From Nageia nagi (Eukaryota; Plantae; Pinophyta), in the NCBI GenBank assembly GCA_050084985.1, contig JBITNC010000001.1, positions 27,962,001 through 28,026,000 of the forward strand: a stretch of DNA of 64,000 nucleotides, read 5' to 3'. The translations under genes and the position numbers were made by a program. Of this stretch, positions 1 to 64,000 are shown in pieces. A model generated the notes under the pieces. The model made no database searches, was not told the origin of the DNA, and was given only the letters and a program-made list of their open reading frames with translations. Position 1 is the stretch's first letter. Each line of letters opens with the position of its first letter.

Positions 1-299
1 CTCTCTGAAGATGAATTAGAGGTGCACAATATTTTTCAATCTCCTTTTGAACATATTTTTAGTTCAATTAGTAAGGATCTCCTAAGGATGCATGCATAGA
101 ACATCTCAGATGACGAGGAATCTTATAACATAACTCCCCACGACTATGGGCAAGGACTATTATATCAAAATGACATGGAATTATTGGCTAGGACTGTTAT
201 AAGATGTTCTGAGGAAGAAAGAAATTATATTAATGTGCATTCAAAAACAGATACACATGGGAGATTGAAAAATGGGACATTACAATACACCCCTCCCAA

Positions 300-2106
300 A
301 GATTGCTTTTCCTCAAGCAATCGAACACAAACAATCCGTTGTCAATAATAATACCAGCGTCCCAAACTAATCTTAAGAAACATGTATAGTGCCATTTGAA
401 ATTAGTACCCAAACTGTCAAAAAATGCAGCCTTAACTCTGTTTACCACTGCCCCTGTTTAGTCTTCATTTAATGTGCCAAAATATGAAGAAAATGGCATA
501 CATAACTGTTCCCACTCTGTTATATCATTAGCCCTTGAATTAGTTATTGATGTACAAGAAATACATTCAATTGGATCACAAATCATCATAACCTTATCAT
601 CAAACGCTGTCTCATTGAATGCAATGGTCATAGCCTTTGAGGGCATCCAGTAAATATTCAATGCTTTTTCCTCTAACAATCCTCATGAATGTAGCCATAA
701 TGTTCAATGGAGAATGCACCTCATTTACATTCAAATGTGGATCTAGAACAATCCTCAACGTTTGATTATTTTTTTACCAATACGTTAGTAACATTAACAT
801 ACCGTAGAATGTGAGTAGGAAAGTCCTTGTACACAGGCTCCTGTAGTGCAACAATAGGAATATCTATCATCATAGAAGTATACTCATCCCATGCATCAGA
901 AAAATTTGTAGCTAACACATTGTTTACTTCTGTGATTAGATCTTGCCCACAATAATTGTCAAAACATGAAGAGTATGGCTGTATATGAATCAAATTTCCA
1001 TCAGCCAACAAATCAGTTCCTAAAGATGTGAAAACAGTCCCAAGATTGAGAATAATAGTGGGTTTATGCATAACAGAAAATTTATCCTTATGTGCAGCCT
1101 TTGTATCAAGTTTTGTAGCTCCCTTTGTATCATCAAAAGGCAAATAATCACCTTCCAGATGCTTGTCACTGTTCACATTATTTAAACAGTACATCCTCTT
1201 TACATCATGATGTTCATATAGTTGTGTAGACAGTTCCTTACCTTCTGTCCCATAGCAATACTATTCATGTTTTTCTTTTTTAAAAACTCTTCCTTTTGAT
1301 AATCATCACTAAGGAATGCAACAATATTCTCTTTTCTTGCAACAGCCAATACATTATCAAATGCAATCCAAACTACCGAAATCATAGTCTCTTTAGTTGA
1401 AAGAAACTCAGCTCCATACAACGTGAAAGATACTGATAATGTCATTGTGTTTATAACAGCAGTAGGCCTGATCATCATTTCTCCAAATGCACAAACCTGT
1501 CCTCCCACAGTCCACATGAAGGTAGTCCTCCAAACGGTCTTCAATAAAAGCCAAACAGTCTTCAACAACAAGTAAGTTGCAACTTTGGACAGCAAACAAA
1601 GGTTAGTATCAACAAATGCTAAGGAGGAAACAATCCTCAATAGCGGAAAGGATACAGCCTTGGGCCACATACATGAAGAAGTCACAACACCTGGATCCCA
1701 AGGAGCTAAGAGCTGATTTGAGAGAGTATAGTGATTCTTACTATGAATTAATACATCATTCTTCAAAATCAAAGGGCTGCAACTATTTTTCATGCTGCTG
1801 TTTTAAGTATTTAGTTTGGTGATCCATCACATATTCCTTATTACTACAAAATGATTTGAAAACCTGAATATTTCCATCATGCTTTGCCATAACAAACTTG
1901 TTACCATCATTAGCTATGTCCTCAACAAGTGTAGGTGTACAAAATTCAAAAGAAACATTTTGGGTCTCTACTACACGTACCTCAAGTGGCGATGCATGAG
2001 TGATCTTAACAATGCCATTACTTATATCATCTTCACCAGTACCATCAAAGGATTCAATAGTCATAGAATTCACATGCACCATTTCATCAACAGTAGTTGC
2101 ATGCAT
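300..2106 (-). pseudogene. Degenerate continuation of the element's long ORF; unknown domain with WDPG-like motifs
   Basis: Chain of overlapping minus-strand ORFs (1783-2106, 1200-1793, 766-1194, 458-679, 230-448) running to the PPT; contains PWDPG and VWDAG. Confidence 0.45.
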
Positions 2107-2890
2107 TTCGAAGGAGCCATTCTGTCATACATACCTTATGAGATAGGGAATTTTCATGTGAAGATTCTTCTATTGGTTGCTCTTCTTTCTTAATCTCTTC
2201 ATTGTCCAAGAAAGGTTTCAACTTCCTCTCACAGTGTTTAACAACACTGTTAACCAACTCATGTGCAGCAGTAGAAGCAACCAAATCTTGCCTCCAAGCA
2301 TCCAATAACATAGATAAGAGTGGTTGGAAAATATAATCACTTTCTTCTATGATCAAAATCATGATATCTCTCATGGCTTAAATGACATTATTAGCATGTT
2401 TCTCTCTAGCTGAAGTAATGAAATGATGAAACATTTGGTAAACCCACTCATCTGTGTCCATATCTATCAAGATGCAACCCATTCTAGTTTTTGCAAATCT
2501 TTCAAGTATGTCAACCCTCCTAGAGAAATGAGAATATGTACCATCTTTCAAACCCTCAAAACTATCAACCAATAATTGATATATTGTTTTCAATGTATTA
2601 TCATCATAAGGAGTTTTCGTTGCAAATATTCTTAAAATTTTGCTCAAACAAGAAGTAACCATGATTCTTACTTGCACATTTGTATGTTTCAACCATCTAG
2701 ACTCGCCCAAAACCTTCACCAACAAAATTATAGCTGCTTGTGGTTGATATATCATTTGCAAATAACCTTCTGTCTCCTCCATTGTGCGAAGGATAACATC
2801 TCTTGGTTGACATAGAAATCCAAATCCACTTCCTACATTAGCAAGTTTCTCAGCCAACTCTTTTCCCTCCAATGGTGCCATGATCTTCAA
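2087..2890 (-). pseudogene. Intronless PDS5 (PDS5C/D/E-type) N-terminal HEAT-region copy inside the LTR element; one in-frame stop at 2378-2380
   Basis: ORFs 2378-2890 and 2087-2374 share a frame (NNVI*AMRDIM). Motifs LKHTNVQVRIMVTSCLSKILRIFATKTPYDDNTLKTIYQLLVDSFEGL, RRVDILERFAKTR, MFHHF and IMILIIEESD...ELVNSVVKHCERKLKPFL align colinearly with plant PDS5 (KHxDxDVKVxVAxCISEITRITAPxAPYDDxxMKExFxLIVSSFExL...KRxSILETVAKVR...MFxHF...IMTLVLEES...CAxKLKxYL). Confidence 0.88.
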
Positions 2891-3605
2891 AACCCTAGCT
2901 CAAAACTCTGAAAAATACCAAATCCACTCAAGACATGACTAGATCTATGCAAAATACCAATGGATTTATTGGATTGATATTTGATCTGCTGAAAAGCTGT
3001 TTTACCCAAAACCTAAAAACCCTAGATCTGATAGATCTACCAAAAACTCTTGTAGATCTACTAGATCTGCTTAAAATACTTGTGAATCTATTGGATCTGA
3101 AATAGATATGGCTGGATCTGATATAATATTGCTAGTTCAGCAGAAATTCCTCTGAAAATTTTAATTAAAACCCCAATCTTCCCTAAAATCCTCAAGCAAA
3201 ATTTTTTCTGACTGGCCAGGATAAGAGATCAAGACTTTTTGTGCCCAAAAATAGATTTCAAACCTGCAAATTTAACCTCCCAAAACTAGACGAGTTATTC
3301 TAGGAATGCAAATTTTCTCAAAAAGATGCTATTTTGGCTCCAAAATTTGCTTTTCAATAGCAAAACTTGTTCAGATGATGTAAACTCAAAATTGCCAGAT
3401 CTGATGGATTAAACCCTGGATTCTGATCAAATAGTTATAGATCTACTTAATCTCCCATAAATCTGCAATACCCAGAAGCTAGAAATCGTTGATCTGCAAA
3501 TGACTGAATTTTTCACAGCGAACTCTAACCCCAAATTCTAAAAGGAAATTACTGGATCAGCTTGATTGCTCCACAGGTTGGCAAGATCCAAGCTTTGATA
3601 CCACT

Positions 3606-4222
3606 TGTGATGTCCTAGTTCTGAAAAATACTAAACCCTGGCCACAGAACATAGTTTTTCTTGCAAACAAAATTTTGATCTAATGGACAGCTGCAAAAAT
3701 TTACTAAAAACTCCCAATATGAGGCAAATCAAGAGTACTTTTGTTAGATCTGCAAATATAGAAGATTCAATGTATAGATTTACACACAAATAATTGGATC
3801 TACATTATTATGGTGAATACAAATTGAAAATCTGAATATATGCAAAAATAACTCAACCCCCAGCCGGATGTTCCCGTGTTAGTTGATCATGAATACCTGT
3901 TCCAATGCCCCCAAATGGCTGAATAACACTCTGAATATCAACAATATTTAAAGCAATATACACCTGTGTAAACCCTGGGTGGATTTTCTAACAAAACTAA
4001 GGGATTAGCCCTTAGATCCAATCAAATAGGAAGGGTCATCACTTGTCTATCTGATTAGGGCTTCCTGAAGAGAGGGATCATCACCAATCCTCAGAAAAAA
4101 TGAGCAAGGATCAGCCTTGTCTCCACGAGAATCACTTGGATCCTCAATTACAATCACCAAATATCACATAACATCACACCACAAATATATACACATGGGA
4201 AAATATAAAATGGGACATTACA
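3606..4222 (-). repeat. 5' LTR (617 bp) of the PDS5-bearing element
   Basis: TG...CA ends with a 10-bp imperfect terminal inverted repeat; adjacent PBS. Confidence 0.85.
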
Positions 4223-4763
4223 CTTTTCAACATACTCAATCAACTTACCATTGTCTCTTGTGAACCTGGTCTGGCTGGAAATCACAAAGATTCCTCTGAT
4301 TCTATTCTATGACTTTGGATGATAGAAAAGGAAAAATATCCTGTAGCTTGTGTAGCCTTTCTTGTCTCTGTGTTTTGTTAACATATAACTATGCTTCCCA
4401 TCAGTATTTATCTCCTAATCAATGTGGTAATCCTGTCCATTATCTCCTGATTTGCATATTCATGCCATCCATTATCCCTCACAATGGGTTATGGATAAAC
4501 AAAAAAGCCAAACAACAAAGAGCGTTTTTGCAAAGACGAAAAGAAATTAAGTATATCAAGCATGGTTGAAATGATCTCACTTGGTTCGTGGTTGCATCAT
4601 AAGTCTCTGGCCATGTAACTTGGGCAAAAATGAGACTGAAGTATGAAACTTACATTCTGGTATCTGTGAGATTTTGTTTTGATTCTTTAATGCTTTTTCA
4701 TGAACAAGAAAGAAGTTCACTCCTTATAACTTGAGTTCTCCTTCCTTCTATTAATGAATACAG

Positions 4764-4913
4764 GCTATAATGAGCCCACAAATGTCATCATTGCTATTTT
4801 TGGTCGTGGGGTTGTCAATGGCTCTTACGCCATGGCTTGCAGCTGGTGGTCAATTGATTGCATCTCGTTTTGAACAACATGATGTGCGAAGTCTATTACC
4901 AGCTGAGAGTGAG
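4764..4913 (+). CDS. KEA2: K+ efflux antiporter (KEA1/KEA2 clade), internal exon: end of the CPA2 transmembrane domain
   Basis: tacag|GCT...GAG|gtgaat; 150 nt; AIMSPQMSSLLFLVVGLSMALTPWLAAGGQLIASRFEQHDVRSLLPAESE, recognisably the plant KEA1/2 sequence. Upstream exons lie outside the window. Confidence 0.95.
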
Positions 4914-5158
4914 GTGAATCATTTATTGTTCTTCTTAGTCTAATTCTTTAATTTTTTTTAAAACATTAAAAGGGGAAGCCTATAAAATACTGGCTTTTGG
5001 GAAAAGTGTGAAACTGTGAAATTTAAGAGATGTATTGCTACTTGTTAGTTGATGAAAAATGTCTCACCATTTTTGCATCTATCACAACCAAAAGATAAAT
5101 ATGACCTGGGGTTGAGTTAAGGTTACACAATGATTGCTGAAATGACATTTGTTTGCAG

Positions 5159-5212
5159 ACGGATGATCTTCAAGACCATATCATAATATGTGGATTTGGT
5201 CGCGTGGGTCAG
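5159..5212 (+). CDS. KEA2: KEA1/KEA2-like exon: start of the KTN/RCK (TrkA_N) domain
   Basis: tgcag|ACG...CAG|gtatag; TDDLQDHIIICGFGRVGQ with the GxGxxG nucleotide-binding motif. Confidence 0.95.
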
Positions 5213-5335
5213 GTATAGCTGTTCTTTTCCTTTTCTTGATCCGGATATTAATGGAACATTCAACTGCAGTGGTGTTTGCTCTATTTTTGTGGTCCTTACT
5301 CTCACTTGGGGCCATCTGACGTGGTTTTAATACAG

Positions 5336-5394
5336 ATTATTGCACAACTGCTATCAGAAAGTCTTATTCCATTTGTGGCACTAGATGTACGAAG
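5336..5394 (+). CDS. KEA2: KEA1/KEA2-like exon (KTN domain)
   Basis: tacag|ATT...AG|gttcgt; IIAQLLSESLIPFVALDVR(S); its phase-2 end matches the exon at 19689. Confidence 0.95.
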
Positions 5395-8300
5395 GTTCGT
5401 CTGACTCTAATCTAGTTGCATTTGCTCCATTACATTTCATGTAAAATAGTGAAAATTTCAGTGTATTTAAATACGAAAAAAATGGGCTTCAGGCCAAATT
5501 TAAAAAAAATGGAAAAAAACACGAAAAACACAAACAGGAATATTTTAAAAGAGGAATATGATGTTTTATTGTGAATACTGGGAGGGCAAAAAACGTGAAT
5601 AAACAGAAAACACACGTTTATTCAAAAAATTTGTATACTATGAGTGAAATGTTTGGAGTTAATTACTTCTATGTATATTTTTTTGTTGAGGTTTCTATTG
5701 ATTTCTTTTCAGGAATGAAATTCATATTTATCTTGTTTTGGTGGACATTTTTCCATGAATTTATATGCATATGCTTTATATTGCAGTTGTTCAAGCTGTA
5801 TATACAGAAGTCTTTTTAGCTACACAAGACTCGAGGAAGGTTTAATAGCAAGCAATTGGAAACATATAAGATTATGCCATTTAAGTAAGAATATTTAACC
5901 ATGGAAAATGGAGGAGGTACAAGTAAGTCGGATAACCCTTCAAATTTGGCATATTTAAAGGAGGAATAATATCCAAATTTACCAAAGCTCATCTGATGCT
6001 TATTCTCCAAAAAATGTGAAATAAAGCAATTCATTAAACTTTGTCAAGAAATTTCACAGGTAGCTTCCTTAGTTGGAATAGCAGGAGTCCAAAATTCCAA
6101 ATTAAAATGGAAGTTAATGGCTTCTAGATGCTTTTTCATAAAGTATCGTTGCAAAGGAAAGGTGTAAAAATGTTGAATGAATGAATAAATGTATGTCATA
6201 TCAAAAGTGCAGTAGATTAATTAAAGGTAAGGTGGTTAGAACCATTTACTACCCTAAGTAACTACCCATTCTCTAGAGGAAAGTTTTTAAAAAGGCATTG
6301 CCATACTTGGCCACGTTCACCAATCAATGCTGGAAGTATAACATTACTGATAACAGAAATATTTAACATGTGAAACATATGATGAAAACTAATTCTTGAA
6401 TTCTTACACAATGTTCAAGTCTTAATTCATTGTGTATAGGAATCTACTGGACTGTAAGATGTTAAGAACTGTGATCGATTAAGTGAGAAACAGTTGCTAC
6501 TATTGATATCAAATGAGGCATGTGTGGTGATTTATTATCAGTAAGATGAAAAGGTGGAAGATCCCTCGTACATTGAAAATATTGTAAAGAGATCAAAATA
6601 TAATTATGAAATGCTGTTTAGAGTTATTTCCAAATTAATAAATAATATTATGCTGTAATTGGATTTAGGTTATGGACAATTATATTTTTTGTTATGAATT
6701 TACATTATATGTATAGCTTGGCCACCTACCAACCTGACCTATAACCTTAACCAAATAGCTAACTATAGAACCGTCCAAAATATAAAGTGGACTCATCTTT
6801 TTTAAATTAAAACCAAATAAATGATGTAATATATCCATCAGAGATTCAATGGTAATGCTGCACAGGGCTTAAACACTTGCATTGAGCTGACAATGATGGT
6901 CAATCAAAATTATAGGATTGGGGAAGCAATGATTTGCTATCACTGTTATAGCCTTAGGGAGCTATGTAGTTTGTTATCACTATCACAGTTTCTTGTTTAG
7001 CTAGATATACATTTAAGTTTTCTGAAACAATTGGAATCTTCTTCCTCTATCATGTAGTCTATTTACATGTGTTTGTTCAAATGTACACCACTGTAGGTTT
7101 GGAGCCTTTGACCAAACTTGTAGTAAATGAAACCTTTTCAAACATCTAAATCTTGAAGTTCATTTGATGTAAGATTGAAACCAACAGCTCCTTTCTAGGT
7201 ACAAAAATAGGTTCATTAATCGAGGGGAAACTTTTTACAAGATTTGAACATGCATTTGTAATCCAATTTCACCTATGATGGAAATGGGCCTTCAGTGTAC
7301 TACGAAGCATATATATAATATATGTGGAGTATCTAGCTTATCACAGAGAAAGCAACAATTGTATGACTTCCTATTGAAGTCACCTGATATGGGAAGAGTA
7401 TAATAACCACCATCTCAATTGTGACCATATTATATGTTGTTTTTTATTCTTTTATAAAAACAAACACAACCATATTCAAGGATATGGATTCCTCTGGATA
7501 TTTTCCCTTCTGATTTAATTCTTATTGACAAAAAGGAATTGAACTTAAATGTGGATGGAAAGGTTAATACTTAAAAATAATGACCTGATTCAAGAATTAC
7601 TTGGCTGCTTATAAAAGCAAGGATTGTAATTTTTTGTAGTTGTCTTTTATGCTTGTTTTAAATCTTTTCTTTCTTTAGGCTGGTTGCTAGACTCCAGGTA
7701 AGTATTACTGGGCTAGCCTTCTTTTGCATTGTATAAGGGTAGAGGCTTTTTCAATCCCTCTTGTTACCTTAAGTGAAAAAAAAAAAAAAAACACCATCAA
7801 TGACATTTTTAAAGCTTGGAAAGACTTTTTTTCCATGTAATTAAGTGATGTTAAGGTGCCACCTAACACACCCAAGGATCTAGATGAACCCATAGCAATT
7901 CTGAAGAACTATAGTAATAAAACATCTATTAAGATCTTCAATTAGTGCAAGATGATGGTTATTGAAGATATTATAGGAAAATGATTTAACAGATAGTTTT
8001 ATTGCCACCAAAATTAACTAGTAAATAACAAGAGAAAAAGGTGAATGAGGTGGTCACTGGTGCATATTTTACTAGTAAACTATACATAGAACAGTTGTAT
8101 GCTTTTCTTATTAGAGGACAAAGAATGACGTTGACTGGGATGCACATACTTGGGAATGATAACTCTGCAATGGGGGTAACAATCATAAAGTGTTACACTC
8201 AAAAGACTAGAGCAACCAGAACACATGGGTACCATGTTGAAAACCAAATAAATTTATAAATAGAGGAAGCCAGTGTAGGGATTGAAACCATAGTAGTCAT

Positions 8301-9574
8301 ACTTTGACTAGGTAAAACCTTGCAAAACATTTTTGACTGGGCGAAATGTTTTCCTAAATGTGGTTGAAACTTGAACCTAGTCAAATAAAAACAAATTGCA
8401 TGTCAAGTGCAGGTTATTCATAGCCTCAACTCGGCTTGCGACTCAGTGAGTTATTAATTATTTGTGTGAATCATAAGTGAAACGGACAGGTCATGTTTAA
8501 CGTGTGAGAACTTTTAAAAATAATTAGTAAATAGAAAATAGGATTTCATCTTCATACCAATTAATCTAGATGTATCTGCACTGCACCTTTGGCAATGCTT
8601 TAGTTGACAGGGGGCTTCCTTGAACAATCCTTTGACTTTTGCAACTACATAGTGTATATCAAGAAGCAGCATGCCGCTTGCTAGACAACTTATTTGTGAT
8701 TTCCAAGGTCGCCTACCCATCATTTATGAATATCAGATGGGCATGCACATTGGTTTGCAGGCTTGGCCAAATTAAAAGCAAGCATCACTGTAATTTGCAA
8801 TATTTAACTCAAAAGACTGTTGCTCTTTATATAAAATCAGGTTGATTCAGTAGTGCATATGATCCAGAAACCAGCTGCAAAGATAAATTGTCCCATAAAT
8901 AGTGCATAAATCCAAGTCTAAAACATCTCTGTTACAGAATTATAAGCAATTTGGCCATAGGCATTGGTGTCTCTTGACTACAAATCCCAGTGGTCCTCTT
9001 GACAAAACGCAATGTTCCTTTGTATTGGCATCAAATTCCAGTATTCTTTTCTATTGTTAAATCCAAGTGTTCCTTTTGATTTTATGCAGTGTTGCATCCT
9101 TCACCTTTTATCAAACAGTTATTGCCACCTCTTTCAAGCATCATCGTTTGAACTGCTATTAATCAATTTGTGTTTACCAATACTGTTGTATATCAAGAAT
9201 TTTTTGCCTTAGATTTTGGGGGATCATGTAATTTGAGAGAATGCTGGAATTGAAGTAATTAATTTACTTGGCCATATTTCCTTTATCAAGCATGGAAAGG
9301 TTGATAATATTCCTAATTTCAATATTTACGTGTTAGAAATTAAGCAAATGGACCAGTGGAATGCTTGTTTAATCAGATAATGAATTTCCTTTGTCTTGTT
9401 TATTGCTAATGTGCAGTTACAGTTTCTTCTATACTGAATATGGAAATTGTAATCTGATTAGATGTGTTAGAATTGTTGCTGTAGACACAGAAAAGAGAAC
9501 AATGTATTAAAATAAATATATTTATTTATGTTTACGAAGGAAAATAGATTAATAGTTAAATTCAATATCGAGAT

Positions 9575-10195
9575 CAATTAAGATTTTAGAAATTGAAAAA
9601 GGAGATACAAAGAACTTATCTGGATGATTGGGGATTGGAAGTTTGCTGGTGGACAACCTGTGTTTTTTGAGGGTGAACCCTAACTGTTTCCGATCCAGAT
9701 AATTTTGGAGATGATAATTTTGAAATGATTTTGTCAAAGATGATGCTTGAAGCAATATGCAGATAATCTAGATCATCCTTGTTCGACCATTGAGGTTGCC
9801 AAGCCTTGGGACCAAAGCATTAACATTTTGGACTTGCAATGCTAGAGTGTTGGGTGTTCTAGGCTTGGGTGCCAAAATGTTGGGCGTTCTATGTTTGGGT
9901 GCTAAAAACATTGGATGTTTGAATGCTTGTTTAGCCTTATGCTTTGCTGCTTTGGTTGCTTGGATAATTTTGATGATATTGCATGATGATAGAAGATAAA
10001 CTTGTGTGATGATGATTGCTTATGATCTTTCGAATGTCTTGCTTATTATATTTCTTTTTCACTATCATATATAGAATGAACACTTGGGAGTGCTTTATAA
10101 ACGATTCACAAATTTGATTGAGTTCAACTAGATGACCCACTTAAAACAATGTGCTTAATTAAAATATATCATTTAAGTTATTTCAAAATAACGCG
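9575..10195. repeat. LTR-like fragment homologous to 18430-19030
   Basis: Colinear shared blocks, e.g. ggagatacaaagaacttatctgga, gctagagtgttggg, gatagaagataa(a/g)cttgtgtgatgat, gattcacaaatttga. Confidence 0.65.
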
Positions 10196-10649
10196 AAGTG
10201 TGTCCAAAATTTCACCTTGTTTCTTGGTCTTGTCCATCTAGGCTCCTTCAAACTCACAATTGGTCACGTTAGGTGCTGCCATAGAGGCCAATATACAAGG
10301 CGATGCGAGCCCCTATTTTATCTCCATCGCCTTAGCTTCAAGCTCCTCTTGTTAGGTCATTCGTGTTGTTGACTAGCAAGTCGGATCCAGAGTACATGGA
10401 ACCCATGACAAGCCCGTGAGAGTTGATTCTTGAAGCCTATACTAGTCGGTGAGACCATTGAGCTTTTGTGCCGAATTTATATATCACTGTCTATTCAACC
10501 TTTTTCTTTTATTTTCATTTTTTTTTCGCATAGCTTTCACAACCCACTTTTTTTTCTTTTCTTTTGAGAAACAACTATGTCCAGAGATAGGGACCCTTCG
10601 AGTCCTTGATTAACAAATGATATTTGAGTTGGGAACAACTTCAAACATC

Positions 10650-12562
10650 TCAACCAGTCTCTTGAGCAACCTTTGCCACACCCCATCACGAGACCTTTGA
10701 GGTAACCAGTCCTCATAGCGGCTAGGGGTCACACCCTATCACTTAGGTGTTTGTGTCTTTCCACGAGCCTTGCAAGCACATTTACCCATTCTTGATGACC
10801 CATGGATCCATGATGAGTGGACCCTTTATCCCTCGGGCTGTGTGCGATCTTGTCAAACTTGGCTCCCTCTCCATTCTATCCTCCTCCCTTGGCTTTTCTT
10901 CTTTAGCTAGATTAGGACGTGGGGCGATCACCTACCTTTTAGGCACTTCTTGACCTCCAACGAACCTATTGATGGCGGTCATCTGCTTTTGCATGTTGGT
11001 TATCAAACTCGTCATATTGTGTTTGGTTGAAATGAGCTTGTTGAATTTCCTCTCCGGCGTAGACTCTCTAGCCGGGGTAGAGCAACTCCTCCTGGCCGAT
11101 GTGGATCTACCTCTTTCCCCCTCATTGCCCTCATCAGGAACATCATTCATCCAAGGTCGACGGTCCTCATGTTGAGCGCCTCTGGTAGGGGTTTCCTCAT
11201 GTTGCAACTTTTCACTCTTCTTTGCTGAGGCCATCTCTCTCCTAGTGCTCAAACTGGTGTAGTAGTTGTGAACTGCAGGTTTCATTCACTGGTTGGCCAG
11301 ATCCAAGATCTGATACCACTGTAAGATCCCAATCACAAACTCAAGTACAAATAAGCAATTTCAACCAAGCAAATACCCACGTCTGGGCTAGAAGTGCAAA
11401 TACAAGCATAAACTACCTCACAATGCCAATGTAAGGTTTAGGGCATCCAACTTAAGCATAAAACAACACAATAATGCCAATGTCTGGCTTATACATGCAT
11501 GGATGAACAATAACACTTCAACGTTGCAATAATGGAGAAATACACAAGATAATATTAAGATCCAAATGCCCAATGGTTGTATTAATGATATGAATGACAA
11601 TGATACAATACGAGGCCCAAAAGGGCGCAACGTTGGCCTCCAAGGAGCCAACTAGGGCACAATGTCTACACAAATGTGATCAATGCTGGAACTGCGGAAC
11701 AATGGATGGGATAGCCACACTCCCTCAAGCCCAAATGCTCTGTTGCAGAACTCCCATGCCTGGAAACCATTGAAGGTAGGAATGTGACCTTGGAATCCCA
11801 TCAAATGGACTAAGATGCTACACCTTAGCCGTAGATCAACAGGATCCCTTAGCTTGCTAACCCTCCTATATGCTGCACCTAGGGATGTTTCTTAACGTCG
11901 TGCCAAGACTTCTGTCAACTAGACAGTATAAGTAATAATGATAAACAAGTATATCCAACAATGATGCTCCAAGGCCTAATATAGCTCACACTGGATATGG
12001 ATCTCACCTCAAAGTCATCACCCAACCTTCTTGTTCCAACGTTGGCTTCCTAGAAGCCCCACAAACCCCATGAAGGTGCCTAGGCATCAATCCAAGCCCA
12101 ACGTAAGTATTTGGGCCCTCTTCATGCTCCACTTGGGTCCTCAAGCTCGATGTGGGTCTAGAGGTCATGCATGGGTCTAGAAGGCATGCACGGGTGTCGT
12201 GGGTCAATGTGGGGATCTAGGAATCTCCCCAAGGCTGGTGCATGTGTACAAGTGCTCCCAATTCCAACGTTGGGGCAATTAGGTGTTTGTCCATGCTCTA
12301 GTGATGTCTAAGTGCTAAATAAGCCTTGGGATTCCCACACTCACTTCTTGGGATCTCCAATCACATAAAATCATATTAAATCACACTAGCCTATGCTTGG
12401 GAGGAAGATGTCCCACTTGGGGCAAATAGTGGTGTCCAATGGACCTTTATATCTTCTGTCCCAAGTACTAATCACTAAAGCACAATTAAATAGATGAATA
12501 TATACAAAGGGGAATCCGTTGGATTCCATAATTAATTACAATGAGTAAAGGGGGATGTCACA
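10650..12562 (-). mobile_element. Truncated Gypsy element: 5' LTR 11320-12562, PBS, start of a gag-like ORF
   Basis: LTR ends TGTAAGATCCC...GGGGATGTCACA; PBS TGGTATCAGATCT at 11306-11318; ORF 10932-11285 (MKPAVHNYYT...) starts just after the PBS; LTR homologous to 33573-34805 and 61816-62977. Confidence 0.8.
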
Positions 12563-12569
12563 ATCAGGG

Positions 12570-13431
12570 CATATGCAATGTAGAGGAGGGGTATTATAGA
12601 TGATTGCCTTGCAATCGCTAGGGTTATGCTAGCTACAACTACCAAAGCTTGAGCTTTTCTAAGCTCCTCTACTTGGAGTTGAGTGAGGTTGACATCCAAG
12701 TAGATCTTGGTAGGTAAAGTAAATAATTTTTTTTTTGCTTTCAATGCTTGTATTCAATCAACTGCAAATCTGAAACGGATTATATGAGAATCATCATATA
12801 TTGCCCATGCTTTCTCCACCATGATATCCTTAAAATCAAGGTTCTCATTGAGGAAATCCATGTTGGTTTTGAGGGGGTCTCTAGGTTTAGGAAGGCCACA
12901 AACTCAGAGAGTGAATTGTTTGTTGTGGCAAATGAGTTCGTCTTCAAATTTCACATTCATTGCCATTTCCACAATTGGTGAAATCTTTTTTCCCTTTACA
13001 ACTTGTACACAAGAATTTTGTTCTTAAACCTGTTTTTTGCATTGATTAATATTGGTTTGTCTTTATTGGATAATGCAAGCTTGTTGTGTAATGAGTTCTG
13101 ATTGTTTGGTGTTATGAAATTGTGTCCTTTAGAGCATGGGCATTCTAAGAAGACAATATTTTGAGTTGCAATCAAACACAAAAAAAAGCAAAATTGTATT
13201 ATGATCTAGCTTGAAGTTGCATAACCTATAGTAGGTACATTTGAAATAAATACTATACTTTAAGCATAGTACCTTTACAGGTGCATGATGTTCATAGTTT
13301 TTGGAAGATCCTTACTATTAATGGTTTACAATTTGTTTGATGTGGGGATTTCCCTCCATTACTTAGTGTATTGAGTATTATTCCTGCACTTTGCCCTACG
13401 GGTACATTAGTAGCCATGAAAGAATAGTTTC
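12570..13431 (-). mobile_element. Decayed LINE ORF1-like fragment
   Basis: KLFTLPTKIYLDVNLTQLQVEELRKAQ resembles the IYxxEDLT-type C-terminus of LINE ORF1 proteins; heavily decayed. Confidence 0.3.
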
Positions 13432-16400
13432 TGTTGGTGTGTTTTCCTTTCCTCTTGAGTAAGGTTGCAAGCAATACTAGGAATGGACTCAACAACTTAG
13501 GTGAAGTAACGTTACCTACTCCCACTTGAAAGGACACCCTACCCCAAGGTTTCTTTTCATGTCACTAGGATTTATAACTTGTCACTTTTTTCTTTATAGT
13601 TTGTCTGATGGCTTGTGAATTCTAGAGCAACTCAACTAAGGAGAGATGAGAGCTGTCAACCTTTTATATAAGGGCTCTGGAGTTTGTTTTCTAGTTAGGG
13701 AATGTCTTCTTATTTTACCGAGATTCGCTGAAACTTGAGGTCATTTCTCGATTTAGTAGCAACGAAAGGGAAACTGGCTTTCAAAGAAAAAAATATAGAA
13801 AATAGAAGGTGAGGGAGGCACAAGAGCTTTAAGTCAAGCTAGCAAAGAAACATCCACTAGTGATGCATTGTCTCGACAGGTCATCTCCAGATTCCTTAAG
13901 AAATCTGTATTCAGTTATCAAGCCTAACAACAAATAGCAAAGCTCAAATTGCTACTAGACGAGAGTAGGAATTTGTTGGGTCTAGGATGGAAGATTCGAT
14001 GGAAATGAAAAATCAAGGAAAAGGAACACATGTGAATACATATTCTAGCTGAATGATATAGAGATAAGCTTTTTGCCTCAGAATACATACACTTATGTGC
14101 AAATCATGCAATGAATAATTCATACCACTTCACAAAATATTTAACTATCTCCTCTTAAAACTCCTAGTTTTTAAAGAGAATGCACTTAAGTAGTAAAAAT
14201 TATCCAAACTGGTAAGAAAATCTTAAAAGATAATATGCATAATCCTACGAAATGGAGGCTCCAATTGCATTAATCTTCAAAGCAATACATCAAAATAGAT
14301 AGTAGTTTTCAGAAAAAGAACTCTTCTAGAGCATAACAAACTCTTCTATCTAATTGTCACACCCCCTTTCATCCATCCATACAAAATGACCCGAGTCATG
14401 AACTTATAGTTTCAAAAAGGTAGGCGCAATAAATGTGTTGTTTCCCTAATCTTGCTCAAAAGGCATCAAATCTAATATCATCAAATCTAATATGGAAATA
14501 AACATCAAATCATCACAAACACCTATGCTACTTTTGTTGCCATGGCATTTAATAATTTACAAAAAATAAATGCTAGTGTCGGAAACTCAAACATGCACGT
14601 CTAGTCTATGAAAATAAAATCAGATATGGCAGCAAAGTGTGACATTTGAGCCGGTGGAAGCAAAATCATCCACACACTGGTCAAATCAATGAAATGACAG
14701 TTTTCAAAATCCCATAAATGCATATGAATTGAAAAAGAAAGTGGGTAGATCAAATCTACTAGCAAATCAAATCCATGAGCAAATCGAATTTGCCTCAAGC
14801 TCCGCGAATTTCCTCCTCTTTGATGATGTCAGGTGGTGGGCCCAATCTTGAATGTCTTGATGTGCTTTTGGAGAAGTTGCACCAAAATGGGTTTTTCAAT
14901 TTCAAGAGCTCAAAATTATGTGACCTGCATCATGGGGTCTTAATGATGTGCCTTAGTGAGAATGAAGTGCTATTCATTTATACATGAGTAAATCATTTTC
15001 TTCATCTACATACGATACTCTGGCATACCCATCAACTGTCTCAACATGTTACTATACTCAAACTAAAAACTTTGAATCATCTTGTATCACTTCCCCTGTC
15101 CAAATTGCTATTTGGCAACCTAATTCCCTTCTCACAAACTTTGCCCTTTAGAGATGAGTTTTGCACTGTCTTCTATAGTTGCGGCTTCCAAAGATATTTA
15201 GTTATCAAACCTCTTGAACAAGTACCTTTAGTGTGTTGCATGAAAAAGGAGTCTTGCATGATATTCATAAATCTTTTCTTCTAAGGCAAGTGGCATATGC
15301 ATGGCATGCATTTGATGTGTAGCGCTTCTTGGACAGGTGGCATTGTTTGGAACAAATGTCAATGCTTGGGACATATGGCAGGCTTCAATTTGGTATAGAA
15401 TGGGTTCAATGCATGTCTTCTATGTCTGGGCGCACCTTTTGGCATGAGTGCTTTTGGTACTCTATGAAAACCATGCCCATTCGCACCAAAATAGAGTATT
15501 GCTTTTCCATGCTTAGAAAAAATTATGCCTCCAAATTTGTTTGCATGTTTTTGATGGGTGCTTTTGCACATGGGTGCATCATTTTGGAGGAGTGCTTTTT
15601 CATGTCTCAGATGCTCCTACCAATTTGGTGTAACAAATGACTTAGCTAAATTTTCTTTCAAAATTAACCCCTTTGAGCTTGGGCGCACCGTTTTTGGTAT
15701 GTGCTTTCACATGGGCATACCGTTTTTGGTACGTGCTTTTGCATGTCCCAAAATCCTTGCGCCTAGGGGGTGTAGGAACCTTGTCAAAAACTTAACTTGA
15801 ATTTCTCAAAGAATTTTGGGCACACCAATTTAGGAGAGTCCTTTTGCATGTCCCAGAAAACATGCGCCTGGGCTAAGATGAGAATTTCAGACTTAGACAA
15901 ATATTTGGCTCTGGGCTAGGATGTCTTGAAATTCGATGCATTAAAATGAGTGTCTTGTTTTAATTTTTTAGGATGCACACAACTCCCATGGTGCTCTTAC
16001 TGATGCAGGGAAATGATTCATAGAAAAAAATGGCCTCTAAAAATGATTTCTAGAATGGGGCGCACCAATTTCTATTGTTGCTTTGCTTTCACATATGCAG
16101 TAATTCAACACAACACCAAATGATTTGCCAAATGCATCAAAAATGAAGTTGACCTCCCTTTTATAACCTGCGATTCCATATGGACATGTGTCACATGCTG
16201 TTTGGTGTAAATGAAGGCCCAATGCATGCTTACACACTTGTTTGGCCCATAGTGAATGTTCTAGAATTTTTGACACTTAGTTAATTTTTGTGCACATGAG
16301 GGGTGAGCCGTTTTGGTACATGCAAAAGCATTTCCCAAAAAGCATGCACTCAAGCTGTTTTTTCCAAAATCTCAAAATTATGCTAAGTGTTGGAAATGCC

Positions 16401-17671
16401 TCATTCGCTTGGGCGCACCATTTTTGGTACATGCTTTTTCACTTCATGAAATACATGTGCCTAAGGACAATATATGCTAAAGTTGACAAAACATGACCAA
16501 AATGACCCGAAAATGATGTGCAATGGAGGAAAATGCCTTTTCAAATATGATGAGTGTAATTTTGGCATGAAAAATGCAATTTTAGACATAGAAATGCAGG
16601 AATTGACTAGATATATGAAAATGAAGCTGGGTGCACCATTTTGGTAACATGCAAAAGCATGTCCCCTAAAACATGCGCCTAAGGAAAAATAATGTTTTTG
16701 GACCTGTTTCAACTTGAACATGCAAATTTTGTCACATTTCTCCTTGTTTGGATATGAAACTCATGCATTTGACTTAGAAATTTTCATGCCTTGGAAAACT
16801 TATACCTCCAAATTTGGTCACACCATTTTGAGTGAGTGCTTTCACATGGGCACACTGTTTTGGAGGAGTGCTTTTGTACTCAATGAAAAGCATATTCAGT
16901 CGGGTTGTTTTGGAGTGCTTTTGCATTGCTTGAAAAACCTGCACCCAACTGATCTTGGACCTGAATTACTCAACCATGAACGCCAATGCAGAAGAAGAAT
17001 GACATCAAGTGCATAAATGATGGTGGGCGCACTGTTTTAGGTGAGTGCTTTTGCACTTCAGTAGAGCTAGATGCCACATGAAAATGAAGTGATCCAGAAT
17101 ACAAAATGAACTAGCATGCTGCCATTTATACTATGTAGTCTCCAATGGACAAGTGTCACATGCCTACAAGTGCAAAAAGTGATCCAATGCATGTGAGGAC
17201 ACTTGTCTACTCCTCAATGTATGCTCAATTTCTCAATGACTTAGACAATTTTTAGCACCCTCAAGGCTGGTCACACCATTTTGAGTGAGTGCTTTTTCAC
17301 TACACAAAAATGGTGCGCCCAAGGTAAACACTTAGCCAGGTTTTTCTAGAATGATCTCAAAATACATGGAAGCAACCACTTGACATAGAAATGGATAATT
17401 TTAGACTTGAAAATGCATGATTTTCCTGTGAAAATGCAGATTTTTACCCAATTGCACCATTTCAGCGAGTGCTTTTACACTCATTAGAAAACATGCCCTC
17501 ATGACTTAGAAAAAATTTCATCCATGATTCTGCCAAAGTATGCATAGCTTAGCCACTTATACCTCCAGTTGGTCGAAATGCATTGGATTTGAGGAGAAAA
17601 TATTCATCCCAATGGCCTTAGCTCAAAAGAGAAATTGCGAAAATTTTGGGGTGTGTTGTGTAGGCAGAAGA
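13432..17671 (-). mobile_element. Long solo-LTR-like element, copy 1 (4240 bp)
   Basis: 5-bp TSD GTTTC (13427-13431 / 17672-17676). Left end TGTTGGTGTGTTTTCCTTTCCTC and right end GGGGTGTGTTGTGTAGGCAGAAGA match the termini of 21487-28479. Many gggcgcaccattttgg...tgcttttgcatg repeats at 15300-17500. Strand inferred from copy 2. Confidence 0.85.
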
Positions 17672-17801
17672 GTTTCTATATGCAATCTTCAGTTTTTGGA
17701 AAATTCACATACATGAAAAATTCTTCTTTAGCAGAGTTAGTATTACTTGAATAAGTTCTTGTTCAGCCCTGACAATAGCTATTTTGATTGTGGAATAAAT
17801 T

Positions 17802-19134
17802 TGTTTCCACCAAAATGAAGAATCAAATTAATTGAAATCACAAAGGCATGTTGGCCAACCAAAAGTAGAAGAAAACAATGAAACTGAAAAACAAAGTTGA
17901 GGAGTATCTCATGAAGACAAACAAAATCCGAAATCAAAGGCAAAATGTGCATGGGCATAAGGGAGAAACTGAGTTATTATTGGGATGAACAAAGAACAAT
18001 TCAATTCTAAACAAGATATGTATGAAACAAGATTCTAAAAATGCAAATAAGCTAGGTTTGATAAATGCAAATATGTAGCTAGTCTGACCATAAATGCGAG
18101 TAGAACTAGAAACTATGCATATTGCTAATGCAAAAGACAAGGGAAAGTTTGAGGAAACATGTCTTATGTGGTGCAATAGTGGATGATACCTACAATTCAA
18201 GGTAGATAGCATGTATACCATAGGAATCATACCATTATTAATAGAGATGAACATAGTGTTTGCCCCAATGTGATAGTTGAGATATTGCATGCCTTGCGAG
18301 TGTGTCCTCATAGGAGCTATCTCCCATAGTGTGGACCCTATGGAGATAGGTGTGATCTTGAAGATGATTTCAAGTTAGATGGGGAAGGCCTCAAACTCTG
18401 CCAGAATAATGGATTGAGGGACCATGCTCTTGCAATTATGATTTTGCAAATTGACAAGAGGAGATACAAAGACCTTATCTGGAAGATGGTGGATTGCAAG
18501 CTTGTTGGCAGGCAACTTGTGTTCTTGGAGATGATGATTCTGAATATGATAATTTTGCCGAAGGTGATGCAACAATTGATATACAAACAATCTAGAACGA
18601 TCTAGTTCAATTGCATGGGCTGTTGAGGCTTGAGATCAAAGTGTTTGTGTTTTGGGCTTGCGATGCTAGAGTGCTAGGCATTCTAGGCTTTGGGTACTAT
18701 AACATTTGGTGTTTTGGGTTTGGATGCTGTAATGTTTGGGCATTCTTGCCCAGAGACCTATTTTCTTGCGCTTCATTTCTTTGTTTGCTTGGATGATGAT
18801 ATTGATGTGATGATAGAAGATAAGCTTGTGTGATGATTATTAGTTATGATCTTTCAAATGTTTTTCTTGTCATTTATTTTTCATCATCATATTTGGAATG
18901 AGCACTTTGGAGTATTTTATAAAGGATTCACAAATTTGACTTTGCGTTTATTTAGGTGGACACACTTAGAATAAGGTGCACAAAGATAAAGCTAAATTAG
19001 AAGATATCACTTAACTTATTTCAAAACAACCCTACAAAATTGACATTTTACATAAATCATGCAAAATGTATTAATAAATACATTTTAAATATCCAAAATG
19101 CAAATTTTAGTGTCCGCAGTTTTTAAGTGGAACA
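17802..19134. mobile_element. Probable solo LTR, same family as 9575-10195
   Basis: TGTTTCCACCAAAA...TTTTAAGTGGAACA inverted ends; no convincing TSD. Confidence 0.5.
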
Positions 19135-19688
19135 CTTGTATCAAGAAGCCTATTTGTTTTGGAGTACTGATGCAGGTATACATGTATTAAGTAAGGAAGA
19201 TGCTCTGTACTGTATAAATATTTTTTGTGGACTCACATGATTGTATTATTGAAATGTTATATGTCCATTGTATTGGTTGTTATTAACAAGGTGGATTAGG
19301 TGGTGGTTATCTTATTATCAGCACTAACAAATTGACCATCTAAAGATGTTAACAACTATATTTTGGCTAGTGGTGATGAACTTACATCAGATGTGACAGT
19401 GACCTCAAAGACTTCCTTTTGGCACTTATTTGTATACACACCCAATTACTTATGATGCTTTTTTTTCTATATGCCAAAAGAGTTCTCAAACATGGCAGTG
19501 CTTTAATAGAGATTTTGTATAATCTATGGATTGGGTAAGATTAGTAGTATCTGGCAAATATAGTTTAATGCACAGGGATGAATATGTTTCTCAACATTAA
19601 TTTGATTTCTCTTGTTATATTTTTGTTATTGACTCTTGAAATGCTCCCTATATGTATATTATTTAGTCTGAAAACTTGGATTATTCAG

Positions 19689-19755
19689 TGAACGTGTTGC
19701 AGCTGGTCGTGCACTTGATCTTCCGGTGTATTTTGGAGATGCAGGTAGTCGAGAG
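19689..19755 (+). CDS. KEA2: KEA1/KEA2-like exon (KTN domain)
   Basis: ttcag|T GAA...GAG|gtgagt; (S)ERVAAGRALDLPVYFGDAGSRE. Confidence 0.95.
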
Positions 19756-19848
19756 GTGAGTTTTACCATATCTTATTCATGGAATATTGTGTGTAATCTG
19801 TTCCATTGTCATATAGAAATATTTGTTATATAATTCCTTAATTCTCAG

Positions 19849-20025
19849 GTGCTTCACAAAGTTGGGGCAGAGAGAGCAGCTGCAGCAGCAATAACTTTAG
19901 ATACACCTGGTGCCAATTATCGGACTGTGTGGGCTCTCAATAAGTATTTTCCACATGTGAAGACATTTGTCCGTGCACATGATGTAGACCATGGTATTAA
20001 TCTTGAGAAGGCTGGTGCTACAGCG
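19849..20025 (+). CDS. KEA2: KEA1/KEA2-like exon (KTN domain)
   Basis: ctcag|GTG...GCG|gtatgc; VLHKVGAERAAAAAITLDTPGANYRTVWALNKYFPHVKTFVRAHDVDHGINLEKAGATA. Confidence 0.97.
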
Positions 20026-20293
20026 GTATGCCCTTTGTAAATATTGTTACAAACATAAAGTAGATGGTTAATAATTTATTAACTTTTGCATGGTCCATTG
20101 CCTGTTGTTGTTCAAAATGGGTTGCAACAATGTCTGATTTGGATGTTGTCTTCCTACTTTACTTAATTATGTTTCTATTTTACAGTTTGCTATGCTGTTC
20201 AAAATTCCAATTGACTATTGTCAAAGTTTTTAGGGAGTCTTTCATGTCTTGTATTGAATCTATCTTATGTGCATTTCAAATTTCAATCCTCAG

Positions 20294-20350
20294 GTTGTGC
20301 CTGAAACATTAGAACCAAGCTTGCAGTTGGCCGCTGCCCTTCTTGCACAG
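20294..20350 (+). CDS. KEA2: KEA1/KEA2-like exon
   Basis: ctcag|GTT...CAG|gttact; VVPETLEPSLQLAAALLAQ. Confidence 0.95.
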
Positions 20351-20610
20351 GTTACTTTTGTGCTGTAGAATATTAACAAGATTTACTTTCATAATAAATG
20401 AATGATTGTTTTAAGCAAATAGATTACATCAGTTTTGTGCTTATTGTTCATATCAATAGAATTATTGTTGAAAAAAGGAAAAGAAAAAAGTTACACTCTG
20501 AAAGCACTGAATTTTTGCTACAAGTTACTTTCGGTTAATCTTTTCTTAATTCAGATACTATTTCTAAGCTATTAAAACTAATATTTATTTGCATATATTT
20601 GTATTCATAG

Positions 20611-20685
20611 GTCAAGCTGCCTGCATCAGAAATTGCAGCAACAATTAACGAATTCCGGACTCGTCATCTCTCTGAGCTTACTGAG
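20611..20685 (+). CDS. KEA2: KEA1/KEA2-like penultimate exon
   Basis: catag|GTC...GAG|gtacat; VKLPASEIAATINEFRTRHLSELTE. Confidence 0.95.
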
Positions 20686-22859
20686 GTACATATTTTCATG
20701 AAATTTTACCTGGTTACAATCTTTGTGCAAATTTCAGATATGTAAGAAAACTTTTCCAAATCAGACAAGAAGATCAATGGAGAAGGCTAGGTGAATCAAA
20801 AGATAGAGGAAAAGTAGATTAATGCATGAAACTACATGAATTAAAAGAGATTTTGTAATAAAGGCATCAGTGTTGTAAAGACTATTTTCATGTTTAGAAA
20901 GAAAGAAATAAAAGAGAGAAAGGTTGGTCAATGGAACTCTATACAAATTGTGTAAAAGCGCTATGAGAGCCCTAAGGGGCTCAGAAAAGAAATAAAAAAT
21001 AAATTTCGGCTAAGACAAATTAAGGAAAAATGGAAGCATATAGAAGATATGTTTGAGCAACATCGATTACCCCAAACAATTGCAAGAAAGCTCACTATTA
21101 ATCATTTTTTCTCAACTACCAACTCACACATTTTCTCCCCTTATGGTATACTTTTTTTGCATGTGATTCCATTCTTCTCTCTCTCTATATCTTTTCATTT
21201 GTCACAGTTTTCCTTTTAAGAGGCTTTTTAACACGCAACTTAAAGACAGGATACAGGTGTAGCCAAGCCTTATGTGGGCATTTAATTTATCTATGGCATT
21301 TTGGTGGGCATCATTGCCAATTCTATTTTTGATTGATTGTTATGCTCCTTATATTGTCAATTATTCACTGGCCTTTGAGCTGATGATAGAGTCTAGTTTT
21401 TGCAGTCCTTCATAATGTCAGCCCATTGGGTTTTCAACCTCTTAGCACTTTTTTCTTTCTAGCTGGATGTACTTTTGAGTCCCATTTGTTGGTATGTTTT
21501 TCTTTCCTCGCCCAAAACATGCACAAGACTTGGAGGAAATAACGTTACTTGTTTCCGCCTGAAAGGACTGGTTACTCCAAGCACTCACATGGAAATGGTC
21601 TAGGGCACAATGGTCAAAGATGCATGTTGTTAACCGTATAAAAGGGAAATACATCGTCGGGATTCGTTTTCAACAAAAGAGGAAAGACTGCAAATGTGAA
21701 CGAAAGCGAAGAAAGATCACAAATACAGGGATAAATGCATAAGAATATAAATGATGAACTTATGAAGATATCACCAGTGATGCAGTGTCTCAATAGGTCA
21801 TCTCCAGATTCATTAAGAAAATATATTCACTATCAGGTCGAGCAGCAAATAGCAAAAGGCTCAAGTTACTACCAATCAAGAGCAAGAAGCTATAAGGTCT
21901 TGTTGGAAGATTGGATGGAATAGAATGAAGGGTATTGACAAACATGTGAATACATAATCTAACTGAATGACATAGAGATAAGTTATATGCCCCAGAATAA
22001 CATGCAAACCATGCATTGAATAACTTAAACCACTTCGAAAGATATTCAATCAACTTTTTTTAAAACTCGCAGTTTTTAAAGAAAATGAACTTAAGTAGTA
22101 AAAATCATTCAAACCAGCAAGAAAGTTTCACAGGATAATATGCATGATCCCACAAATGATAATCTTCATAATATTAACTTTATAGAACTATTCCAAAAAG
22201 AAATAAACTCACAATGATATTCCATAGCATGAATAGAAGCATTCCTTTCTTGATTGCAATGATCTCAATATCATATTCAACATGAAACAAATATATGACA
22301 ATATACATTCATGATATGCAAAGAATCCCTTATGCAGCAAATCCTTATGCAACCATATGCAAAAATCCTCAATTTTAGCAGATGCAATAGTCTCATGCAA
22401 TCAACATTATCCAAAATCCTCTTCTAAATGGCTTAAATGGAGTATAAATAGGCCACTAGAAGTGTTGCCCTAAAGGCATCAAATTTGATATGGTGTGCAC
22501 TCCCGCAACACACATACTGATACAAAATTTGATTGTTCACAAAAAATGATGCAAGTGGCACTTAAAAGCTGACAAAATATAAATGCCACAGCTGTAATGC
22601 ATTTAATCTACCTCTAACCTATGTAAAAGAAAATCAGATATGCAATAAAAGTTTGACATCTGAACCGATGGTAGCAAAACTTCATCCTCGCATTGGTTAG
22701 AACCATTAATAAATCTGACAAATTTGACTTGGAGGGAGCAAAACCTCATCCCTACACCAGTCAAATCGAGTAAATAAAGTTTGACAAACAATAACCACCA
22801 TCGATATGCATTAAAACAAATAAAGATTAACGTAGATAGAATCTACGAGTGGATCATAT

Positions 22860-25800
22860 CTAGGCAAGATCTGACCCAATATCGGTGGAGTTCCACTTCT
22901 TGTTGGTGAGATCGTACGACTCAATGGTCTCTTCCAAGAATGCCACAATCTTTTGTACTTCCCTGGAAACCATTTCAACGATGCTGTCATTTTGCTGGAA
23001 ATAGTCCTCAATCTGCTTGGACGTAGCTTGCATTTGATACTTCCAGATACCCATCTGCCTTTCATGGATGATAGAATGCCCTACTTTTAACAAATTGAGA
23101 TCTTTGACATCTAGATGCTCCTGGATTAGATTTTGGGTCTCTGCCAATATTGCTTCTTTCTTGCGCACGTTATCATCCTCCTAAAATTTGAGCTGGTATA
23201 CGTATCTGCTCATCTACTCCTCTACCTCCTTTCTCAAGGGGATCCTGACTTTCAGGACGACATTGCACTTCTCGAGTGCATGCTTCAGCCAGTCGTGCTG
23301 ATACATAAACTCATGTTAGTAAACCAATTTTTCAGGTCTATCAGCGAATGTTTGCTATAGATGGGTGACGTTTGGGAGATAACCATCCAGCTTCTCGAGA
23401 TATGCCATTATCTGGGACTTGAGTTCTCGGATTCCAACAACTTCCTCGAGGAGGCTATATATTTGAGAAGATAACTTCTCAATGGTCTCCATCATCTCCT
23501 TTTTTAGTTAGTCCTTCATTAGCTTCTATCCTTCATGGAAGGAGGCTTGTTTCTTAGGTCGACAAGGGTGGTGCTAATGGTTTGGAACTCTATAATAATT
23601 TTCCTGCTAGCTGTGAGTTCTCTTTTGAGGCTCTTCACCTCCTTCTTAGCTTCGTAGCCTCTTGTTCCATGAAAACAACATTTTGGGTCACAATGTGCTT
23701 AAGGGCTATTAGCCCCAACTAAACAGACATCTTAAATATCTCGATCATACAGTCCTCGGACCTCTGAGGATGTTTCTCCTTGGAGTAACAGTGACTGATG
23801 GAGATCTCTTTTTAAGTAGTAGAAACAAAAGTATCAACTTGTCTAACCTTCTCACCATTAGAGAGCTCCTCTTCTTCATCCTCAAATCTCAAATCCTGAT
23901 CTATTTCTTCATCATGAGCCATACTCATGCTTAGGGCTCTAAAGCAGGCATCTAAGTCAAGATGCGGATGTTCGGTTGCTAGTTTAGGGGGGAGCCTCTA
24001 TACCAGCACTCGGCCTTTGATGATCTTCTTGACTTCTTTGGTCGGAATGGTCTAAACAAGGGCAACTTCCTTACCTTGGTGCTCGTCTTGTTTTCTCTTC
24101 TTCTTTTGTTCTTCAGTCTCCCCTTCATCTTCTTCATTCCCGCCACTGCCACCTATCGATATACCTTTCTTCCTTGGCTGAGGGGATCTTTCATGATTGG
24201 TCCTCTTCATAGAGGGCTTTTGAGAAGATGAGGGTGACCTCTTTTTGTGTTAGGCAGGAGAGGGCTTGGAGGCACCCACCTCTTTGGTACACTTCACTTC
24301 GACGATTTGGACTTCATCATCATAAGTCCCAACGTCTATGATCTGGTCATCTTCATCATCTGGGAGAGTTTCAATCTCTGTCTCATTAGGCATGGAAGCA
24401 CCTATAGCTACGTTGTCCTGTCTATGGTACTCTTCATTAGCAACATCACCTGCATCATCATCATCATCATCTGGGAGAGTTTCAATCTCTATCTCATTAG
24501 GTGCGAAAGCACCTACAGCTACGTTGTCTTGTTCGGGGTACTCTTCATTAGCAGCATCACCTACATCATCATCATCATCATCTTCTTCTTCTTCACCATG
24601 ACTTTCCTCATCACTTTCCTGACTCTCTGTCTCTTACTCAGAGTCTTCTACTATGTGGTTGGGTTCTTCATCATTTTCTTCATTGGAAGAAGTGGAATGT
24701 TTGGAAGAACTGGAACTTGGTTGTAGCAGGGGAACTTTCTCTCCACATCCAGGAGGACAAGTGGGTCTAGAAGGGATTTCTTCAATGGGTGAATCATCGG
24801 CGCAGGCCTCCTCCAACATGCTCAAGGGGACAGTGCGGTAACCAACATCACTCAAGTCAGCTATCACCACATTGCGCTTACTAGGTCTTGGGGTGTGCTC
24901 CCTTGCAGCTCCTTGTCTTTTCCCAATGGGAAGCAAGGACGTTCTATGCTATGGAGGCACAACTTTTGCAGGAGGAGGGGATGTTTTGATCCTCAGCGGG
25001 ACCTCTTTGGATCTTGCTTTCACAGTTTTGGGTCTCTAAGATGTCCTTTCTGCCTCGAGGGGAGCCTTATTGCTGCTAAAAAAAGAATCTATTCTTGCTA
25101 TCTCTTCCTCATCTCACACATTTCGGTACTTCTCCACATTCCGTAAAGATTTATGTTGGTGGGCAAGAGGTTTATGGAATGCGATGTTGTAGAAATGAGC
25201 AATTACACCTCAGGAATCATAATTTGTAGTTGCCATCTCCTTGAAGAAGATGTACTGCTGGAACTCCTTCTTCATACTATTGGTTTCGACCAACATTTGG
25301 CAAACATAACTTACAATTGAGATGGGCAAGTTGATGGTTGCATTCTTCTTTCTCCATACTCATTCCTTCAAAAACAATAATTGTCTAGCAAATTCCATGA
25401 GGACGAGTCTATTATTGGCATATCTGGGCAGGAGCAAGGATTGTTCTTCAGAGCCATAGACCTTGATGTAAGTATGACCAGTAGAAGTTTGCATGTACGT
25501 TGATGGCCTGGATAGTAGCATCAGAAATGCTCTTGACTAACGATTCTCCCTTGATATCTTTGTAAATAGCATACTCCCACCGATCATTTCTCTCATAGAA
25601 ATGCTAGAATTTATTATGATACCACCACTTCAGGTAAATTTGCCATATTGGAGTGCCTTTCTGACCCAAATATCTCTCATCCACAAGCTCTCTTGATTTG
25701 AGCTTGACATGCAACAATAGGTACAGAAGATAGGAGTTCACATAAAACCTCTTGGAAGAGCCAAAGTAGGTTAGCTAGTGGCGTAGGGCATCATTGATTA

Positions 25801-26523
25801 CTGTGCTCCATCTAATGGCTCTCCTTGAGTTGATCATTGTGATAAAGCCAGTGAACTCCTTCCTATATTTAGAGTTATTTTCCTGACCTGTGACTCTGGA
25901 CAACAAAGTGATCAACTTAGCAACTGTAGGCAGAAATTACTCCTTACGAGCACTGATCAACCTTTGGCCGTGGATACCCTAATAGTCTTCATACAACCAT
26001 CTTCTTATATAATCTCCAGGTCGGGCAGTAGAATCATGGAATTACTCTAAATTGGTTAGTGTATAGTCATCTCCATATCTTCTGTAGCCAAAGGCTACTT
26101 CAATCCCATCCATAGAGAAGTTCATGATTACGTTCCCTTCGGTGTCCAAGAGGACTCTTTTATCATATTTGCATCGCTTGGCTACCTCATAGCACAACTC
26201 AGGAAATGCAATGACAAAAGGCATCATAGTGGCGTTGAACAACCCATAAGAATGGATGATTTCATTTGATAAGTCCTCCTTGTTGATGGAGGCAGTGGAG
26301 GCTATAGTCTGGATGGGGTCAACATTTCCCCAATTTGTGTCTCCAACGAAGATGTATCTCCCCTTGAATTTGGCTTCAAGGAGCTTTGGTTTTTCTCTTT
26401 CTTGAAACTCTATTCGACTCTCCCTTAAGAGCCTTTCCATCTGGTCCCTTGTGACATGTCTTTCAAAAAGTTGTCCTTGACTTTTCTAACCTTGGATGAG
26501 GGAGGCCTCACCGTAGAAGTCAT
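22860..26523 (-). pseudogene. ~3.7 kb degenerate ORF inside the long LTR: globular N-terminal part, acidic low-complexity linker, coiled-coil-like C-terminus
   Basis: ATG at 26523, TATAAAA-like motif near 26665-26672 upstream. Read-through gives LITLLSRVTGQENNSKYRKEFTGFITMINSRRAIRWSTVINDALRH*LTYFGSSKRFYVNSYLLYLL and TYIKVYGSEEQSLLLPRYANNRLVLMEFARQL. Fragments 26042-26440, 24634-24936 and 22860-23168 lie on the same strand. Confidence 0.7.
24360..24581. repeat. In-frame 111-bp tandem duplication in the LTR-borne ORF
   Basis: ctgggagagtttcaatctct at 24360 and 24471 (period 111 = 37 codons), each followed by (CAT)n. Confidence 0.85.
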
Positions 26524-29500
26524 CTTAGAATTATGAAAAATGTGCAGAAACTTACAAAAAAAGGATTGGAAAACTGGCTTGAAATACCCCAAAAATAACT
26601 AAGTACCAACCTGGATGAGTGTCAGAATGCAACAACTCACTCAACAATGAACTGAGATTGCCTTCTTTTATAGGAGATGCATAGAGGGTTTGTGCATGTC
26701 ATAATGCATGTATGCCATTTGTCTTCTTGATCTCTCAATTTGTAGCTTCTTTCGTACTTAGGCAATTTTGGCTCTCAAATCCCATGGCGCATGAATTTGG
26801 ATGTGTGCTTTTTCACTATCTGGAGAACATGCGATTGGGTTCCTGGTGATCAACACACATTACTTAGTCAATTCTAGGATCACAACTTATACTTGGAAAG
26901 GTCAATTCATCATTTCACACTAGGGCGCATGGATTTGGATGTGTGCTAAAGTATTTGCTACAAAGCATGCGCCTCAAACCTTCATGTAACACAAAAGCGA
27001 ACCCTAAGATCCAACTCGTCCCTCAAAAATGCTTGACTGGTAGCACAGGCACGTCCTCAATCCCTTATTCCTCCTTGCCGCACCAATGTTGATGAGTCCT
27101 CAAGCATGTTCTAGAAATGGTGCGACTAGGGGGCTTAATGTAAAATGAAATAATGTGGTAAAATGACAAAAGGGGTGACTTGATATATATATATATAAAC
27201 TTGTCACGTGTCACCCTTTGGTTGGCTAAAAGTAAGGTCAAATAGCAAAGCTAGAATAATGGGTGCATAGTTTTGAGGACATGCAAAAGCATGCGCTAGC
27301 CACCTTGTGTTCTCCAAAAAGACTTAGTCACTTTTCATCGTACTTGAAAGCTTTTGTATCATGGTCGCATGTTTTGAAAGGGGTGCAAAAGCATGTTCCA
27401 AGAAACATGCGTCTGGCCCTTCTCTACTTAGATTTTATACTTAGGCAAATTTGACCCTTGGCCAGGACGTTTGGAGACAGGCACACCAATTGAGGTGAGT
27501 GCCTAAGGACAAACTAGAAACCATGCGCACGACATGTGGCATACCTTTAATGCAAAGGACTACAAAATTAATGAAAATGACTTAAAATTAATGATCCAGA
27601 ACAGGGTGCACACGCTTTAGGGGACATGCTTTCGGGCCTTGGCTTTGCATAGGGCTCCAAATTCAACTAAATAAACTTAATACTGGGATGGACCTTCCTT
27701 TCATAGGCTTGTCGATGGTGGACAAGTGTCTTGATGTGATAGGTGCAAATGAAGGTCCAATGTAGTGTGTTCAACGCCTAGGCCCAACACTTAGCCGAAT
27801 TTTATACCTTGAACCTGGGCGCACCGTTTTGGGGACATGCAATAGCATGTACCTCAAAACATTGACTTGGCCTTCCTCATGATTGTCTTCGAAAAAATGA
27901 CTAAGTACCAAGACTCCTCTTTAGCCTGGGCGCACTGTTTAGGGGATGTGCAAAACCATGTACCTCAAAGCATGCACTCCCTTTTTCACACAACTTGAAA
28001 ATTGTCTAAGTATAGAGACATCTTCATTGATCTTGGTCACATCATTTTGGGGACGTGCAAAAAGCATGTCCCTCAAAACATGCACTCAGGGACAAAATGC
28101 AAATTTTCCTTCAAAACGACTAGAATGACCCTCGAAACGGAATGCAATTGAGGGGATGCAATCTTTTACAGTATGATGGACATGAAAAAATGTAGTTTTA
28201 AAACCGAAAATTCAAGACTAAGTTCGAAATATGCAGCATGAAGGAGGGCGCACATTTTAGGGTGCATGCAAAAAGCATGTCCCTCAAAACATGCGCCATA
28301 GGCACAATGACACATTTTTTACTTGTTTTCACCATGAAAGTGCAGATCTTGTCATGTTTCTTCTTGCTAATCTAGGATGCATGCATTTCCTTGAAAAATT
28401 TCTTCCATGTCTTTATTCTCTAATTCGTGAGAGTTCTCGAAAATGCAAATTTTTTGGGGGTTGTTGTGCAGGCACAACACCATTGACCTAATTTTGTTCA
28501 CCCATGGACATTAATATATATATTTTTTCTTTCTTTTTCTGCGGCCTTTACTGTCCATTATTGAAAAACACTTAGTAGGTTCATCAGTTTATTTTGGGTT
28601 CTTAACTTATAAACCAGAGCTGAATCATGGATTGAAAGCTTTAAAGGTGTGGCTTGATCAAAGTTATTTGACTGTACCCATTTGTCTTTAGAGGTCAGAT
28701 CTATATACCTCTTTCTCATGGATCTCAAAGGAGACAAAGGCAAAAAATTCTTTCTGCCAGTCAGTTTACCATGCCTTCTTGCTGTGTGCATGATATCATC
28801 CTTTTAAGAAAGTTTAGTTCGTTCACTTATCAAATGCAACATTTCATTCATGGTACTTACTCAGATCTAATTCTTCAGGAAGTTGATCCCAAACATTTGT
28901 GACTCTATCTTGTCCAATCAACATTTGCTTCTTTTGAAAATATCTGTTTTTTGTTGTATAGCCTCTGTACTTCTTTGCCTTCAATTATTACACATTCAGC
29001 GGTTTTTATGTGCTTTCTATCTTTTGGGGTGCAACTATTATTGATTATGTTTTAGTTGATATAAGGTGGTATGTCCAGATTTGCAAGACTAAACATGCTG
29101 CTTTCTGGCATCTGCTTCTCTCTAATAGGGGATATTTCCAGTTTAGCCTCACTCTAAGTGTCTAAACTAAAAAACAGCTAGAAATTTGAACTTGGGGAGT
29201 TAGCCTTTTCATTGAAGATTTTGTTCATGGTACTAAGCAAAGTCATAAGACTCTTATTTGGTACTGGCTTGGTGTGGCAAAAGTGTATTACTGTTTCTCA
29301 GGGAAACCCAAGAAAAAAAAGGCAATTAAAAAACAAGATGAACTAATGAGAGCGCTACTCTTTTGTACCCATTTAATGTCTCGAACTGAGTCAAATGGAT
29401 AATGAGCTGATAAAACTTGCTTAGATGCATGCAGGACTCTGTGTCAGCTCTGACTTGGGATGGCTAAAGAGTACTTTTTTCGCAGGAAAGACTTTGGCAA

Positions 29501-32500
29501 TTAAAAGACTCTATACCTTAAAATAAGATAATATTAATTAATGAATAATTTTGAAGGACTTGTTTTAGTATATCTTATCCTATTTATTGACATCTACTTT
29601 GCAGATAAACAATTTACGATTCAATTTACATCCGATATTTCATATTTTATGAAGGGTAGGTATTACGGTATTACCAAATACAGCTTGGGTGCATTCTTAT
29701 ACCAGTAATTGACTCGTGAGGTTTGCACAGACAACAACAAAGCATAAGGATATTTCACAAGGAAATAGCAATGGGATACTGGGCAATTAAAGTGGTATGC
29801 TTGTGAACAAAAGAATTGCATGCTACAGTGGAAATCAGTATGTACCATTCATTGAATTGCAAGTTTGCCGTGTTAATAGTCTGAAGTTTAAACTTTGAAA
29901 TAACTTATTTTAATGACCTGAAGATGCAAATGCAGGGAAGGAAAATGCCTGAGAATGAAGGTTGTAAACAAGTGACACCCAAAAAGAGATCAGTAACACA
30001 GCAGAATATTTACTCTGAAATTCAGTCAGACTCTAAAGAATTTATGGTGAAACAAACACAATTCCTCAAAAGTGATTTTCAGATAACATGAAGTGCATCA
30101 AAGAAGGCAGACATGGAACAAAGACATGTTGGATGTCTGAATGAAGGAGAGATTAGAGAGAAAGAAACTGCCAAGGAGGTTGCAGACGTTAAACAATCAA
30201 CACTTGATGGTTTTGGGAGAGGGTTTCTCCTTAAGCCAAGAAAACACTAAGCTGACTGTATAAGACTATTGATCTAGAAGCTACAGTTTTGGTAGCAGAC
30301 TCATTCAAGGAAAAAAGCTCTTCAATAGATTGAAACAGGTACGAAACTGGTGCCCAATGCTTTTTTGGGATACCAAGTAGCATTTAGGGAGAACATCTTG
30401 AAACTGTAAAAATAAACAATGGCAGGATGTTGCCAAAACTGTTGGAAATTTGTAATAACAGGTTTTGGGTACCTGTATAAAAAAAGCCTTTTAGTTTAAA
30501 TGGCCTTTTTTGGTCTCAACCAAAACTAAAATCCCATTTTAATTACTTGTGATCAGTTTTACTTTTAAGTAAAGTTGAACTTACAAAAGAAAACTTTACA
30601 TTTCACAAAAGATTGCAAGTTGCATTAGTGGCTTGTCTACTTTTTCTCGGGGCTCGTCACTCCTATAAGTTCTAAAACGAGGCAAAGCATTCAACTCTGA
30701 AGATTTAGCACTATTGCTGGGAATGCAAAAGATACAATTTGTGTACCTCTCTTTCAAAGCAGCAGCAAAACCTCTGGAATGTAATGATCCTTGTATTGCT
30801 CTCAAATGAAAGGCTATCTTGAAAGTTAAATGTACAAAGCATTGAGTTATCAGTCAATGCAGCAGCGAGATAAATTGCATTGCTATGAACAGCCTAGGTA
30901 AATTTGGGTGGGAAAACACAGAATTTTACCATGTCATCTTTAGCACGATAAACAAGGTGTATTTAATACACTTATTTCTCAAAGCCTATAAATACCTAAA
31001 TCCCTCCTTTGGAATTTACCTTATGCTTGTTGCGGTGAAAAGCTTAGACATCTCCAAGCTACACGTCATGTCCAATTGAGCATAGACGAAAAGTTACCAA
31101 GGTATCTTGATGCAACACAAGAAGGTAATTTCTAGTGTTTTCCTTTTCTTCTTTCCAGTTTTTGAAGTGGCAATCTCCTTGAAGTGTTAAGGATGATTTT
31201 GTGCCTTCCCATTTTGAAGCCACAATTGTATGAAACTTTCTTTCACCGTGACGTTCATAGAAGATATGTTGTATTGTTCTAAGCAACGAAGCACAAAGAT
31301 GCCTGTACATCTTGATGTGACTAAGCTTAAACCGTTGGCATCAAGAGAGATTGAGGTTTCAATTAGGAAACATATAATTTGGTATAATTGATTTAAATTG
31401 ATTGTGCAAATGGGAAAGCCTAAGAATCAGTTAAATAAGAGAGTAACAAGAAAGGAAGTAGGCAAATTATTGGAAGGAGAAATGTCATCTGCTGAAGCTC
31501 CATGCAAGGATTGGCTAAGTGTTATCAAAGATACTTCTTGGTCACATCTGATCCAATCAAAATCCTTGAAGACCTGCAGATAGTCCTATAAACAGGGAAA
31601 TACAATGATTTAGCCTATATGCTATTGGGCTGGTTAGAGAAACGGTTCTCCCTTTCACTCTACTTAAGGTGGCCAACTATTATGATGTTGAATCGAGAAA
31701 GGTAGCACCAACACTGGGCAGGTGATTGCAGATTTCTCCCCAACAGGAGTAGAAGCTACTTTGGCTATACTTAAGTTGCAAGACTATTTTGCAGTCTACC
31801 TGTTAATGTCCTTGTTTTCAACTTGTTTATTTGATGGCCATCCTTGTTAACTGGAAGAAACCGCTATTTAAGGGTAGATGGTTTGAATGTGGCTATCCTT
31901 GAATTTCCTTGACAGAAATTCCAGTTAACACCATGACAACTAGTAAACTTAAAGCTTCATGAGGAAAAACCATTACCTCACTGGGGCAATAAAACCATAT
32001 GATGGTGCACAAAGGGTAGGCTTGTGAGTGCATTTTAATGTGTATGATAACAAAGATCAAGCTCTTTATCTTCGTGCCAAAAGTGAAGTGCTTCTCAGAT
32101 AATTTGGATCTTGACATGCAACAAGTGCTCTTTCCATGGCGTATATTAATTGGTTTACCACTATTAATCAACGTTGTTGATGCGATCATATGGTCTTCTT
32201 TACCTTCATTGATATATTATGTCTCATGTAACACAAAAAAGACAAGATTTTTTTAAACTTCTTAGCTTGAAACTTAACATTAAAGGATTCCCCACATTTC
32301 TTAGTGTGAGTACAGTTCTTACCATATTAGTCAGACATGGCGGGTGATCGGTAAACTTGCTGAGTTGTGAGTTGAGTAGGGGTTGCCATCCAAGTCGCAC
32401 TTGGTGCATGAGTTTTTCTGTTTCTGCTGAACAATGAGTAAACATGAGTATTTCAGCAATTAACTCATCAAAGGCTCATGAATACTCGTCAAGTTCAACA

Positions 32501-33572
32501 CAAAAAACTCAACAAATGCAGCAAAAGAAAAAGTGTTTGGTTAAAAAAGAAAAAACAGACAGAACAAAACCTCGTTATGTTTGTTGCCAACATGAGAAAA
32601 GGATAAAGGTAGAAAAGAAAAGCTTACATAACTTGTCTCCATTGATTTTTCATTCAATCTACGGAATTTTTAACATCCACAATTCAAGTTTACAACCGTT
32701 TTGACATTTTAATTTGATTTTTTTACTATTTAGGCATGTTTCTGACCTTTTAAAAAGGTAAACATCTTTAGGCAAAGTTTTTGATTTTTTGAAGAAATAA
32801 ACATGTTGAAAATTGGAATTAATTGTTTAATACTTTAACATGACCTTCCTTGTTGATTGTTCATTTTTTCAGCTGCCAAGTTTTGAAATTTGAATTTTAG
32901 CTTCAAACCTGAGCTACTCAAGCTCACCTAGATAAGAACTCATTTGGAAGCAATGCTATAATGCGCTACTTCTTTCTAGAATCCCTAACCGCCATATCTG
33001 CTTTTATAAAAGGTTGATCCTAAAGTGCAGTGGGTAGTCAATGTACAATTGGAAGCTTTTGAAGAAAAGAAGAATACAGGGAAGAGAACACAAAGAGAGA
33101 TGGCAAGGCCTCCACCTCCTCCTACCATTGTTGTCAGTTTCTTAGACGAGTATGCAAGCAACATAGGGACAAGTATAGGGTTAGACATGGGTCTTTTGCA
33201 TTTACATCTCAATCCCTAGTTGTTGTGGGATGTGATATTTTTTCCCCTTGTTTCTCTCATGGTAGCCAACCTTCCCTTGTGGCGATTGGATGTAATAGGG
33301 AAAAGACACAATATGTTAGAAAGACATGTGCTAATCTTTTGTATTTTTAAGACATTCAATTTAATGTGGCGAGATCACAATATTGGGGGTATATGGTAAA
33401 TGCCATTTTAGTTTGTGGTGCATGGTTCAAAGCACCTACCTACCAAGATCGTCAAGGCCCATTGCTTGATGAAGCTACTGCTGATATAAATCTTATCATT
33501 GAAGAGTAGATGAAAATTTGGAGGAAAAAGGGATGCAACATTTGATTAATGGTTGGATTGATGGGAGGAGTC

Positions 33573-34805
33573 TCTGATGATCTAAATTTTAAATTCAACC
33601 ACAAACTAGCAATACAGGATTATCAAGTTGTGACGTCAGGACTAGGGCATCACACATGCACCAACAAACCCTCAAGCATGCAATGTTAGGGTTAGGGCAT
33701 CAAGATTACACATTCAGATATCCAAAATGCCAACATCTAGCATGTGCAAGCATACATCAATGAATACAATCTTAGGATGCCAGTGTCTGGCTCATACATG
33801 AATAATCTAAACCCTAACATATTAAAGTGCCTTGGAATGATAAATACAAGTACATACAATCAATGAGATCCAACGCATGCACAAGTATGAGACAGTACAA
33901 CACAATAATGAGATCCGAAGCCCTTTGGCTGTATATGAATGATAAACAATGAACGTAATAAAATACCAAGCCCAATGGGCAATTGTTGGCCTCAAGGGAG
34001 CCAACTAGGGCATAGCACATATCAATCTCCAATGCCGAACAGGTGTAGAACCATGAGATAGATTCACTCCCTCAGATCTTGGATCCCCTCCATTTAAGGA
34101 GTCCTCGAAACCTGGATAACCACTGAAGGTAGTAGTAAATGCTCGAAATGCTACCGGATGGGCAAGGTGCTCCACATGTGTCATAGATAATCAGGATCCC
34201 ACTGCCTGACTACCCTCCAGACGCTCCACCTAGGAATGGAATGCTTAGCACCGCTAAGACTTGTGTCGGAAGGTTTGTAGTAAGTGTAATGATCAAAAAT
34301 AGTTGTCCAATACTGAAGCGCCAATGCCTATGTATACATTGCTTGTGTCCGAAACTCACCTAGGAGTCCTCCCAGGCCCATCTAATCCAGCATTGGGTAT
34401 TTGGGGGGCCCAAACACTTAAAGTGCCAACGTGGGGGGATTGATCACATAATATGCCAACGTGGGGTCCCTAGCACTTAAAGTGCCAACGTGGGGGTCCT
34501 AGAGTCCTCATGAGCCAACATGTGGGTATGGGGCCCTCCCCAGTGTGGCGCTAGCATGTTGGTGGCCGTCCAACTCTCAAATGCATAAACATACCTTGGG
34601 ATTCCCACAATCCGGGATCTCCAATGTAACATATGTCTAATATACCACTCAGAAGAAAAACATCCCACTTCGGGCTCACATTGGGGTCCACATGACCCAT
34701 TAAAACTCTTATCTTGAGTTACAACAATGTAAATGCAAATACATTAAATAGATATAGTACAAGATGACCAAATTGGTCCCACTAAAAGTACAAGGGGACA
34801 TCACA
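33573..34805 (-). mobile_element. Solo LTR (Gypsy family of 11320-12562) inserted in the hAT transposase
   Basis: TSD GAGTC/GAGTT; right end GGGGACATCACA; removing it restores the frame DGRSQTLINF; homologous to 11320-12562. Confidence 0.87.
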
Positions 34806-35080
34806 GAGTTAGACTCTAATTAATTTTTCTATTTCTTGTGCAAGGGATTTAGTGTTCCTCAAATTAGTTGATGGATTGATTGAAATAAAATATGCCAATT
34901 ACTTAAGCAAATTGATAGAGGAGGTTATCTTGGAGGTGGGCTCTAAAAATGTCATGCATTGACAATGCGACCGCATATGCATTAGTAGGGAGGATTCTCG
35001 AGGAGAGGTACGCTTCAATTTTTTGGAATCCATGTGTTGTCCAGTGCCTCAGTCTCATTTTTCAGGATATTGGGAAAACT

Positions 35081-35340
35081 AATTGGGTGAAGGAGGTTGT
35101 AGAAAAAGAAAAAAATAAAATTTTAATTCATTTACAATCTCACTCATGGGTGCTGAATTTGATGAGGTCGTATTTCACACATAGGAAGGAGCTCGTAAGT
35201 CTAGACATCACGAATTGGGTGGAGGTTGTAGAAAAAGCAAAAAAAAAATTTTAATTCATTTACAATCTCACTCATGGGTGCTGAATTTGATGAGGTCGTA
35301 TTTCACACATAGGAAGGAGCTCATAAGTCTAGACATCACG
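35081..35340 (+). repeat. ~130-bp tandem duplication within the hAT transposase
   Basis: aattgggtg(aa)ggaggttgtagaaaaag...ctagacatcacg occurs twice (35081-35212, 35213-35340). Confidence 0.9.
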
Positions 35341-36106
35341 AATTTTCCCAATACATTCATTACATTGCAAAGTCTATTTGACTCAAAAATTGCATTTAAC
35401 CTAATGTTTGTGAGTAACAAGTGGACAAGATCCTAATATGCCCACAAGATTGATGGTATTAAAGTATTTTGAGGGTGCCTTTTGGAAGGCATCAAATGAG
35501 ATCATTTAGGTAAGAATTTGAGAATAATTCAAGTTTTTAATTTTAATTTACTTTCCCATTATTTGCATGTTTGATTTGTGAGTCCTTGGTGAAGGTCCTT
35601 TGATGGATACGACTAAGCTATAACTTCCTTCTATAGTCATGAGGAGAGGAGATATTGTTCCATTTGGGATATCATTGATTGTAGATGGTTAAACAAGCTT
35701 CATAGGCCATTACATATAGCAAGGTACCATTGGAACCCCAAACTTTTCTTTGGTGAAGCATTTGAAGTGGACGAGGTTTCGATAGGCCTTCATATGTGCA
35801 TCCAATGTATGGCCATTGATGAATTTAAGAGAGATATTCTCATGGACGAGCTATAGGTTTATATAATGGCACAAGGCTAACTCTTCTCTTCTCCACAATG
35901 CATTCATGCAAGGACTCAAGCTCTAGGTAAAAAACATTTTCTAATAGTTATTACTTCATTGTAATAAATTGTTTTGTAATAATACAAAAATAAAAACCTG
36001 ATTTTTTTATTCCTATTTTTTCATTTCTTTTAATTTTTTAGATCTATGGTGGGATAATTATGGTGCTAGGATGCCAAATATACAAAAGATTGCAATCAAA
36101 ATTTTG

Positions 36107-36309
36107 CCATGTTTACAAATTCTCCATATATGTGCCAAGTTCAACAAATTTTTCTCCTAGCCGAATTTTACCGAATTCTAAAAGGTCTTGCCTTACATAC
36201 TATTTTTGTCTTTTTTTTCCTTTTTTTCTTGAACTTTTCCCGAATTTTTGCCAAATTTTAAAATTTGGCTCCAAGCCGTATTTCCAAAATATCGTATTTG
36301 TAAATTGTG
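36107..36309. mobile_element. ~200-bp hAT-type MITE nested in the hAT dimerisation domain
   Basis: 8-bp TSD AAATTTTG/AAATTATG; TIR core TTTACAAAT/ATTTGTAAA; removing it restores IAIKILCESCSTFGCDRN. Confidence 0.75.
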
Positions 36310-37463
36310 AAATTATGTGCGAATCATGTAGTACTTTTGGATGTGATAGAAATTTGAGAACATTTCAGCATATTCACTCAAATAAGTGCAACAAATTCAT
36401 TCATTAATGCTTAAATGATTTGGTGTTTGTGGTCTAAAGTCTTTGCCTTCATCTCAAGAAAATTAAAAGAATTGAATTAGATGCCATTGATCCACAATTC
36501 GATTTGATATCAGATTAGTTAGAGTTGGTGGATCCTCATTTCAGTTTCAGCTTTGAGGAGTTTGATGCCATTGAACTAGAGGCTATTGTAATGGAAAAGG
36601 AAGAGGAAGAGGTGTTGGCAGTAGAAGCATTGAAAATACAAGAGGAATTCACACAACAACCAATGGCAACAAGAAGTAGAACTGCAAAGGAGAAGGAAAA
36701 GACCAAGGAAAAGGGCCAATGATAGGCTGATTTTGTTTTGTAATGATCGACATTGAAAATTTACGATTTGTAATTTATTTTGGTGGAGACTACTAGAAAA
36801 TACTGAAAATTATTATTTGTTTTGTTCTTTTGATGTATAATGTACCTAATGTTGGAATAGTGATAGTAATTGGGCATGTTATGAATTAAATTTTATGTGA
36901 GATGACTAAAAACTCTCGTTATGTGAAACTTTTTATATTCTTTAGTTTCTTTTCCCAAGTTTTGTTGAGTCGGGGTTCTTCTCAATTCAAATAGTTTGTC
37001 GAGTACTCTCTGAGTCAAGTCTGACTACTATGGTTCTTACAATGATCATAGATGGCTTAAATCTCAACATTTCTTAGCTTTCTAGCAGCCTTCTACCTAC
37101 ATTTTGTGCTATTAAATTGTGGTTGAACTCTTTTTTTGATTTTTTAAAATTCTAACAATAATGCATACTTTTTACCTAGTATTTTTCTTTGGAATATAGG
37201 TAATACCCTTTTTAAATTTCGGAGAAGGGTACTTAAAACTCTTTTTACATGTTATACCATGTAGGGATGAGGAGATTTGAACCTAGGCCTGCCATGGAGT
37301 ATTCCTATTAGTTTCTCAACTCCCCTAACATGGGTGGACTTTTACCTTAGGTTTCAATGCATAGTTCTTTGGCATTGGTATTTATTGATAGAGTGTGGCA
37401 ATGTGCAATAATGACAATCATTCAACAAAAATCCTCTAATATTGGTATTTATTGATAAGAGTG

Positions 37464-39239
37464 GTTTTTTTTTTTTATAATAAGGGTAAATTATATTATC
37501 AAAACACGGGTTTTAATCTGGGCCCCAAAACCGGTCACAAAAATGGTTTCAGAAAGCCTGAAACCACTACCCAACTATACCTATTGGTAGCCAAAAAAGA
37601 CGTAGAAAGCAGCTGAAAACCATCCATAACTATACACGAATACATGCCGAATTGCAACAACAGAAAATACAATACTGCTAGTTGGAAAATGCACTATAAT
37701 CAAAACCGTTTCCCCCCTTTCCTTTCTAGGGTAGCCTATTTCTGCTTCTTGCGGAAATTTGCTCTAGTCTTAAATCTAAACTACATGATTGAGGCATTAT
37801 AGCCCCTAATGATCTATGAAAGGATCTTTATTGAGGGGTAGCAATGGCCAATTGGCCCCTTTTTTGCTCTAGAGTGCTTTGCTTCCCATTAACAATATCC
37901 TGTTCAGTCAATCGATATCTCAACTCACTTGAGGATGGTCTTTCAATGTGTGGTTGCCCCACATTAGGTGTTTTTCGGGTGTTTAGGATATTCTTGGATG
38001 GTATTTTGTACCTACGTTTTGTTGTTGTGTAACTGTGGTTGCTGCAAGATTGTTTGTGTTTTTAGCTTTCTTGAGCACTCTCCTAATGTCTTCTACACCA
38101 TCTGCTCCTATTTCTTCATTTACCTCCATGTCTTCTACTTTGTTTTCAGAGAAGTCAATATTAAATTCAATGTTCTCTCTGTCAATTCCTTCCAAAACAC
38201 CTAAGATAGCATATGGGTTATTGGTGGGTGAAGGGTTTGAGGTAGCCCTATTCTCTTTGCGAGATTTATCAGAGGTTTTTGCGAGGGTTTTATTTGTGTA
38301 CTTGCTAGCATTCAATCTATCCTTACCTTTTTGCACAATTGTCCATTCATTTCTTTCATTTTTATTTGCATTTTTTGACTTAGTTTGGTTCTTCCTTTCC
38401 TCCTCTCGAGTTCTTTTGTCGAGGCAATCTTTAGCATAGTGGTCGAAGCTCTTATAGATTCCGCATTGCATTGGGAGATTTTCATAGAAGATCAGCTGGA
38501 TCCAAACTCTCATGTCTTTTGTTTTAATTTCAACTTCTTTTCTCATGGGTTTGGAGATGTTGATATTGACTATAAACCTCGCATCTGTTAGTTTATGCCT
38601 TAGTCGTGTTGCTCTTTCAATGGTAACCAATGTACCAAGTGCCTTGGCTACCCTTGCAATGACACTCGAATGCCAATAAGATGGATGCAAGAGTGAGTCC
38701 CAGGTAGGTATGAGATTGAAGTTTTTTGATTCAGGTGTGAAGTGTTTGTCCATTGTTTGATAACGAGCCCTTTTTTCTCGAGAAACCATGGTCCGAGTTC
38801 TATCACCTTTTGCAGGTCTTCCTCAAATTGAAATTTGAAGATCAAGAATTCCTAAGGGAGTGCTATCAAAGAGACAGGTCCTTGTTTGCTCCATCTTTCC
38901 CGAATCCAACTTTTGATAACTTTGATCGGGGGTCTTACTCCAACAAATCTACCGATTAGGGCATTATGTAAATTGCTTTCGCCAGCTTCATTGATAGTTT
39001 TAGGTACAATAATACTCACCATCTCCTATGTCTGGCTCCAAGGTTTCGCTTATGGCTGCCTCTACGAACGGTTTTTCTTGCTTTAACATGCTTCTCCATT
39101 CTCTTGGGAGTTTGGGATCAGGTTTTCTTCTGTCCTTGTTCGCCGCGTTGCTTTGGTCATTCGGATGCATTTTGGATTGGTTGCGACAGAAATGAATTTC
39201 AGCTGCTTTTTAATTTTTGTTACCCTGTGCTCGCTTCTA
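37464..39239 (-). mobile_element. L1-clade LINE derivative: 5' end, ORF1, first codons of ORF2, 3' UTR and poly(A)
   Basis: TSD TGATAAGAGTG (37453-37463 / 39240-39250); poly(T) at 37465-37477. ORF1 fragments FKFQFEEDLQKVIELGPWF (DUF4283-like) and YENLPMQCGIYKSFDHYAKDC (zinc-knuckle-like). IKILS*IIRGYNA at 37831-37793 resembles the MKILSWNVRGLN endonuclease start. Confidence 0.85.
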
Positions 39240-39688
39240 TGATAAGAGTGTGGTAGTATGCAATAATGACAAACATTTTTTCACTAGTTACAATTTATTC
39301 TTACCTACTTGTTTGTATTTTGTTGATTGTTTCCATGTGTAGCTATAGGAAAATGATAAGGATTGGGAGAAAAGACAACATGGAAATACACATAAAACGA
39401 TGAAGGTGTTTTTACAATTTTTTGTGAACAAAAAATTTATGGATGCACAAACCACCTCAAATATCATTTGGCAAGGCAGAAAGGAAATGATGTCAAACTA
39501 TGATCCGTGGTGCTAGTGGATGTTCAATAGGAATGCAATGCCCTTTTCGCAGATTAAATAAAGAGGAGGGAGCTGAAACAAAAAATAAGTGAAACCGTGG
39601 TAATCCCCCTTCTCGACCTCATTTAGAGGGTATTGGTAACACCTTTAATATTTTATTTTCGACAAAATGGCTCCACTCCATTGATTGC

Positions 39689-40110
39689 ACACCTTGGTAG
39701 TGGGATAGATGAGTCAAATTTTGTTAGAGCATTTTGTGCAAGGGTTACAACCCATGTTAGATGGTATGACAATGTGGAATGAGAAGAGGCACAAGGCAAC
39801 AAGGAAGGCCATTGCCAATTTTTTTTGTACTTTTCGACTTTCCATTCAATGCTGCAAGGTTTCCATATTGGTAAAGAATGGTAGACACCCTTATAGCTTG
39901 CACACTTTAGGAGTGGGATAGATGAGTCATATTTGTTTAGAGCGTTTTGCTTCATGGTTACAATCCAAGCTAGAGGCTATGATTGTGTGGAATGAGAAGA
40001 GACACAAGGCAACAATGAAGGCCATTGCCAATTTTTGGTACTTTTCATTCAATGCTACAAGGTCTCCACATTGGCAAGGAATGGTAGATGACCTTATAGG
40101 TTGCGACGCA
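39689..40110 (+). repeat. ~224-bp tandem duplication in hAT 2
   Basis: gtgggatagatgagtca...tgtggaatgagaagag(g/a)cacaaggcaaca...gccattgccaatttttt occurs twice. Confidence 0.8.
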
Positions 40111-43100
40111 AGTTTAGGCTAGCAACTTATGATGATCTCATGGGCCCCCTCCTTTGCGAATTTGTGGATGATATTTAGCACTTGCTTGATGAGCAACGTA
40201 AGGATTGGAGGAAGAGGGGTTGCACTATCATTTCTGATGGGTGGATTATCGAAGGAACAAAATATTAATTAATTTTTTGTTTGCTTCTTTAAGAGGAATT
40301 GTATTCCTCAAATTAATGGATGCATTGGTGGAGGTTGTCTTAGAGGTGAGAGCAAATAATGTTGTCTAACTCATCAGAAGCAATACAACAACATTTGTTG
40401 CCGCAAGTAGAATGTTGGAGCAGAGATTTCCCACCCTTTTTTGACACCATGTGCATCCCATTGTCTCCATTTTCTACTCAAAAGACATTTGCAAATTACC
40501 TTGGGTGGTGGAGGTTGTATAGAAGGGTAGGCCTATCATGAAATTCATTTAAAAACATACATGGGTCCTGTGGCTATGAGTTAGTTGTTGTGCTCAAACA
40601 CGACACACCCCAAACTTTGCAATTTTGAGGACCCAACGTTTTGCTAAGTCATGATCATCAATAAGCTAGAGTCCCGCCTCATGTTATACAAATTCGAAAA
40701 ACCCGTTGAGAACCAAGTGTTGTACTTCCCTCCCAGTCATAGTCATGATGAACTTGTATTTGAAGATATCCAAAATTGACTATGTTTGGAAGATAGGAGA
40801 CTCCGGGGAACAATGTGAGATAGGAGACCAAGTCCTATGACCTGAAAATTTGATTGTCTCAAAAGGTGTTAGTGTCAAAGTTGTCTTTCTTTCAGGAGCA
40901 CTTAGGAGACAAGGCAAAAGAAGGCTAAGCGCATGACTGAAAAACGACAAAGTTATGACTTTTCTAGGCATGTACTTGGACAAGAGGTGCCTCATTTTGG
41001 AATGAAGATGGTCAAAATGCAAAGTTACAGCCTCTGAGATGGATTTTGAAGCGAAAGAAGGGCTCAAAGGGTGAGTGCATGACAAAAAGTCATAAATATG
41101 ACTTTCGAAAGCATGTGCCTAGCTCAAAGACACCTAAGGATCCTGGGCATGGATAAAAAAGACAAAAATGTGACTCTTGGGAGCATGTGCTTGGCTTGAG
41201 GGTGAGGATGTGACTAAGGTGTGACTCCGAAAGCACCCAAATCAGCCCAAAAAGACAAAAGGAGGAGAGTATAGGACAAAAAAATGAAGTCATAATCATG
41301 ACTTTTGGGAGCATGTGCCTGACTTAAAAGGGCTCCTAGATGAACATGAAGATGAAAATATGACTCTTGGGAGCATGTGCTTGGCTTGGATGGCATTCCA
41401 GGAGAATTCAAGGTGAAAAATTGGTTAAGTCCTGACCTTGAAGTCATAAATATGACTTTTCAAGAAATGCGCCAAGCAAAAAAGGCAAGGAAGTGAGCGC
41501 ATGCCAGAAAAAGACATAATCATGAGTTTCTAAAGCATGCGCTTGTGATGAAGAGCCCTCCCATGACTTGAACATGAAAATTCGACTAAGGTATGAGGAA
41601 GAGAGCATCAAAACGAGTCCGAAGTCATACTAGAAGGCAAGCGCATGACAAAAAAAAGTCATAAATATGAGTTTCTGGGACGTGCTCAAGACATGAGAGC
41701 TCCAAGATTGATTCAAGGTGGAAAAAATGACTAAGCATGGGCCTCGAAAACATCGAGACCAAGCAAGAATCATACAAAAGGACCAGCGCATGAGCAAAAA
41801 AGACAAAAGGATGACTTTTTCAAACCTGTGCCATGCCCAAAGAGGTCTAAGGAAGGTGCTAATGCGCAAAAGTGACTAGGTGTTGGACTTGAGACTCCAT
41901 GATCAAACTCAAAATGACCCAGATCATCAAGCGTATGTCTCCAAAAGACCAAAACTTGTCTTCCAAAATCCCACACTCAAAAGGGAGAGACACTTGAGTT
42001 GAGCGCATGATTCGAAAGTCATAATTATGACTTTTTGAGACATGCACCTAAGGGGAGAAGACACCAAAGTCAAACGCATGAGTTAAAGAGGGAAAATTTT
42101 GGTCTACAAGTGGCACATGTATCCCTAGGTTGGCCATCACATTTAATGCACCTCTTTCTAGGCCAATCCTAGCTGACTAGGAACAAATGAAGCCCTAATT
42201 TTGCCTATTAAAGAGGAGTCTACCTTCATTTCACATCACAAATTTGTTCTCTCTTCAAATTCGCTAAGGCATCAAAAGTTAGAATGGCAAGGGCAAGCTC
42301 CAAGATGAAAAGGGAGAAGATTGAGCTAGAATAGGTGGGGAATAATGAGGGCACTTCATCAAAGAAGAACAACATCGACATAGCCAACTTTGATTAGAGC
42401 GTTACATGAAGACTTGGGCCAAAGGGGGAAAGATTGTTGGAATGTATAATGCATTATTGTAAATAGATGTATTAAATCTTCTATGTAAATTCACTAATAC
42501 TTAAAGGTATTATTTGATACCTTAAGTATTTTAGTGAATATAATAATGTAACTTGTCCTACACTCCAAGTCATGAGCATGCCCCTTGGGTCAAAGATGTG
42601 CATGTCATGCTTAGGTCATCCAAAGAGGGATTTTGGCCTATAAATAGAAGGCTCCCTCTTTGTAATGATATACCAATTGTGGAGTAAGGATATGCTCTAG
42701 GATAGAAGTGTAGGAGTTGAGATTAGGAGAATTGTAAGAGAGTTGTATTTGTGAGAGAAGTAAAGATCTAGTTAGTGGATGTACTCCTCGTTGGAGGAAC
42801 CACTTTACATCTTGTGTTGTGAGATTGCTTTGTGTATTTGTTGGATGTAATTGTGAGCTTTCATGTGATCTTGGTAGTTTAGGAATTATATTGTTAATGT
42901 TAGTTCCTACAAATTGGTATCAGAGCTTGTGTGAAAGCTCTTATTTTTGGTGTGGAAGCTCTTCTTCAACATCTTTGGAGTTTCCTCTTCATATCCTTGG
43001 AGACTACTCAACGTGGAGGTTGTTTTTCATCTTACACTTCCTTGTTGAGGTAAACTTAAGAAAAGGTATAAATTCCTCCATTATTTTTTGATTATTTTAT

Positions 43101-45444
43101 TATGATTCTAACATCCTTTTGTTGAGCCAATTTTTTTTAAGGAAATATATTTATATATTATTGCTATGAATTTTCTTTACTAAGACTATTTAAACAAAAA
43201 AAAAAAAAAAACTTTAGCAATAATATGTTATATTTTCTTTCAAAGGATGCAATTTTTTTTTTGGTCCACAAATTTGTAAAGCAATTTTACAATAAAAATT
43301 GCATTCATAAACAAAAAAAAATTAAAACAAAGGGGCGGCAAAATGTTTGTTACAAATAGTTCTAATCTATATGATTTATGCACTCATATTTGTTATTTGT
43401 TTTATTTTAACAACTTTATTTGGGTGCTACGTGGCCTTGAATGCCCCTTGCTTGCTCTCTCACGGCTTGCATGTGTTAGCCTTTTGTTTGATGTCTTGCC
43501 ACCTCTGTGGTTGTCTGCACCCCTTCCTTCTCATGGAATCCCAAGCACTTCGATCCTTTGTGGCCGATTGAATGTAAACGCACTTATCCATGGCTGTTAT
43601 CAAACATGTTCATTGCGCGCAACTCTTCTCCTTGCGCTACCTTTCCTGTTTCACTTCCACTGAGTTTTCATTGCTTGTAGGGAGGGCAGATGAATCATTG
43701 CTGGCGCATCCTCGATGGTGGTATCAATCACCTTGGCTCCTCCTTTCCTCTCGACTAGGGCCACGAACTATCTTTCCTGCAATTTTACTCCTCACAACGC
43801 TTGAAACCTGGAATAGTTTTTGTTTTATCCGGATTGAGGTGCCACCGTCGTCGAGTCAGACATGTTGGATCTTCGACCTCCTTTGTTTTGTTTTCCTTCT
43901 GGAACATCTTTGCATGGCATCCCGTCCTTTGTTTCCCTGTTCACGAAACGGCCAGACCAAAGCCGCACCTTACACAAAAACAAATCCCTTCGAGAGGTTG
44001 GTCGCGAATACCAATAAGTAGCTCTCTGCTCCACACGCGCGCAGGAACCTGCACCATGTGATTTCAACAGCAATGGTACCTATCCGTATCGAACAACCAG
44101 GTTCAACAGCTGTCACAATCCCCGCACTTGTATTTCTTCTTCCTTGCCACCCCTTATCCGTTTATGGTGGCGCCTATGGGCCATGACTTCTCCTTTCTCC
44201 TCACCTACACCCTCACCTACACCATGAAAGTCGACTCCTTTGTTGATTCTTCTCTTCTCTGCGCCTTGAATTCTTTTGCCGTCGCCCATTTTTTTTGACT
44301 TTGGCGCTTTTACTAAATACAAATTCCATTTATGTGACCATTGACTTAGCATAATATTCCACCTGATTGCGTTGTGATAATGACAAATTTGACTTTGGTA
44401 ATTGGAATCACAATTATTTGAGCAACGTTGTTCAAAGCACACTTGGTGCATATACGTACTCTTGTATCAATTGATGGAGAGTGAGAGTGTCGTTTTGCTT
44501 ATTATTGAAGTAATCATGTGCATCTTCCACTACTGGAGCTTCTTGCGCCCGTTCATTTGTTTTGTTTGCCCCTGTCTATTTTTTAAAGGATTCCTCTCTT
44601 ATTGCCCTCTTTACTCAATTTTGTTAGAGGATCTTATTTTTTATTGTTGAGTATTTTACTTAATGCATTAAAGGGGAGTAATTTACTTATTGCATTAAGG
44701 GGGAGTATTTTACTTAGCTTAAAGACTTAAGTTAAATATTTTTAAGTCACAAACGCATGATTTTTTTAAAGGTCTCTCTTGTTTTTAAGTAAAAGAGGGG
44801 AGAGTGGTCTAAATTTTTTACTTAAATTTTTAGCGCATGCTTCTTACTAAGGCTTAATTTTGAATGCATGCTCAAGAACTTAAATTTTCTAAGTTAATGG
44901 TACATGCTTAGTACTTAACTTTAAATGCTGCATGCTTAATACTTATGCTTAGTTCTTAACCTTAAATGATGCATGCTTAGAACTTAAATTTTTTAAGTTG
45001 ATGTTGCATGCTTAAGACTTAATTCCTTAAGTTAAAAGATACATGTTAAGTATTTATCTTTTATGATAAGATAACTTATGCAAACTTTTGGAAAGAACTT
45101 AAAATTTAAGTTAAATATTTTTAAGTCAAAAATGCATGCTTAGGACTTAAAATTGTTGAAGATTCAAGCTTATGACTTAAAATGCATGATTATACCTCTT
45201 AAATTCTAGTTTTTATGAAACAATAATGCATGCTTAAGTTTTTTGGATTGATGCATACTTCTTTATGTTAATAATGCATACTTATACTTATGGGATTGAT
45301 GTATGCTCTTATGCAAAGTTAATGGACTTGTGCAAAATAAGAGATGATGTAACGATGTCTTTTAGGGGTTAGTAAACAAAACCCATTGGACACTTAGGTT
45401 TTGCGTTATTGAATGGATGATATTTTTATTTATGCTCGTTTATT

Positions 45445-46046
45445 TCATGTTTCGCATTTTTGATTTATTTGTTTATGCAAACAAAAATGCAAACATTGAT
45501 ATGAGCAACCCCCTAAAATGAACACATCTGCACTTACATTCCGCAACATGACTTGTTTGGGGAGCCATGAGGTGAGGACAGACAGATTGGAGCCTTTAAG
45601 TTCGACGATCCAAGTGGTGAAAAGTTCGTATTGCTTAATTGCCTTTAAGTCCTCTGTTGGTCTGGATTTAACTCCAATAGGTGGACAGGTATGTGTGTAG
45701 TGATACCACATATCTGCATGTCCATTCAGGGATTATCTTGATAACGTAGGAGGAAAACTTGAAACCTAATCAAGATTAATAATTTGGCCGATCCAATAAA
45801 CATCGGAACTTTGGAAAATAGCTCGTACGTCTCCTTGTGAGAGTATATTGCTACCCAAGGGGAACTGGTTGAGGATTGGTAGAACCTAGGCTTTTCTTGT
45901 GTGGGCATCCAGGTGAAGGCCTAATTTTAGACAAGACAACAAGCCTCAACAATGTCGCTCTATATTCAATGGTGTTCTTTTTTATGTTGTGCTATGGTGA
46001 TTTGTTCTACAAGCACGAGGGTTCGTTCATCCTTGTTTACTAGCAT
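45445..46046 (-). pseudogene. Third antisense ~200-codon degenerate ORF (ORF C), unknown
   Basis: MLVNKDERTLVLVEQITIAQHKKEHH*I*SDIVEACCLV*N*AFTWMPTQEKPRFY...[frameshift]...HADMWYHYTHTCPP...KCET*; the stops are compatible with C>T decay of CGA/CAG/CAA. Confidence 0.4.
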
Positions 46047-46214
46047 TATTCTGTTTTGTGCATCATTATTTATGATGTCTTTAAATTAAATTATTGTATT
46101 TGCGGCTTATCTTGAGAACTTGGAACTTTATCCAATAAATGATTTAATACAAGATAGAAACAAAAAATAATATTTTCGAAAAATTCCACTCACAAACTCG
46201 AGTGGATAGACAAA

Positions 46215-46777
46215 CTAAGTAGAATCATGATTGGGACAGTTGGAGTTAGAACTCTCAAGATTTGTAATAGGAGAACTAGGTATATGGAATAATGCATCAC
46301 GAGTAATCAGGGCAAAACAACACCTGATGTCGAAAAATGGGTAGTACACCCATTGATCCCCTTCTCGCGTTAGTTGTGCAACATAAGTGGACTCCCAATG
46401 AAGATCTCGTCACCATACTGTAAGCGCAACAGTATAAGGGTGACAGTCCTCATGAGGATGCAGCCTTGAAGGACCTGGATAGTGCAAAAAATGGAAGACA
46501 AAAGGTGTCCACGAACAATAAAGAATGATCTTCCATGTCCAGTTCAGACGACAGACAAGTTGAGTATGAGGCGCAATTGCTCAATATCCTCCAAGTGATG
46601 GATAAAGCAAATTGCCGATTGACGGAGACTTCGATCACCTTGTATGCGAACCAGGTTTTGTCGCATCGCAGTTTGTAGTGCAATGTAAGCACGTTGTAAG
46701 ACTCGACCTTGAATACATCGATAAAGAATGTCTTGGGGAAGATCCGCACGCAGACCTTGGAAAATGGTCATATCCAT
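46215..46777 (-). pseudogene. Paralogue of ORF A (ORF B) with one frameshift and one stop
   Basis: MDMTIFQGLRADLPQDILYRC...[frameshift ~46545]...NWTWKIILY...YPGPSRLHPHEDCHPYTVALTVW*RDLHWESTY...DST*; 563 nt versus 564 nt for ORF A; TATAAAT ~80 nt upstream. Confidence 0.75.
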
Positions 46778-47025
46778 GATGACTGACAAAGTTAGCTCTC
46801 TCTGAAGGTTACATACATAAGTGAAAATGATGATGATCAACTAGAATACAATGAATTTATAGAATTTCCAAACTAACTAGATCATCGATCATAAATAGGA
46901 ACATTAAAATGGATCAACAATACAAGCACAATAACCAATGTGACCTTGTCCTTTATTTTATTACAACGTTAGAAAAGATTTCCATCGACAAGCCCAAGTG
47001 GGTGGCATTTACGGCTTGATTAATG

Positions 47026-47589
47026 CTAGTCTAGTACATGGTCACCAAAATCCGAAGTAGCATCATCTTCAGATATGCTAGAATCGGATGTGTTTAATCC
47101 CAAAAGATATTGATGTGAAAGAGGTGGAAAGTGATAAAAAAATGAAAATCGGTGGCACAAAATACGATGTCCATCTTGCAAAGTAATACGAAAAGAGTAC
47201 GTGGATGACCATTGAAGCCCATGATGACAAATTGCCCATGCAACAGTGATTGGTTCGAAATACTCCTGTGGATGTAGGCATGGCGGTCCAATGTAGCATA
47301 CAAATTGCAACAGATAGCGATTGAACGGAGTATAAACCAATATACGCCATGTCCAATCAGACCGATTAAGCAAATGAAATAATTGGTGCACATGATCTTC
47401 ATGATTGATATGGAAAATCATGCACATACCAAAATGATCGTCTAGGTACAATTGCAAAAATACTAGTCGTTGTTGCAATAAACCCTCAAACGCGATCAAA
47501 GCACAATTTTCTAAAGTTGCATGAACACTGCGATGCACTATGTTATCCTGGAGATCGTTCGGTAGGGCATGAAACTGAGACATATCCAT
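47026..47589 (-). CDS. Intact 187-aa element-encoded protein of unknown function (ORF A) with an F-box-like N-terminus
   Basis: Uninterrupted ATG-to-TAG ORF; TTATAAATA ~65 nt upstream on the same strand; LPNDLQDNI fits LPxD/ELxxxI; a full-length diverged paralogue next door supports coding status. Confidence 0.7.
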   Translation of the reverse strand: MDMSQFHALPNDLQDNIVHRSVHATLENCALIAFEGLLQQRLVFLQLYLDDHFGMCMIFHINHEDHVHQLFHLLNRSDWTWRILVYTPFNRYLLQFVCYIGPPCLHPQEYFEPITVAWAICHHGLQWSSTYSFRITLQDGHRILCHRFSFFYHFPPLSHQYLLGLNTSDSSISEDDATSDFGDHVLD

Positions 47590-47885
47590 GACGGATAATA
47601 GCTCAAATCATAAATGCAAAGCGTTGAATGACAAGCAAGGGTCATTTACAACTATTTATAACGCATATGATTTGATATATTCAACTATAATAATTATGCC
47701 AACTGGAGAAAAAGATTTGCGGCGATAAAATATCTCACCTACCACTCATTTAATTGAGTGAAGTCATACGCATCATGTCATGTTAAGACGACAATAATGA
47801 TAGTACCACTAAGCCGCGTAATGACTAAGTCATCGTTGTGCTATTATTTTCTCTCCTCTTGACTTTTAAGTTGGATAGTTTACTC

Positions 47886-48378
47886 ATGAACGATAGGTTG
47901 ATCGTCATGACTTCCACAGAGAATTTTACTGCACACATGGGAAGTTCTTCCTTGAGTTCTAATACAGAAACAAACATATGGGTAGACTTAGAGAATGCCT
48001 ACCTTTGCCATGAACTGGCTATCACAAAGGCCGAAATGGAAATAATGGGCCAACGTTATGATATGCTACAACAAGAGAAAGCTGTATGTATACAGCAGTA
48101 CCATGAATTCTTGGATGAGCACAATAAACTACTAGCTGAGAAAAATGTGGCAATTACAAGCCAAAGAGTTTGAGACACAACTTAGGCGCAATGCAAACTA
48201 TAGCTGCTATGGAATGCGACAATTAAAAGATAAGTGGAAGTAACGAGCCTTCCAGTATAAGGCTATCCTTCGCCACTTTGGTATTCACATTCCAAAGGAC
48301 ATAGCATCTCAACCTTCTATGGATCCTATCGTAGTTGACCCACAATCTCAATCACAACAATCAACCGCTCTGGTATAG
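47886..48378 (+). pseudogene. Sense ORF D, coiled-coil-like, divergent from ORF A
   Basis: MNDRLIVM...ELAITKAEMEIMGQRYDMLQQEKAVCIQQYHEFLDEHNKLLAEKNVA [frameshift] LQAKEFETQLRRNANYSCYGMRQLKDKWK*RAFQYKAILRHFGIHIP...ALV*. Confidence 0.55.
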
Positions 48379-48714
48379 AATGGACATTCCTATACCAAAA
48401 CCACGTGTTTTTTATTCACCACGCCCCGTTCTGAAGTAGGGTTGGTGACATATCCCTCCAAGGGGAGTATTGGTTGAATTCTTATTGAATTCTTTATTGG
48501 CTATTGTAATATATATATGTAGACTTTTCCAAATCCAAACAAGTTCTTGATGAAACAACTACAACTCTGTTCATCTACATTTTGTTGTTATTTTCATGTT
48601 GGGAAGGTGGATCCATTTTGATGGATTATGTTACATTACTAAATTCAAGTCTCTTTTGTTGATGGCTTTGTGTTGTAGTGTTGATTTTGTTGTACACATT
48701 TGTGGTAAGTTTGC

Positions 48715-49145
48715 TCTGCATGAGGAACTTGTTGTACAACTTGGCCTATCTTGCACTGTTCAGTTATCCATATGTGAGGAATTCTTATGTCTTTTGACAC
48801 TGTTCAGTTATCCATATGCGAGGAACTCGTATGTGCATACTCTATATTTTGGCCTATCTTGCACTGTTCAGTTATCCACATGTGAGGAACTCTTATGTGT
48901 CTTTTGGCATTGTTCAGTTATCCATATGTGAGGAACTCGTATGTGCATGCTTTGTTCTAGCATTGTTCAGTTATCCATATGTGAGGAACTCTTATGTGTC
49001 TTTTGGCACTGTTTAGTTATCCATATGTGAAGAACTCATATGTGCATGCTTTATTCTAGCACTGTTCAGTTATCCATATGAGAGGAACTCTTATGTGTCG
49101 TTTGGCACTGTTCAGTTATCCATATGTGAGGAACTCGTATGTGCT
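48715..49145. repeat. Tandem array of ~42-60-bp units
   Basis: Core cactgttcagttatccatatgtgaggaactc(t/g)tatgtg repeated about 8 times, with alternating spacers. Confidence 0.9.
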
Positions 49146-49191
49146 TGCTATCTTTGTAATGATAATCAACACATGTTTTTATGTACAACAT

Positions 49192-49380
49192 GTGACTATA
49201 AGTATTGGCTTGGCATTCTCAGTGATGATTTATAGTGCACCACAAAATCCATGTATTTTTTGTTGACTATAAGTATTGGCTTGGCATCTTCGTGATGACT
49301 TATAGTGCAACATAAATTCAAGTACTTGTTGGTGACTATAAGCATTGGCTTGGCATCTCCGTGATGGCTTATAGTGCACT
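49192..49380. repeat. Three ~70-bp hairpin-forming repeats
   Basis: gactataag(t/c)attggcttggcat...gtgatg(a/g)(t/c)ttatagtgca x3; actataag / cttatagt arms. Confidence 0.85.
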
Positions 49381-51949
49381 TGTGGCCACATTTTTTTTCT
49401 TTTTCCATGACGATGGAAGATACTTCCATGATGATGGAAGCTTGATCCATGACGATGGATTCTTTACAAATGGTTGATGAAATTTGAGTCATTTCGATTG
49501 ATTCATGCTATCGATTTCATCATTTTCCTCTTAACTAGTAGCATGGTTAAGCTAGACTTCTACTTGGCTTACTCTTGGTAAAGTCAAGTTTATTTATTGT
49601 GGCATCTTGACTCACTCTTGGTAAAGTCAAGTTTCTTTGTGGTACTTAAGATGGCATTTTGTGCCTTATGATATTTGTTTTGCCTGTAACTCTTGGTGTC
49701 CATATTGATCATGTTGGCATTTCTTCCTGGCGTGCTATACATGTATTTGTTTGATGAAGTCGTCATCAAGGGGGAGAACTTGTCTGTATTGTTGTGATGA
49801 CACTCCTCATATAAAACAAATACACAAGTGCACAAGTGATAGTGCACGTCTTGATATATGCACAAGTGATATTTTTAGATATCATACTTGATGATTTATG
49901 TCATCCTTGTTGTTGTGCATTTATGATGCTTTATTATGATCAGTGTATGTATAGTGTGATTCATCTATCCTTGTTCATATAAATATGATGCATCTACTGA
50001 TATTGTTATTTGAGCTGCTTATGATTTGCAGGTTTCTTTGAGATTGCAGGTTGCTTACCTCAAGTATGCAGGCTCTTCGAGACTCTTCAAACTTCTAGTT
50101 GGATGACTACTTCATGTACATTGAAACCAGTTGTGGTTAATGATTGTATTTGGTAAAGTAGTGAGTCTCAAACTAGATCTTTCTTCCTTCACAAATATGT
50201 AAAAAGTTCTCATCTTCGTTGTATCTGTTTGGAGAACTCTCTTACTTTCTCTTCTTCTTCTCTTACTCGCTCTATCCCAATATTGCATTAAGGGGGAGTG
50301 TTGGAATGTTTAATGCATTATTGTAAATATATGTATTAAATCTTCTATGTAAATTCACTAATACTTAAAGGTAATATATGATACCTTAAGTATTTTAGTG
50401 AATATAATAATGTAACTTGTCCTACACTCCAAGTCATGAGCATGCCCTTTAGGTCAAAGATGTGCATGTCATGCTTAGATCATCCAAAAAGGGATTTTGG
50501 CCTATAAATAGAAGGCTCTCTCTTTTTAATGATATACCAATTGTGAAGTAAGGATATGCTCTAGGATAGAAGTGTAGGAGTTGAGATTAGGAGAATTGTA
50601 AGAGAGTTGTATTTGTGAGAGAAGTAAAGATCTAGTTAGTGGATGTACTTCTAGTTGGAGGAACCACTTTACATCTTGTGTTGTGAGATTGCTTTGTGTA
50701 TTTGTTGGATGTAATTGTGAGCTTTCATGTGATTTTGGTAGTTTAGGAATTATATTGTTAATGTTAGTTCCTACAAAGATGAGTCCACAACAACTCACTA
50801 TGTAAAAAAATTCATCTTCAAGGTCAATAATACCTGATTCGAAGAAATCTCAAGACTTGGAGGATCATACCTAGAAGATGGAGGTCAACAAGATCAAGAC
50901 CACATGAGCAGAGCGGATCAAAGAACTAAGAAGGATTGCAGAAGAATTGGAGGAGAGCCAAAAGAATCAGTCTTGAAGAAGATAACATGCTCTCGAGGCC
51001 ATACCATCCTCAAGATAGGGTGACCATTCAAGAGCCAAGACATCCTTGATGTGCTTGATAGTTATAGAATGTGAAGTGTTCAAGTATTGCAGAGATGAAG
51101 AAGATGGATGAATTCATGAGTATCAACTAGATGGAGGCGTTGTGCTGGAAGTGCAAAAATTTGCATTTTTTTTATTTCACTTAATTTCATTTCATTTTGG
51201 ACCTTAAAACACTATTCATTTTGATTCAACTTTGTGATGGATGAGGATTTGCTCCCACAGGAATTGACTAAATCTTGTAATGACATTTGACATCGTTTCA
51301 GTAGACCACTAGTAATTAGGTTTTATTTCAAGTAATTTCATTTGAATTTGCATTAGGGTTAGGGCAACACTTAGGGTTGTGACCCAAAATTATTTAGTCC
51401 TTGAGGGCTCATTTTAAAGGGAGGATGATCATTTTTTCTCAAGAGGAGCTATTTGGAACTTGCTAATATTTTTAACACTCCTTCGTATGTGAATGTTGTG
51501 CATAACTCAAACAAATCAAGACCGGTTTCAATTTATGGGATTATGGACTTGAGTACTTGTACTTAGTGTTTACTTGTGGTTTTTATATGAATTGTATGAT
51601 ATCCATTCGATAAGCATTGTGCACTCTTTTGCATGCAAATGGATATATGTTAGTGAAGTTCTTTCTATATCGTTTGGTTTGATGGACTTCTCATGTTGCA
51701 CTTGGTAACATTGTTATAGGCTTCATCTTACTCACAACTTGGACTTTGTTATTTGTGGCAAGGATTGGATAAGGGAGTAGGCACATCATAATAAACCCAA
51801 AGAGAAGGTTATCTAACCTCTAATCCATTGGTGAACTTGTCTTTGAATGAACTCACCTCATATGCCATCATCCCCAATTTTCATTTCCTTTTACCTTTAC
51901 TTTGTTATTTTTTTTTTTTTTACCATCAAAAGTTTATCCTTCCAATTGG

Positions 51950-53130
51950 TGTAAAACAACTCCGAGGCCTACAGTAAATGTGGTTAATAGTGATCCAAAA
52001 TTTGGATCCCTTCGACATTCAGTAATCTCCATTTCAGTGTGTTCATTGTGATCGTCTTGTCTTCAGCTTTCCGATGCTTTTTTCGGATCGTGAATCCGAG
52101 TCCATATGTGGAAGATATGGTATTAAATCAGTTTGAGTATTTTGAGATTAAAAAAAAAAAAGGATTAAAAAAATAATATATTCAAATGTTGGCAGCCATT
52201 GGAGAGGGGACCCGCCGGACCACGTCGGAGGAGATGAGGTGTGCGTGGAAGGTTGACACCGCCATTGCCAACGTAGGGAAACAACTTTACAAGGCCTGCC
52301 ACTGTGGAGTCCCGCCTGCCACCCGCCTGCCACGTCCGGACCGCAGGGAGTTTGACCGCGTGGAGGTGATGCGGCAGGGAATTGAGACTACGCGACCACG
52401 TCCGCCTGCGTGTACATTGCCTGACCGCCAGCCAAGCTGCCACTCAACCAGGTTGACTTCTTCCCAGCACGTGCCACGTGTCTCCACCACAGTGCACCCC
52501 CCGATTTTAAGTTTTTTTAATGTATTTTGGTGTTTTCAAAGGTTTATGGTGATTTTTGATTTGCCTAATGTCCTATTATTAGGCTGAGTTAATTTTGTCA
52601 GCCTGAAATAGTCCAGAGAGCGTATTATTTCATTTTCAGAGTTCATTTTGGGGAGATTTTTACAACCATTTCAGCCCAAATTTGACAGGAAGATCAAGGA
52701 GGTTAATGGGTATCTGAAAATAGGTTTTGTATGGAATTTCCTACTCTCCAGTTTTACCCCTCAATTGTATAAAATGGGAGCAAATTGGACGTGAAAAAAA
52801 AAGAAGGATTTTAAGAAGTTGTTTTCTGTTCTTGTTGTGATTTTCAGAGCTGTTAGTGTGTTGTGAATGTGAGAGGAGGTTTTGAAGGACCATGGAGGCC
52901 TTCTAAAGTGATTCCACCCATTGATAGTAGAGAGCTTTTGAGCTGGATGTAACCCACACTGGGTGAACCAGGATAATTTTGCTTATCTCTTTCTATGGTG
53001 AATGCTTTTCTCTTCTCTGTGTTTACAATTTGTTTCCTGTTTTTCCTTTACAAGCACTTAATTGTTTTAAGTGTGAATTGATCCTAAGAAGAGGTTAAAC
53101 TGAAATTTTAATCTTATAGTTTATGGATCA
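51950..53130. mobile_element. Probable Gypsy solo LTR nested in long-LTR copy 3
   Basis: TGTAAAAC...GGATCA; LTR-typical gatcgtgaatccgagtccatatgtggaagatatg; GC-rich ccacgt-repeat core at 52186-52500; TSD poor (ATTGG/AATAG). Confidence 0.5.
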
Positions 53131-55705
53131 AATAGTTGCTACCTCTATCCTCCCACTGAACATTCCAAGTATAGCTACTATCACGATCACAAATGACACT
53201 TTAAGATAATAGAAACCTTGGGGTAACCAATCCTTGCACGCAAAGGTTAGTAATGCATCCTCAACTACATGTTGGATGCCCTTCCCATTTATCACCCTAG
53301 GTGGTCTTTGTAAGAGGAAAGAAAAACATCCCAACAATAGTTTACTAGTAGGAGGAGGCTAGTGCAAGCTGAAATTAGACGCTTTGCCACAAACTTTGTG
53401 ACATTGAAATCCTCTTTTATGTAGAAGGGGCATTGAAGAGAATGTTTGTGAGCAAGGAGTGGAATACTGAAAATGCCATTAGCTATAGAAAGGACAAGAT
53501 AAGTTTTTTAACTTCTGCAAGTTGTTTTAGGTATAGTCCACCTACCAATTTCACTATGTAAGTTGTTTGAATTAGTTCTTAATTTGCAATCGCAAATTTC
53601 TTTGAGACTAATAATCTTATGTGGAAAGGATGGAGGTTCCAGTTTTGGATTAATGATATTTTTTGTAGCATGTATAAAATTATATTTTTAAGGAGCCCTT
53701 CTAGACAGCTATGGATGAGCCCAGTAAGGTACATGGTAGAGTTATTTTATTTTCTTTTATTGATTACTAAAATATTAATTTATCCATTTGCAAATTTTTC
53801 CTTTATTGATTACTAAAATCAAGAATGGGATATGTATATGAGGTTATCGATAGGGCAAAAGAGGCAATTGCCAATTTTCTATAACTATTTCCAACCTAAA
53901 TACAATCCAATTTGAGACATTATTGATTGACGATGAACATTTGAGCTCCATAGCCCTCTTCATGCAATGAGGTATTACCTTAACCCCAATTTTTTTTATA
54001 TGGATTCCTTTGATCTTGATTATGAGATGATCATGGGCCTTCAATAATGCGTTGATTGCATGGTGGCTTTTGAGAAAATCCGCACAAAGATATAGGATGA
54101 GTTGCAAACTTATAAAAGATGTGAGGGCACCTTCCTCAGATCCTCGTAGTGCATTAAAGAGAGGACAACTTTGAGGCCAAGTAACCCTCATTGAGTTATT
54201 ATTTATTGTGTTTTGATTTTTTTCCAACAAATAATCTCAATTTATAATTTTGCATGTGAAGCATTAATTTTCCTTTGTCTTGGTGGGAGGAATGCGATAC
54301 ATATATATGCCCAACCTACAATGCTTTGCCATCAAAGTTTTCTGTCAACCACATAGTGCTTTAGGTTGTGAGCTTAGTTGGAGTGTTTTTTAGCACATTA
54401 CACTTCAAGAAGAGGAATAGACTCACACAACAAAAGTTGAGTGATCTTGTTTTTGTTCATTACAACCTTCACCTCCACCATAAACAAATTGCAGGATTAA
54501 ATCACAAGGCCATTGATGTAGATGAGATTGATCTCTCATCTGAATGGATCTCAAAGCATGTGCAGAGGAGCAGCAATAGTATTTCTAAACCATAGTTTAA
54601 ACGAAATAAACCACCAAAATACCATGCACCAAATAAGGACGGATCCAACAAAAATATGACAAGTGGCAGGTTTGGATGGTCAAATGCTTGAAAGCGGGTC
54701 AAACAATTTGGGCGCTCAAGAGGGGGAGGGGAGGTTGCATCAAGCTAATGTCATCCATCCTCCACCATGTCCTTTACTCTTGTGCCCCCTTTCCTGTGTG
54801 CACCCCCACGCATGCCTACTGGACTGTTGATGTTATCTTACCATGATGTGTTGGTGCCCTTTTCACCTGTTGCATTTTCCAATGCTGACTGGACCTGATT
54901 GGATAACCTGCATGGTAATGTGTCCCACCGAAACAAAGCGGTGGTAAAACAAAATATTTGGCCTTTTATATTTATTTAGATTTTAATTTTATTTACCTTC
55001 CAAAAAATTTGAAGGCACATAACTTGCACACGAGATATCGAATTCTCAAACAGGAACAGGGGTTAGAATTGTTGTGAAGAGAACTTCGACATAAAGAGAT
55101 AAAATCAAACTTTTGAGACACTTTATTTTTGATGATCCAAAATTGCATCAGCCTTGTTAAGCATGAGTTTCTCAACTATGATTGTGAATCAATTTTTTGT
55201 TGGTACCTTTGATTTTGATGCATGACCGCAGACTTTCTACCTTCAAAGTCACCCAAGACTTGCATGGGGTATGTCATACCCACTCTTGAATGTCATAGTT
55301 TAATCAGTTTCCACATGTTGATATATAGGCATCTCTCTTAGGCATTTAAAACTCGAGGCTACTAGTTGGAAGTGCACATACTTATCGTTTGAGTCCCTCC
55401 CATTTGACATATTATTATGAACGTTTGAAGATTATTTTTCATTCCTATTGTGTTTATAAATTTGTTTGATTGTTTCAAGAATATGGTGAAATAGCTGAAT
55501 ATCACAATTCATACATAAGCGTTTTATCTAACAGATTCATGAAAGATTTAACATTGGCCAATTACCTGCAGAAATATTTTAGCTCAATTGTGATGAATCT
55601 TGTTTTTGCCATAGAAAACTTAGTTGCAAATTTAGCAATAATACATTCTTTTCAACCAGAATTTTATACAAGTGCATGTCAATATGTTTGTGAAATTTAT
55701 TGCAG

Positions 55706-55837
55706 CTATGTGAATTGAGCGGAAGCTCACCTGGTTATGGGTTTTTGCGCATGATGGGGAAATCAAGGCAACAGTCACCAGACTCTGATGATGGACATAT
55801 TGATTTGAAGCAAGAAGGAATGCTTGCTGTTCAATAA
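55706..55837 (+). CDS. KEA2: KEA1/KEA2-like terminal exon with stop
   Basis: tgcag|CTA...TAA; LCELSGSSPGYGFLRMMGKSRQQSPDSDDGHIDLKQEGMLAVQ*, matching the LCExSGSSLGYGF...EGTLAI C-terminus of KEA1/2; phase 0 as required. Confidence 0.9.
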   Translation, partial: LCELSGSSPGYGFLRMMGKSRQQSPDSDDGHIDLKQEGMLAVQ

Positions 55838-55907
55838 CTTGATTGCAATTAAGGGTTCATAGCAATCTATGCATCAAGGTTGTCAGAGTTTGGTCTTGAA
55901 TAATTGC

Positions 55908-55913
55908 AATAAA
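55908..55913 (+). promoter_or_regulatory. Candidate polyadenylation signal of the KEA gene
   Basis: AATAAA 70 nt after the stop codon; motif only. Confidence 0.3.
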
Positions 55914-56094
55914 GTATTTTCACAACACCACTGTACAGATACATATCAAAGCTGTAATTTGTAGGTTTAAGGAATGCTAAAAACTCTGATTTAAGCTGTA
56001 ACATTGATGATGAAAGGAATCAGTCTATGTGTTGAAGTTCGGTTGTAATTACCAAAGGCTCATGTGCAAATCAACTTTTGACCAGCCAAAAAGT

Positions 56095-56840
56095 CTACAT
56101 TTGATAAATTATCATTGCAATTCCTTTTGCCATTGCAGAATTTCTACAAAGAGAATGTAAAATAATCAGTGTTTTGTACCAGTGATCAATATCAAAGCCT
56201 AAATATTTGTAACAATGAATCACCTCTATAGGTTGATTGTTAAAGAGCATTGTAGAGTGAAACATATTTTTAGATTTAATAATCATAATTTTGATTTTGT
56301 TTGCATTAACTACTAAGCTAGATATATGATAGAATGTTTGAAGAATATTTAATTGTTTTACAAGATCGTTATAATGTCTAGCTAGCAAGATAATACCATT
56401 TGCATAAAGTAAAGAGAATAATGATGAGGTTGCCAAGGTTGATGTTTACACATTTAGTTTTTAAATATTTTTGTAGTTGATCTATGTATTTTAGATTTGG
56501 TAATAGAAGATATCCTTTTTTAACTCCAATATTTCAGTTAAACTACTTGATTAGTTTCAAGTTTCGTGATAACTCGTCCATGAAATCTGTAAACTACATA
56601 TGAGTTCATAAGATATTTCTAAGTTGACCATACACATTAAATGTTTACCCTTGGAGATATTATCGAAGGCTTTTTTGAAATCCACAAGGAAAAGAAAAAG
56701 ATCTTTATCATTTCCATAATCTTCAACAATAATTTGAAAAGTGAGGATGTGATCAATTTTGAATATTTGCTTTTAAAATATTTTTTGTACTGCAACATTG
56801 TTTCTTTCTCCAAGAACATGATTTCCTTCATATTTTATTA
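56095..56840 (-). mobile_element. Decayed RTE-like LINE reverse-transcriptase fragment
   Basis: LLYANGIILLA (YADD-like), LVVNANKIKIM and YKYLGFDIDH, plus FVDFKKAFD-like and GVKQG-like remnants upstream. Confidence 0.75.
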
Positions 56841-56899
56841 TGCTAGTCAAACTTCCAACTTAATTTAGCTTTTTCTTTTAAAGTAATTAATTATAATTA

Positions 56900-57600
56900 G
56901 AGAAGTGCCTTTCACCATCATTTTCTTTACCTAATATCTTTTGTTAATTTACCATCATTGCAAACAACTCTTGCTTCAACCAAAGGGTTACTCATTTTTC
57001 TAAAACATTGTGGAAAAGCATCAATCAAAACACCCATTTATTTTTGATAACCCATCCACTTTGAACCTTTAGAGGATTTTTCTTTAGAGGTCCCATCAAA
57101 GTTCAATTTAAACCAATATGTTTTGGGAGCTTAACACTTGACATTAATATCCAGCAGCTAGGAAAGCTTCCTCTTTTTTTTTAATCTAATTCTCCAAGTA
57201 GATAATAGATAAGTTATTCAAAAATGCTTTTTTAATGGATTGAATGTTTATGACAATATATCTTTTTTCCTCTTTAAAAATCCTCTTGTTTCTTTTCAAC
57301 CAAATACCCCAACCATAATGAAATGGAATGATGTCCCACAATGCATTCAATCTTTTGTTTTAAAAAGGCATCTCCCACTAGCATAACCAATCTAATGTTT
57401 TATTTGAGAGAACCCAATACATTCCTATTTCACGAATGCTATTAGTGAAAATCTACTTAAACTACTTGTATTGTAAAAAGATATGATCTACAGATTCCTT
57501 GTTCGATTAACACAAGACACATTTATTAATTAGTTGAATTTTTTTTCTTCATATATTGTAGATATACCATTCAAAATTATGATAATTAAATCTAAAAAGA
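56900..57600 (-). mobile_element. Decayed L1 ORF2 C-terminal fragment (zf-RVT/RNase H-like)
   Basis: LNFDGTSK-like and CVLC...ESVDHIF-like remnants on the minus strand. Confidence 0.5.
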
Positions 57601-57619
57601 TGTTTCACCCCATAATCCT

Positions 57620-59990
57620 CCTTAATAATCAACCCTTAGAAATGGTTCACTCTTACAAATACTTGGCTATCGACATAAATCATAAACTAATTTAGAATTT
57701 AAGTGTTGAAAAAGAACTTGTATGAGAGCGAAAACCTTTTACGGTTGATAAAATAAATGTAAAAATGCAAGACTTTGGAATTGGGATGAAAGGAAATGTC
57801 TTCTGTACTACCTTGTAACTTCAATACTACTTTATCGTTGTGAAGTCTAGGGTGGAAGCATTTTTAGATAAACTTGGAATAAAATTGAGCAAATTCAAAA
57901 TTCATTTTATCTAATATAACTTCAAATTGCAAATGAAGTAACTCAATTTTTTTGGAGTAATGATAACATCAAAGATAAAAGAAAACTAGCTTACTACAAA
58001 AATTAGCCACCCCAAATTTGAACTTCCATCCTATTTACATAAGATTACTAGTCTCAAAAAGAAACTTATGATCACAAGATTAAGAACTAATTTTCAATAA
58101 CTATATAATGAAATTGGTAGATGAACAATACCTAAAACACTTTGGGATAAAAACATTTCTAAATTCTGTAACCTCATAGAGGATGAAACTTGCATTCTTT
58201 TTTTTTTTTTGGCCCACTCTATAAAGACATTATACAATCCTACAAAAATATTTGCTACTACAACTTGATCTAGAAAATTCTTAACCAAGATAACATAAAC
58301 AAGCTTGGAGATTTTATTATAAACCTTAATTATGTCAAAAATAGACATTCTAATACTGAATTGATACATATTTACTTTTGGACAAACCTTGATAGGTCCT
58401 ACAAGCCAATGGGTTTAAAAGGATGTTAAAAGACTTATCTATTCTATCATTCATATGGAAGTTGGTTCACTCCTTATTGAAGTTGAAGCTTTAAAATGAT
58501 GTATATTATATAATTATAAACTAACAAAGTTAGATTGTCTTACATTGCTTGTACTCACCTATCAAATTTTTAAAACTCATTATCTTAAAAGAGGTAAAAG
58601 ACTTTGATAAGTTGCTTAATTTTTGGGGCATAGGGCATACATGATAACATAACCCCTTCTAAGAGCGACAAAATAGAAGTACAAATTTCAAATACAATAC
58701 TTCAAATTTTTTGAAAGTGATGATAGCATCAAAGATAAAAGAAAACTTATTGCAAAATATCATTAATTTGAAACTTGAACATCCATCTTCTTTGCATAAG
58801 AGTATTAGTTTCAAAAATAAACTTGTGATTGCAAAATTAAGAAAATTAATTCACATGAACTACATAATGAAATTGGTAGATAGACAATACTTGAAACACC
58901 TTAGGATAAAAGAATTTGTAAGTTCTGTATCCTAAAAGAATGAGACTCATTTTCTTCTTTTTTGCCAAGTCTTCAAAGACATTAGACAAATGTATAAAGA
59001 TACTTGTAATTATAATTTGATCCACTAATTCTTAAACCAAGATAACCAAAACAATCTTGGTGATTTTTATTAAACCTATTTATGTAAGAAACAATCATAT
59101 AAATAGATGTTTCTTAATATTTGGATACAAATTTGCAATCAAATGACTAAGGTGCAGATGAAGCTGAATCACCTCAGTGCCCTCCTAGATTATTGGGCTA
59201 ATGCTCCATGCTCAGTTAGTCGAGTGCCCCTGAAGATTTTGTGGCAATGCACCCTTCGTTCCTCGTTGCGATCTCAACATTACCCACCAAAGAGAAACCA
59301 TTCACAATCTAGAGGGCGACATTGGTCATAACCATCTCTAGTTCGACAACATGGGTTTGATATTGGTGCTAGTTCCTTGCAACATCATGGTGGTATGGTT
59401 TCAATGCCTACATCAACTTCACCACATTCGAGGTGAGGAGGACATCCCACTACTGCTTTCAATGCTTGCAATAATACCCTATGGGATACTCAACATTCTC
59501 CCTATTTTGTTGTTAATGCTTAAGAATGGGGGAAGATGTGGAAGCTATTAATGCATATGTCCACAAAGGCGACAAGTGGGACATTCAACCTATTCCAATG
59601 AATATGTGGGAGAATATGGTGGAGGAAGAGCCGCCCACTTGGGTTGGCCCAACCAATGTTGCTTAATGTATTTTATGATTGTCTTTTTTTGTATGGTGGA
59701 CCCTTAATATGCGTGCTTATAATCGTTCCTTATAGCGGTTCTTTTTTTTATTATTATTATTAGACTCCTAATCTGATTTTAGGATTAGTGTCGTAACTTC
59801 TTAGGGTGTGTTTGCTACCACCCACTTTTTTTGACTGTGAAGGCATTTATTCAAATATAATTTGCTTTTTCATAAAAAAAAATATATACAATCATATAAA
59901 TACTTAATTGATATTAATTTACTTCTTGACAAACTTTAATAAGACCTACAAACCAATGGGTTTAAAAGGAGATTAAAAGACTTATCTATA
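57620..59990 (+). mobile_element. RTE-like LINE 3' fragments (two related 3' ends), interrupted by an L1 insertion
   Basis: NQPLEMVHSYKYLAIDINH; 57955-58350 resembles 58715-59090; shared tail cctacaa(g/a)ccaatgggtttaaaagga...ttaaaagacttatcta at ~58400 and ~59945. Confidence 0.65.
59106..59887 (+). mobile_element. 5'-truncated non-LTR (L1-like) insertion
   Basis: 15-bp TSD ACAATCATATAAATA (59091-59105 / 59888-59902) and an A-rich tail. Confidence 0.7.
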
Positions 59991-60361
59991 GTCAAAATTT
60001 CATTCAAAAAAGCCAAGGAAAGAAAAATAGCAATTTTTAAGATAGCTTTGGTGCTCCAAATCTTGTTTTAAGAAATCCCACCTCTAGTTCAAGCATAAGA
60101 GTATCATAACATGATTTAAATATAAAAATTCCTTCTATATTAAATCTCCAAATAAAAGTCTGCCTCTAAAGAGTTGCTCAAGAAATAAGATTTAAATTTG
60201 TTATGGATAAATATCTAACCAAGCATCTTCTAAAAATTGCACTTTAGTACCTCTTCCAACTTTCCACCTAATACCCTTCAAAGAACTCCCTTAATTTTAT
60301 GATATGATTCTATATCGAAAAGCATTAACATCTTGGGCAATCACAAGCATTTCTGGACTAT

Positions 60362-62977
60362 TGTGATGCCCCCCTTATTTAGTTAGTGCATTTGAAAGAT
60401 TATTCCTTGTAATATACTTCATTTATGTATTTGCATTTTCATAATTGTAACTTAGAATAGGAGACTTAATGGGTCAGTGGACCCCACTATGAGCCCCAAG
60501 TGGTACGTCTCCCTCCTAAAGGATAGATTAGGCATTTATTATGTACTTGGAGATCTCGATCAAGGTTTCCAATGCCAATGGGAAGCTCACATTGGTGGAC
60601 CACAATGTTGAGAGGTTTGGTGTGAGATTGCAAAGTTGTGCGGTGAGAGAAGAATTTTACATCTATCCTTTCAAGGGACATCCTTGTATCATTCTAGGAT
60701 TGAAGTGCCTATTTGACTTGGGTGATATCCACACCAACTACCAGAAACTCACAATGAATTTCGAAATAGATGGGAAGACACACCTTGCAGGGGATCAAAG
60801 ATGATTGTCCACAAGTAGACGATAAGAGGCTGGAGGTGATTGAGTGGTGTCAGAAGAAGGAGAAAGCAAAAGATGAGGTCACATTTGGAATAGAGAAGAG
60901 AGGACAGGTAATGGGGAGGATTGAAGGGTTTTCATGCTCCATGTCACAACTCAAGAAGCTGGGAGGGGTTACGTTGAGTCTTGAGGGAGCAAGACATCCA
61001 ACGTTGGGCCTTGGAAGGGAGTCTCACCTCATGCTGGGCATTTAGGGGAATTGCCACCCCATGTTGAGCCTCAAGAGAGTTAGACACCTCACGCTGGGCA
61101 TTTAGGGGAATTGCCACCCCACGTTGAGCCTCAAGAGAGTTAGACACCTCATGTTGGGCACCTGGAGACCTAGGCATACCACGTCAAGTTGTTGTAGGCC
61201 TAGGCACCCTACATTGACTCTTGAGGAGACTATGTTTGCTACGTTGTGGAGTAGTAATGATGGCTACTTGACGTTGGGCATGAGGGAGGTAGCATTCCCC
61301 TCATGGAGCACTCGAGTTGGGTAGTGATACGTTGGACCTAGAGGGGTCTATTTTCATGATGAGGGTTCATCTGGCAGTTGGATATCCTATGTTGGAGGGT
61401 GATATGGTCTCTTGCTTCACACTGGCCATGGGGACATTGGGAAGTCCATGCTAAGCTCTGAGGAGTACTGGCCTCACACATGGAGCAAAGGCTCTACCTA
61501 TTTACACTCAAATATGATTTTCTTAAGGTTCTTGTAGGTACACCTTCGCACTAATATGCATACACTCTCATGTATATGGAGGACAACTCTGGAGCATTTG
61601 ATGAGGAATGACAGTTACAACAAACCAAAGTGTTTGCTAGTTGCACTGACACATGGATATAGAATGCACTTCAAACGATTTCCTTGGGTGATGAATATTG
61701 AAGTTGCATTCCACCATTACAAACACTAGCTTCTAGGACCAAAGGATTCTTGGAAGACAATATGTTGTAGTCTTTTGCCATTACTTGAGGGCAAGTAATT
61801 TGAGAGTGTAGGCTTTGTGACATCCCCCTTGTTCAGTTAGTGAGTCCGAAAGATTCTTCTTTGTAATATACTCTATTTATGTATTTGCACTTTCATAATT
61901 GTAACTTAGGATAGGAGACTTGATGGGTCAATAGACCCCACTGTGAGCCCCAAGTGGGACGTCTCCCTTCCTAAGGATAGATCAAGTATTTATTATGTAT
62001 TTGGAGATCCTGATAATGATTTTGGGAATCCCAAAGTCTATAGCTACATTTAGGTGATGGATGGATCATTATTTACTCACTTCAATCTTGAAGAGGCCCC
62101 TACACCCCCACATTGGCCCAATTGGACACTCAGACTGCCACACATGACAACTTGATCCACGTGGGCATGAGTGGCACACTTTGGACTCAATGTTGGCACT
62201 TAATGCACTTTAGCCCCTTATCTTGGCATGACTAACCGCTAGGCACCCATGTTAGGTATTTCGAGCCCTTAAGAGGCCAACGTTGGATTAAAGGAACTAG
62301 GTGACGACTCCTAGGTGAGACACAAACAAAGCTAATGTATAAATAAACACTGGAACCTCATTACTAGATGTTCAAATTATCATTACTACACATATTCCAT
62401 CTAAAGGACAAAAAGTCTTAATGGTGCTAAGCAATCTCCTTAAGTGCAACACTTAGGAGGGCAATTAGATTGAGGGATCTTGGTTGTCTATGACATTGGT
62501 GCAACGCCCTTGCCCATATGGTGGCATCCAAGTTATTGCTTCTATCTTCAATGGTTATCCACAGTTTGAGAACTTCTTTGGTGGAGGGGAATTAGATTCT
62601 GAGGGAGTGTACTGTCCCATGGTTCTAGGATTGTTCCAGTAGAAAGGATATTCATTACTATACCCTAGTTGGCTCCTTGGAGGCCAACATCAACCCTTGA
62701 AGGCTTGGTATTGTATTTGTGAAGCATTGAATATTCAAAATACCGCCAAGGGCATTGTATCTTATATTTTGCATTGTCTATATAACTCTTCTACATGGAT
62801 GCATGTATTGGCTAAATGCTGGTAAATGGATTTTGCACATGTTTGATATTGTAACCCTAACCCTAATATTGCAATTTGAGGGTGTGTTTACTTGTATTTG
62901 ATACCCTCGGCTTGACGTCAAAGTTTGATGGTCCGAATTTGCTAATTTGAACTTGAGTTGTATTTTGGACCACCACA
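60362..62977 (+). mobile_element. Internally deleted Gypsy element: truncated 5' LTR, protease-region fragment, PPT, full 3' LTR 61816-62977
   Basis: TSD ACTAT/ATTAT; 60362-60560 matches the start of the 3' LTR; IKVSNANGK...IILGLKCLFDLGDIHTNYQKLTMNFEIDGKTHTLQG resembles the retropepsin (RVP_2-like) C-terminal half; LLEGK*FES chromovirus-like end before the LTR. Confidence 0.85.
61025..61165 (+). repeat. 60-bp tandem repeat (two ~30-bp subunits)
   Basis: cacctca(t/c)gctgggcatttaggggaattgccacccca(t/c)gttgagcctcaagagagttaga, about 2.3 copies. Confidence 0.9.
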
Positions 62978-64000
62978 ATTATTGCTATACAGATATTTAG
63001 CCTTTAAGATTCTAACCCACATTGAATCTCCATCTTTATAATCCTTCATCCTATCTTTCTAGTCAAAACTTTGTTCAGCCCAAGCCTCCACATAATTTTG
63101 GAGTACAAATTTTCTCCTAAATAATAAGTGAGATTCTACTTTTCTCTTCTAGTCTAGCTCATGAGAATGTTTTCTGAATATTTATCGTTCTTATAATAAA
63201 AGTTTGTTTCAAAGCAAGTTGAAACTAATTTTGTATTGATTGTAAGTATTCTAGTTAAAAGTTCTGAACCATGTCCTTGGTTTTTGCTTTTAATACTGGT
63301 ATGGTGAAAAAGAATCAATCCCACATCAATATTAGAGTGAAGTTATCTATGACAATAATGATCGCCTTAATTTTCAGTTTGATAATGCTCTTCAGAAGTA
63401 GCATTAAGTGTATCAGGATTTATCTTTTATAATTGCAGTAAAACGTTAAAAAATAATTTAATACCAAATGCTATAATTTACTTCACAATTATATGGTAAA
63501 TATTTTGGTAAAATGCATATCATTGTTCATCGGAAGGAAAACATTCTTATGTGACTTTGATACTGACAATCGAACGTTTAATTATGTTCAGTAAAAACTA
63601 TTTTGCTCATACCACACCCATGATCAAACTCTTAAACAAGAAAAACAGAACTGTGTTGTACTGAAGAATATTCACACGTTTTAATAACAAATTAATCAGT
63701 GTCCAACATTTGAAGAGTAATCTTAATATGCCTCTTCAACAACATGCCATATATAACATCTCTTTCATTCGAAATTCACTATGAACATTACAAAATGCAT
63801 ACTCTGTAAGGGTGAAGCAAAAATGTTGCGTATCAGAGACTACAGAACAGAGCCACTAGAATCTTTTGGAAAACTTGATTAAAATTTGGATTTGAAATTA
63901 ATTTTACCGCAACAATAAAATACATCAGGATATGTTACATCGTAAAGGCCCTATGTACTTCAAAAGAATGTAAAATAATTTCACATGTTGCAGAAGAATT

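What the first reader, a model, noticed from the sequence alone, without database searches (positions are those of the whole stretch)
42435..50775. Young gag/pol-less Copia-like element carrying a cassette of 4-5 small unknown genes
Seen: intact LTR pair (~3% diverged), perfect TSD, PBS, PPT and several extra AGGGG(G)AG motifs, but the 7.4-kb interior has no retroviral ORF. It holds three antisense ~190-200-codon ORFs in tandem (A 47026-47589, B 46215-46777, C 45445-46046), a divergent sense coiled-coil ORF D (47886-48378), a possible sense ORF (43533-~44186) and tandem arrays. Known: multiple PPT-like motifs typify Sirevirus-like Copia elements, and LARDs are usually described as non-coding. 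Inference: this is a mobile multigene accessory module moved in trans by an autonomous partner, more like a small virus accessory region than a LARD.
Basis: partly seen in the sequence, partly recalled or inferred. Interest (0 to 1): 0.85.

Follow-up and report, generated by a model that had tools for sequence, protein, structure and literature searches.

The report
Retrotransposon carrying duplicated backwards accessory genes
This plant jumping gene has no detectable copying genes of its own but carries two related, backwards-facing genes of an undescribed protein family that show purifying selection and likely help its relatives spread, while the other three proposed genes are broken or unsupported.

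Summary
The element is real: 477-bp LTRs (14 differences, K2P 0.030), AAGAT TSD, Met-tRNA PBS, PPT, and no gag/pol hit in six frames. The '4-5 gene cassette' is overstated. Only A (187 aa) is open here; B, C, D and E are interrupted. A and B are tandem antisense paralogues. Against a 68%-identical copy (L002, same A-B order), 241 codons give dN/dS 0.17 (0.10-0.26). Relatives reach down to about 25% identity, with no Pfam, PDB or fold match. C shows no codon bias (a weak test), D is untested by homology, and E's region is almost absent from family contigs. Contig depth places the B-A-D block in a minor subfamily (about 1/60-1/100 of C or LTR depth). Best reading: a LARD-sized non-autonomous copy, moved in trans, that kept a pol-to-3'LTR region with a new antisense accessory gene pair, like Grande/Retand extra ORFs. 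No autonomous partner could be seen. It is not a Sirevirus; Copia is plausible but unproven. The function (helper against host silencing) is inferred only. The scan held no look-alike finding.

The parts
42430..42434 (.). 5' target-site duplication AAGAT
42435..42911 (+). 5' LTR, 477 bp, TG...CA, TATA-like CTATAAATA at 42638
42915..42926 (+). Primer-binding site for initiator Met tRNA (junction CA/AATTGG-TATCAGAGC)
   Evidence: motif as in PMC2829016 passages
43161..44595 (.).
   Evidence: contig depth 0-10 against about 1,300 for B-A-D in run X1; no Pfam hit
44649..44805 (+). Upstream PPT-like copies (44670, 44697, 44796); the first two repeat the TGCATTAA arm that precedes the terminal PPT
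44819..45250 (.). AT-rich degenerate tandem repeats (35-41 bp units)
45445..46046 (-). 'ORF C': high-copy family sequence (45457-45957), interrupted in all frames; no coding signal detected; likely a relic or non-coding
   Evidence: no homologue
46215..46777 (-). Gene B, paralogue of A; frameshift near 46550 and stop at 46410-46412 in this copy; uninterrupted across that place in L002
   Evidence: 106 codons, dN/dS 0.17
47026..47589 (-). Gene A, intact 187 aa; new small alpha/beta protein family
   Evidence: (135 codons, dN/dS 0.17)
47590..47885 (.). Divergent A/D gap; candidate internal promoter (inferred; one TATA-like word on the A strand at 47655)
   Evidence: untested
47886..48378 (+). 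'ORF D': putative helical protein, frameshift near 48170 and stop at 48241-48243; gene status unresolved
48741..49459 (.). Tandem arrays (46/99-bp, 69-bp and 21-bp units), high-copy in the family
50282..50298 (+). Terminal PPT with left arm TGCATTAA; the right arm TTAATGCA lies inside the 3' LTR
50299..50775 (+). 3' LTR, 477 bp
50776..50780 (.). 3' target-site duplication AAGAT

Best explanation
This is a plant LTR retrotransposon copy without detectable gag-pol, likely moved by the enzymes of an autonomous relative, that carries a tandem pair of antisense genes (A intact, B broken here) evolving under purifying selection and likely acting as accessory helpers for the family. Shown: termini, TSD, PBS and PPT; absence of gag/pol hits; A/B paralogy; protein-level constraint; the B-A-D block sits in a minor subfamily, while the LTR, the C segment and the 3' arrays are very abundant. 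Inferred: (1) everything from the upstream PPT copies (44.65 kb) to the 3' LTR is the family's long pol-to-3'LTR region, and the rare 43.2-44.6 kb filler replaced gag-pol; (2) A and B are transcribed against the element's direction from an internal promoter near 47.6-47.9 kb, as for maize Grande gene23; (3) the product, a small soluble acidic alpha/beta protein without a membrane segment, works in trans through protein contacts, most likely to blunt host silencing or to regulate the family's RNA or particles. Steps 1-2 are about 60% likely; anti-silencing as the specific function is about 30%.
For: (structure). (no gag/pol in six frames). (A-B E 5e-16 while blastn sees no A-B similarity); window against L002, 241 codons, identity by codon position 0.77/0.83/0.55, dN/dS 0.17, bootstrap 0.10-0.26; in four of the five other frames dN/dS is 0.97-2.0, and the fifth (antisense mirror, 0.29-0.35) holds 5-13 stops. 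L002 keeps the A-spacer-B order at 68% DNA identity; 9 relatives at 22-69% identity share a W..I....FN....Y.GP..LHP motif. B-A-D depth is similar across its 9 bins in three DNA runs and 460-2,500 times the filler's; model pLDDT 79-91 per block over residues 1-100; pI 5.7, highest 19-residue hydropathy 1.28. Precedent: PMC7264820, PMC11963269.
Against: No autonomous partner or pol-linked copy was seen, so the position relative to pol is inferred. Selection rests on one pairwise comparison with a 1.3-kb contig that holds no LTR and ends in a 31-bp match to 48547-48577 in the opposite orientation, so in that copy the pair may face the other way. The genes occur in only a small share of the family by depth, so they are not essential for transposition. 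No evidence on transcription or localisation. No fold or domain supports any particular function.
Confidence: 0.6

Rival explanations
1. A and B are captured host genes (retro-transduction), and the selection signal reflects their earlier life as host paralogues; the element only carries passengers.
For: Gene-fragment capture by TEs is very common in gymnosperms (PMC13477047 passages); intronless ORFs fit capture from mRNA; L002 holds no LTR; B is dead in this copy.
Against: No Pfam, PDB-sequence or named homologue. The block is multi-copy, with dozens of distinct contigs per position and many under 90% identity. L002 shares the 250-bp spacer and a piece of the element's 3' region. Transduced genes are usually in sense and in few copies (PMC7264820).
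Confidence: 0.15
2. The B-A-D block is a separate mobile module (from another retrotransposon family, a DNA transposon or an endogenous virus) that was recombined or nested into this LTR family and serves its original owner.
For: Depth steps about 60-fold at 45958 and again near 48614; L002 joins B to the 3' region in the other orientation; modular reshuffling of non-autonomous elements is documented (PMC13570524 passages).
Against: No terminal inverted repeat with TSD and no direct repeat of 9 nt or more at the two boundaries; no transposase or viral hit.
Confidence: 0.15
3. The whole family is a gag/pol-less satellite whose main payload is this gene block: a self-standing multigene accessory element, with C, D and E as further genes.
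For: This copy integrated with a clean TSD and has no gag/pol; D reads like a helical protein, and 66-100% of depth in four runs differs from this copy at D's internal stop.
Against: The 5' interior of this copy is nearly absent from family contigs, so the typical A/B carrier has something else there. E is not shared. C variants are 11 synonymous of 37 against 11.6 expected. One high-share difference in D would by itself add a stop in three of four runs.
Confidence: 0.1

Closest known systems
Antisense additional ORFs (aORF-3R) of Grande, RIRE2, Retand and PvRetro13
   Same: Antisense coding sequence plus tandem arrays in a multi-kb region before the 3' LTR; conserved across copies; function unknown; some Retand clusters are non-autonomous yet keep the antisense ORF (PMC7264820 main text; PMC11963269 results).
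   Different: The named families are mostly Gypsy/Tat elements with Lys/Arg PBS and TRP28 or SMC-like domains. Here the PBS is Met, there is no TRP28, the genes are a tandem paralogue pair of a new family, and all of gag-pol is missing.
LARDs and other non-autonomous LTR retrotransposons (TRIM, TR-GAG)
   Same: Over 4 kb, LTRs + PBS + PPT, no gag/pol, needs a partner in trans (PMC13570524 passages).
   Different: The interior holds selected protein genes that are not gag or pol remnants.
Sirevirus (SIRE) Ty1/Copia elements
   Same: Multiple PPT copies, inverted repeat around the terminal PPT, CTATAAATA box, Met PBS, long linker with extra ORF (PMC2829016 passages).
   Different: No AT/TG attachment site, no CGG-CCG boxes, 1 CpG in the LTR, no polyC signal. 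The SIRE extra ORF is sense in 74% and antisense in 1% (PMC6317226 Additional file 5).
TE-encoded accessory and anti-silencing proteins (VANC of VANDAL; ATLANTYS accessory proteins)
   Same: Lineage-specific, fast-evolving extra TE proteins that act through host pathways (PMC13547354 passages).
   Different: No sequence or fold link was found; the analogy is functional and untested.

Membership tests
LTR retrotransposon (structural) | Paired LTRs with TG...CA, TSD, PBS and PPT | tested here: met
Ty1/Copia | pol order PR-INT-RT-RH and RT phylogeny | not testable with these tools
   no pol in this copy; no genome held
Ty1/Copia | Met-tRNA PBS and 5-bp TSD | tested here: inconclusive
   present, but also dominant in Gypsy Tekay, CRM and Galadriel
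Ty1/Copia | Inverted repeat around the PPT/3'LTR junction (described for Pseudoviridae) | tested here: met
   TGCATTAA / TTAATGCA (PMC2829016 passages)
Sirevirus | Multiple PPT copies | tested here: met
   6 against 0.19 expected, though spread over 5.6 kb rather than clustered at the 3' LTR
Sirevirus | PPT followed by AT/TG attachment site | tested here: not met
   the PPT abuts TG directly
Sirevirus | CGG-CCG repeated motifs and CpG island in the LTR | tested here: not met
   0 motifs, 1 CpG in 477 bp
Sirevirus | PolyC integrase signal near the LTR 3' end | tested here: not met
   the last 45 nt hold no C run longer than 2
Sirevirus | CA/ATTGG-TATCAGAGC junction | tested here: inconclusive
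   CA/AATTGG, one base longer
LARD | Over 4 kb, LTR/PBS/PPT, no gag-pol | tested here: met
LARD | Non-coding interior | tested here: not met
   A and B under purifying selection
TR-GAG | Retains gag | tested here: not met
   no gag Pfam hit in six frames
Retand/Grande aORF-3R | Antisense ORF conserved among copies | tested here: met
   orientation in L002 is ambiguous
Retand/Grande aORF-3R | Lies between pol and the 3' LTR of autonomous copies | not testable with these tools
   no pol-linked copy retrieved
Retand/Grande aORF-3R | TRP28 (PF04195) domain; Lys/Arg PBS | tested here: not met
   no Pfam hit; Met PBS
Retand/Grande aORF-3R | Own antisense promoter and transcript | not testable with these tools
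   only contigs were served, which show no strand or level
F-box-like protein (considered for A's N-terminus) | F-box profile match and three-helix fold | tested here: inconclusive
   no Pfam F-box hit for 10 members; Atlas F-box clusters only 0.79-0.80; the model has a short helix then one long helix

The most novel reading that the evidence does not exclude
A very abundant Copia-type family has a sub-lineage with a virus-like accessory region: a duplicated antisense gene pair of a new fold, plus a divergent helical gene, expressed from an internal promoter to counter host silencing, and kept even by copies that have dropped gag-pol, so that non-autonomous elements supply a helper to the autonomous ones that move them.
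Probability: 0.2. Interest if true: 0.8.

Novelty: new variant of a known kind. Interest (0 to 1): 0.5.

Why it matters
Why plant LTR retrotransposons keep antisense extra ORFs is an open question (PMC7264820). Here is a new such family, duplicated, under clear purifying selection, with one intact 187-aa member and a usable model, so it can be assayed directly. At about 190 codons it falls under the 250-codon cut-off of the REXdb survey, which found antisense 3' extra ORFs in at most 1% of a Copia lineage (PMC6317226). If the family is Copia, short accessory genes are a missed layer of that superfamily, and 'non-coding' LARD-sized elements may carry selected genes.

Tried and rejected
No host genome is held, so copies could not be collected. 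Searches for pol-linked copies found nothing: PBS/LTR patterns in viral contigs and prokaryote genome contigs; the A alignment in viral contigs (0 of 62 stretches). L001 and L003 were weak matches with no DNA or tblastx similarity shown for L003; L001 was not examined further; both were dropped. P0009 (repetitive 556 aa) was dropped from alignments as a chance hit. Folds: two AlphaFold models of A (pLDDT 61 and 73) gave no Foldseek match at E<=0.001 in viral or PDB libraries and a best VIA Z of 5.1 and 5.0; this does not show a new fold, and the beta-rich domain was not searched alone. Atlas hits for A were giant-virus hypothetical proteins at 0.87-0.88, a lead only; none for C. PHROGs: nothing at E<0.06. 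Rfam: nothing. C: no longer homologue. D: no homologue among 52-167 aa proteins; heptad periodicity weak. The codon test on C used 37 of the 87 listed differences (40 shown, 3 outside the high-copy part); the same read-out on A and B gave only 2 synonymous of 9, so it is a weak test. No RNA holder listed; run X7 is only guessed to be RNA. The bacterial promoter scan is not relevant to a plant. A homodimer prediction was not obtained. The sources and organisms of P0001-P0010 could not be looked up. E as a distant A paralogue, and the B-A-D block as a TIR element, were tested and rejected.
Full report
Observation. The element is as described at its ends: 477-bp LTRs at 42435-42911 and 50299-50775 with 14 differences (K2P 0.030), TSD AAGAT, a Met-tRNA PBS at 42915 and a PPT abutting the 3' LTR. 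Six AGGGG(G)AG motifs occur in the interior against 0.19 expected. All six frames of the 7.4-kb interior, with stops read as X, give no gag or pol family in Pfam at E<=1. A DUF4283 piece and a PDS5 piece elsewhere in the window and the PBS wording point to a plant (the plant link of DUF4283 and of this PBS is recalled). The host is not identified and no genome is held; a gymnosperm is only a guess.

The ORFs. Only A (47026-47589, -) is open; 4 of 500 Markov shuffles of the interior gave an ATG-ORF this long. B shifts frame near 46550 and has a stop at 46410; C has 6-11 internal stops in each frame; D shifts frame near 48170 and has a stop at 48241; E has three stops. A and B are paralogues: tblastn joins them at E 5e-16 while blastn with 7-base words sees nothing between them. 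A family profile finds no third member in the window.

A and B are real genes. A metagenome scan gave 2 confirmed loci of 350 pattern matches. L002 (1,325 bp) is 68% identical over 1,173 columns and keeps the order A-spacer-B; its B is uninterrupted across the place where this copy shifts frame. Over 241 aligned codons, identity by position is 0.77/0.83/0.55 and dN/dS is 0.17 (bootstrap 0.10-0.26; A alone 0.17, B alone 0.17). Four other frames give 0.97-2.0, and the mirror frame holds many stops. Protein searches returned 1 relative and 9 more (one dropped as repetitive), 22-69% identical, all unnamed, sharing a W..I....FN....Y.GP..LHP motif. No Pfam, PHROG or PDB-sequence match. With 16 rows AlphaFold gives a confident alpha/beta core (blocks of 79-91 over residues 1-100; mean 72.8). 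The protein is acidic and has no membrane segment. Limit: selection rests on one pairwise comparison, and L002 ends in a 31-bp match to 48547-48577 in the opposite orientation, so either that copy is rearranged or the contig is chimeric.

Family context from public contigs. Laying four runs on the element (summed contig depth is not a copy number, so only ratios are used) shows four tiers in the three DNA runs: LTR, the C segment and the 3' arrays very high; B-A-D about 60-70 times below C and 80-110 times below the 5' LTR, and similar across nine bins; and 43448-44595 a further 460-2,500 times lower. So E lies in a rare filler that sits where gag-pol would be, and is not a family gene. C is shared by the large family, but 37 listed differences are 11 synonymous against 11.6 expected, with no bias in any frame. 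That test is weak: 47 rows were not shown, and the same read-out on A/B gave 2 synonymous of 9. For D, 66-100% of depth differs from this copy at its internal stop, but another high-share difference would by itself add a stop in three of four runs, and no homologue was found; D is unresolved. The B-A-D block has no terminal repeats of its own.

Mechanism. Shown: a completed integration, no replication genes detected, a selected antisense gene pair limited to a subfamily. Inferred: the element was copied by a relative's Gag and Pol; the stretch from the upstream PPT copies (two of which repeat the terminal PPT's TGCATTAA arm) to the 3' LTR is the family's long post-pol region; A and B are read from an internal promoter in the A/D gap; and the protein acts in trans as an optional helper, most likely against host silencing. 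The last step rests on analogy only (about 30%). Rivals are host-gene capture, a foreign module recombined in, and a gag/pol-less gene-carrying satellite family.

Comparison. Antisense extra ORFs with tandem arrays before the 3' LTR are known in Grande, RIRE2, Retand and PvRetro13, with unknown function, nuclear localisation and an own promoter for Grande gene23 (PMC7264820: main text read). Some Retand clusters lack gag or pol domains but keep the ORF (PMC11963269: abstract, Background and the first part of the structural results). In REXdb, antisense 3' extra ORFs are 1% in SIRE and not listed for most other Copia lineages, at a 250-codon cut-off that would miss A and B (PMC6317226: passages and Additional file 5; two rows have unlabelled values; Additional files 1 and 3 were too large to read and could hold this family). 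Sirevirus membership fails on three defining motifs (PMC2829016: abstract and passages). The PPT-flanking inverted repeat favours Copia, but a Met PBS does not exclude Gypsy chromoviruses. By size and content it is LARD-like except that it codes (PMC13570524 and PMC2851119: passages). PMC13547354 and PMC13477047 were seen as passages. Six literature searches showed no listing that describes this family; subscription papers and repeat libraries were not searched. The scan's own notes held no look-alike and one unrelated note.

Verdict. A new variant of a known kind: a gag/pol-less LTR element with a new, duplicated, selected antisense accessory gene family. Two genes are established, one is possible, two are not supported. 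Interest 0.5; 0.8 if the family proves to be Copia and the protein counters silencing.

Noticed in passing
window 2381-2899 (-), with open frames at 769-1260 and 1203-1802: Fragment of a PDS5 cohesion-protein gene (Pfam E 1e-25); probably a pseudogene or captured piece.
   Followed up: no
window 37986-38822 (-): 279-aa frame with a weak DUF4283 match (E 9e-5), likely a LINE ORF1 remnant.
   Followed up: no
window 9575-10192 / 18433-19030 and 13855-14254 / 21772-22158: Two interleaved old direct-repeat pairs (69% and 77% identical, 8-9 kb apart), possibly LTR pairs of older elements.
   Followed up: no
window 56183-56294 / 57571-57682: 112-nt inverted repeat, 79% complementary, 1.3 kb apart; possible non-autonomous DNA transposon.
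   Followed up: no
L002 1263-1325: B stops abruptly and is followed by a match to window 48547-48577 in the opposite orientation: an inverted A-B module in that copy, or a chimeric contig.
   Followed up: partly
window 40944-42057: The element's left flank is a degenerate array of about 42-bp units, so it inserted into or next to another repeat.
   Followed up: no
window 47029-47589 (-): A has 17 His and 6 Cys in 187 aa, and its nearest Atlas clusters are small giant-virus hypothetical proteins (0.87-0.88); metal binding or a viral link is untested.
   Followed up: partly
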